NCBI RefSeq assembly: GCF_037042905.1
Contig: NC_087250.1
Location: forward strand, 22,570,001-22,634,000
Reading direction: 5' to 3'
Length of the DNA: 64,000 nt
DNA from: Lytechinus pictus
Lineage: Eukaryota
The notes beneath the pieces were generated by a model. That model had not been told where the DNA came from. It saw only the letters and a list, made by a program, of their open reading frames with translations, and did no database searches. A program made the position numbers and the translations under genes. Every line of letters starts with the position of its first letter. Position 1 is the stretch's first letter. This document shows, in pieces, positions 1-64,000 of the stretch.

Positions 1-1000
1 CATTTCTGTCAAAATCATACACAATAGCTCCATAGTCACATCATGTTCGTCAGAGTGTACAGAATCTATCGCAACGTGTACAAAGTTAGTGGAGTGCTGG
101 GTTTCTGAGCGCCACATGAATATGCATGAAATTGCCAAATATCGATAATTTTCGATCGATACTTGAGCGATCCGATCACGAGCCAAGACAATTTCAAGTA
201 CTGTATGGAAAACGTGGCTGAATATCGTTATCGCTATCGAAACTTTTGCATACTTTTCGGCCGAATTATTTTTGTGACCACGTGATCATGACATGATCTG
301 CGCAGTGAACCAATCAGCGGTCTCTGAATCGCTGCCGTGAGCTGTGCGGAGCTTGGCTGGTTGTGTCGCACAGTCAATGGGCAACATTTCATAGTGGGCC
401 GATTGTATGAAAGGGTCTTTCATGTCGCCCATCTTTTATGATGGGATATGCAGGATATTTCTGAAATTTAAGATAAACAAATAAAATTTGTCAGCTAGCT
501 TTTAAATCAATTTTTATACAATTTCATGAGATATCACATGTTATAAACAATAATTTTGTTAACTTTAACGTACAAATAAAATATATTTGCAGGTAATTTA
601 TTGTAGATGCGTTTCACATGGCGCATCATAATAAATGGGCGACGCAAAAGACGGTTCTTGCAGAGACCCTTTCGTGCAATCAGCCCTTGGTGAATTCTTT
701 CAAGATAATGCAAAAAAATTAGTTTTAAAACAACAACAAAATAACAGTGCCTATTGACTTTCATGCAGCCATAAAATAAAAATACCATTTTAGCAACCTA
801 ATTTTTAACCTTTTTTCAATTCTTGCCCAGATTTACTTTCCAGGCCAAGAGCCAGATTCTGGAAACCAACCTTCAGACAAGCCTGTTCACCACGGAGTTA
901 GCTCCAATCTCCCTTCCATCACTCCCTGCTGACCTTTGACCTGACCCCCCGGTGAACTCCGTCCTCTTGTGAAGTAACGTACCACATCTGAAGAGCCAGC

Positions 1001-1082
1001 ATGTCTAGTCGAGGGAGCAAAGGGGTGGAGAGAGTTCCCATCCAGAGCACTGCGGGTGCTATACCCGTCAAAAATGACAAAG
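1001..1082 (+). CDS. MFAP1: MFAP1 (microfibrillar-associated protein 1, spliceosomal B-complex protein) coding exon 1
   Basis: Encodes MSSRGSKGVERVPIQSTAGAIPVKNDK-G, matching the conserved MFAP1 N-terminus (PIQSTAGAVPVRNEKG). Donor GTAAGT at 1083. Candidate upstream acceptors at 829-830 and 842-843 suggest a 5' UTR exon further upstream. Confidence 0.95.
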
Positions 1083-1091
1083 GTAAGTTCT

Positions 1092-1364
1092 GGGCCCCGT
1101 CTTACAAAGTATTGCATTCGATCCAAGCAACCACAACTATGGAAAGCCAGCGACGTCAACATCTAGCTTGTTTGTTTTTTTAATGATATTTTCTAGATAT
1201 GATGTATGTTCATGCATTCACTGTTCTCTTGACGATTCAGTGTGCTTCTCTTTGTTTTCAAAGGACATTGTGCAAATTTCCATAAGAAAAAATTATGGCA
1301 TTGATGGATTTTGATATACTTGAGGTTGATCGGATCAATTGTAACTCTTTGTAAGACAGGACCC
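1092..1364. mobile_element. Palindromic MITE, GGGCCCCGTCTTACAAAG family (Harbinger-like termini)
   Basis: Inverted termini GGGCCCCGTCTTACAAAG / CTTTGTAAGACAGGACCC. Related copies at ~22743-23005, 48227-48487 and 53271-53548. Confidence 0.75.
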
Positions 1365-1854
1365 TTGGCAGGTTGCATGAAGCTTAGTGATTGATCGTGG
1401 TGTTGATTTTTACAATTGATCATACACAATAATCAATGCAATTAATTGTAGAATCAGCCCTAAGATCAATTGCTATGCTTTATGTAACAGGGCCTAATTT
1501 TTTCTCTCTAAATTCAACCATATCAGAATCGGACAAAGGCACTAAAAGATTTTCAGACATATTTTGTACATGTAACACTATTTTCATTTATGGGTTGCTG
1601 TTTTTTAAATCATTAGGGTTTTTTTCATAATTTTTACCATTTAATGCAAACAAAGATCACCTGTATTCCAATGCTAATCGACTTCCAATCATAATATTGT
1701 AGGAGTGACACCATACATGTACTGTAGTGACAGAATTACCAGAAAATTGAGCCATTTTCATTGAACAAAAGGTTCAACAAACATGGATTATACCAATATT
1801 GTTATCATTTTAGGATTCAAAGATTTATTTTGGTAATCTGGCTGGGTCTCCTGA

Positions 1855-2436
1855 TGGAAATCAAAACCCAAGAAGAGAAGCAATCTTAATGGAAAGAGTG
1901 AAATGAGAGGAACAATATAGAGCAAGTTTCATCAAAATTGGTTATAAAATAAGAAAGTCTTGTTGTACTTTCTATGGGGATCCTCAAATTGGCAAACATG
2001 CTTCAAAATGGCTGATTTTGTGGACAACTCTCCATTTGTTTTGTACACAAATTTTCAAATTTTCCCCTTTATTTTACATATTTCACATCATCCCCGCCTG
2101 ACCTTGACATATGTGGTGTGAAATATATATTCCCATGATATATGTTATGCTCAGAACGGGGCAATATGCAATTTGAAAGATAATGGGTGAAATCTGAAAA
2201 ATTTTGTACAAAACAAATGGAGAGTTATCCACAAAATCAGCCATTGTGAAGCATGTTTGCCAATTTGAGGATCCCAGTAGAAAGTACAAAAATACTTTTT
2301 AAACATCCATAACTTCCTTAATTCACAACCGATTTTGATGAAACTTTTTTTAAATTATTCCTCTCATTTTATTATTCCTCTCATTTTTCTCTTTCGAATA
2401 AGATTGCTTCTCTTCTTGGGTTTTGGTTTCCTTTAA
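1855..2436. mobile_element. Palindromic MITE ending CCT-TTAA (Kolobok-like)
   Basis: Long inverted arms (GGAAATCAAAACCCAAGAAGAGAAGCAATC / GATTGCTTCTCTTCTTGGGTTTTGGTTTCC) followed by TTAA. A related decayed copy lies at ~32770-33170. Confidence 0.7.
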
Positions 2437-2607
2437 GTCTGACTAAAAATTTGCAGACAAAGGCAGGTTGCATGTAACTAAATTATTGTCACAACGGTCG
2501 GATCACGTTTGTTAGTATGGGTAGCACTTGAGCATGATTTTCACTCAGACTGAACAAACTAGTATCATGATTAACATTTTTGTGTTTTTTTGTTTGATAT
2601 TATTCAG

Positions 2608-2659
2608 GTGAAATTAGTATGCAGAAGGTAAAAGTCAAGAGATATGTGCCTGGTAAAAG
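2608..2659 (+). CDS. MFAP1: MFAP1 coding exon 2
   Basis: TTCAG acceptor; encodes (G)EISMQKVKVKRYVPGK(R); GTAAGT donor at 2660; phase consistent with neighbouring exons. Confidence 0.95.
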
Positions 2660-2741
2660 GTAAGTAAGAGTTTATTTATCTTTTTTTTGTGGGGGAAGAT
2701 TCTATATCATGGGTGTTCTGCCGAAGTAATGATGATCTTTA

Positions 2742-2981
2742 ATGATAATAATATGCATTTATATAGCGCCATCTATCTAGAAATAATCTATTCCAAGGCG
2801 CATTGATTATTATTATTACCCCAGCTTTAGCTCGAGCTGCCTTTCAGCGCTCAATGCATTTAAGTAATTCATCCTGCCGGGTACCTATACATCTCACCTG
2901 GGTTGAGTGCAGCACAATGTGGATAAGTTTGTTGCTGAAGGAAATTACACCATGGCTGGGATTTGAACCCACGACCCTCTC
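2742..2981 (-). mobile_element. 5'-truncated tRNA-derived SINE
   Basis: B-box-like GGGTTCAAATCCC on the minus strand (~2958-2970), an (AAT)-type tail, and a 12-bp TSD TGATGATCTTTA at 2730-2741 and 2982-2993. Confidence 0.8.
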
Positions 2982-3120
2982 TGATGATCTTTATGAAATA
3001 CCAAGTTGTTTAACCTATTGCATACTGGTACCATATGGACTATGTGCAATGCCTTTGGAGATTACAGAACTCGGTAGTCAGTGGATTAATAACCTCTTTT
3101 TATTCAATTTTTATTTTCAG

Positions 3121-3291
3121 ACCTGACTTTGCACCTCAGTTTAGTAGCGATGAGGATGAGGAGGCTGAGGGACCTTTTATTGGGAGACGCAAACAGCATT
3201 ATCAGTCGTCAAGGCTCGATGCTGAAGACGCGAGAATCAGGAGGTTACGCGTCAGGCAGGAAGATGATAGCGATGACGAAGAAGATGAGAG
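3121..3291 (+). CDS. MFAP1: MFAP1 coding exon 3
   Basis: TTTTCAG acceptor; (R)PDFAPQFSSDEDEE...RIRRLRVRQEDDSDDEEDE(R); GTGGGT donor at 3292. Confidence 0.93.
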
Positions 3292-3577
3292 GTGGGTACT
3301 GTGCGAAGTCATGGGGGAAGCAGGCATTGCTCGGTTTTTATTCAGTACAAGAATAATTAATGATTATTCTTGGACTGAGTTCCTTCTTTCAATTTTTTTT
3401 GCATCAGTACGACGGACTTGAATGACAAACAGACTATTTTGTGGAAATAAATACCCGGTAAAGCTTTTTTGCAAATTGTGTACGAGTTGATCTGCCCATG
3501 ATTCTGCTTTTTTTTCTCTCTCTTAAAAGTCTGCCCAAGGGAGGCAGGAAAGATGGTCTTTATGAGCAGGTGCCCTT

Positions 3578-3684
3578 TATAGATAGGTTTCTATTATACA
3601 GTAAAAGATTGATTGGAAGATGATTTCTATTATAGATAGGTTTCTATTATACAGTAAAAGATTGATTGGAAGATGATTTCTATT
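3578..3684 (+). repeat. 53-bp tandem repeat: two intact units, third unit split by three insertions
   Basis: TATAGATAGGTTTCTATTATACAGTAAAAGATTGATTGGAAGATGATTTCTAT at 3578 and 3631. Fragments of the third unit at 10063-10085, 10270-10281 and 18698-18720. Confidence 0.9.
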
Positions 3685-6600
3685 TAGTAGGGGAGAGAGA
3701 TAGGGTTCCCATGCACCCGAATGATATATTTTCCTAACCTACATTTTTGTAATCCTTAAGATGTCTAGTGAATGAATTTTGATGTTCCCAAAACGAAATA
3801 TTGTCCCATGGGGTTCAAATTCAAGATGGCGTCCAAAATGGCCGCCATATTCATGGGATTTGGATTTTCGTACATAGATTCCGACACAAACATTCATTTG
3901 CCACAAAATTAGTGTCATATGAAAGATAAATAAATTTTCTACAAGTTGATACTATTCATGGGTGATGAAATGGTAATTCGGCTGAGATTTTAATGAGAAA
4001 AGTACAATTTTGAGAATTTTTTCCAAAAAATTGAAAATTTGTGAAATACATGATTTACCATAAATCTAAGGAAAGTAAAGGAATCGCCTCGAAAACTTTT
4101 AGAAAACTTTTCTAATATACAATTATTAAGTGGACGAAATTCCAAACTGATATCATTATTAGTCACAAACTTATTATGTCTCAAACTTGAAAATTCAATT
4201 TTCAGAAATTTAGCTTTTTTACTGCATATCGGAGACTTGGATATATTAATGTATATTGTCACATTTTCAACCCAGAAAATGGAAAAAGGCCTTCATAAAA
4301 TGCGAAATTATCTATTATTTTGTTGGTAGAATTTACTACAATCCCTTTATTCTTCGATTTCAAGTCGGTTGATAGTTTTTAAAAGAATTAAGACTTTTGG
4401 CCAAAATTTGTATGTTTTTGGTAAAAAAAAATTGCACATGCACTGTTATTGATCAGATTTATTATGAATATCAGTAATAAATGCACAATCTCAACATTCG
4501 ATATGAAAGAGGATGTATCAACGAGAATATTTGCAGGCTTCATGCCACCATAAGTATCTTCATTTGCTTCAGATAGAAGGAAAATATGCTGAATGTATTG
4601 AGCGATTTTGCGCTAAAGTGAGGCCAAAAAGCAACCTTAGTGTGGCAGTCACATCCATGAAAACGATTGCAAAGTGATGAATGGTATGTCATTCAAATAA
4701 TACAATAGCTTGGATCAGCCTCTCGCATCGATTGTGTAGGTATGACTAACAAACCGTAATGTCCAGTATGTAATGTGCATGGTAATAGAAATGTATCTGA
4801 TTCAGAAGGATGCAAAGACAAAAAAGGTGTTTCTGTTACATTATAAAGAAATTTATTAAATATTGTCTCTTGGAAACAGTTATAAGATACACTAGCACTG
4901 CAGGTAATAAAGATGAAGTTCTTACACATCAATACACAGCTCAAAGGAATATGTCGAAGCTACCCCCACTTTATCTGTATTTTGAATCTATGACCTGTAT
5001 TCCTAAATCAGGTTTATCTTCGAACACAAAATTAGTGTCATATGAAATATGAATAAATTTTCTACAAGTTGGTATTATTCATAGGTGATGAAAAGGTAAT
5101 TCGGCTGATCTTAATAAGAAAAGTGCATTTTGAAATTGTTTTCCCCAAAAATGAAAATTTGCAAAATACTTGATTTACCATGTATCTAAGAAAAATAAAG
5201 GAATTACCTTGAAACTTTCTAGAAAACTTTCCTAATATACAATTATTAAGAAATTGATTTTTTTACTGCATTTTACAGACTTAAATTACTATATTGTCAT
5301 TATCTTTACCACCCCTTTTCACCACATTGATAAGTTTGTCTAACCTTCACCTTTTCAATCCTGGAGTCGTATACTGAATGAATTCATTTTGATGTTCTGA
5401 AAACATGAATATTGTCCCTTGGCCGCCACTTTGACGGCCATCTTGGATTCTGACAAAAGAACTCTTACAAATATTTTGAGGGTGTTCTGAGTATGAGAAA
5501 TTAATTGAGTGGGTTATCTTTATTCTTTACAATTTAAATCAAACAATTCTGATACATTAAAGTGCCAAAAATGACAAAAACCTCTTTCTGTTGACCAATG
5601 TAAAGAAGGGGAAGGCATTTTTGGAACATTGAGATGTGTATGGCTGTGTTATTAATCTATTTAATATTTTCAAAAGTAGAAAATGTGGTGACGAATCAGT
5701 ACCACGGAAAAGGCCTCCTGTAAATTGCATTTTACAACTTCCAACAATTAACTTATATCATGTCAAAATGCAAGCTTTATGGTTCTTAGGGAGGACTTTG
5801 ACAAACAGGCAGTCAAGCTTAGAAGTCATTGGCAGGCTCATGTGCCACATTTGGGCGATCTTTTTGAGCTAAAACTTTGTGCCAATGTACGTGATCTTGA
5901 AAGATATATTCCTGATCCAGAAGTTGTAAACTTTGGACTGGAAAAGCAATTTTGCTTGCTGCAAAATTCAAGAGAATGTTATTCTCTTTGAGAAAAAAAA
6001 CATGATATTTTCTTGGTTGCCATCCGGGCAACCATGATGGCAGTTTTGGTTGCCAACGTCACCCGGGCGACCGCTAATTTCGATTCCTGCTTTGGAGTGG
6101 GGATGGTGGATGGAATTTCCCTCAGGTGTGATCCGATCCTTCTCAAGATTCCTCCGTTTGGCTTTGATACTTCGTAAGACCTGGGTTCCTCACTGGCTGT
6201 CCTACATGCAGAGGTGGTAGATCAGAACTTGCATGTCGATAATGCACTTCTTTCACCTTGCCTTGCCTATTCAAGAGAAAATCAGTGGCAGTAGAATCTC
6301 TCGAGAAATAGTGACTTGATAACGTGGTTCTGATGGGTCTACCAAATAACATTTCTGCTGGTGATCTAAAGTAACTTTCGACTGGTGTTGCTCTCAGGTT
6401 CATCATTGCTAGTTGACTGTCTTGGCCAATCTGAGAACATTTTGTACGAACCATCCTCTGAGCTAGTCCGTTTGATCTTGGATAGTGTGGAGAAGAAGTA
6501 ATGTGCTTGATATTCGACTTGCTTGATGTTTCTGGCATGTTTCACTCTGCTTTATCAACTGGTCGATGTACTCGTTGATGTTTGACAAGAACACTGTCTC

Positions 6601-9600
6601 ACGAGCAAGTCAGTTGGTACATTCGATTCCCATGTGTCCTAGGTGAAGCTGTCCAAGGATATCATTCCTCAGTGACTTCGGTACGATGACTTGACTTCCC
6701 GTGAAGAGTATTCCATGTGATAATCCGATGTTATCTCTATACGACCAGTACTGCATAAGGGATTTCAATAACTCTTGGATTGTTTCAGGCCAACTCTTAG
6801 TAAATATCTGCCATAATGGTCTAGGTATTGGATCATTAGCTGTTTCTCTCTGAAGTTCTGTCGTCTTGTGTTTTCCGAAGAGTAATAGGTCGATCGCATA
6901 TGCGAATCTTTTTCCTAAGAGCAGATGGATTTAACTCTGACACCTAACGGTACATGCTTTCTTGGGATTACAAAGTCAACTCAATGAATCGGAAAGAATC
7001 ATGTTGTTTCCAGGTCGGTAATTGACTTGAATCCTGTTTCCTTGGACTTTGATTATAAGCGATCGCTGTAGATGCAGCAGTGCACTTGTAAGAGTTTTTT
7101 CCATATAATTTCCAGTGGTCTGTGATTGTTTCACTTTGAATTCCTTCCCGAACAGATATGTATGGAAGCGTTTGATACCAAACATTAGGACTAAGATTTC
7201 CCTTTATGTTTGAGTAGTTGGACTGTGCAGTGGAAAGACTTTGGATGCAACCGCAGCAGGTTACCATCCTGAAGCAAGGCATGCTCCTAGATCTTTCATT
7301 GATGTATCCATCTCGACAGGCCTCTCTCTCTGGGTCATAGAACTGTAGGCATGCACCTGATGATACTGCACATTTCATGCTGTTCAAGGAATGTTCATGA
7401 TCATCGTCCCAGATGAACGGTACTTCCTTGTGGAGAAGTTATCGAAGTGGTGCTGACTTTTCCCACAAATTAGGAATATATGCTGCTAGGTATTTGAACA
7501 ATATTAGGCATTTCTGAACATCACCCTCTTCGTCCTTGGGTAATAGTACTTGGGTAATGTGTTGGCTTCTACCTGGCTAGGATCTGAGTAGATATCTGAT
7601 CTAGTGCACATGGAGCCAAAGAAGTTGATAGGTCTCTTGATTGTGCACTTGGAGCTGCTGAACACTGAGCCTTCTTGCTTTGCCGTCTCCATGAACAAGT
7701 ACCGATTCGTGTCGTGTTGATCTTGTCCTTCAATAATTAATGTGCTGCACTTGCGTGGTGCGTCTATGGTAGGTTTAGCGATGTCCTTGACATGAAGCAT
7801 CGTTTTTTCCTTCGAAACTACCAATAGCGTCGAACTGCTCTGGAAATGCTTGTTCTAGATCCTCATCACTTGTGATAAGTATTTGTTCAGGTTTAGGGTT
7901 AGGTGTTGGTGTGTCATAATTGTACATTGAGTAAATTGTGATAATTCCAAGGTCAGTGCAACCTAACAACCCAAGGATAGCTGAAACCTTGACATCTGGT
8001 ACATAGAATGTCTATGTTGACCATTTTGGACTGTAACATTTTATGTCGAATTAATGTACCTTTACATTTAATTGGAATCTCACCATAAGCTTCAAGTTTT
8101 ACTGTTTCACTAATGATTCCCACTTTGAACTTATATTTCCTTGGCGTACGGACTATGATAGTGTTATTACTTGCACTTGAGTCAATTCTTAGGTAGAGCT
8201 TATGTTACCCGGCTCTGTGGGCATATGTAAATGTTAGCAAATGCTACTGTGCCTTCTGAATTTACAACTGTGTGTGGTCCATTGGTATGTATTATGTCAA
8301 ATTATGCAAAGTTGGATTGACTGCCCTTAGACTGATAATGATCAGGATCTGTGATAGTATCGTGTGATGTGTCCATTTCGCTGATTGGTTAGTTCTTTCG
8401 ACGTTTTGATTTTGATCGTGATTTCTTTTGTTTTGGTAAACGACTATCACATACCATGTCAGATCTTCGGTCATCTGAACTACGTTATGGTTTTCAACTA
8501 TGATCACTTTTTGACTGACGACAGAATTACCCCTAATGATTTTTACTGTGGAGAGCAAATTCCATTAATATTGACCCCCAAATGGTTCATAGTTATCTGA
8601 GAATGATAATTGAGGTTTTTTCCTTCATTATGAAAGCAAACGGAACAGAGTTGTAAACATAAGAGATATACAATAAACAGAATATTGGCTCTTCATAAAT
8701 TTAGAAAAGAGTTAGAACGTGTTGGAAAATAAACCTGATTTTGGAATACAGGCCATAGATTCAAAATACAGATAAGGTGGGGGTAGCTTTGACATTTTCC
8801 TTTCAGTTATGTATTGATATGTCAGAACTTCATCTCTATTACCTGCAGTGCTAGTGTATCTTATAAATGTTTCCAAAAGACTTCAATAAATAGATTTCTT
8901 TATGATGTAACAGAAACACCTTTTTTCCCTTTACATCCTTCTGAATCAGATACATTTCTATTACCATGCACATTCTATACTGTACATTACGGTGTGTTAG
9001 TCATACCAACACAATCGATGCGAGAGGCTGATCAGAGCTATTGTATTATTTGAATGACATACCATTCATCACTTTGCAATCGTTTTCATGGATGTGACTG
9101 CCACACTAAGGTTGCTTTTTGGCCTCACTTTAGCGCAAAATCGCTCAATACATTCAGCATATTTTCCTTCTATCTGAAGCAAATGAAGATACTTATGGTG
9201 GTATGAAGCCTGCAAATATTCTCGTTGATACATCTTCTTTCATATCGAATGTTGAGATTGTGCATTTATTACTGATATTCATAATAAATCTGATCAATAA
9301 CAGTGCATGTGCAATTTTTTTTTACCAAAAACATACAAATTTTGGCCAAAAGTCTTAATTCTCTTAAAAACTATATCAACCGACTTGAAATCGAAGAATA
9401 AAGGGATTGTAGTAAATTCTACCAACAAAATAATAGATAATTTCGCATTTTATGAAGGCCTTTTTCCATTTTCTGGGTTGAAAATGTGACAATATACATT
9501 AATATATCCAAGTCTCCGATATGCAGTAAAAAAGCTAAATTTCTGAAAATTGAATTTTCAAGTTTGAGACATAATAAGTTTGTGACTAATAATGATATCA

Positions 9601-10062
9601 GTTTGGAATTTCGTCCACTTAATAATTGTATATTAGAAAAGTTTTCTAAAAGTTTTCGAGGCGATTCCTTTATTTTCCTTAGATTTATGGTAAATCATGT
9701 ATTTCATAAATTTTCAATTTTTTGGAAAAAATTCTCAAAATTGTACTTTTCTCATTAAAATCTCAGCCGAATTACCATTTCATCACCCATGAATAGTATC
9801 AACTTGTAGAAAATTTATTTATCTTTCATATGACACTAATTTTGTGGCAAATGAATGGTTGTGTCGGAATCTATGTACGAAAATCCAAATCCCATGAATA
9901 TGGCGGCCATTTGGACGCCATCTTGAATTTGAACCCCATGGGACAATATTTCGTTTTGGGAACATCAAAATTCATTCACTAGACATCTTAAGGATTACAA
10001 AAATGTAGGTTAGAAAAATATATCATTCGGGTGCATGGGAACCCTACCTCCCTACCAGACTA
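3685..10062. mobile_element. Non-autonomous DNA transposon with ~1.3-kb TIRs, TAG...CTA termini and 3-bp TSD (Academ-like)
   Basis: Arms 3701-5027 and 8719-10046 are reverse complements; ORFs 3990-4262(-) and 9486-9758(+) differ by one residue. ATT is duplicated at 3682-84 and 10063-65, and the empty site restores the 53-bp repeat. Superfamily assigned from termini and TSD only. Confidence 0.75.
6100..8560 (-). pseudogene. Decayed Ty3/Gypsy LTR-retrotransposon pol fragment (protease, partial RT, RNase H, integrase)
   Basis: Minus-strand motifs: protease-like LYLRIDSSASNNT (~8160-8200), RNase H QSNYSNI and FGIKRFHTYLFGKEF, integrase Zn finger IVPKSLRNDILGQLHLGHMGIE, and integrase core HITSSPHYPRSNGLAQRMVRT. 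Domain order is Gypsy-type. Many stops, frameshifts and deletions; no LTRs seen. Confidence 0.9.
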
Positions 10063-10085
10063 ATTATAGATAGGTTTCTATTATA

Positions 10086-10269
10086 CAGGGGTGTGAGAGT
10101 TCAGATTTTTATCTGATTTCAGATTTTTTTGTTTTGATTTTCAGCTTAATTTCAGCTTATTTTTGGCCTTCCTCTGTACAAAAAGTATGGGAGCTCTTTC
10201 TATTTCAGACTTTTTCAACACTCTTCGGCTTTTTTCAGATCTTTTTATTTGTGACCACTCACACCCCTG
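10086..10269. mobile_element. 184-bp MITE, TIR CAGGGGTGTGAG, 6-bp TSD ATTATA (hAT-like)
   Basis: TIR pair is visible. A near-identical copy lies at 51595-51777 and a diverged copy at 31092-31263. Confidence 0.85.
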
Positions 10270-10621
10270 ATTATACAGTAAGGCCCGAATTCACAAAGGT
10301 CGACTAAAGTTATACCGGGGTTAAATTTAGTCGGGGGTTAACTAATACCGGGGTATAAAGTTAGTCCACCGCGCTATTCACAAACGGTGGACTAACTAAT
10401 CCATGGACTAACTTTAGCACCCGGTGCTAAATTTAACCCACGGCTGAGTTATACCCCGGTGATAACTTTAGTCCATGGATTAAATCATGGACTGAAGCTA
10501 GCATACTATTATAACACTGCACTGAGCATGCTCAGTGTAATAAAGCAGTACTGAGCATGCTCAGTGCCGTATTTGAGAGTTTCGTCTGCTAGGGCCATAT
10601 GAAACGTCGCCATTGCATCAC

Positions 10622-10747
10622 ATGAGTTAGGAAGCAGAACTCAACCCCAAAATCATGTATCAGCAGCATGAACTTGAATTCCTTAGCAATGAGGTGTTGA
10701 CAACGAACATTGTCATTACTTATTTGTTAATATTTACCAACTTAGGT
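10622..10747 (+). pseudogene. Possible remnant of the Harbinger Myb/SANT-like partner gene (first exon)
   Basis: ATG, then an in-frame stop, then ...PKIMYQQHELEFLSNEV...FTN, which resembles the first helix of Myb/SANT (NAIF1-type) domains. Position next to the left TIR fits the two-gene Harbinger layout. Similarity is weak. Confidence 0.3.
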
Positions 10748-12751
10748 TCGGACTAACGTTAGCGCTGCCTGCTTGCGAGCTAGCTCGACTGCGCCTGCAG
10801 CATCGTACCATATCGAGAAGTTCAAACTCCGTCAATGTACGGTTACCGTGCGATAGGTGCACTGCAACGTGAAGAAGTTTTAACCTTTTTTAGACAGCTG
10901 CAGCAGCCGGCTTTTTCGATGGGGTTTTACACATTTTTTTTCAATTCCTTATTTCTCAATTGGTTAGTGGAGGCAACGGAGTCCAGCGGAACAATGACAG
11001 AGACCAAAGTTTTTTTTGTTTTTTTTGCCTTTTTGGTCTAATACTAGTATGAAGTCCAGATCGATCGCCATCGTATTACAGTGCAGTTAGACGTGGATCT
11101 AGCTAGTAGGCCTATAATAGCGTGCCGTAACTGCGTTTTAGGCCTGAGGAAGTTACTTAGATCTACGGAAAAATAAATCTAACGTTACACGCCAATTACA
11201 TCTAGATCAAGTGCACATTTGTTGAATTAAATCATAACCAATCTGATTGTATAATCCTACCTACCTTATCGTAGTCCGGTGGAACTTTGCCCGGGGCTAG
11301 CTTTGATAGAAAATGGAAATATGGAATTGAATCTTTGTTTGGGTTATGTACTTGGTAAATGGTGGGGCCAGCGTCGCGTGGGGCGAAGCGACATGACCTT
11401 GATCTGATCTCGCGTCCACAAGCGCAGCGTGCCCCTTTTCCTTTCCCTCAGAATTGACTTTCCCATTCGAAGTAATATTTTCAATTCATTTATTTATTCT
11501 TGTCTTTTTATATGGTGTATCTCAATAAATTGATTTTAAAAAAAAATTAAGCGAGCAAAATTTTTTTAAATTGACATTAAAATCCTAGTTTGTGTTAGAT
11601 TTTCACATAATATCAAAAAAATATTCTATTTCACCCTCGTTTCTTTTATCTTTTTCTTGGTCGTGAATTTTTTTTTTTTTTTTTTTTTTTTTGGGGGGGG
11701 GGGGCAAGAGCCCCAAGCCCCCCCCCCTCCCTATTCTATACGTCAGTTCTACCAACATCTCTAAAAGGAGCTGAGATACTCATTAGTAGCTCCTCCACAC
11801 TCACTGGTCACTCTTGCAATCGCATTATTCCCAACCTTAACCTATATACTCAAGTTTGCTTTGGAGGGGGGGGGGGGGGGTCAAGCTATTCACCATGATT
11901 GCAGTATTTTTTTCCTTAAAGGAAACACCATTTCCTTATCAGAAAAATAAAGACTTATCAATCCTGGATAAGTGTAAAGGGTATTCCACCCAATCATAAT
12001 AATATATTTGAAATTGGGGAAATATCAGTGGGCTAAATATGGCATATCAGGTAAAATAAAAACTTGCGAGCAAGGAAAAATATTCAAAATTTTAATATCA
12101 AATATCCAATTTTGTGATAGATTTGACATAATATTCAGAAAATAATGTGTTTCACCTTTCTTTCTTTTCTTGGTAATATATATATATATTTTTTTTTTTT
12201 GGGGGGGGGGACTTTTTTCCATGGTCAGTGGTCCATGGTCCGCCCTCTATACTTTCAAACTGAAGGGACTAAATTTCCTAAAATAAAATAACTTTTAAAC
12301 AAAGATTTATGCTATAACACCACTGGCCATTCTCTCATTGACACATGTAGCTACCTTTACTCCTTTCATTTCTCATTCGCTTCCATCACATGTACATTAT
12401 TGTGCATCTTAACGTGCAATACTTTTCTCTCAATTAAATTCTATTATAAATAATTTTGCATTATACCCTACAACAAGTTTCTTAAAGTATATCCTCCTGC
12501 ACAAGCAAGCAATCACTTGACTTTCTTCATAAACAACCTTAACCAACATACCATTACCACCACCCTGCCTTACACATAACCTTAATCTCTCCTGAGCACA
12601 ATTTTTATCTGAGAGTAAATAAAATAAGTCTTTCTTATATAAATTTATTTTTTGCCTCCTGCAAGAACGATGAACCATGCAGCATATGGACAGAATTGAT
12701 AAAAGAATTTCATTTTTGTTTTCTCCCGACACAATTACTTGAAAACGATAT

Positions 12752-13332
12752 AAAAGGACAAGTCCACCCCCACAAAGTTGATTTGAATAAAAAGAGAAAA
12801 ACCCAACAAGCGTAACACTGAAAATTTCATCAAAATCTGATGTAAAGATATTAAGTTATGACATTTTTAAAGTTTTGCTTGACCACACACTTATATGTAC
12901 ATCCCAGTAGGCATGCAAACTATTTCTTTTTATTCTACTAGATGAATTATTCAAATTTTCTCTTCATTGTCAAGTGAAACCAAGATTAGTCCCCTCCCCC
13001 CCCCCCTCCCCGAACATGTGGGATTTGCATTATTTTAATACTATAATTTTGGTTTAATCAAGTTGGCCCTCAATGTCAAATCTGTAAAAAATGAAATGTT
13101 GTACAATTCAAGCAACAAAAACAAAAGAAATAGTGAAGGACGTCATTGACTGTCTTATTTGCATGTCACTGATCTGTGCATATAACTGTGTTGTGAAAAA
13201 TAAGCCAAATCTAAAAATGTCATAACATTCCTATTTTACAACCGATTTTGATGAAATTTTCAGCATTATGCTCTGTTGATTTTTTTCTATTAATTCAAAT
13301 CAAATTTTTTCTGGGGAGGACTTGACCTTTAA
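12752..13332. mobile_element. Kolobok-like MITE (AGGACAAGTCCACCCC family) nested in the Harbinger element
   Basis: Termini AGGACAAGTCCACCCC / GGGGAGGACTTGACCT-TTAA. Same family as 55568-56170, ~42295-42932 and ~56744-57362. Confidence 0.75.
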
Positions 13333-13929
13333 AATCAAAACTTATATGTACATGTGTAGTAGACAGAGCAGTTTATTTAGTGCATTACTTTTTAAGGTAG
13401 ATTGAAATTCTTTACATAATGATACGAAGATTGAATAGACTGTTTACGTTTTCTTAACAATGCATCAGAAACTCTGAATGAAAATAGATAAACAATGGAT
13501 TAAAAAAAATTTCATGAAGATTTTAAACTCTACAGCTAAAGCATGAATATCACAAGTAATTTGTCAAATATATTTCTGAAAGAAATTAAAGGATGATTCT
13601 ATAAAATAGTAATATCAAACAAATGATAATAGCTTGCAATGTATTTATAGTGCTTACTACAGAAATGTATCTTAGGCCCTATAAAAATAGGTTGAAAAAA
13701 AGGATGTTCAGCAAAAATGATATTTTATAATTTAAATTTGATAAATTAAGAAGCTGCATATGCTAAGAAAAATGACTGTTTAGTTAACAAAGAGGTTTTG
13801 AAATTGAAATCATGAGGCTTCAAACATTGATTGTTGATTAAAACGAAATTGGTATAAAATATACCTGAATCATAAGAAAGACCAAGTCCATCTCATGCCA
13901 AACTTAATTAAACGAAAAAAATGTTGCTT

Positions 13930-16190
13930 ATACCTCTCGTGTCCCTGCTTATACATTAGCCCATCATGTGTGTCATTTATATCCTGGAATTCACGTCCCA
14001 AACCTTTTGTCAAACAAGAAAAATGTTGTGATTTTGGGATTTAAGAAGCAAGATGGTCATTTGATCACGAATGATAAATCGGAATGCATGAATACATCCT
14101 ATCAACCAAGCTACCATATTTTTATCACAAGTGTCCACTTTCATGCACAGATAATCCAATGGAATGCTTAATACCCGAAGCACACCGTCCTTTTCTATTG
14201 ACAACAGAATGCAGGCAGGAATTCATCAAAGAGAGGAGCAACGGATACCTGCAATAAGGATCAAAACAAAATGAATATTAGAAAATTTGCTCTTCGGTAT
14301 TCTTTCTGGAAATATATCTTCGTTGATCAAGCAATTAATAAATCCTTTACCTGAATAAGCAAAATGCATTTTTTTCTATTTTTCATTTCTCCTGCAATAG
14401 GAAAGTTAGCAGATTATCTATATTTTTTTTCTTCAGTGAAATCTTTGAAATTGTCTTATTTCACATATTAAGAGTATAAAATTAGAAAAAAATTTGACCA
14501 ACAACATTGAAACTTGATAAAAGACAGTAAAAGACATGTAGTAGGGGGCCAATATATTTTTTCTTCATTATCACATACCTCTAGTAGGTGTTGAATACAG
14601 AGAATATCACATTGAAAACTGAGTGAGTATACCAACCTATACATTTACAGAAGACCTGTTCTTCCTGCTAAGTACAGGGCTTGTTCCCCATCAGGACTCC
14701 TGATGTAGACATGGCCTGGATTGGCCCCAATCGATAGCACCTATGACTCTTGGAAACCTGAAGCAATCATCAAATTGTCGCTGGGTGGTTTGAATTTCTC
14801 GTCATTGGAAACTTTATTCACTGTTACTCCTTGCTATTGCCTCAGAAAAATCTTTGATGATTCTGCACACGGATGACTGTGATATAGTTGCTTTGTCTGC
14901 TTGCATCTTCTAAAAGGTACCTTTAGTTATCGAATGATAAGTGATGTTATGTAATTGGTTTATTGATATGAAAGCCAATTGATACTTTACCATTTACGTT
15001 TGCAAACATTGTGCTTCTGTTATGACCTGATGTTTATGATGCACTGGAACTGCTTAAAGAGATTTTTCTTTGATTCATTAAAAAAAAAACTCTACTGCAA
15101 TAACAATCCATGCAAAATGGAGAATATCTCTCTAGCTGAAATGACATACCAATATTTCTTTTTGAGTGGTTATAAATCATCCTTCATGATAATTTCCCAC
15201 TTGAATATGACATATTTGTATTAAAAAATGTTGCTACATTGTAAAAAATGAGAGAAAAATAAAATCCCCACCTATTTCCAACCCAAAGGGTTACGTGTTT
15301 CATTCCGACAAAAACCTTTCTGTGAAATACCCCCAACACTCCCCCTCCCATGTAAGGGGTTACTAGTACTCCTGGCTGAAAGCAGAAACAAAAATCGTAC
15401 AATTTGGATGATTAATAATGAATATTAGGTTTTGCATTAATTATTTCTGTAAAACATGTGCATGTTTTCATGAATATGCAAGAAATAGCCTGATGATGTC
15501 ACATCCACACATTTTCCACACATGAATGTACAAGGGTTCCATGATATTTGCTCTGGCGACAATTACTCAATGGAAAATCTGCATGCTAAGCAAAACATGA
15601 AACTTAATTTTCATGACTAGATACTTCCAATCCTTGATCCTTACATTATTCTGAACTCGCAATAACTATCTTAAATATATAATCAGCAGTCAACCCCATT
15701 TTTACATTCCTGGAGGAAAAAATTAATGATTATAATTTCAGATCACTAGAGAACAAGTGGGGATATGAATATTGCATATGAGATACACAGAACTGTTTCC
15801 CCCAAGTTATGTAAAACTTTAAAACTGAATCAATTCATAATTCTCCATCCAATATTGATGGTTTTTGCTAGTCGAATTGTTCTTTATCAAAATCTCATCA
15901 TTTTTGGCCTGGAAAATCACTTTCATAGAACATAATTTGACCCCCCCCCCCCATTACCCTCTGCTTTATAGTTTGCACATGAAAACTCACCAATGACATA
16001 AAAGAAAGTCCTGTCAAAACCTGTAACATGACAGGCAATGTGTGGTTCTCTCTGTTGGTACCCCACTCTGAGAGGTTCATCCTCGTAGTATTCAAATGGA
16101 TTCTTCCTGTCTCTTAATCCATGCTGTGGTCTTTCTATGTGTTGCTGAATCTGCATGGAAGTTGGAAGATTGTGTTGAAGAGTCACCATG
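13930..16190 (-). pseudogene. Intron-interrupted Harbinger (HARBI1-like, DDE_Tnp_4) transposase pseudogene
   Basis: Minus strand: RDRKNPFEYYEDE (~16080-16120). Exon 14909-14637 gives ISQSSVCRIIKDFSEAIAR, IKFP, FRFPRVIGAID, HVYIRSP and RKNRSSVNV*, followed by a GT donor. A weaker downstream CD...VAW...H motif lies at ~14070-14140. Frameshifts and stops are present. Confidence 0.85.
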
Positions 16191-19073
16191 AATGGGCAAT
16201 TTACTCTTTGAATTTCATTTAATTCAAAAGTGTTTAAAATGAGGAACAGAATGTGAAAGATTATACAGAAATCCTTAAAAAAAGATAGGATAAAAATTCT
16301 AATTGACATGAGTAGCTTTTCTATTTACCTACTTGTAAAAGTGAAGAAGAAAAACCTGCCAATTGTTGCTGATCATCATCATTGATCAAACCACGCACGT
16401 CTTAGAGATGCTTCTATGAAAACTGATTAACTGAATCACTTTCAATTGGCTTTAATAAAGAAGGCAAGGCACTAATTTTATGGAACTTTGTTTACACAAA
16501 TAGAGGTTATTGCTTGCGAGTGATTTTCGAATAACATATTTTCATGAATCTTCATCAAAGTCTCATTAAACCTTTTTTTCTACCCCCCCCCCCCCCGGCA
16601 TTCATCAGACTGACAATGTTTTCTTTCTCTCTTTTAAATAAATATTCAACAAAATGTCAGGATTAATTGGAGATCAACAAGCCTTAAAAAAAAAGCTAGT
16701 GACCAGTAGACAAATATATATGTTAATAACACACAAGCAAGGTCCCCCCCCCTCTTCTTTTTTGTCAATTACTATGACAAGAATGAAAAAGTAACATACA
16801 TGTCACATGATACATTTACAATTACATGATGAATTCAAATCCCGGAAATAATATTTTATTTAAGAAGGCCATTTTAATGACATTTAATTTTTTTTAAATA
16901 TGAATTGATAAGGCATACCTCACTCTCTTGCAAGACGGCACAGCAGTTCAAAATTGTGAGCCATGTTTGCCTTGTCTTGATTGATCACAATCTGCCGAGT
17001 ATGTATGGTCTGTTGCTGATATGGAAGAAAAAAAAATAATGAAAAAAATATTCATTCATCAATCATACTGCAATGTCAAAGTATAAAAAAAAATAATAAA
17101 GCAGCTACAAATGTAGATTGATAAAATCCGCTGTTTCAGAGGAGTCTTGTAACATTTTCTGATTTTTTTTTTGTGGGAGGGGATGCTGCGGAGCCACATG
17201 AAGTCTCAGGGGAGCATATCTCTGACAGAAATAAACCTATTTATCGGTCTACTACAAATGTAGAGGACTTAAGATCAAATGCACTTGTCTGTGGTCTCAT
17301 GTGAATTTAACATTGAAAGGACACCTTGTGAAAAAAAAAATACTTGAAACAAAGAGGGTGGGGTAGAGAAAATAACCCCCAAAAGAGAGAATTTTCAAAG
17401 TTAGACCTCAGTTAGATCTACTCAAATTATTAATAAGGCCTAGGATTTCCATTATTTTGTAATGTTTTGACGACACCGTAAATCTAGTATAAGTGATCGC
17501 AAATGCGATGCCGAAGGTCAGTAAAACTTAGTTTTAGTAAAAGTAAAATCAGCTCATTTATAGCTGTTGGAGTAAACAGCGGTGAGTGGAACCCAATCTT
17601 TTTTTTTTTTAATTTCCAAAAATAATTTAATCAGGGCTTAGTCCACTCATCCTACGAACGAGCCTTAGTCTTACTAGAGAGGTGACCCTTATTATAATAT
17701 TTTTTTTTACTCCAACGATGTTGTAGGACTAACTCTAACATGGCTACCAGGTAAGCTTCATAGCTTGACCATCTATCCAAGCCAAGGCAAAGCCAGCCCA
17801 GAGTAGAATGTCTATACCGGCTCTGTATTTGTAACGTTAGTGTTTAAAAAAAAATTATTTGTAATTGTAATTTGTATTGCTGCTATCCTGCCAGGAGTCC
17901 TGGCCTTGCCTTGGCCTTGCTTTAGGCAAAATTAGATGCACAGTAGATTGTGTTGGCAGAGCCAGGAGAAGTGGCAGGGGTATCGTAGACAACAAAAATT
18001 TCATGAAAATCACACGAAATCGAGAATCACTCAAAATCACTGCCTGGCATAACTAGTAGTAGTATCGGCCTTTCAATCACGCCTACCTTGCCTGTGTAGT
18101 GTACGCTAATTGCGTCTCGCACTGCACTGCACTGCTCATAGATATGAACGCACACAAAAGTACATGGCTGGGACTGAGCAGCTTAGAGACGCGACGATAA
18201 CAATGATTCAGACCGATTCAGATACCATTTCAAGTTTTCGAGTATACTTTTTGGAAAGTTAAAGCTATCAATAATAGTTACAGATGGAACTGAAGGCTCC
18301 GTCATGATTTAAGCTCCAAAAATTATGTAATTTACTTACAATCTCGGTGGAAGTCGTGAAATATGAAGCTTTAGATAAGCCGATCACACCAAATCTCGTC
18401 TCTGTCCAAAAAACTTTTTTCTTGCATGCAGCAAACTTTTCCGCAATCGAAATGCTGCTCTCTGATTGGTTAAAACAGTGGACTAACTTTAACCCACCGA
18501 TTTAGTCCACCCCAAAGAGCTGACTAAGTCGTGACGTCAAATGACGCGTTTTATACCCCGGTATAACTTTAGTCGACCTTTGTGAATCGCAAAAGTTAGC
18601 CCCTAGGTGCTAACTTTAGTCCATGGATTAAAATGACGTCAAATGACGCGTTTTATACCCCGGGTATAACTTTAGTCCACCTTTGTGAATTCGGGCCAAA
18701 AAGATTAATTGGAAGATGATTAACCCTTGTCTAATTTAGGAGATACTTTTGCATTTTCTCAACCAGCTTGCTAGCAAGTACAAATTGCATATGGTTGGAA
18801 AGATGAAAGAGTACTTTAAAAATTGATACCATTCCAGAAACTGTATGTGATGCTGTTCCTGATTAAAGCCAAGTATTTTGAATTAATCATTACCCACTCA
18901 AAATTGGCAACATGATAAAATCACAATTTAAAAATGCAAATTGGCAACTCTTCAATACATGTATCCCTTCATAATTGATTTAGACTCGTGTCATATTTCC
19001 ATATTTCATGTTCGAAGTATAATGAATAGGAAATTCATGATTGTTGCCAATTTAACGAGCATAGGAAGATTAA

Positions 19074-20734
19074 AGATAAATTCCAGTTGTGGGAACGATC
19101 TCAAAATGACTTTCTACAGAATTTAATATAATGATCACCAAAGTGTCTGTTTGTATGAATATTAAATATGTGCCAAAGGATTCTGGAAGAAATTGTGTAA
19201 TTGCTGAGAAATAAGCGCGGATTCGGTCACTTCCGTTGGGTCTTTATTCCTGCAATAATAATACACTGTCTCACGTGTGCCTATCTGTGTTGGCGATCTT
19301 CAGTGTGATCGTTTTTTAGCTAGATATTATGATTTCACAAAGTTCAGTTTATGTAACTGTACCAGATTTAGATCCACGATGATATATCAATACACAGGGT
19401 TGTTTGATTTAAATCATGTCGATTTAAATCATGATTTAAATCGCGATTTAAATCACTTGATTTTTTTCAAAAAAATCACTGATTTAAATCAACTTTTATG
19501 AAAAAAATTAGTTTTCTCTATTTTCTCTTCTTCTTAACAGATACTTTCAATGTAATCATTTTCATTTCTGTTCCACATGCTTTAGAGATACTTTAAAAGA
19601 ATGATACACCCTCATGGAGTCTGATTTAACACCACTGTTTTATTTTCAAATTGTAAAACAAGCAAAACTGATGAAAACAACAAGTTTCTAACGAAGTAAT
19701 GATAAATAACTCTCTGTATGTACACCAAACTGTTAAATCTTCAATAAAATAATATATAAAATCTACAAAGGTGCTCAAAGTCCACAACTTGGATACTATT
19801 ACAAAACAGCTGAACTACTTGTATGTACCTCCTTCTTGTTACTATTAATACCCATTCTTTAAATTACTTAAGTTGAAGGCATATGTGTACATTGCACTTT
19901 TCATGGTGTGTTTTCATCCGCTTCACAATCCCCATCAACTCAAAACCACATAGTTTGCACTTTGCTCTGCATCCAGTTGCAGATTTTGATGGCAGTTTCT
20001 CAAAAAAGTACCAAATGGGGTCTGATTTTCTTCCAGACATGCTTATTCATGCATCACAAAAGCTGCAAAACCCTTGTTTATTAGCTATTACCAGCTGATA
20101 GTTGGGAAGTCCCCCATGTGATAGTTTTAGGAAATATTCCTAGCTAAAATCCCCCATGTGATAATTCTAGGAAATATTCCCAGCTAGAATTCCCAAGGGC
20201 AGTATAGGAACCCTAACAGGCCTTTAATAATGTCAATTTTGTTGGAAATTCTAAAGTTCTTTGAGTACTTCATGCATTGGAGTAACACTTCGGATGTTTT
20301 GAACTGACTGATATAAAAATTTCAAGAGTTTAAATGTATACATAATACATAACATTACTTGGGCTTCCATAAAATTTCCCTCTCTATAATGCAAATAAAT
20401 TAAAAAAAAAAAAAAAAATTACCTGTATATAAGTGGATTATTGTGTCAAATAGTACAATACACAATGTTCAAAAGACTACTTGACCACTATTATTGGTGT
20501 AAAACAGTTTAAATATAGTTTAAAACTTGTTAAGTGTGACCATTATTTTTCGTTGGAAAAAAATCAAAAAAATCTGATTTAAATCATAAAAATCCGATTT
20601 AAATAAAAAAAAATCAAATTTTTTTGATTTTTTTAAAAAAATCAAAAAAATCAACAACCCTGTCAATACATTACCTTGGTTTTACAGACTTTCTCACGAA
20701 ATCAGTGTTTTACTGCAACTACGTTCATTTAGCT
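19074..20734. mobile_element. TTAA-flanked Kolobok-like element interrupted by a hAT element
   Basis: TTAA-AGATAAATTCCAGTTGTGG ... GCT-TTAA. An uninterrupted relative lies at 62841-63232. Confidence 0.7.
19395..20662. mobile_element. Non-autonomous hAT element
   Basis: TIR CAGGGTTGTT, subterminal GATTTAAATC arrays, and a perfect 8-bp TSD TCAATACA (19387-94 and 20663-70). Confidence 0.9.
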
Positions 20735-20821
20735 TTAATTTGAACTTATGAAAGCTCTAGTGGTCTGAAAATGTTTTTCTATTATGACCGGTAAACTAAC
20801 TATATTGTTCAATCTGTGTAG

Positions 20822-21164
20822 GATTGCACGTCACAGGCATATCCACGGTCCAGAGATTCTCGACGAAGACAATAAGGAGGAAGAAGAGAACGATATCAGT
20901 CATCGAAGCCAGGACCGTGGTCGCAGGCTGCACGAGCGGCGCGAGGAGAGCTCCGACGATGAAATTGTCGCGGAAAGAGAAACTGAGGTGTATTCGAGGA
21001 GCTTCCGGGAAGTGGACCGCCGGGAAGCAGCGCCCAGCAAGGTGTATCGGATGGAGGTGGAGGAGAGTTCGTCAGACGAGGAGGAGCTCGATGAGGAGGA
21101 GATCGAGCGGAGGAGGGCGGCGATGAGGGCTCGAGCTAGACAACGTTTTCAGGAAGATGAGGAG
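20822..21164 (+). CDS. MFAP1: MFAP1 coding exon 4
   Basis: TGTAG acceptor; (R)IARHRHIHGPE...DEEEIERRRAAMRARARQRFQEDEE; GTAGGG donor at 21165; phase 2 in, phase 0 out. Confidence 0.93.
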
Positions 21165-21726
21165 GTAGGGTAAAGGGGGAGTTACGGACTGACCGGCAAA
21201 AAATGTTTTTTTACTTTCTGGGGGGCACTTTTCATGACCTAATGCCTAAATTTGCTTTAGGATTAGCTTTGATATTACAGTAAATCAGTATTTCCAAGGG
21301 CTCATTACAATATACAGTGCTCTTGAGCCCTGTGTAATTTTTTCCCTTGCAGACCAACATTGAGTGTTGTCTCATATTGACTGTGTGTTATTCATAATTA
21401 GTCTGAAATATACCATTCTAGATTACTTTCAATGATACAGAGAATGAATTAGCCTATAATTTCATTCGTGGAGAGAAATTGAAGTATTATTTTAAGAGGA
21501 GAAGCACTTGTTTAGCTAAGTGGTAGCATAATTATTTCGGTATGAATGTATTGAGTAATAAATTACTGTGCTATCATTGAAGCGGGACTATATTACAAGA
21601 CTCAGAATATTGCATTATGGGTTAGAAACCTGGCCAGATCCGAGTGCTTGGAAACTTAAGATGGTGCTATACAAAGCTACTGGTTGTATTAGCTTTAAAC
21701 TTCCTTTTAAGATTTGTAAACTCATC

Positions 21727-22131
21727 GGCCCAAATTCACAAAGGTGGTTTTTAAAACCATCGGTTGAACCCATGGTTCATGCAGATTTCCTGTATAAATT
21801 ACGCTTATTTACGGCTTATGTTGAAAAATGTCCAATGCTGATGCGCGCTTTTGTCAAATTGCACAAAATTGACGCCTGTTGCCGTGGTTATCCACGCTAT
21901 TATTTTTATTCATGAGTCCACTGTTTGAAGAGTGGACTCATTAATTCAAAACAGTGGACTTATAAATAACCACAGCAACAGGGGTCAATTTGGCGCAATA
22001 TGATAAAAGCGCGCATCAGCATTGGACATTTATTTAATATACGCGGTAATTAAGCGTAATTTTTACAGGAAATCTGCATAAACCATGGGTTCAACCGATG
22101 GTTTTAAAAACCGCCTAGGTGAATTCGGGCC
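21727..22131. mobile_element. Palindromic Harbinger MITE sharing terminal sequence with the 8.4-kb element
   Basis: GGCCCAAATTCACAAAGGT ... GTGAATTCGGGCC; almost entirely self-complementary. Confidence 0.85.
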
Positions 22132-22158
22132 ATAACCTTTCACCTTTGACCCTCTTAG

Positions 22159-22289
22159 GTGCTTGGAGTGGACGATGAGATCAAGAAGGAGAAAGTAGAT
22201 TCAGAAGAAGAGGAATCCTCAGAATATGAGGAGTATACAGACTCGGAAGAAGAAGATGGACCAAGGTTAAAACCAGTCTTTGTTGCTAA
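22159..22289 (+). CDS. MFAP1: MFAP1 coding exon 5
   Basis: CTTAG acceptor; VLGVDDE...SEYEEYTDSEEEDGPRLKPVFVA(K); GTAAGT donor at 22290. Confidence 0.95.
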
Positions 22290-22306
22290 GTAAGTGTTCA
22301 AAACCA

Positions 22307-22685
22307 TTATTATTATTATTATTATTTGTTTTGGCATCACCTGTGCCTGGTAGGCGTAAAGCGAACTGAATCACTATGACCCGCAGGTCTCTCCTCCCGA
22401 ATAACTGATTGGGCGGAGTGCAGGTGGACCATTACACTGGGATTCCCCCTACTCTTATACGAATAGTGCAGTGGGTTCTTAACGTGCAAAGGTGGTGACT
22501 CTCCTCTACACGGGGCATCCATTTAACGTCCTATCCGAGGGACGGATCCATAGCCTGCATCTATGAAATATGGGAGAGACGTTTACTAAAAACGCACTGG
22601 CTTCAGTCATCCGCCCGGGGTGGACTCGAACCCACGATCTTTGGTTCGACGGGCAGACGCGTTACCGACTGAGCCAACAACGCTC
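22307..22685 (-). mobile_element. tRNA-derived SINE
   Basis: Minus-strand A/B boxes (TGGCTCAGTCGG, GGTTCGAGTCC) at ~22620-22680 and a (TTA)n tail at 22307-22325. Confidence 0.8.
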
Positions 22686-22706
22686 TCGACTGATATCAAT
22701 TTTATA

Positions 22707-23250
22707 GCCCATATTCTGAAGTCAGGATTAATCTAAACTCTGAGCCCCGTCTTACAAATACAATTGATCCGATCAATCACAACCATGGAAAGCCTGGAAC
22801 ATCAACACCTAAAATGCATGTTCAAAATATTTTCTAGGTATGTTGTTTATCCATACATTCATTGCTTTCTTGAAAAGTGAGGGTGCTTCTCTTTGTTTAC
22901 ATAGGACATCACGCAAATTCCCTTTAGAAAAAAATACGACACTGATGGATTTCCATACATTAGAGGTTGATTGGATCAATCGTAACTATCCGTGAGACGG
23001 GGGCCCTGGTCTAAAGTTATAGTTTAACTATTGTCAGCCAATAGTGACATAAATAAATGTATTTTAATGTATGGGCTCATTTCACTCTCGATTCACTCTT
23101 CACTGTCTGGGAAGGATGAATAAGATAGTTGTCTTCACCATAAAAAGAGCACAGCAAACAAAAAAACCATACCATGTGAGCAAAATTTTGACATATTTGG
23201 CTTCCCATAATTTCAGAATAGAGAAAGACCATGGTCTAAATTAACCCTAA
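22707..23250. mobile_element. Decayed Harbinger MITE (GGCCCGTATTCTGAAGTC family) with a nested GGGCCCCGTCTTAC MITE at ~22743-23005
   Basis: Similar to 28587-28897; the nested element is flanked by CTG/CTG. Confidence 0.65.
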
Positions 23251-23282
23251 CTTACCCGGGGGAGGGGGGGGTTCAGCCGGTA

Positions 23283-23545
23283 CAATGCATTTAAGACATA
23301 CATTTTATGTATCTAAGCGCTTACAGATATATTATTACCGCGATCATCGGATTCAATCAGTCATTCCCGCACACAATGTATGCACATCCTCCACTCCCTG
23401 GGGAGTATTCCAGTCAGTCGCCGGTGAGGCGCACACAGTACTGGACAAGCTACAATGACTTTCCCATCCTACCTGGTACCCTTTTAGCACCTGGATCGAG
23501 AGTGGCAAAGTGTGGATTAACGCCTTGCCAAAGGACACTTGGCAG
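23283..23545 (-). mobile_element. SINE fragment, same family as 26398-26757
   Basis: Shares the core TCCACTCCCTGGGGAG ... TTAGCACCTGG ... CAAAGTGTGG ... AACGCCTTGCCAAAGGAC. Confidence 0.7.
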
Positions 23546-23620
23546 AGAATTCACATATAATCATTTGTTTATGAGCCACTTTACCATTCTATCATGATTT
23601 TGTAATTTCATTGTTTTCAG

Positions 23621-23729
23621 GAAAGATCGTGTCACTATTCAAGAAAAGGAAATAGCTGCTATGAAAGAGCAGGAACTAGAACAAGACGCCAAGCGCAAGG
23701 CTGAGGAAAGGAAAAGAGAAACGATAAGA
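23621..23729 (+). CDS. MFAP1: MFAP1 coding exon 6
   Basis: TTTTCAG acceptor; KDRVTIQEKEIAAMKEQELEQDAKRKAEERKRETIR; GTAAGT donor at 23730. Confidence 0.95.
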
Positions 23730-24169
23730 GTAAGTGTCATTCTTTCAACCACTTATTAATTCAATTGAACTGGGGCATCAGGTTTTATGTGAATTCAACG
23801 TCATTTACCTGGGACAAGTAGTAGGCATCTTGTCTGCGTAGGAACCAGGCCAATAACACATTGACTTTATGGGGCTTATTAGGAATTTGTGTGGTCATAT
23901 ATCGGGCATTGTACCGACTCCCACCGAGTTCGTGTGTGATGTCATCAATTTGTTTGGTTCTCTATTATTATTTTAAGTAGTAGCTGCGTTATTATTATCA
24001 TAAATATTATTGTTGTTGATGCTGTTGTCATTATTCTTACCATCATCATTACCATCGTCACGATGTCATCATCATCATAATCCTCGTCCCCATCCTCCTC
24101 ATTATCATCATTATTAATATGAGTATAATATTTATAAATAATATTTTGATTATCATCCTGTCATTGTAG

Positions 24170-24339
24170 ATGGTGGAGCTAGATGCAAGGCAGCTCCAGC
24201 AAGTGGAGGAGGACGTTGGTTCCAACGAGCCAAACCTCTTGACCGTAAACACCGACGACGAGAACGACGAAGTCGAGTACGAGGCTTGGAAGGTTCGCGA
24301 ACTCCGCAGGATCAAACGTGACAGGGACGAACGTGAACA
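24170..24339 (+). CDS. MFAP1: MFAP1 coding exon 7
   Basis: TGTAG acceptor; MVELDAR...NTDDENDEVEYEAWKVRELRRIKRDRDERE(Q); GTGAGT donor at 24340. Confidence 0.96.
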
Positions 24340-24425
24340 GTGAGTAGAGTTTCTTGGTTCCCGAAACATTAATGGTTTGACTGACTTTTGTGATTGATCA
24401 TACACATTAATAAATGCAATCAATT

Positions 24426-24874
24426 CTCGCTACCCCAAATAGCGATTTCGCCGAGATCCGGGAAAATCCCTGTAACGCGCATTGCATTATGGGATAGCTT
24501 TTCGGTATTACAACTTCCTTATCGGAAGTCCAGTGCACTGTTTTGCCATTCAGATCAACAGTGCCGTCATGCACAACAACACAACGTCGCTTTCGCTCGG
24601 AAAGTTCGTGATCACAACCCTCTCTTTCACATTTTCACGTGAAATATATTTTTTATTTCTATTTATAATTCAAATGGAATCAAAACTGACCAAATTAGAT
24701 AAAAAGTATTATAATCTGTACATATTACGCTGATTTCAGCGTGGTGGAAAACTCAGTATCGCGAACCTCGCGCGAGCATAACTCTGAACCGGAAGTGTTG
24801 ATGACGACCCGACGAAGTGAAAATTATCTCGTCTCGCGCATTATGAGATTTTTGTTCCTATTTGGGGTAGCGAG
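24426..24874. mobile_element. MITE with TIR CTCGCTACCCCAAATAG and 4-bp AATT TSD (Sola-like)
   Basis: Perfect TIR; AATT at 24422-25 and 24875-78; an uninterrupted copy of the host sequence is at ~1417-1470. Confidence 0.8.
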
Positions 24875-24971
24875 AATTGTAGAATCAGCCCTAAGATTAA
24901 CAGGTCGCTGGTATATGTAAATGTCTTGTACTACAGTTGCATGTCATCCTTGGTAGAGTGCAATAGAACCA

Positions 24972-25143
24972 GGTAGGTGTTTCATAAAGCTGTTCGTAAA
25001 GTTACGCACAACTTTACGAACGACTGCAATATGTTCTTAGGTCCTGAATCATTTACATAGGGACATCACATAACACAAGAAAGGATCACCAGTCGTGCGT
25101 AAAGTCATTCGTAACTTACGAACGGATTTATGAAACACCCACC
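24972..25143. mobile_element. Small palindromic MITE (GGTGTTTCATAAAGCTGTTCGTAA family)
   Basis: Self-complementary ends; a related copy lies at ~50564-50778. Confidence 0.65.
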
Positions 25144-25764
25144 TCGCCAGTTTAAAATCCTCTCAACTTTAATTTAAAAAAAAAACAATTAAATACATGA
25201 GAGAGTTCAAAAACGTATGATACATATTTTAATACATAATTTAAGAAGATTATGAAGATGACATCTGCCAAACAAAATTGAATTTGGGTGTTTGATATGC
25301 AAATAATATTTCTTGCATATGAATTCACATAATTCATGTTAAAGAGCAAGTAATAAGTATTCAATTCATCATTTTACACTCTGTAATTTATGATATTAGG
25401 AGTTTATGAACAATTTTTTTTCTTATGCCTCGTTCGCACTGCCATGTGATCCTGTACGAAAGCCGAGATTGGCCTTTCGTAACTGATTGCGAAAATTTTT
25501 GGACCATTCAAAAAATTTTCTACGATCAATACGTTTGCCACGACTGATCTGATATGAACTGATACAATCTGATATGACTTGATACGCTCGCTACGATTGC
25601 GCCACAATTAAGAGGATATTTTAATCGTGGTGCCAATCATGAAAGTGGGAACTAGGTATTAGCCAGTGAATGGTGACCAAGGTAAGGGGGCCACCTGGCC
25701 CCTCCCTCCTCCAAAATAACCCAATTAGGGTTAAACTTGCCTTCTTTTTATTTTGTGATTTCAG

Positions 25765-25924
25765 GATTGAGAAGGACAGACTTGAGACGGAGAGATTAAG
25801 AAACATGACGGAGGAAGAGAGAAGAGAAGAACTAAGAGTGAATCCTAAACAGATAACCAACAAACAGAGCAAAGGAAGATACAAGTTCTTACAGAAGTAT
25901 TATCATCGTGGTGCTTTCTATCTG
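25765..25924 (+). CDS. MFAP1: MFAP1 coding exon 8
   Basis: TTTCAG acceptor; [24 protein letters not shown]...[24 protein letters not shown] donor at 25925. Confidence 0.96.
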
Positions 25925-26397
25925 GTGAGTGTTAAACCTATCCAGCCTGGGAGGAAGCTTATTTAACCCCCCTCCCCCTCAACATTTTAAGAAAAAAATC
26001 TGTAATGCAAAATGACTGTGTCGCGATGTCTCATTAGTTTGTTCTTTCGGGTTTAGCAATCTTTTCAAGACCAAATTTACAATGCCCTGTTACATGTTTT
26101 TAAATTGATGCTACATTTATTGTTAGTGCATGTCAGACCCAAAATTGCTCAAAAATTGATTTCGTGTACAAATCCGAAGCAAATGCTGTATGTAGCTAAT
26201 AGTCATGAATGTAACATTATTTTCACTTTTACTGATTAAAAGAAATTGATTTCATGGTATTTATGATTGACCTATAATTTTGAACAAAAAAAAAACATGA
26301 AATGATAAGAAATTTGAAAATAGATAAAGGTTTATAAGAAAAAATGTTATTACTGGCATTCATTAATGATCCTAAAAAGAGTGTCCAGAGTCTATTT

Positions 26398-26757
26398 AAT
26401 AATAATAATGATAATAATAGCCAATTTTTATCTAGCGCTTTTCCAAGAATGGCTCAAAGTGCGTTACAGCTTATTATTACCTTGGTCATTGGATTCATTT
26501 CAATCCCGCACGAAAAGTGCACAATTTCCACTCCCTGGGGAGCATTCCTTGCATTCATCGCAGCCTCATTATGGCGCTGGCAAATTCAAACATACAATAT
26601 CTTTCGCATCCTACCGGGCACCCATTTAGCACCTGGTTCGAGAGTAGCAAAGTGTGGTTTAACGCCTTGCCAAAGGACGCTAGACCGCGTTGGGATTCGA
26701 ACACACGACCCCCTGTTTACAAGGTGAAAGTCAGAACCACTACACCACGGCTCTTCC
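26398..26757 (-). mobile_element. Near full-length tRNA-derived SINE
   Basis: Minus-strand tRNA-like head (GGTGTAGTGG ... GTTCGAATCCC) at 26690-26757 and an (AAT)n tail at 26398-26420. Confidence 0.8.
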
Positions 26758-27138
26758 ACTTCTATTTCGGCTCTACGGCTCTTCTATTTAGTAGTTTTGT
26801 AGCTTTATTTATAGATTAAAACCTGAATTCAGATTTTTATGCATTGATTAGCATAATTCATTTATGATTAAAATAAATTTGATAAATTTTGGTATAGTTC
26901 CCTTTCCAATTTTAGATATTACTTTGCAGGTGACGTGCCTGCCGATTTTCGTCGCAGTCAATGGCATGATCATTTCTTCGTAGATTTGACAGAGTAGTGT
27001 ATATAAATGTGCCAGATGTAGATGTATGATGATTTGATGACGATTGACTTTGATTTTAAAGAATTTCTTATGAAACTATTGTGTGCTAAGACTACATTAG
27101 ATAAGCTCTAAATCATTTTCTTTGACGTTTCCTTACAG

Positions 27139-27228
27139 GATGATGAGAAGGAGGTTCTTAAAAGAGATGTCTCAGGAGCCACTCTTGAAGATCACTTTGA
27201 TAAGACCGTCTTGCCTAAAGTCATGCAG
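27139..27228 (+). CDS. MFAP1: MFAP1 coding exon 9
   Basis: TTACAG acceptor; DDEKEVLKRDVSGATLEDHFDKTVLPKVMQ; GTAAAG donor at 27229. Confidence 0.96.
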
Positions 27229-27294
27229 GTAAAGTAACTTTTGGCCCCAAATTTTCTTGAAGCTAGAAACATTTTGAAAGCTTTTGTTACTTAA

Positions 27295-27877
27295 AGGAGA
27301 ATGAAACTCTAGGAGCAAGTTAGCTTTTGTGAAAGCAGAAAAATCAAAGAATAAGATCAACAAAACTTTGAGAAAAATAGGACTAGCAATAAAAGAGTTA
27401 TGAGCATTTGAATGTCGAGATCACTAATGCTATGGAGATCCTCCCATTGGCAATGCGACCAAGATCTGTGATGTCACACACGTACAACTCTCCCATTTGG
27501 ACACTGAAAATATACCCCAAAACATCTCTTTTTGCTCATTCTAATCATATGACAAACGATTCATCAATTATATAATGTTGTGAAACCTCTGTACTTGTCA
27601 TCTCATAAAGAGAACACCTCACCTTGTGATAGACTCTATAAAAGTGAGAATATAAGTGAAATAAGTACTAAAGTAATGAGGGAGTTGTACGTGTGTGATA
27701 TCACAGATCTTGGTCGCATTGCCGTTGGGAGGATCTACATGGCACTAGTGATCTCAATATTCGAATGCTCATAACTTTCTTATTATTCATTCAATCTTCC
27801 TCAAACTTTCAACAATATGTTTCTTTGATTTTTCTCTTTGATATGGATTCAGCTGGTTTCAAGGGTTTCATTCTCCT
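27295..27877. mobile_element. Palindromic Kolobok-like MITE with TTAA TSD
   Basis: TTAA-AGGAGAATGAAAC ... GTTTCATTCTCCT-TTAA. Confidence 0.85.
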
Positions 27878-28586
27878 TTAAGGAGTATCCTATAGATTTC
27901 AAACTTTGTATCATTATGTAATGTATACAATGTCATATATTTGTTAAAAAATAAATGAAAGAAAAGAAAGAAGAAGAAAAAATAAATAAAACAAAAACAA
28001 GTAGGAGAAGGGGGAACCAGGAAGGAAAGAAGAATTAGAATAAAAGAAGTAAAAGGAGGAGGGGTGGAAAATGAGGCAAAAGGGAGAAAGTAAGGGGAGA
28101 GGACAAGAAGGGTGATAAGGAAAGAATGAAAATTTGTAGAAGCAAAAGAAGAAGGAAAATCAGGAGGGATATGAAAATGAGCCAAGCAGAAAATGACGCA
28201 TTGGGATATTTCTAATAAGATACATCAAACCGTACCAAAGACGGCTAGAAACCATACCTAATTTTGATGACCCAAAGGACTTTACTAAAGTCAGTGGGGT
28301 GTCAGCTTTTGATATAATTTACACATGGTAGATCCCTGGTAGATCAGGATTTATGACTAGCAGACGTTATGTAATGCCACTGGAAAATACCTTATGGTAA
28401 AGTCATCATCTCACTTTCTGTGTCCTGATACTGTTGCCCAAGACTTGGCTGAAGATATCTTTTTGGCACTCCGAGATTGCTTTCCCCAAAGATATCTCTG
28501 CTACTGGGTATTTCCAATAATTTTTTTTTACAAAGTCTGGGGTCAGCAAATAATAATCCATTTTCTATGAAAGCTATTGCCCCACT

Positions 28587-28897
28587 GGCCCGTATTCTGA
28601 AGTCGGGTTTAACTTAAACTCAGGTTTAAAGTTGTGGTTTAAGTATGGAGAGCCAATTGGAGCATGAATCCCTAACAGTAAACATTCAGTTTTTTAACTC
28701 AAATGACACCCAAATTGTTCATAATTGTCTGGGAATGATAACTGAAGTATTTTCTTCATTATGAAAGCAAAAGGAAACAAAATATTACGCATAAGAAATA
28801 TAAAATATAAACTTAATTTTCGATTTCTTGGCTTCCCATAATTTTAGTACAGAGTTAGACCATGGTCTAAGTTAAACCTGACTTCAGAATACGGGCC
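28587..28897. mobile_element. Harbinger MITE (GGCCCGTATTCTGAAGTC family)
   Basis: TIR pair with a perfect 3-bp TSD ACT/ACT. Other copies at 49373-49680 and 52102-52417. Confidence 0.85.
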
Positions 28898-28970
28898 ACT
28901 GACTTTAATAAAGTTCGATTTCCTAACCTACTGGTACAAATATTTTTCTTCCTTGTCTCTTGCTCTTCAG

Positions 28971-29162
28971 GTCAAGAACTTTGGACGGTCTGGTCGTACC
29001 AAGTACACCCATCTTGTCGATCAAGACACCACCTCCATGGACTCAGCGTGGACCAACGAAACGGCTCTCTCCAGGAAGTTCCAGACCTCTGTCGCCGGAG
29101 GCATGAAGCAAACCTTCGAGAAACCTACCGCAAGGAAATCAAGGAAGGCTCCGATGCAATGA
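28971..29162 (+). CDS. MFAP1: MFAP1 last coding exon
   Basis: CTTCAG acceptor; [27 protein letters not shown]...[14 protein letters not shown] then TGA; this is the highly conserved MFAP1 C-terminal motif. Confidence 0.97.
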
Positions 29163-30140
29163 GAGTGGACACTCTAGAAAAGTGGCTGTCGTTGCAGCTG
29201 AAAATTCATTTACTTTACAGTGGTAAGTTTCCTCAAGGATGTTCCAGACAACTGTTACTGGTGGCATGAAGCAAACCTTCGAGAAACCTACCGCAAGGAA
29301 ATCAAGAAAGGCTCCAATGCAATGAGATTAGACACTCTAGAAAAGTGGCTGTCGTTGCAGCTGAAAATTCATTTACTTTACAGTGGTAAGTTTCCTCAAG
29401 AATGTTCCAGACAACTGTTGCTGGTGGCATGAAGCAAACCTTGGAGAAACCTACCGCAAGGAAATCAAGAAAGGCTCCGATGCAATGAGATTGGACACTC
29501 TAGAAAAGTGGCTGTCGTTACAGCTGAAAAATTCATTTACTTTACAGTGGTAAGTTTCCTCAAGAATGTTCCAGACCACTAGAATCCTTCCCACTACCGC
29601 AAGGAAATGTAGAAAGGCTCCAATGCAATGGAATGAGTTTTGAAGAAAAAAATCAGGAAAACTGGCTATAGTTACAGCTGGAGATTCATGTACTCTACAA
29701 TTGAAAGTTTCCTCAAGGATGTTCCAGATTGCTGTTACTGGGGGCATGAAACAAACCTTAGTGACACCTACCTGCTACCGCAAGGAAATCAAGAATGGCT
29801 CCAATGCAATGAGCTTGGAAAAATCAGGAAAACTGGCTATAGTTACAGCTGGAAATTCATGTACTCTACAAATGAAAGACTTCCAAATGACATTCCTGGC
29901 CATTATCTCTGGCAACATGAAAATGTCTTTCAAGAACATATGAGAAGAAAGCCTGGAAAGAAGTCAATGTAGTGAAATTGGAAAATCAAAAAATTGGCTG
30001 TGGTTACCTCAACCCCTGTGCATTACAATTGAAAGATTTCTCAAGGAAATTTCAAACCATTGCCTACATCAGGAAAGGCTCGAAAGACTCCAAATGCAAT
30101 GACGGCCCCATAACAGAAAGATTAACCATTCCAGACCATT
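29070..30140 (+). repeat. Tandem ~163-bp repeat array (about 7 copies) spanning the MFAP1 stop codon into the 3' UTR
   Basis: Anchor CAAGGAAAT at 29131, 29294, 29457, 29600 and 29781, with weaker copies near 29950 and 30070. GCATGAAGCAAACC at 29101, 29264 and 29427. Confidence 0.9.
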
Positions 30141-30637
30141 TTCTCTTGCTGCTTGAAAGTTAAACAGCAAAGTCTTAAAAATGATACGTTTTTTTACTGG
30201 GAGCCATTGTAAGGAAGGTAAAACAGGACTAATGTGAGTGCACCTGGTGGTTAGAGATATGATGGGAGCAACAGAGCTGCAAAGTAGTACTAATTATCCG
30301 TATTTAGTACTGAAAAATGAGAAGAATACTGATGGTTTCATGCAAAATACTGATTTCTTTAGTTTCTGTTTTATGTGTTGTCCGTTGGTATTTCTTTGAA
30401 AATACTGATATCCTCACCAAAATACAGATTTTCAGCATGAAAAATACTGACATGTTCTTGATCGGGTTGGCACCTCTGGAGCAGAAGCATTGTAAAGTTT
30501 CTGGAATTTGAATTAATGATCCTAGGAAAGATTGAACAAAAAAGAATCGCCAAAATCGAGGCAGGAAGGAAGTAAAGCATGAACCAATTATTCTGTTTTA
30601 ATCAAACTGAGTAAAGGTTAAGTTCAAGATATCCTGA

Positions 30638-30643
30638 AATAAA
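30638..30643 (+). promoter_or_regulatory. Candidate MFAP1 polyadenylation signal AATAAA (alternative at 31764)
   Basis: Hexamer downstream of the 3' UTR repeat array; no transcript evidence available. Confidence 0.3.
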
Positions 30644-31091
30644 TTTGTATTGCAAGTTAATCTAGATGTTCTTCTGGGTGCATTGAGATTCCTTCATAAT
30701 GAAAAATAGATATCAAATCTTGGTTGTTACTTCAACTCTCAGCCTATACAGGGTCTGAAACTTGAGACTAACATCATTCATGTGCTAGCACAATGGGCAC
30801 ATGAGCACTTTTAAAAGCAAACAATGGGCCCAGGGCTATGTCATTGGGCTGTTTGGCTTTATTCAAATCCTGAACAATAGAATAAGGTCATGTGGGGGAT
30901 TAGTATTGTAAATAGGGAACTCTGAACTGAGTTCCAATCTAACCTTGGTGTGTATGGTCTAGGTTTACATCCAATCGGTCTACAAGCAGATAATGCTTTT
31001 GAACACCATCATGGCTAAACCCACTTGGTCGACTATCAGTTTTGTCTTGGAGCCGATTGGTCCAACCATCACATGACCTGATTGTTATTTA

Positions 31092-31263
31092 CAGGGGTGT
31101 GAGATTAACGATTTTTAGCTGATTTTTTATTTTGATTTTCAGCTTGATTTCAGCTTATTTTGGTTTTCCTCTGTCAAAAATTATGGGAGCACTTTCAATT
31201 TTACCTTTTTTCAATACTCAGCTTTTTTTCAGCTTGTTTAATTTGTGATCACCCACACTCCTG
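31092..31263. mobile_element. Diverged copy of the CAGGGGTGTGAG MITE
   Basis: Flanks TATTTA / CATTTA (6-bp TSD with one mismatch). Confidence 0.7.
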
Positions 31264-31959
31264 CATTTATACCTCAATCACATTGCCCTACGGCGAGTCG
31301 AAAACAACCGTTTTAACAGTTTCTGTACCAGCTGCATAGGTGGTTTGAATAAATATGAATAAAACAACTGTTTTTGACTCATCGTACGGCCACCGTAGAG
31401 CAAATGTGACTGAGGTATTAGTCTCGTAGTCTAATTCCCACTTTGTCTGTTTGTTATTTTTTACTTTGTCAAATGAAAATTTTGTTATTTTTTCATTCAT
31501 CTATTTGTATAGACAAAGTGATGTTATACCAAGTGACTATTAGATGAAATGGTATAGCCTTGGTGGAAATTACTCAAAGTGGTTTATATGTAAATGGCAC
31601 TTAATCAAGGTATTGATACATAGAACTTTCATTGATCATGTATGTTGAGTGCTCCAGACTTTTCTGTAAACTCCTTAAATAAGAGATGTAATGATTCAGT
31701 TTTGTGCAACAAAGTTGTTGCATGGTATATATATAACTGTATAGAATTAATTAAAGACTTGTAAATAAATTCATATTAAAACAAAACCTGTCTTGTATTT
31801 CTGTGTGTTTGATACTTGGTTGATTGTTCCTCTTCAATATGCTAAGGGGAGTTTTAACTGGAGATTGTTTTGATTCGTAATCAAGTGTTTTTAGACTGAA
31901 AATTAAATTGAGGGAGTTTAGTAAAGAGGATACGACAGCCGAAAAAGAAGTAGATATTA

Positions 31960-32100
31960 GAGTGAATGAATGAGTGAGAGAGAGAGAAAGAGCGAGTGAG
32001 TGAGTGAGATAAAGAAAGAGCGAGTGAGTGAGTGAGAGAAAGAGCAAGTGAGTGAGTGAGAGAAAGAGCAAGTGAGTGTGTGAGTGACAGAGGGTGGGTG
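31960..32100 (+). repeat. (GAGT)n/(GA)n compound microsatellite
   Basis: Directly visible. Confidence 0.85.
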
Positions 32101-33652
32101 TATATGTGTGAAGAAAGGGATAGAAAAAGAAGACTGGAATTTAAAAAAAAATAGCAAAATGATGAGAAAGATTTTCAAGATACATGAGAGAAAACAAACA
32201 TCAAGAAAACTGGTATGACTGAAAAAAATAAACAAGAGACACTTAATGAATATACAGGGAATAAAATAAAAACATGGGTGGAATTGAAATTGAATGAAAG
32301 AAAATATAAAGTGGGGGAATTTCTTGAAACTATAATAAAAGAAATACAAAAAACTCCTTACAACCCAAATGGATGCAATTGCCTTAGTGAAAAGAGGTTC
32401 CAAAACAAGGCCACAATTGAATAACACTTCATCCCCCCGCCTCCGATACGGCCATTCCTAATTTCTTTCATGAATGAACGATATGAATATTTCGGGGAAT
32501 ATAATTTGTTATCAAAAGATAACACATTGCTGCAGTCATTTATATGATTACGACCGTTGTATGAAAAACTGTGCTGTTTATTGTCACTAGATGGCGCTTC
32601 AACATTTGGTCTTGTGGCTCGTCGACTATGAGCGCATGCCATACGCTAGACAGCTGAAATCACCCTGTTTTGTGGAGGCTAGCCGGGAAGCTAGGGAACA
32701 TCAAAATAATATTAGAATAAATCGTTGTTAAAATGTTCCACATACAATTAATTCATCTAAATTTCAAGGATTAGAAGAGAAGCAATCTGGTTGGGAAGAG
32801 TAAAATGAGCCGGACGAACAATTTAAAAAAGTTTCATCAAAATCGGTTATGAAATATGCAGGTTATGGACATTTAAAAAGTGGTAAAGTCTTGTTGTACT
32901 TTCCATGGGGATACTAAATTTGGCAAACGTGCTTCGGAATCACAGATTTTCGGGACAACTCTTCATTTGTTTTGTACCCAAATTGTCAGATTTTCCCCAA
33001 TATCTTTCAATTTGCACCTTGCCTCCTTCTGAGCATAACATGATGGGAAAATGATAATTCACACCACATATATATTAAGGTCGGGAGGAATGTGAACCGA
33101 TTTTGATGAAACTTGTTTTAAATTGTCCCTCTCATTTTCCAATAAGCTTTGCTTCTCTTCTTGAATTTGGCTGAAAATCTGTAATTTGAACCAGTAGAGA
33201 AAAAATCAAACTAACGAAACATTGAAACTTTCATCAAAATGGACAGGGAATACCAATGTTATAACAATAAAGTTATCCATTATCCGGACAGTTATAATTA
33301 TGCATGTCTTCATGAATATGAAATGAAACTGGTTAATGATGCCATGTCGCCATTTCTACTTTGTGCTTAAAATTCACATTTTGTCCTCCAAGAATGTAAA
33401 AGTATGTTTGACTTCTGAGTAAGTGTGTAAGATGATTATTGCTGAAACTTATTTTTTTAGGGAGACAATTAATGTTTCATGAAATTTGTAATAAATAAGA
33501 AAAGGGAAACTGCCTTCACATGGTATTTCCGAGATTTTCAAAATTGTCAGATTTTGATGGAGTTTTCAGTATGTTGCTTATTATCCTTTGTATTTTGTTG
33601 ATACCTCTTTTTTTCTCTCCTCTCTAAAGCAAATTACAATTTTCGAGAACAC

Positions 33653-35078
33653 TGTGGCGTACGGGACACTCGAAATGTGTCGTACGGGACATCTCTAAAT
33701 TGAAGCCAAACTTACTTACTTTATGTCTCTTTGACTTCTTCAATCACTTTATTTGGCTGATGATAATGATAATCCTATCAAACTAAAGACATTCATTATG
33801 TTAGAAACCGCTATTGGCTGAATATTTCTGTCAATATATATAAACAAAATAATGTGTCGTACGGGACACTTGTGTGTCGTACGGGACACTTGTGTGTCGT
33901 ACGGGACACTTGTGTGTCGTACGGGACACTTGTGTGTTGTACAGGCACTTGCGTGTTGTACTGGGCAGCCTGAATAAAACAATGAACTTTTTATCAATCA
34001 GAAGGGGAGCATTGCCCCTAAATTCTTCCTTTTTATGCAAAGTCTTTTAATAAGTAGTCATTCAGGACAATATAATTAAGTAACCTCAATATATACAATC
34101 GGGAGCAATATGTTATCATTTTTTTTCATGATGGGAAATATACAAGGGTTCACAGCATTTTTATGAGCTGAAAAACTTGAGGTTTTATGTGAAGTTATAT
34201 CTTAGTGAATTAATTGATGATTTCCAATACACTATTTAAACAATGTGTGAATGAAACTGTTTGTGTAAATTATGGGGCTAAAATTTTATAATTTTTCATA
34301 TAAAATGTATATATACATGATATAGATCACAACTGTCACTTGTAATTCCACAAAATATTTTCTTTCTAAAGAAATGCGGTTCTACTTTTTCAAACCTTTC
34401 TGCATTTAATGAAACCATATGGTTTGTCTTATTTTCCAGATTTTTTTTTGAACAACATTTTTTTTACAACTTGAAAAAAGTAAGGAGTTTCAATACTGTA
34501 TATAAAAAAATTAGTGATGATCAAGGGAAGTCCAAATAGATGATTGATATGTAATTTTTTTTTACATCTTATAATAATTCCACATTAGCATGCAAGAGGA
34601 AGTCATCTTCCAGGCTAGGGTGAATCAATTATAAAAGTTTTCTTTTCATGCTCAATGACAAAGAAATTAACCCGCTCTGACCAGTGAAAATCACCAGTTT
34701 AGCTGAAGGGATTCACCGTGGAATACGCCTACATGAAATCAATCAAAATGGTTAGAATCACCTATTTCATGTTCTATGAAGATAAGAAAGTACTTTTTCA
34801 GGTCACTTTATGTCAAATCAATTACTTGAATTAAAATAAGCCTACTATTTATAGTTTCTGAATCCAAATCCTGCAATTAAATGCATTATATATTGTGTGT
34901 CGTACGGGACAACTTTTAATAGGACAATTATTGAAAAATGAAGGGCAGTAATTAGATCCTTATGGGATAAATCGATCACCCATGGGTCAAAGAAAGAGAA
35001 ACTGATATTGTGAAATTGCATCATCAAAAATAAAATTGTAGGAAAAACTTTTTTTTTTTGATGTGTCGTACGGGACAT
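33653..35078 (+). repeat. Dispersed and tandem TGTGTCGTACGGGACA motif (20-bp period array at 33853-33966)
   Basis: Copies at 33653, 33676, 33853, 33873, 33893, 33913, 33933 and 33953 (last two degenerate), 34896 and 35062, all in the same orientation. Confidence 0.85.
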
Positions 35079-36723
35079 TGCCAAAAATAGGTTCGGAAAA
35101 ATCAGGGCTGCCCCTATTATGGATCATGAAAATGTTGTAGATATTATTTGGAACCATCAATGATACATTATTCCATTGACCTGCAATATTTTCAATCTTC
35201 TTGCGCTTTGCCAATAATTGTTTCAGGCAGTGTTTGTACTTGACTATTTAATTAGCAAAATTATTGAAAATTGAAAATTCCATTGTTCCCCCCCAAAAAA
35301 AACTATATCTGACTTCACTTTTGGTTAAAACTCATAATTTTCATAAAATTTAGGTATCATAGTAAAATATTACACTACTTGTGACTTATTGAAAGCATGT
35401 TGAAATTTAGGATATTTTTGAAGTTCTAGTGTAGAATCGCCCATACAGTATTTTATAGAGGACCACACTCTTCACTTTAGTCCGGTGTTATTTTGTAATT
35501 AGCGCTATAATTGACAATACAAAACGAGTTTTGCAACTGAAAATTTCGCACGCTAGGCCTATTATAATTATATTCTCTCGCGGAAAAAAAAGGTTCTAAA
35601 TATATATCTTATCAATCAGAAATCACTTCATAAAGGCTTTGCTCAACTTAACACACAACTAGTTCACGTATATAGATAATAATCTCATGGTGAATATTCG
35701 TTTACACCAAAATGCCAATTTCGACATGATATGCTTATGTGCCCTTTTTGGTTTTGCCCCCAAACGAAAATACGTTTCGCCATCCTTGCCTAATGGTGTC
35801 AGTTTTAACACTCCCATATTTTAAGGTGTGAACTAAAACTGTAATTTATTTCTGCTGATTTTAATTATACCTGACTCTTTGCCTGGTTTTGAAAGTTCGT
35901 TTTGTCATGGCGGCATTCTGTTTTCTAATAATTCTGTACTGGATAAAAAAGTACGAATTTCCTTTTTTCTCCATTGTAGCGATTATTAGAATGCGAAAAC
36001 AAAATTACTCCACTGTCTAAAAAACATTATCATTTTCCATCCGAGTATTAAAACTTTGCATTCGAACAAGTGACATTTTCATTTAACTTGACGCGATATT
36101 GATTTTACAATTTAAAAGCACTTGAATGAATCCTATATACTAGTAATTTATAGTTGTTTTGAATATTATAGTACGAAATTTGGTGAAAGAAAATTGAACA
36201 CTTAACAATTTTATTCTCATTCGCGCAGCACTAGATGATTTGGATTTCAGAAAACACTTCTTAAATGAGGGGGGGGGGGTGGGCCTTCATTATCTATTGA
36301 ACCCCTTTTTTTTGCTTTTCAAATTTATCGGCACCAATTTGATCTCCATCTTGTAGTGAACCCCCCCCTTTTTTTTTTGCTTTTCAAATTTACGTCAGCA
36401 CCCCTAGTCCATAAATCGTTAATAGGGCCCTGAGGGGGGGGGGGGGACCTGCATATGTCCTATAATGCCATATTTTATGGAAAAAAGACATTGAATTTTA
36501 TGCAAATATATTTGCTTTAAAATTTCAGATTATGTTGAAAGATACCAATTCAAGATGAACCGGTAAGGGATCAAGGATTTCATAAATGATGAGGGTGGGT
36601 GACTGTTTACCCTATTCGGGGGGGGGGGGGTCTGTGTCGCCGAAGAAAATTTACATGGGGAAACGAGTTGAGGATCTAGCGGTCGGAACCCCCCCCCCAA
36701 TACCATTATCATGTAGGCCTGCA

Positions 36724-38303
36724 CAGTGGCGTAACAGGCGGGGGGCAGGGGGGGCAAGCTGCCCCCCCCCCCCCGGCGGAGCTCACCGGGAAAATTAAAA
36801 AAGAAACGGGAAAAAGAAAAAAAAGGGGGAGGGAAGGGAAAGGGAAAGGAAAGAAAAAAGGGGAAAGGGAAAGGAAAAGGGAAAAGAAAACTAAGAAAAA
36901 ACATAAAAAAGGGAAAACGGAAAGATAACGGGAAAAGGAAGGAAAAAAGAACAAGTGAGAAAGAACAATTCGCACCGATATACAAATACATTAGCATGAT
37001 TAGTAAGACAGGGAAATAAATTAAAGATGACAAAAAGGCAAACAAAAGCTGGAAATAAAGGCAGAATGGAATTAGCCAAAATCTAAATTGGAAAATAAAG
37101 ACTAGGGACAAGATAACGTACACTACCGGGCTGCCGAGGATTGAGATAACGAGCGGGAAGAAAAAGGGATGATATATAGCATAATGTCGTATGAAAGTCT
37201 ATCATAAACTTGCTAAATCTCCAAAGGCTCTGTCCAAGAGTCAAGACCCCGTGCAGTGGGGGCTTTTCATCTGTAACCTTTAATGGGTTCTATAACGGGC
37301 CCCTATATGGACCCTTCCTGCATTAAGCTTTACGTTGAAGCACTGGCGTACCGGGGGTGGTTCCACAGCAAAGGGGAAATAAAAGAAAATAAAGGAGGCA
37401 GCGAAATGAGATGAATGAAAAAAAATATATGACATGATATTTGCTATAATGATGTAAAAATCTATCACATAATTAGAATTTCATTTTAACAGGCCATTTT
37501 TTTCTGGCTCGCTTCGCTCGCTGGCGACTTTTTACAAATGTTCCCACATTTGCTATGGTGTGCCCCTCACAATATTTGGATGATTACGATACACAACTGT
37601 ATTGAATTTATTTGTTGTGTTAAAGCTATATAAATATACACGCAATTTGATTAAAATAAGTGGCCATCTGTAAGGTTTAAAATGGCTTTGATATCAAGAG
37701 GTTCCGGGGCTCTGCCCTGGACCCCACCCATAAGGCACTGATATATGGATGAGTTTGGACCATGGCCCCCAAAAGTTCTACAACCAAACGAAAAAAAAAT
37801 GAGGAAAGAAAGGAAAGTGTATTATATTTTTTTGAATATCACGTTAAAATTTATCTTCGTATTAGATTCTCATGAAAAGGTGATTTTTTTTATCTCGCTC
37901 GCTTCGCTCGCTCGGGACTTATATTAAGCTACTTCTTGCCAGAAGCGCCATACTCGGCCCCCTCGAGCATATAGAGCTTCGCCCTGATGCTCACAATCAT
38001 AACAAAAATCCTGTTCACCATGGCATACAAAAAAAGAGAGAAAAAATGAAAAAGAGGAGGGTGAAATATAATATCATCTTTTTACCATTATGTCAAAATC
38101 TATCACAAAATTTGATTTTTTGGAATAAAAATGTCAAAATTTTTTGCTCGCTCGCTTTATATATATATATATTTGCCCAATACGCCATATCGCCCCCTCA
38201 AAATTTTTGCCTTATGACGCCATTGCCTGTTCCATGATATGACCGGGAAATTTTTGGCTCTTGCCCCCCCCCCCCCTGGCCACCGACCCCTGTTACGCCG
38301 CTG
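36724..38303. mobile_element. Non-autonomous hAT-like element with purine-rich interior
   Basis: TIR CAGTGGCGTAACAGG / CCTGTTACGCCGCTG and a perfect 8-bp TSD GGCCTGCA (36716-23 and 38304-11). Confidence 0.88.
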
Positions 38304-38309
38304 GGCCTG

Positions 38310-38547
38310 CACTGCAAAAACTCCGTTGTTGATTTAACACCAGCCCGGAATCTATTATGTCCACATCAGATAATTGTTAAACAACCCCGTAAACAACACC
38401 AGTTTCGTTTCGGTTTTACACCAGAAAGGTGTTTATACAACACCAATAACAGCATCGGTTTGATTCCAAACTGGTGTTGTTTCTATACTTTTTTGGTGTG
38501 GACATATATAGATTCCAGGCTGGTGTTAAACCAACACCGGAGTTTTG
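38310..38547. mobile_element. Palindromic MITE starting CACTGCAAAAACTCC (CACT terminus)
   Basis: Inverted arms AAAACTCCG..TTAACACCAGCC / GGCTGGTGTTAA..CGGAGTTTT; the right terminus is eroded. Confidence 0.6.
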
Positions 38548-39229
38548 ACCCCAAGTATTTTCGGGGGGGGGGGGGGTGAAAAAGTAGGCCCTTTTCGTGA
38601 GGGCTTTCTGAATAATGAAAAGGAACTTCAAATTTGGGGGGGGGGACACTTTGCTCACAGGTGCAAAGTTTACCCCCCCCCTCGATCTGAGCTCCTTCTT
38701 GCATGTTTAAAGATAAGGTGCCTGGCGAACTGCTTAGTAATATTCGTCAGTAATATGTTCCAGGAAGTGGACCTAAAAATCGTTATTCAACTGTTTGTTT
38801 TACTTGTGTGTACATAATTTCGAGTATCCGCATGGACCCGAACATATTTTTAAAGGGCCCTAGTTCCTTGTCTTGACAGTAGGCCTACTTGGTTTCCAGA
38901 ACTAGAAACAATTTATTATGTCGGTAGTGTTGCGTTTCCTTATCTTACATTGTTTATGTATTACTTTTTTTTCTATAAATACCAAATTGTGTGGATACTC
39001 ATAGTTTGAAACAAATAATACGCCGGATCGGCGGCGATGCGCGAAATTTTCAAGAAAGTTTGAAAGTGCCCCACCCCTTTCTAATATCCGACAGAGGCCT
39101 CGAGATGGCGCTAGTTTACAAGGTCCTTTTTCGCTGTTACTTTCTCTATTGTATTTCAAGGCGTACAGTTCAATAGAGATTGCGCCCTATTCCCGTTTAT
39201 CGCAGCGAATGAAAACCCGCTATGGCAAA

Positions 39230-39392
39230 ACTGTGTTGTAATTTTACCACTCAATTTTGTACGCCCAATGCGAGACGCCGTGTGCTGCATGCATTGCAAT
39301 GTTGGATAGTTATTTTTAAGTTGTTTCCGTGATTATTTGATTAGGATAGTTTGCTGACAGTTCGGATTATAAGTACTGGCATTTCTTGTGAG
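39230..39392 (+). other. Probable non-coding first exon of a downstream gene (start approximate)
   Basis: Locally CpG-enriched non-repeat segment (39000-39300) ending in a strong GAG|GTAAGT donor at 39393; no convincing ORF. Confidence 0.45.
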
Positions 39393-39559
39393 GTAAGTGA
39401 AAATGTTTAAATTTTGTTTTTGTTCATTTGAAGAATGAAATTCACCTGATTAGGAAGTTGGTTCTCGATCTGTCGACTCGACTCGAGGCGAGCTCTCGAG
39501 TCGCAGTCGATTCGACACCTCAACCTGGCCTGAAAGTGAGACTGAGAGATTGATTTGAG

Positions 39560-39775
39560 AGTTAATGTTATACCGAGGTTTTCTACCTGACTGCTAAGAA
39601 AGCACGAATGCCTGTGAGCAAGCAACCAGGGGACCAACGGCTTAAGGTCCTCTCCGAGGGACCTGGTAATGACGATAAAATGCCTTACCAAAGCCAAGGG
39701 CACTAGCGCACCAAATTGGGAATCAAACCCGGGTCACCGGAATCCGAAACCCCCGCTCTACCGACTGAGCTTACT
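39560..39775 (-). mobile_element. tRNA-derived SINE
   Basis: Minus-strand head AAGCTCAGTCGGTAGAGCG ... GGTTTGATTCCC followed by a SINE core. Confidence 0.75.
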
Positions 39776-40269
39776 TCTCAATCTCATCTGTTTGCGAGTG
39801 TTCAGCGATATTTTTCATGTTAGATTGATAATCATGTTATCAAACAATTGAGAAAGGACCAGGAATTTTACATGTCCAGTTGACAAGCATTTAACTTTTC
39901 TAAACCCTTTTTTTTTAAATAATTTTAAATTGGAATTTCACCACAGCATGTTGATGTTCAGGAGACCTGGCCTGGCACAACTCCGAGTCCGCGTCTGGGT
40001 GTAAAAAATAAAATGAAAATTCAAAATGAGTGCAAGTGGACAGTGGTGTACATGTTTAATTTGCATGTGGACGTCGTCTAGACTATTAATTTAGAACATG
40101 ACAGAATGTTAGATTCGTGCAAGTGTGCATTTTTGGAATTATGATTTTGCTAATTTTGTCTACTCGCAATTTTCATATTCACTTTGCTGCACAATGACAA
40201 TGTTTGAGCTTAACTCAAGCTCGAGGAGCTCTTCCACCTAATGACTGTTTATTAACTTTCATGGCATCA

Positions 40270-40367
40270 AATCATCCTCACCTTCATCGTCATCATCGCA
40301 GTCATCATCATCATCACTACCATCATCGTCATCATCATCGTCATTCACAGTCATCATTATCATCACC

Positions 40368-40413
<46 letters not shown>

Positions 40414-40637
40414 CATCATTGCCACCATAATCATCACCACCATCACAAGCATCATCGTCATCATCACCACCACCAAAATCAACATCACTATCATCAACAT
40501 CACCATCTTCCTCCTACTCCTCCTCCTCCTCCTCCTCCTCCTCCTCCTCCTCCTCCTCCTCCTCCTCCTCCTCCTCCTCCTCCTCCTCCTCCTCCTCATC
40601 ATCATCATCATCTCATCATCAACATCATCATCATCAT
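40270..40637 (+). repeat. (CAT/CAC)n and (CCT)n trinucleotide microsatellite
   Basis: Directly visible; produces spurious poly-His/Pro/Arg ORFs. Confidence 0.95.
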
Positions 40638-41654
40638 TTTTTTCTCCACGCCCAACTCTATCGAAATCTATCAAAGTCCTGTTGACTATTAAACCTTGAT
40701 GACCCTCTTGTTGACCTTGGAGATTTGTTCACCCTCACTTTTTTTTCTTCTGAACTTGTCGTTTTCCAAGGCAAGGGATTCATCGTTTTCATTGACGAAC
40801 ACAATCAGGGTCCGTGTTTGACAGGCAGGCCCTGTTTTAAGAGTAAACTGTCATATTAAAATCAATTAGAAGTCAACTTAAAATTTCTTCTTTTGTATGC
40901 TCATTACATGTCGAGTATGTATGCAAATTCTTGGAGCAAAAACAAAACTCTGTAGGTGTGTACAAACATTGTATGAGATCACTTTTATAATGAACATGTT
41001 CATAGTGGATGTTCAAAGTGGAGTCATATATGTAGTCTTCACTCTGCAAACACAGACCCTTACTATCAGTACTGTAAAATCGGTCTTTGATGATAGAATT
41101 CTTGAATATCTGGTATACCAATTTTAGACCTGGCTTGTAAGCAACATGTAAAGTACACAATCCCCATTCAAGTCCAGTAGTTTTAAAATTCTGACCAAGT
41201 CTGTAACATGTTTCAGCAAACTAGGGTTTGTGCCTGTAGACTAGAAGTCATCCATTATTCAGCTGTTGTAATGTCTGCTCAGATGGTGTGTTAGGCTCAT
41301 TAGAAGGAACAGATAAACATTCCAACCTATTAACAGGGCCTGATTGCACCAAGATAAAATCATTTTCTCAGATTCTACATGTACATGTACAATGTATGTT
41401 GAAGGAAAAAAAATTCATGGGGGCTGGCTGGGGGCGATTCAGCCCCTGATAATGCTCCAAAGAGCCCAGGAAAATAATTAAAAAGGAGCGCTACACCATG
41501 TAGAAATTTCCATGCATTGCAGTGTTAAAAGCTTATCCATTGTTGCAGATTGAGGCAGTATATTAGTTGTGAAAAGTAGTCCCTTGAAAAAAACAAATTA
41601 AAAAAAATCATTTGGCTGCTAGATCCCATTCTCATTATACTTTTTCTTGAACAA

Positions 41655-42120
41655 GGACCCCGTTCTCATTACGTTTTCTAAAACTACACCATGTACAAGT
41701 AGTTTACTAAAAACCCGTTCAGGAAAACAGTTTGGAAGATCACTTTGCTAGCGTTCCCATTTGATCACCCAAAAGTGGTTTTCAAAACCACTTCATGTAA
41801 AGCGGTCTTGTTGCTATGGGAACACTCAGTGGGGTGACATGTTTCACGCAAAATTTTTAACTGCAGCGTAGGCATTCCACATACAGTGAGTAGTGTGCTC
41901 GAAATGTGCAAAGATCGCTTCCTGAAGAACTGCTGTGTTCTCACTTACACTTAAACCAGTTTAACGAGGCAAAGCGATCTTCAAAACTACATCACGAGGT
42001 GGTTTTCTGAACCAGTTTGGGAGATCGCTTCAAAGACCGCTTCGACCGTTCTCATTACACGCTAAACTAGTTTCCACTATTTAGTACCCAGTTTTAGGAC
42101 AGTAGTGAGAACAGTGTCTT
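41655..42120. mobile_element. Interspersed repeat/MITE with an inverted partial copy at ~48995-49330
   Basis: Termini GACCCCGTTCTCATTA / TAGTGAGAACAGTGTC. The interior matches the reverse complement of 49000-49330. Confidence 0.6.
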
Positions 42121-44850
42121 AGTTTCCACTAAAAAACAGATTTCCAGTAAAATAATTTTAGTACTGAAACGAGAAAGAGGTCATTGAGCTGGCTTATGTA
42201 CACGTATAGAAATAGAAGGAAAGGTGAAGTGTTCTTCAAAAAGGTCTAGCATAGAGCAAATCTCCTACAGGTACATGTAGGCCCATTTGTTTTGGGAGAG
42301 TCAAGTTAAATCCGAACAAAAGTTGATTTGAATGAAGAGAGAGAGGGAGTAAAATACACATGCTTGTAAAGGCTGATAATTTCTCCAAATCGGATGTGAT
42401 ATTCATAGAAAGATATGACTTTTAATAAAAATGTTGCTTTATTTCACACAACAGTTTATAGATATTATGCACATACTGGTTTGTACATGTACATGTATGC
42501 AAGTGAGAGGATGAATGACACCACCCACTCCCATTCTCTATATGAATATGATATAAAATAAATTATGTCTTTTAAACAAAGATTTATTCATCCCTGAACA
42601 TCTGGCATTACCATTGATTTAACATTTTGTGGTTCAATCAAGAGAGTCCTTTATACTGGTATTTTCAAATATGTAAAATTTAAATATTGTTAATTCAAAG
42701 TTCAAACAATAAAAAAAAAGAAGAAATATTGAGTGAGTGGCATCATTGACTTTCAGGATTTGCATCATCAAGTTGTGCATTTTACCATTTTGTGAAAAGA
42801 AAAACAAGCAAAATTGTAAAATGTTATCATAAAATCTTCATCCCATTTTGATGAAATTTTATTCTTGTTTTGATTCTCTTTTTTTCAGGATTCAAATCAA
42901 CTTTATATTTTCTGGGGTGGATTTGCCTTTTAAGCTTTTGAGTGCTTGAGCTGTAGGGTGTGTAAAAAGTGAAAATGTACATGTACCTGTATGTTCATTG
43001 TATACACACACTATACGTGTGCATGTACATTTGTAAATGTAAATGTGCAAACAATGGATGTTACAATTTACATTCACCGATGAAATAGTTTGTTGTTATA
43101 GTACAGGTATCATTTATTTTCATTTTATTTCACCTTTTTATTTACTGTGGATGTGTATCATCATCATCATCACCATCACCACCAATACCATCATCATCAT
43201 TACCATTTTGACCCCCACTACCACAAAAGGGTCTTTGCAAGGACGTGTACTTGTATCTTCCACATGTGGGTATTCCAAGTATAAATAAAAGTCTGATAGT
43301 GGAGACTAGCTGTACATTAGTAGGATAATGGTGGCTGGTAGTGACAGCCAGGCATCAAGTAAAAGCCTGTATGATCAAGTCTAAAGCATGCATGTGGCCT
43401 GAAACACCTGTAGACCGGTACATCTTGCACTCTAGGGGATTTCCCTGGTAAGGAGCCATCCGCATTCCATGTTCCTTTCATGCTAAACATTTCCCCCAAA
43501 ACAATGACTCAGATATCAGGAACGATTCTGCTGATTGGAGATGGACGCACCAGCTCAAGTCCCAAACTACATGTACTCGACTCATAAAGTCTGGTTTAAC
43601 TGTATACATGTACATGTAGGCCATGGCCTATTAAACTCTGTTGAAATTATTGGAGACCAATAATTTCAAGATCACGTTTGCACTTTTATCTTCCCTGTCT
43701 TAACTTTACCTTCTTTGTCATAAATGGTGAACAAAACTTTCAGTATTATTTCCAAGATTCAGTTTAATACGAATGATTCAAGTGTCACTGTATGGCAGCA
43801 CTTGTACTGTATAGAATGTGTTGGAGAATACATAGTTTATAAAGACGAACCAAGTACTTCAACTTGTACCGGTAATTGATTTCTTCATACATGTATCTAA
43901 ATTTATGATCAATGATTCAATGGTTTACATGTAACATATACATGTACATGTATTATTTTAGTTTACATGTAACTTTGGAAACAAGGTACTGTACATGTAC
44001 TTGTAAGTACAGTGTGTACATGTTAATAGTAGATACAGTATTCATAAGACCACCAATATGAAACTGAAATTTTTGAAGAACAACTAGAATTCTATACAAT
44101 TTTATTGCCCTTGTATTCAAGCAGTTTTGAAAGGACAACTTGAGTATCTATAAATCTATTTTATAGAGCCTGCAATTGAAGGCTTCCAAATGTTTTGTAT
44201 GTAATTTTGTGTATGCAGTTGGGACAGAGCTTATTCTCCCCCCTCCCGGAAAAAAAATTACATGGGAGGGGGGGGGGGGGCGGGGCTTATAGCAATTTTG
44301 TTGTAGAATTACTTGAAAGAGCCCTGGAAAATCCCCATGTAATACAGCTTATCCGATATTGCAGATTTAGGCAGTAATTTGTGAAAGTAACCTCCGAAAA
44401 TAAAAATTCATTTTTGCCCATCTCCCCCAAATTGGCAACATTTATAATTTTTCTTGTTGCTGCATGAAATGAGAGATGATCAAAATACTAAATAGATTCT
44501 AGAAATATGATTTGTATGAAAAAAGTGAAATTTTCATCACATCACCAAAATCAAAAATAATAAATAATCCCAAGAGATACCACCTGCATGTACATGTACA
44601 CTGTAACATTGAAACTTAATTTTTCATCAGAGAATCTTTTTGGTATTTTCTGAAAAATAATACCTGCATATTTTATACGAGAGTAATTTCAATCTGACAT
44701 TGACAGTGAATTTGCTGACTGACTATACAGTAATGTACCCGCATATATGTATGGTTCAGAACTTCAGATTTCCAGTGAGCACTATATACATACACTGTAC
44801 GTGTACATACAGTACCGTTTACCTGGAGACCAAAATAAACCACAACTTAA

Positions 44851-47149
44851 AGGGATGATCCAGGGACTCGATTTTAAGGCGCGCGAGAGCGATCGCGCGC
44901 TACATGCGCGCCTTAATCCATTTTTGGTAGCGTGATTAATAGCGCACCTCGCGATAGCTAACCTGCGCGAAAATGCCTAAAGTCGCCCTCGAAATCACCC
45001 AAAATCATGCTTTCGGGGGCGACATAAAATCTGAATGTCGCCCCCGAAATTATTGCCGAGTGATAACAACTCAACGGCCCACTAGTGCCATATGCTCGAG
45101 CTCCGCTTACCATTTAAAAACCATCCAAAATCCACACTCAAAATCACGAATAAGCCTTAAAAGTAGCGAGTAGCGCAGTTTCAAATTCCGAAGTTGCGTT
45201 ATTTTTTCTGTACCACGTATTTCCATACACATGGTACCAGGTATGGAAAAAAAAATCAACGCAACGGTCGGGAAAGAGTTGCATGTATAGGGATCCATTA
45301 TGACTACCACCGTGTGCCATTTCGAATGCACATGTTTCCCCTACAGATATCACAATTCTGTGATAAAATAATTCGAATTACACAGGAAATAAATCCCAGT
45401 CTAGTAACCTAGCATTGGTGAGTTGTCATTCGGCTTTGCTTTTCAAAACGGCTTATTAACTTCCAAAATAAGTTATCTAATTTATCAATTATAACTAAAA
45501 AATCATTTGTTTTCTTTTTCTAGGGGATGAGGTATTATATCAGACAATAAATCATCAAACAAAGCTCCATCTTTTTTACAAGGACGGCGGCAGGCTCACG
45601 CATTGGCGCTTTTACTAGCTAGCCAGTTGGAGCTCTGTCTCTCTGCCAGAGCTCTGGGGGACAATTCGCTCAGTAAAGGCCTCAATGATGGTGATTTTCT
45701 GTTTCAGACAGAGTTTACATTTCAGGAATATTATTCAAAACTGCCAATAAAGTTTGATGATTTCTTCATTGTCATGTACATTTAAGTTCTTAATGAATAC
45801 ATTCTCACCAAATTTAGACTCCCCCATAGAGAAATTAAATTTTCATGGAGATCTGCGTTTTCAAAGAACTTCAGGAAAAGTTAGGGTACGTAAGTGGGCC
45901 TTTATTACATGTACATGGCTGACTAGGGTATTGTACTGGAATAAATGGAGTAGAAATTATATATTGAATTAATTTATATCCAAGTCCAACTCACAGTCAC
46001 ACACACACGCACACACCCACACACACCCACCCATCCACACACACCCACATCCAAGATTCTAAACATGATAAATAACTTTAAAAATCATACAATATTAAAC
46101 AAAAAGTAATAATTCCTTAATAAGTGAACAGGTATTCCTCAAAATACAAAAAAGTAGCATTTAAAAAGAGCCCCTCAAATTTGACAAAAAAATTAAAATG
46201 GAGCCCCCGAAAAAAAAAAAAAAATTGTCAGTGACTTAACTTTTAGCCAAAGTCAAAACCTAACTAAAACAGGTTTTACAACACACAATCTAATTACAAT
46301 ACATTGTAAAACAATTATAAATACTTCCTTTGGTTGTTGATTGTAATTTTATAGTACATACATTTCCTCCATCCATTTTGTTAATTGGGCAAAAAGCTCC
46401 CCTTGTATGTTGAAGAAGAGCTTTTTGAAGTGCTCCTCTACCGCTCTCCTTAAAAGTTCTAGGAGAGCTTTTTATTGCTCCCCTTATAATTATAAAACCG
46501 AGTCCCTGATGATCCAGGCTGGAAATATTTGAATCTTTAATAATAAATAGAGTAAAATTCACAGAGCAAAATGCTGAAAATTTGATCGAAATCGCATAAC
46601 AAATAAAAGTTATTGAATTTTTAATTTGCATTATTCCGGTGAAACAGTTCTAGGCATGTCTTTATGAATATTCATTAGGTGGGCTGATGATGTCATATCC
46701 CCACTTGTTCTTTGTATTTTATTATATGAAATTAGGTTTATTCAAAATGTTTCTACCAAGAACTATTAAAAAACAATTGGATTGACAACTGATTACATGT
46801 ACATGTAAGTGCATTAGTTATTTTATTGCCACAACTTATTTCATCATAATGGAGACACATCATTTACACATGTATGAAAAAATGAAATATTTATGATTTC
46901 ATGTACTGGTAATGACATCTAAGGAATGTGGGGATGTGACATCATCAGCTCATCTAATGAATATTCATGATGATATGCATGTAACTGTTTTCACAAAATA
47001 TTGATAAACTTTAAAATTCAATAAGAATAACTTTGTTTATATTTGTTATCCGATTTCGATGAAATTTTCAGCATTTTCCTCTGTGAATTTTATAATAGAA
47101 TTTTGGTCTATTTATTTAGATATAAATATTTTCAGCCCGGACCATCCTT
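44851..47149. mobile_element. Kolobok-like MITE (TTAA TSD) whose left TIR is split by a CAGGG element
   Basis: The reconstructed left end AGGGATGATCCAGGCTGGAAATATTT matches the reverse complement of the right end AAATATTTTCAGCCCGGACCATCCTT-TTAA. Confidence 0.8.
44861..46508. mobile_element. 1.65-kb non-autonomous element, TIR CAGGGACTCG(A/G)TTTTA, 6-bp TSD ATGATC (hAT-like)
   Basis: TIR pair visible; ATGATC at 44855-60 and 46509-14. Confidence 0.85.
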
Positions 47150-50100
47150 TTAATGCGGGTCCATGGTTTTAGACATGGGTTTCTGTGCCACATATACTTG
47201 TATTCACTGTAATGCAAATATGGTTTCTTATTTTGGTTTTGGTTTTTACATCTTTTGTTGTATGTAGGCTAATTGCATTGAGCACAGTAGTAACACTTGA
47301 GAGACAATCAAATTGTCAGAGCTGTTCTTAAAATAATTGTCAAGTACTTCCTTCTTACATGTATTTCAAATTCTTGTGAGAACCAGTTTCTTCCATTGTT
47401 TTGGACAACTTCCATATTCATACACATACATACATACAGAATACAGTGTGTGCTGTATTTTATAGAATCTAATTTTGAGAAATGCATGTAATTCTCAATC
47501 ACTGGACAATATACCTGTACCAGTCTTGCCAATCATGTACAGTGTTACATGTACAATGTATACTGTGTAGGCCTTCATGTACATCATGTTTCTCATGAAG
47601 TTGTATTAAAATTGGAGAATTTACATGGAGGCTGATGCAATTTATAAAGCAAGAGAGAAAATCAACAAGCTTTGAGCCTGGGTACATGTACTGTATATTG
47701 TTGAAACATAAACAGAAAAGAAAATTATGATAATATTCACATGAAAATTTGTTTACAAATTGCTTGAGAACATTTCATATTTGTACACAACAGACTAGAT
47801 TTAGACACTGTGTTGTGTTCACACAGAAGTAGTGTACATGTAGAACCCTATTTCTAGAAATAACTCATTCTTGACCTTGCTGGTCTGCACAAATCTACAT
47901 ATATGTGATCAGCCTTTCCGTATATTACATGTTGGCCTAAATACAGTAGGCCGAAATGTACTGTTGTGTAGGCCTATTTGTGTAACCATCAGGAATAGCT
48001 CCATTGTGTATTACTCTTGAAATTGCATGTAAACCCATGGGGACTACAAACGGAACTGAAAGTGAAATGGGCATTGTTTGTTTATCAGCCTGGATCTCTA
48101 GTCATATCCTGGGCTATTATGATTTCCTCATCGTAAGTGGCCTGATTGCTACTCATGCTCGGTACTTGTTAGTGTTGATTGATTGATAAATGTGTGCATA
48201 CATGTACATACCTGTTTGCCACTACTGGGCCTCGTCTTGCAAAGAGTTACGATTGATCCGATCAACCTCAAATATATGAAAATCCATCAATGACATAATA
48301 TTTTTTAACAGGAAATTTACACAAATGTCTTTGTAACAAAGAGAAACACTAAGTTGATTTTTTAAGAAAAAGATGGGTGTATTGCTTTCAACAAAATATT
48401 TTTAATAAACATGCATTTTAGATTTGACATTGCTCGCTATTTGTGATTGATTGGATCAATCGCAACTCTGTGTATTAAGACAGGGCTCTGGGCTATTATA
48501 TTTCCTCATCATAAATGGCCTGATTGCTAGGTACTAGTGTTGATTGATTGATAGATGTATGTATACCTTTCTGGTTTTGATTGGACTTGCTCAACAATGC
48601 TTTTCTCAAGATTTGATGAAGAGTCTTGATTCAAGTTTGATTGTTTTGTATTCATTCAGGTATTGTTTATAGAGATCTGTAAAATTATATTTTCATGTAG
48701 GACTTTGTGCTATGGATGAGATGAATTCACAAAGGGTGCACGGACGGGACATCACTGTCGAAGATATGGGGGGGGGGGGGATGGTCTCCCAAAGTTCCAT
48801 GACCAAGAAAAATAAAATAAAGTTGTGTCCCCCAACGTTTTTGGCTCAATTGGTCTTTTACACATGTGCAAAATGGACAAAGAAGTGGACATGTCATTGA
48901 AAAATTTTAAAACAAATTTCAGCTTATATACAGTATGTATGACTATTTTCTCACTACATGTACATGTGCCTTCCTAAAACTACAACTACATGTACGTGTA
49001 GTTTAGTGGAAACTAGTTTAACGTGTAATAATGAGAACGGTCGAAGTGATCTTGGATGCGATTTTCCAAACTGTTTCATAAAAACACCTCATGATATAGT
49101 TTTCAAGATCGCTTTGCCTCGTTAAACTGGTTTTAGCGTATTAGTGAGGACACAACCGTTCTTCGGGAAGCAATCTTCTCACATTTTGAGTGGGCTACTC
49201 TACACACTGTGTGTAGAATCATGCCTACGATGCTGTTTCGAATTTTGCAATACCGGTATGTGAATTTTTTTTGAAAACCACTTCCGGGTGATCAAATGGG
49301 AACAATAGCAAAGCGATCTTCCAAACTGGTGAATAGACCTATAGTTGTACTATGTACATGTATAGACACTCGGGCCCGCATTCTGACATCAGGTTTAATA
49401 GACCATGGTCTAACTCTGTGCTATTAAAATTATGGAATTATGAATTTTCCTTACTTTGTACAATACATGTATCTTTCTTACATACTGAGCTCATGAATGG
49501 TGAAGAAAGCTATCTTATTCATCCTTTCGAAAAAGTTAAGAATGATTTGAGAGAAAAATGAGTTGATATATTGAAATTCTACTGTTAAGAGATTTACATG
49601 TATGCCACTATTGGCTATCCATAATTAAACCACAACTTTAAACCAGAGTTTAAATTAAACCCGACTTCAGAATACGGGCCAATATGCTCAAGGCCTGTAA
49701 AGTCTGGTTGTTTTTATCAGACCAGGGACCAGACAGTGCTGAGCTTGTTGCTCATGTATTGTACACTGTACATGTATTTTATATTTGATGTGTTTTATAC
49801 ATGTACTGTACATATATTGCCAATATGATACAGTATACGGTAGGCCTATAGCTTTGTCTTCTGCATGTAGGCCACAAGTAGGCCTACAGTACATGATGCC
49901 CAGCAATTCTGTATGCAGGTGCAGTTGCTGTCATTTCATATAAACCCAGTAAATACCTGTAGTGTTATGATGCAAAGCGAGAGGGAAAGAAAGGAAGGAA
50001 AAGCGAGTAACCGTTGAATTTACTGTAATAGATTTTAGATGAAGTGTGTAATTGTCTAATATCCTTGACATTAGTTTGGTGTGCAAACAAGCATAGGAAG

Positions 50101-51594
50101 AGTTGGTTATTTACAATGGACTCTTTCCAGTCTTGCTCATTTTTTGTTGTTGATACACTGTACATGCACTTGGTGGGTGTAAAAAGCTGTTTTTATTTAA
50201 GTTACAATTGGATGAAAATGCCTGACTGATGACCCTGTTCTTGTGCTACATGATCATGTACAAGTAATTAGTATACATGTGTGTTTGTTTGTAAAGTACA
50301 TGTAAGATTTAGCACTTTAGAACATGTTCCAGTCTTTCTTGAAGTTGTTCAGTTGTACTTGCAGGAACAGCTTTACGACCAGCTTTGTGAAACTCCCACC
50401 TGGGCTCCATAGCACAAAGATTAGCGATCAATCTCTAAACGAGCTAACCAATCAAGATCAACATTACACGCGCATTTGGCGCAAAATAATGACCCGGATC
50501 CAATCAGAAGTGTTCTCTCATACTTGCTATTCATCGCTATAAATCTTTGTGAAACACCCACCAGGTGACTGTTTCATAAAGCAGTTCCTACATTAATAGT
50601 TACAAGCAACTTTACAACCACTGGTGACCCTTTCTTGTGGTCATGTAGGACTATACCATACTGTATACATGTACCAGGTTTTCGTCTAGCTTGATTTAAT
50701 AGTTCCTGAGAAAAGGGTCACCAGTCGTTCATAAAGTTGCTTGTATTCTACATGTACCAACAGCATGAAATACCCACCAGGCCGTTGTACAGTAGTCGTG
50801 GAAGTACTGTAGTACAAATGGCTATGTGACAGTATACAAATAGCGAATAGGCATGAGTGCGATGGTGCGAGATTTCGTATGAGGTGAAAGAAACATGCTC
50901 TATTCAACGAGGCGTTCAATCTTGCACCATTGCACGAATAAGAATATTCGCTATTTGTGTTGTACAACGCCTCGGAGTTTAGCGAAAATATGAAAAAAAG
51001 AAGAGTTTTTCCCTGCAGTAATCTATGAAAAGGGAGCAAAAATATTGAAAGCGAAAAGCAAAATCCCACAAGCGCACATGATCTTGGGCAGCATTGCGCA
51101 TTTAGCCAGCAGGCTATATATGCGTATTGCACCTTCATTTTTACTGAGCGCAATGAATAAAATCGTATTGTAACGTCACCTCCTAAAGTCGTGCAACGGT
51201 ACATTTTGGACGGTACATTTTGACTGGTATGTCGTGTGTGCAACGGTACGAATGTTTGACATTCAGCCTCCCATTTGCTTGTGTACAACAAGCTATTAAG
51301 TAGGCGTTGTACAACATGTGACATTAATACAGACAGTGTACAATACATACCGGTACGTGTGCATATTTATGTATGGAGAAAGGTGTGCATTGTACATGGA
51401 GGCCTACTGTAATCTGTACAGGAACAAACTCACACGTATGTATCCAGACGTCTGGCAGAAAGGGGGAAATCCCCTATTGTTTTTTGGACATTCCCAAAAG
51501 GTCAACACAACACAAGGGGGTAGACTTGGGAAAACAATGGGGGCGAAAACATGAATAATGTCTACTGTTACATTTGCATACTTACATATATGTG

Positions 51595-51777
51595 CAGGGG
51601 TGTGAGAGTTCAGATTTTTATCTGATTTCAGATTTTTTTGTTTTGATTTTCAGCTTAATTTCAGCTTATTTTTGGCCTTCCTCTGTACAAAAAGTATGGG
51701 AGCTCTTTCTATTTCAGACTTTTTCAACACTCTTCAGCTTTTTTCAGATCTTTTTATTTGTGACCACTCACACACTG
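51595..51777. mobile_element. CAGGGGTGTGAG MITE, near-identical to 10086-10269
   Basis: Visual alignment shows only a few mismatches. Confidence 0.85.
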
Positions 51778-53042
51778 ACTGTACAATGTACAAGGCCTAC
51801 ATGTACCGGTACATGTGTTTTATGACCGTGAAGGATATGCTGCACACATTTCTACACCAAATGTGTATTGATCAACAGTGTTCTTGTTTGATCAAGTGGT
51901 TTACCATAGTGTGTAGATTATGAGTTTATTTGCTAACCTTCATGCTTTTGTAATGATGATTCACATGAATAGTGTTGACTACTGTTTGAAAACCTTGGGT
52001 GATACTAGAGGAGCTACATACTGTACATTGTACATGTACATGTAGGTCCGTATTCTGTCCGTATTGTACATGTACATGTCCGTATTGTACATGTACATGT
52101 AGGCCCGTATTCTGAAGTCAGGTTTAACTTAAACTCAGGTTTAAAGTTGTAGTTTAAATATGGGAAGCCAAGAGTATCTAATTTTTATTAAGTTGTATAT
52201 GTTTCCTATGTTTACTGTGCTCTTTCCTGATTCATCGATGGTGAAGACAATAATATATAAATGTATACTTCCTAGACAATTATGAATGATTTGAGAGCCA
52301 AATGAGCTGAAGTATGATATCTCTACTGTTAGTGATTTATGTAACAATTGGCTATCCATACTTAAACCTCAACTTTAAACCTGAATTTAAGTTAAACCTG
52401 CTATCAGAATACGGACCCATATCAATATGGCAGGGAATGTACGTGTAGGCTACATGTACATGTACATCAGTGTAGTACATGTACATGTACAATGATTCCC
52501 AAATCTGAATACATGCTCCAAACATTTATGCTTTGAGGCGACCATTTTTTTCAAAATCATTCGCTACTTTGAGTTTTTGTGCTACATGTACAGTGTGCAA
52601 ACAATACCGTACCCTAGAAAGCATGTTTGATCTTTAATGTACTGAAAATTTTATTAATTAATTAATTAATTAATTAAGTTATTTATGTATTTATTCATTC
52701 ATTTACATGTATTTACTTATTTATTTATTTGTTTATTTATTTATTTATTTACTTATTCATTAGTTTCATTTATTTTTTAATAAAGAAAAAAATAGGGGGG
52801 GGGGGGCTTTCAGTGTTCATGTACTTTGCAGGAATAAACATGTACATGTACACGTACAGTACTTGTACATGTAGTACATGTACAAGATTTGTGTCATTTG
52901 TTTTTTACCATCTGTACCAGCTGTTAAATTTTAGTCCTTGAACATTTGATTTTGTACCAGTCGTAAAAAATATTGGGCTGTCTATTAAATTTATTATTTC
53001 TTGAATACTAAAGTTTTTTTTTTTTTCTTTTTTTTCCTTCAG

Positions 53043-53079
53043 AATCTCTTGACATCTTTGAAGTTGTGAAAGTTGTAAT
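53043..53079 (+). other. Candidate 37-nt internal exon, probably 5' UTR of the downstream gene
   Basis: Long polypyrimidine tract plus CAG acceptor (53014-53042) and a GTAAGT donor at 53080. Confidence 0.5.
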
Positions 53080-54985
53080 GTAAGTATTGAATGTACAGCA
53101 ATTGTACACATATTTTATTTTTGTTATAATACTACCTGTATTTGAAAAAAAAGATGTATTGGCAGAATATAAACAATTTCATTTCTTTCCAAAATTATTT
53201 ATTTCACCCATAGTTTAAAGTACACGCATCATGCAGTTGTATGAGTTTTTATTGACCAAGTAAAAGATCTGGGCCCTGTCTTTCAAAGAGTTACGATTGA
53301 TCCAATCAATCGTAACTCTATGGAAATCCATCAGTGTCATAATTTTTTTCTACAGGAGATTGGCACAATGTCCTTTGTAAACAAAGAGGAGCACAGTGAA
53401 TTTTCAAGAAAACATTGAATGCATTCAGAACATACACATCATATTTCGAAAATATTTTGGACAAACATGCATAATACATGTTGACGTTGCTGGCCGTCCA
53501 TAGTTGCGATTGATTGGATCAATCATAACTCTTTGTTAGATGGGGCCCTTTATTCCCTTTTTACAGTGACCCATTTCATCACAAGTAATTAATTAAATGA
53601 TGGCATGGTATTGGTGATACTCGGCAAAATGGACTCTCGTAAATTTGCGCCCGATCTCCAACGAGTTGCAGATGAATGATGTGTCATGAGGGAAAAAGGA
53701 ATAGAATTGAGCCCTTTAAAAACATGGACAGATTAAATTGAAGTCGCCTTTCTTGATTTTGGATTTTCCCATTTGGTACATTGTACATGTACACGTAGCT
53801 CTCCATCTGAGGGTTTTCATACAAGGACCTAAAGCCTGTAAAGGAAGGATTGCAAAATTTTCTTTGCTTTGGAAGTACAAGTAGTAGTACATGTACCTTG
53901 TCATTACATGGCAATAGAAAGCATGTGAAGTGTCCAATGGGCTGTCCATGTTTAAAAAATTATCAGAGTGACTTCAAAATCAAGAAAATTTAAAATGAAT
54001 AGCCAGATCATTGGCTATTTATTAAGAAATAATCTGGTTTTAATGTGTATTGTTGAGTACACATTGTGCTGAAAAAGTCATGAAAATAACATAATAAGTG
54101 TTGTACTCGAACATTGTACCCAAACTTCCGAGCCCTCCACTTCTATTTTCATGGACTATTAAAAAGCTGGCCTCATGCACTCTACGCGCCGGTACATGGA
54201 GTCATGAACGTATAATGTATATGTAGCAAGACCAATGCTACATGTATATTGTGAAGTTGGTGAAATTTACTGTAATCTGTCATTCAGTGACACATCTCAA
54301 TGATTTCACGTTCATGTGAAAAGCCTGTACAGTGTATCCACATGTACACTGTTACTCCAGGGCGGTGTTACACAAAGATTTAAGTATGACTTAAGTCGCA
54401 CTTAAATGCCGACACGTACATGATATGCAACGCGCGATCTTATTGATAGATACGCAGTAGTGCACGTCCTCATGACACGTTCTGACCAATGCGGTCAAGC
54501 CTTTCATACCTTACGCAACTCGGTATTTAAGTGTGACTCTTAAGTCATACTTAAATCTTAGGTCATACTTAAATCCAGCTTCCCTGGCAGTGGCATCTCT
54601 GTCTCTGGCCCTCTTTCTCCTTGATTTGTTTTTTTCCTTGCTTTTTTTTTTAATCCATAAAATTCATCATTGGCTTTCTCTGGGATCACTTGTTTCTAGT
54701 GGGCAACCAACAGGTTTATACATTTCATTCATGAGCAAAGTCGTGACATTGGCAGGGAAGGGGTTGTTGCATTGAAAATTCTTCATTCTCCGTTGCAATA
54801 ATGTATCCATTGATGATGCAAGTAATACTTTAAAGATGAAGTAATCAATTAAAAAGGCAATTAATATGTGGGTAGATTACACAGATCAGATGACTCATGA
54901 ATGGAGTCATAGTTGTAAAGAGCTTTCACATGGTTTATTGGGCTGCATTTTGATCTTTTATTGCTATAAAGCTTTATGTTTAATA

Positions 54986-56429
54986 TAGGGCTGTTATCGA
55001 TAACGTCTTTATAGCTGGTCTTGTCGATTGCTTGTTTTTTGCCTCTTAGCGATATTGATAAACTTTCTCTGGTTGTTGATAATACCCGCGATAATGTAGG
55101 GACACAGCGATTTTCCACGATTTCAGTTCACGGGAATTCACAGAAACGGCCTTTTGAAAGTGGCTATTGAAATGGATAATCACGGAAAACATATTTTTCC
55201 TCAAACTGCACATAACTGTTTAAAACAGAAATTACTCCAAAATCTCATCAAAATACGAATACCTACTAGTCACAAAACACGATCTCACCCCCACTTCATT
55301 ATAATCATGACAATCCAAACATCGTGACTGCACTTGACTCCATTCAATCGAATCAAAACATCACAAGCACAAGTTCAGTTTTAGCAAAGTTCCAACTAAC
55401 GAAGAAGGCAGCACATGGCCGTGTGTTGCTGCAACCTACGTTTGAAGATGTACAGCACAATATCAAAATGGCGGATAGCCGAAAGACGTTGACTGTTCAG
55501 AACGATGTCCAAAAAGCCCAAAATAATCAATAAAACTTCATCCAACCCTAAAATAATGCTAATTTAAAGGACAAGTCCACCCCAACAAAAACTTGATTCG
55601 AATAAAAAGAGAAAAATTCAACAAGCATAACACTGAAAATTTCATCAAAATCGGATGTAAAATAAGAAAGTTATGACATTTTAAAGTTTCGCTTCAATTC
55701 ACAAAAGAGTTATATGCACATCCCGGTCGGTATGCAAATGAGGGAACTGATGACATCACTCACTCACTATTTCTTTTGTATTTTATTATATGAATTATTA
55801 AATATTTTGATTTTCTCGTCATTGTCATGTGAAATGAAGTTTCATTCCTCCCTGAATACGTGGAATTCCATTATTTTAACATTTTGTGGTTCAGGCAAGG
55901 AGGTCCTAATCGTCAAATTCGTAAAAATTGAAATATTGTATAATTCAAACAATAAAAAACAAAAGAAATAGTGAGTGAGTGACATCATCGACTCTCTAAT
56001 TTGGATGTAACTGGCTCGTTCATATAACTATTTTGTTAAAAATAAGTGAAACTTTAAAATGTCAGAACTTTCTTATTTTACATCCGATTTTGATGAAATT
56101 TTCAGCATTGTGCTTGTCTGATTTTTCTCTATTGATTCAAATCAACATTTTGTTGGAGTGGACTTGACCTTTAAAAGTGAGGATGTATTTTATGCTATAC
56201 GTTTGTTAAAAGATGTTATGTTATCATTTACATGTACATCCAATGAACATGGATTTTAAAGCGTTCTTGGTACAGTGGCCGATACAAATTTTGACCAACG
56301 CGAGTATGTGACATCGCTATAATGCATAAAAAATGCATATTGATTCTTTTGTCGATAGTTATCGATATTGTTGGTAAGATATTTTTAGCGAGACATCGAC
56401 AGAGATTTTTCTTAACGATAACAGCCCTA
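54986..56429. mobile_element. Non-autonomous hAT element (TIR TAGGGCTGTTATCG) with a nested Kolobok-like MITE at 55568-56170
   Basis: 8-bp TSD GTTTAATA at 54978-85 and 56436-43; the right copy is displaced by a CATGTA insertion. The nested MITE is flanked by TTAA. Confidence 0.85.
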
Positions 56430-57900
56430 CATGTAGTTTAATATTAAGGTCCCAAGAATTATTGAATTTAAAGAATAAAGATGGGATGATCTGATATTCC
56501 GTCATCTCAAGGTTTCTGAAATTACATACATGTACATGTACTTGGATCTACATGTTACTTTTTCCTATATTTTCTTGTTGGGGTCAGAATTCCTGATCAG
56601 AATTGGGTGATCTGGTAGTATGGATGTGAAGTCGTAATTACAGTCTCTACAATGAACCAGACAACCTTTAAACATTCTACTCTTATTGTTTTCTCCAAAT
56701 ACAAAAAAATGAAAGAAAGTAGAATAAGTTCAGTGTGCATCTGTCAAGTCCACCCCAGGAAAATGTTGATTTGAATCAATATAGAAAAATCAAACAAGTA
56801 TAATGCTGAAAATTTCATCAAAATCAGAATTATGTAAGATATTAAATTTTATATGCCATTTTTAAATATTCGCTTATTTTTCACCAAACAGTAATATATG
56901 CATGACTCAGTGACATGCAAATAAGAGATTAAATGATGTCCCTCTCTCACAATTTCTTTTGTTTTTTATTGTTTGAAATTTAAAAAATATAATTAAATTT
57001 TTACAGATTTGACAATAAGGACCAACTTGACTATTAAACTTAAAATGATAAAACACTGGTACATGTAGTTCCATGTGTTCAGGGAGGAGTGAAATATTGT
57101 TTCACAGGAAAATAGGGAGAAAAGTGGAATATTTCATATAATGAAATACAAAAGAATTACATGTAATGAGTGAGTGATGTCATCAGTCCCCTCATTTGCA
57201 TACAGACCAGGATGTGCATTTGAATATAACGACATGTATTTTGTGAAATTAAGCGAAACTTAAAAATGTTATAATTTCCTTATTTTACATCTGATTTTGA
57301 TTAAATTTTCAGTTTTATGCTGTTTCTCTTTTTATTCAAATCAACTCTTTGTAGGGGTGGACTATATAAAGAACATACTTTACATGTACATACTGTATAC
57401 AGTACATGTATGTAGTCTACACATTTGAATGAGCAGATTCTACAACATGTAGCATGTTGCAAATGAGTGTAAAATTAATTTACCTTTTATCGTACTACAT
57501 GATCATACATACAATATATTCTTCTTCCTTGCTTTAGTACATTTGAACATGTACATGTATGAGATCCCGCCCAATAATGTAGGGGCCTACATTATACAGT
57601 ACTAGCTTGAACATGAAACATGTTGCAGTGTATTAATGTACATGATGTACAATGTAAGCAATGCGCATGGTATGTATATTCGTCATCAATAGCAATTAAT
57701 ATACCATGTAGATAATGGATTGTCTGTGAGCAGATGGGGCTTGGCAGACGCTCCTGTTCGCATGCTGGAAACTCATTGTAGGTTCTACTTGGTTGGTTGC
57801 CCCTCCCCCTTTCACTCTGACCTGGGCAAGCATAAAGATGTTTGGCATGGATTATGGGCAACTACACATGTACAGTAACTGTGTATGACTTACACTGTAG

Positions 57901-58145
57901 CAGGGGCAGATCCAGGATTTTCCAAAGGGGGGGGGGGCACATTTTCCCCGAGGAAAATTTGACAAGCAAAAAAAAAAGTCCTCACTTGTGTATGAACAAC
58001 ATATTCCCATAAAAAAATATACATGTATGCTGTGACTTTCAAAAGGAGGGGCACTTGTGTTTAGAATGGCATATTTACATTAAAAATGTTGATTATGGCT
58101 CTCAAGGGGGGGGGGGGGGGCACGGGCCCCCTGTATCCGCCACTG
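57901..58145. mobile_element. hAT-like MITE (CAGGGGCAGATCCAGG ... TGTATCCGCCACTG)
   Basis: Imperfect TIR with poly-G subterminal tracts. Confidence 0.6.
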
Positions 58146-59647
58146 AAGTAAATTTCCTGATTAGCCACCCCCCAAAAAAAAAATCATTCCAAAAATGATT
58201 GGGATTGCCCCCCCTCCCCCATTAGACAAAGAAAAATGCAAGGGCACCATTTGTAATAAAACTGCCTGGACCCCGCCTGCATGGTTGATACTGTGACATT
58301 CATTCTGAAGAAATATAGGTCTACATGTACATGTAAGCCCTACACACATGTAATGTACAATGTAAACGCAGGGGGGTGGTACATGTAGTCTGCAAGCAAA
58401 GACTCATATTTGATTTTTTAAAGTACTATTATAAATCATGTCTAGAGTGAAGACTACATGTACTGTAGACTCCAAAGAAGAGAAAAAGAAAAAAAAAAGA
58501 ATAAGTAAGAAATATTTGAATTTTACTTTATATAAATATTTTTTTTCAAAGGAAACAACGTGAATAATACAATATTTATGATGGCGAAAATAGTAAAATT
58601 GACTGGTTGCCAAATAAAAAGAAGAACCCCCCCTCCAAAGTCTCTTTATGTGCCTGCAGAAGAGGGAAGTGGGAGGTTAGATTGCCTCTCCTGTAATACA
58701 CAATGATAATACAGAAATGATAATTATCAGCACTGCAGATGAATTTTATGATAGATACAGATATTTATGTGCATGCATAGTATATGCAGTAGGTTACAGT
58801 GTAGGATTTTAGGCTATTGTGCAGGCATAGACCCTTGTTTTTTGCAATTTCGCATAGTGCATAGTGCATAATGCAGAGTCTGAAGTAGTGAGACTAGATT
58901 CACTATGTACTATGACTGGCTGTACCACAGAGAGAGAGGGCCTTTTCACAAATGAATCTCGAATCATTATTGTAATGATTGCAATTCGTCTTTAATCATT
59001 GGACCTTTCACACGCTCACTCGAAAACTGATTTGAATTCAAATTCTCGAGCGAAGGCGGTATGTGCCCTTGGTGACTTCTTCTTCTTCTGGAAACAGTAC
59101 AGGCCACCGTCTGGTGTATTATTTGTCAATCAAAGCACTGCATCGCAAATACAAACTACGATGAGTGCATGACAGTTGTATATCTACGGAAGTGCTTGAA
59201 AGGTCACGTAAGCTCCGCCCCCAAAAAATGTTTTGGAGGTCAAGCCTTTCACACATAAAAATGTGTACCGTAATTTGAGTGAAACTTAACTGAAATTCAC
59301 CTCTGGAGTAGAATTTAAATTTGTGATTGTGATTAGCTTTTGTGATTCTAATCATGTTCTAATTTGGTTTCTCACATGCTAAAAATTCATCATTAGCCTT
59401 ATTTTTCATTGGAATCATCATTCAAATTACAATTTTGTTTACCTTGTGAAAAGGCGGAATGAGACTTTGGATTCAATGTAATTGTACAAACTGTATAGTC
59501 TTCACATTAGACATGGTTTCAGTTTAAAAAAAGTGTCAAATATGAGTCTTTTCTTGCAGACTACTTTACATTGGTAAATTGCCAATTCGTATACTGTAAA
59601 TTCTTTTCACTCATCATATGGTCTACATACACATGTACATACCTTCA

Positions 59648-61661
59648 TGTTGTAACCCGCAAGTGAAAACCCGAACCGTACCGTCCCGTATAATCCAATA
59701 ATTTGCAAGCGGGACCCGCTGACCCGTCGGGTTTTAACCCGCAAGTAAATTTATCTTTGAAAAATGAAAATTATTTCTGCAATCCCCACACTATACAGGC
59801 TCAAATCACGAAAATATATGCCAACTACTAACCTAGCCTAGAGTGAATTTACTTACAATTTGCAAATTCGCCTTTTATTCCGGAGAGAAAATGTTTTTGG
59901 GGTTACTTTGTACCCGAAATGGGTCGGCTCTGATCTCGTAATCGAAAGCATTGCGCAATTAACTCCTCGGATCGGAGCCGCAGCTCAGCGCGCGCTAGCT
60001 ACATGTAGCCCAGGCTGCCCAGCAAATTCGATGTTCAGTTTCCCGTCGCCCGCCCGCGTTATGAAATTTGGACCGCGTTTAAAAATCAAATTCTGAAAAT
60101 AATTCATTACTTTACTATTTTGACATAGATCTAGATTCAGAACTGATATAAAACATTAATATAAGCTTTTCAGTCACAATTACTTGTATATCATGTAAAT
60201 ACCTGTAATTCTTTTCTTGTTTTTTTTGTGTGAATGGAATGACACTGCATGCTCAACCACACCTCGAGCAATGTTCGTGCAGGCTCCACTCAACTTCACT
60301 TCTGCTACACTACGCTCTACCTACCCGATGTAGCGGTAGTGAAGTGGAGTGGAGCCTGCACGAACATCGCTCGGGGTTTGGTCGAGCTACCTCAATAAAT
60401 CCCATAGTCTAGTAACCTCGCATTGGTGAGTTGTCATACGGCATATCAGACAAAAAAATCATCAAACAAAACTCAATCTGTTTTACAAGGCCGACGGGAG
60501 GCTCACGCACGTACGCATTGGCGCTTGTACTAGCTAGCCAGTCTGAGCTCTGTCTCTCTGCCAGAGCTCTGGGGGACAATTCGCTCTGTAAAGGCCTCAA
60601 TGATGGTGATTTTATGTTTCAGACAGAGTTTATATTTCGGGAATATTATTCAAAACTGCCAATAAAGTTAGATGATTTCTTCATTGTCATGTATATTTAA
60701 GTTATTAATGAGTTCATTCTCACCAAATTTAGACTCCCCCATAGAGAAATGCAATTTTCGTGGAGATCTGCGTTTTCAAAGAACATCAGGAAAAGTTAGG
60801 GTTTGTGGGCCTTTATTACATGGCCAAGTACTGGAATTAGATGGAGTAGAAATTAGATATTGAATTCATTTATATCCAACTTCAACTCATAGTCACACCC
60901 ACACAAACACACCCACATCCAAGATTCTAAGCATGAAAAAAATAACTTTAAAATCATGCAATATTAAACAATAAGTAATAATTAATTTAATAAGTGAACA
61001 GGGATTCCTCAAAATACAAAAACGTAGCATTTGAAAAGAGCCCCCGAAATGAAAAAAGTAGCCTCCAAAACGGTAGAAATGGAGACCCTGAAATATTTAA
61101 AAAAAATGAAAATGGAACCCCCGAAAAAAAATGATTGATTTGCTCCCTGGCTTCAAGACAGTTCCACAGAATAAAAGTGCGTTCAAAGGTTACAAAAGGT
61201 CAAACTTTCATCTTCTGGAAAATAATGAATAATGAAATCCTCATTATGAGCTGGAAAAAATGGGACGGGAAACTCGACATCGAGTTTCATTGGCCTATGC
61301 GATTGCTTTTTACTAGACTGTGCTGCGCTGCACTGGCGCGCGCTCCTTCTTCGAAAGAGCAACTCGATGTATTTATGTCGAACTGTCTCAGTCCTGTCCA
61401 CTGTTCACAAGACAAAAATACGCCAGCATTTTTTTTAAAGGAAATATCTACGTCTCTAAAAGAATCCGCCACGTAAGAAGCACATGATCCTAACTCAATT
61501 TTCATTGTTAATGTTTTTATTAATATTATGCGTCGTTACTTCTCCCCTTTTTTTTGCATGACGGTCTGCGGGTTTGAGAATAAACTCGGCCCGGCCCGCA
61601 ACCCGCGATCGGGGGCATACCGGCAGGTTAACCCGTACCGCAACGGGTGCGGGTTACAACA
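59648..61661. mobile_element. 2-kb non-autonomous TIR element (TGTTGTAACCCGCA), 8-9-bp TSD
   Basis: TIR pair, ACCCGC/GCGGG subterminal repeats, and flanks ATACCTTCA / TTACCTTCA. Confidence 0.8.
60251..60387. repeat. 137-bp hairpin (palindromic mini-MITE)
   Basis: Arms ..GTTCGTGCAGGCTCCACTC.. / ..GAGTGGAGCCTGCACGAAC.. Confidence 0.75.
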
Positions 61662-62840
61662 TTACCTTCATAGTATAATGCCATTCCGTCCATCAACATT
61701 TTGTCTAGTAACCATTTGATCCAATAGCCATTTGTTACAATCATCACTTCGACTATGACCATTTCGTCTCATAACCAGTCGGTCTTATATCCAGTTTATT
61801 TTCTTTCATTTTGCCCAAATAACACATTGTCCAATTAGACCAAATGGTACAATGTATATGGACTTTTAATTGCATTTGGACCAACTGGTTATGAGACGAA
61901 ATCGTGAATGGATGAAATTACATGTACATGTAGACCATTTGGATAGTGGATGAACTGATGGTAGACCAAATGATAGTAGACGAGTTGGTAATTGGACGAA
62001 TTGGTATTAGACCAATTGAAAATAAACCGGTTAGAGTGCCTCTCCGGTATGTTGGTACAGAAATGACAGTTTTCAGCACTACAGATAAATGTTATGATAG
62101 GAGTTTAATAATATTATGCATGCAATACACATTGTACTGTGTACACTGCATACTCTTCCTGTACTAGCCTGGTAATGTAAACTATGAGGAGGACCATGGA
62201 TGGAAATAAGAAAAAAAAGTGATTTTCCATACCCTCTCTTAGCCCCATGACATTAAAGCTTGATGTTTCGTACAGCTTTTACCCCCCATCAAATTACCTA
62301 TACAGATGCCTCAAGGAAGTAATATTAAACACAGTCAGCTATTTAGCCAATAGGAGGATTCCTGTTGTAGGGAATAGTGAAAACGATGTCAGTTTTGAAG
62401 TTACTTTCAAGATATTACTTGTAGGCAGATAAATGGTCTGTGAAAAGGTTTGTTCTTCAGAGGCTCAATTTGCTAGTAGGTCCATGATTGTAGTCAATTC
62501 AATGAACTGTACATATGGACGGATGAAATTCATGTAAATGTACAGTACATGTATTTGGGCTGAACAGTTGCGTGTAGTCCTATTTGTAGGTTTTTGTGTA
62601 GTGCATGTGACTTTACAGCCCCCAAGTAGTTTATTTCTCATCATTTTGGTGATTTCAGAATACTCCAGTGTGTATTATCACGGGAATTTTTAAATTTTTA
62701 TCTAACCTGCATTTCCTCATAACTTTTTACTGTAATTTCGATCTCGTGACGAGACATTGCATAAATTTCTTTTGGAATAGGTACATGTAATTGTCAAGAT
62801 CTACAGTATGAGTTTAGACAGGCTGTGATCTTTCTGAAAT

Positions 62841-63232
62841 TTAAAGATAAATGCCAGTTGTGGTAACGATCTCAAAATGAGTTCAAATAGAATCCAATAA
62901 AATGACCACCCAGGTGTTTGTATGTAAATAAAGAATATGTGCCAAATACCTCTGGAAAAAATTCTGTAATTGCTGAGAAATGAGCAAAATAAGTACGGAA
63001 TTCCGTAAAACGTCAGGTATTTTTCCAAGCAATATTAATACACTGTCCCACGTATGCCTTTTTGTGTTAGTGATCATCAGAATTATTGGTTTTCAGCTAA
63101 GATTTCATAAAGAAGAGGTGATTTTTAATGTACCAGATCTAGATTTATGATAATATAGTGGCAATTAACCGTGATTTTAAAGACTTTCTCATGAAATAAT
63201 TGTTTGCTGCAACTTCTTTCTTTCACCTTTAA
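62841..63232. mobile_element. TTAA-flanked Kolobok-like element, intact relative of 19074-20734
   Basis: TTAAAGATAAATGCCAGTTGTGGTAACGATCTCAAAATGA ... CCTTTAA. Confidence 0.7.
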
Positions 63233-64000
63233 TGCTTCTTCCTCCCACCTGAAGAGTCAAGAAGTTTGAAGTGCAGGTTGGGACCTTCTTGAAATTTAAT
63301 ACTTGTTTCTTGAACCTGAAGAAGTCGAGACGTTTGAAGTACATATCCGTAATGAAAGCACTTTCACAGTGCTACATGATCTCAAGAATCATTATTAAGT
63401 GTAGGCTACTCATTGAATTTTTGGCATTAGTTACATTGCATCATTATCACAGTCTGAAAATATTCATTCATAATATAGATTCTTATTAAAAAGGCTCCAC
63501 ACTATTAAACTTCTTTTCTTGGTGGCCCGATCATTCCACAAAAATCATCAATTTTATATTTTTGGTGGCCCGCAAAGCAAATATGGTGGCCCTAAAAGTA
63601 AAACAATAGAAAACACTACAATTAATCAAAACTTTGGTAGCCCCACTGGGCCACCAAGTGTGGGCTTTTACAGAAGCTTGGTGGCTCGACTCTATTTTTT
63701 GGTTGCCCCGGGCCACTGATAATGTCGAGCCCTGCTTAATACATGTAGCTCAGATTTTATTCATATAATTTTTTTCTGTGCTAATAGTCATCAAGGAATA
63801 TTGTTTGAATCTTTTATTACTCTCAAAATATGAAAAGTTCCACACATACACACACAGTGCATTTATCTTCATCATTTTGAAGCAGCACTTTACTCTGGAA
63901 GAAGACGACGAAAATAATATCCCTCGCCCACTTTTTTTAAATTTCCTTCTTTATTCTTGCTTCTCTTTTCTGATGGGGCAGATGTTTGGCAATATGAACG

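Follow-up and report, generated by a model that had tools for sequence, protein, structure and literature searches.

What placed 72 copies of one short palindromic word in the non-coding 5′ end of a single gene? The window, by which we mean the whole 64,000-nucleotide stretch of Lytechinus pictus DNA analysed here, contains 75 TACATGTA; just 3 fall in 1-41,300, and the other 72 all lie at or beyond 41,376 (binomial p = 3e-29). The initial annotation had described motifs dense from about 41 kb and sparse over MFAP1, in a field reaching from 41,370 to 63,750; the field is real, although its dense core stops near 58.5 kb. The features that frame the question are as follows, with strand given where a feature has one.

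41,376 to 63,747: field of TA-anchored micro-insertions, with 72 TACATGTA plus CAG/CTG, CA-N-TG, CCGG and CACG/CGTG units; dense core at 41,376-58,467.
39,200 to 39,399, forward strand: putative first exon of p190RhoGAP, non-coding, with its splice donor, predicted from the sequence, exon end at 39,393.
1 to 31,800, forward strand: MFAP1 locus, the internal cold control, with 3 TACATGTA.

The core at 41.3-60.1 kb holds 67 TACATGTA, or 3.56 (about 3.6) per kb, where 0.7 are expected under a dinucleotide model, the null proposed earlier, and 9.3 under an order-3 model; in the non-coding 5′ end of p190RhoGAP the word thus stands roughly 100 times above chance. Other units set between two TAs (CAG/CTG, CA-N-TG, CCGG, CACG/CGTG) are co-enriched. 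Within the same interval TACAGTA/TACTGTA, the second commonest class in the field, occurs 25 times against 3.2 expected, TACAATGTA/TACATTGTA 8 times against 0.6, TACACTGTA/TACAGTGTA 7 times against 0.2 and TACCGGTA 4 times against 0.1, whereas TACATA/TATGTA reaches only 35 against 19. Hot loci elsewhere are additionally enriched for GGCC (34 vs 1.6 expected) and GATC (16 vs 3.5 expected). Stacking is also in excess, with 12 mixed stacks (3.8 expected) and 11 doubles (2.9 expected) in the field. TACATGTA density there is 4.5 per kb in unique DNA and 1.7 per kb in MITE DNA, as expected from slow accumulation. All TA-anchored units together account for about 760 bp of 22 kb, so that the earlier description of first introns as "rewritten" was overstated.

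The excess is not confined to this gene. The 441 kb of flanks contain 175 TACATGTA (0.40 per kb) against 11.6 expected, and because they too are enriched about 15-fold, the field is best described as a peak on a genome-wide excess. Fixed-step samples (20 of 10 kb, from five contigs) gave 45 TACATGTA in 200 kb, a mean of 2.25, and genome samples range from 0.2 to 0.4 per kb; extrapolation from the fixed-step samples yields approximately 180,000 copies genome-wide (order 10^5). Twenty loci picked for a triple array average 18.1 TACATGTA, with a maximum of 75. Counted exactly across the genome, double arrays number 9,353 and triple arrays 449, with the ratio from one step to the next flat at near 5%; the reversed-pattern controls for these counts only shift the phase of the same arrays and for that reason were left out.

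Are these words insertions, or were they part of the repeats from the start? For each site, the other copies of its repeat were scored against two versions of the sequence, one with the word and one without it. TACATGTA proved copy-specific at TA in 20 of 28 testable repeat sites, including 4 of 4 within the field, and six of the eight shared sites represent two events in near-identical pogo copies. The control words, for which large sets were sampled to 150 ahead of testing, were copy-specific in 1/113 (other TA-N4-TA), 2/128 (TA-N3-TA) and 0/96 (TACATA/TATGTA) sites. This confirms the earlier reading of the TACATGTA words as insertions of six letters at TA. A strict BLAST indel catalogue (105 events, low power) gave 0.48 insertions of at least 4 letters per callable kb in the field and hot loci and 0.17 in cold loci. 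Individual sites are listed below.

54,978 to 56,443: hAT-type element flanked by an 8-bp TSD; six inserted letters at 56,428-56,435 part the right TIR from the TSD.
42,484 to 42,497: double unit (+12) in a MITE, from alignment to the copy near 55,730.
45,906 to 45,913: unit in a repeat, a weak control; tandem duplication, with more differences nearby.
46,794 to 46,807: double unit, missing from 5 of 5 family copies.
49,595 to 49,602: single unit, missing from 3 of 3 family copies.
57,060 to 57,067: single unit, missing from 3 of 3 family copies.
57,158 to 57,165: single unit, missing from 8 of 8 family copies.
61,848 to 61,856: TACAATGTA, a seven-letter insertion missing from 6 of 6 family copies.
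52,019 to 52,044: mixed stack of four units with common TAs (CTG, CATTG, CATG, CATG).
52,843 to 52,882: long mixed stack (CATG, CACG, CAG, CTTG, CATG and so on).
43,868 to 44,026: cluster of six units, for which a relative has 77 letters against 157 in the window (run X8).

Six of these sites had been put forward as internal controls, and five of them stand up. The six letters do lie exactly between the hAT TIR and its TSD, the alignments are clean at 42,484-42,497 (repeated rounds at one site) and at 57,158-57,165 (+6), the net gain at 49,595-49,602 is +6, and the double unit at 46,794-46,807 is absent from the other family copies. The site at 45,906-45,913 is the weak one: it is a tandem duplication of TACATG, and about 10 further letters differ between the copies.

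That the last of these is a tandem duplication is the point at which replication slippage enters, one of a group of sources (with CpG decay and assembly error) that we regard as highly improbable makers of the words. At most verified sites the inserted core has no template in the flanks, and the stacks are mixed, neither of which slippage would produce, though it may add some doubles. Assembly error is countered by an independent run: X1 contigs match 43,898-43,989 with 0 differing letters and 43,960-44,235 with 1, and they therefore carry six motifs, so that at the sites tested the field motifs are no assembly artefact, the concern raised in the initial annotation. One X1 contig is divergent, with 509 letters over 534.

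We consider it likely that Tc1/mariner-type cut-and-paste transposons left the TACATGTA words as scars when, having landed, they later excised. Such an element would duplicate TA as it lands; as it leaves, CA from one end and TG from the other would stay behind, and fill-in and joining would give TA-CATG-TA. Loss or gain of one letter would give the CAG/CTG and CA-N-TG units, and CC-ended pogo elements would give TA-CCGG-TA. Each scar would offer an ATG-TA or TA-CAT half-site of the kind favoured by such elements, and we propose that scars draw the next hit, and stack, because each supplies this half-site. The mixed stacks are observed, and the regional concentration and repeated rounds at one site that had been noted earlier are borne out by the core excess and the +12 double unit. 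Among the observations that count against excision, no pair of filled and scar alleles was encountered, and outside TACATGTA copy-specificity is low, at 1/6 for CAG/CTG and 0/4 for CCGG among testable sites (CA-N-TG, 4/29). For TAGGCCTA there were 0 testable repeat sites, and both of the 2 testable TAGATCTA sites were shared between copies.

In its working the field resembles a Tc1/mariner footprint, and it fits neither the Tc1 nor the Sleeping Beauty spectrum: 0/96 testable TACATA/TATGTA sites are insertions, and in the core TACAGTA/TACTGTA occurs 25 times against 67 for TACATGTA. Tc1 of C. elegans shares the TA target, the CA...TG ends and TACATGTA as a recorded outcome, described as a rare footprint in PMC3520976 and found in 3 of 39 polq-1 revertants of a frame-selected assay (PMC4490562, supplementary file 4). 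There, however, TACATA/TATGTA makes up 78% of somatic scars according to PMC12632400, whereas here TACATGTA dominates, TACATA/TATGTA scars are missing, and an estimated 10^5 scar copies have accumulated. Sleeping Beauty footprints, as enumerated in 10.1101/659086, comprise TACAGTA/TACTGTA and six others, and TACATGTA is not among these eight. TACAGTA/TACTGTA is nevertheless present in the field, and the genome has SB-like IR/DR elements with CAG ends, whose target preference is stronger than that seen in the scars.

How the field lies with respect to its gene bears on what could have written it. MFAP1, upstream, is cold; the downstream coding exons are those of p190RhoGAP (Ras, FF and pG1/pG2 domains), whose start codon is reached only 18.3 kb after the window has ended (L002:8281), which puts the field upstream of it. 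The field begins about 2 kb after the putative first exon and fades 3′ after some 20 kb, in agreement with its earlier placement in the first introns of the next gene, here the 5′ non-coding part of p190RhoGAP. Five of six other hot fields are sharply bounded on one side by a CpG-rich segment, and T/A skew points the way in which these five decay, the promoters there being putative; the sixth was extended too short a distance. One other hot field corresponds to the intron that follows an exostosin gene's large first coding exon. The field is confirmed as real, insertional and regionally polarised. Under the excision reading, the 15-25 kb behind the promoter of some long genes would be hit or vacated far more often, probably owing to germline chromatin state, and full elements landing in hot fields would be purged while their scars persist.

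The low CpG content of hot loci (ratio 0.50 vs 0.67) is what CpG decay would need, and across 40 loci the CpG ratio falls as TACATGTA rises (rho -0.70). At the 4-kb scale within the region the correlation is -0.07, and gene bodies that adjoin hot fields and are CpG-poor contain almost no TACATGTA; for this reason methylation alone does not explain the fields. Decay of CGCG should moreover yield TATGCATA equally often, and the window count of that word is 0. Taken together, the lack of flank templates, the mixed stacks and the independent run largely refute these sources.

The sharp tie of the domains to 5′ ends would also suit a host process without a surviving element, either a domesticated transposase or a route of break and repair not yet recognised, that cuts TA where chromatin is transcribed close to promoters and leaves a fixed palindromic core there. 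One product dominates, and the CATG, GGCC, GATC and CCGG cores are all of one form, the symmetric TA-XY-Y′X′-TA. We know of no host enzyme that writes such a palindromic core at TA, and a TA duplication around a symmetric two-plus-two core is precisely the product of two identical transposon ends; the cores CA and CC, furthermore, equal real element ends in this genome. We therefore hold this process to be doubtful. In Phytophthora, promoters are rich in M93 TACATGTA and M94 TACCGGTA, an oomycete enrichment reported in PMC3597505 that would also favour it, and the motifs are read as transcription-factor sites in PMC11134190. The likeness extends to the same two words, abundant near promoters and at times tandem; the difference is that for these motifs the footprint idea was dismissed without a test, while here insertion is demonstrated. 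It is a rather unlikely conjecture that a single TA-duplicating, palindrome-writing process, and not the excision of surviving elements, acts in a self-feeding manner on the 15-25 kb behind germline-active promoters, and the wider version, in which this process wrote both the roughly 10^5 micro-insertions here and the oomycete TACATGTA/TACCGGTA promoter motifs, is one to which we would give low credence. If it were true, germline chromatin could be read from the words as from a fossil map, and they would constitute a new signature of mutation.

If the excision reading is right, the scars record far more transposition than surviving elements do, they map germline landing or excision sites, and an unusually precise fill-in repair is implied. 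As a rule such scars are rare and vary in form; in this genome a single precise one reaches an estimated 180,000 copies and is piled up 10-30-fold behind promoters, in domains that are one-sided. Scans of promoters or first introns may accordingly return as a top motif a word of mutational origin, Irx-like in this genome and Myb-bound in Phytophthora. Genome-scale TACATGTA insertion in an echinoderm was absent among the literature matches listed; the 5′ polarity of the fields, the candidate elements and the failing tests are the new contribution.

Which elements, then, could have left the scars? Four CA-ended, TA-flanked groups are present in the genome: a young DD34E Tc1 (about 260 copies, 1.9 kb, 99.7% identical, ends TA|CACT), older IR/DR elements (about 22 copies, CAGT ends), an SB-like MITE (640 bp, 357 matching ends, 83% pairwise identity) and the CAGTGCGT family (1,621 ends). 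The label SB-like reflects the observed IR/DR layout and what we take to be a resemblance to Sleeping Beauty. CCG-ended pogo elements match TACCGGTA, and a MITE of that family lies within the p190RhoGAP gene. The element ends CA and CC equal the scar cores, although two letters carry little information. The pogo profile (PF03184; 76 matches, 30 loci taken, 20 extended) revealed no CA-ended family, and de novo TIR searches covering 0.46-1.66 Mb yielded no TA family with CAT, GG or GA ends, and hence no GG- or GA-ended element for the co-enriched TAGGCCTA and TAGATCTA. A CAT-ended element joined via AT microhomology is unsupported, with no CAT-ended TA family in those 0.46-1.66 Mb. The mariner profile (PF01359) gave no match, and its controls likewise gave nothing.

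Target flanks discriminate among these candidates. T at +1 beside TA is found at 38/44 ends of the young Tc1, 19/35 of IR/DR elements, 14/26 of the SB-like MITE and 26/28 of the CAGTGCGT family, against 9/40 verified scar half-sites. A young CA...TG Tc1 family, as anticipated in the initial annotation, does exist; it inserts at A-TA-T, unlike the scars, has left no trace in the 464 kb region, and is ruled out as the chief source (p = 3e-9). At +3, T is found at 26/44, 29/35, 23/26 and 15/28 ends, respectively, and in 23/40 scar half-sites (background 32%). The scars thus have the same +3 T bias as the element families, with the SB-like groups leaning the same way more strongly (83-88% vs 50-57%), and none of these families has a target preference that fully fits the scar flanks, a point in favour of the host process; the pogo CCG flank sample comprises 10 ends only. 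Flanks of surviving elements are mostly cold (0.24, 0.20 and 0.10 per kb; SB-like MITE, 0.41), which speaks against the excision reading.

The SB-like MITE abuts TACATG at 14 of 357 ends, where 1.0-1.8 are expected, compared with 12/1,621 for the CAGTGCGT family and 0/68 sampled ends of the young Tc1. Its third-position preference alone predicts 2.8-4.8 such ends, hand arithmetic on its target flanks gives about 9-16, and the excess may come partly or wholly from its preference for ATG-TA; since that preference alone could suffice, the 14 ends mark scars as good landing sites, not as products of this MITE. Three of the 14 lie in hot DNA with scars inside the element, and a scar beside a MITE could have arisen later at the element's own TA. 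One copy (L291) occupies the TA at the centre of a double unit, where excision would lengthen the stack, and one copy lies within the same p190RhoGAP 5′ region.

By a further account, which seems to us improbable, scars or other mutation made the words and selection preserved the clusters as Irx-type homeodomain sites. First introns contain enhancers. TACATGTA is cited as a preferred Irx site in PMC3520976 (citing Berger 2008), and a Myb protein binds it in Phytophthora according to PMC11134190. Selection does not, however, account for units located within young MITE copies or separating a TIR from its TSD, nor for the co-enrichment of non-Irx words such as CAG/CTG and CCGG. A relative about 5-7% diverged does not share the cluster at 43,868-44,026; its runs have 77 letters for 157 (X8) and 97 for 187 (X3). 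RNA reads aligned to 40.7-60.6 kb were swamped by MITE paralogues. The words also decay, as seen from 0.6-0.7 single-change variants per perfect copy, which correspond to a mean decay of up to 7-8%. Under excision, the events would be mostly old, and the main producer is probably extinct or was not found. The age of the SB-like MITE (83% pairwise identity) is near this scar decay.

The young DD34E Tc1 family, whose CA-ended elements target TA, is very young: judged from L041-L070 and place lists, its copies are 99.7% identical and number about 260 in the genome, with an open frame of 364 codons. Many of them apparently form inverted head-to-head dimers with common outer TIRs.

The words TAGATCTA and TAGGCCTA concentrate in CpG-rich, promoter-like segments, as many as 14 TAGATCTA falling within a single 8-kb bin, and their clusters lie immediately 5' of the onset of fields of TACATGTA, the probable excision scar:

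about -96 kb, -80 kb and -48 kb, window-relative: TAGATCTA/TAGGCCTA clusters
L312 and L317: further such clusters

At hot loci, TAGGCCTA and TACATGTA had a TA in common in 8 cases versus 1.4 expected. A CpG-rich segment with one TAGATCTA (59900-60130), possibly a second promoter or a repeat, lies close to the end of the dense TACATGTA core.

Within this field, a 509-letter contig of the same species from independent sequencing run X1 (record 2) aligned to 43456-43989, differing at 30 letters and having gaps at 39 positions; it represents a divergent allele, which may be without several of the scars.

The downstream gene, p190RhoGAP, contains a MITE with perfect CCG-type ends, as in the pogo family of L153:

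87,290-88,374, window-relative (L003): MITE, 1,085 bp

Repeats were also seen within the MFAP1 locus:

3700-5250 and 9050-9990: arms of a long inverted repeat, spacing about 5 kb
about 6100-7950, minus strand: candidate LTR retrotransposon polyprotein, broken fragment, by-eye resemblance
29090-29900: MFAP1 3' UTR, tandem array of diverged copies, each about 125-180 bp

The candidate retroelement fragment is housed in an MFAP1 intron and bracketed by the inverted arms. The 3' UTR is filled by the tandem copies, which derive from the last part of the MFAP1 coding exon.
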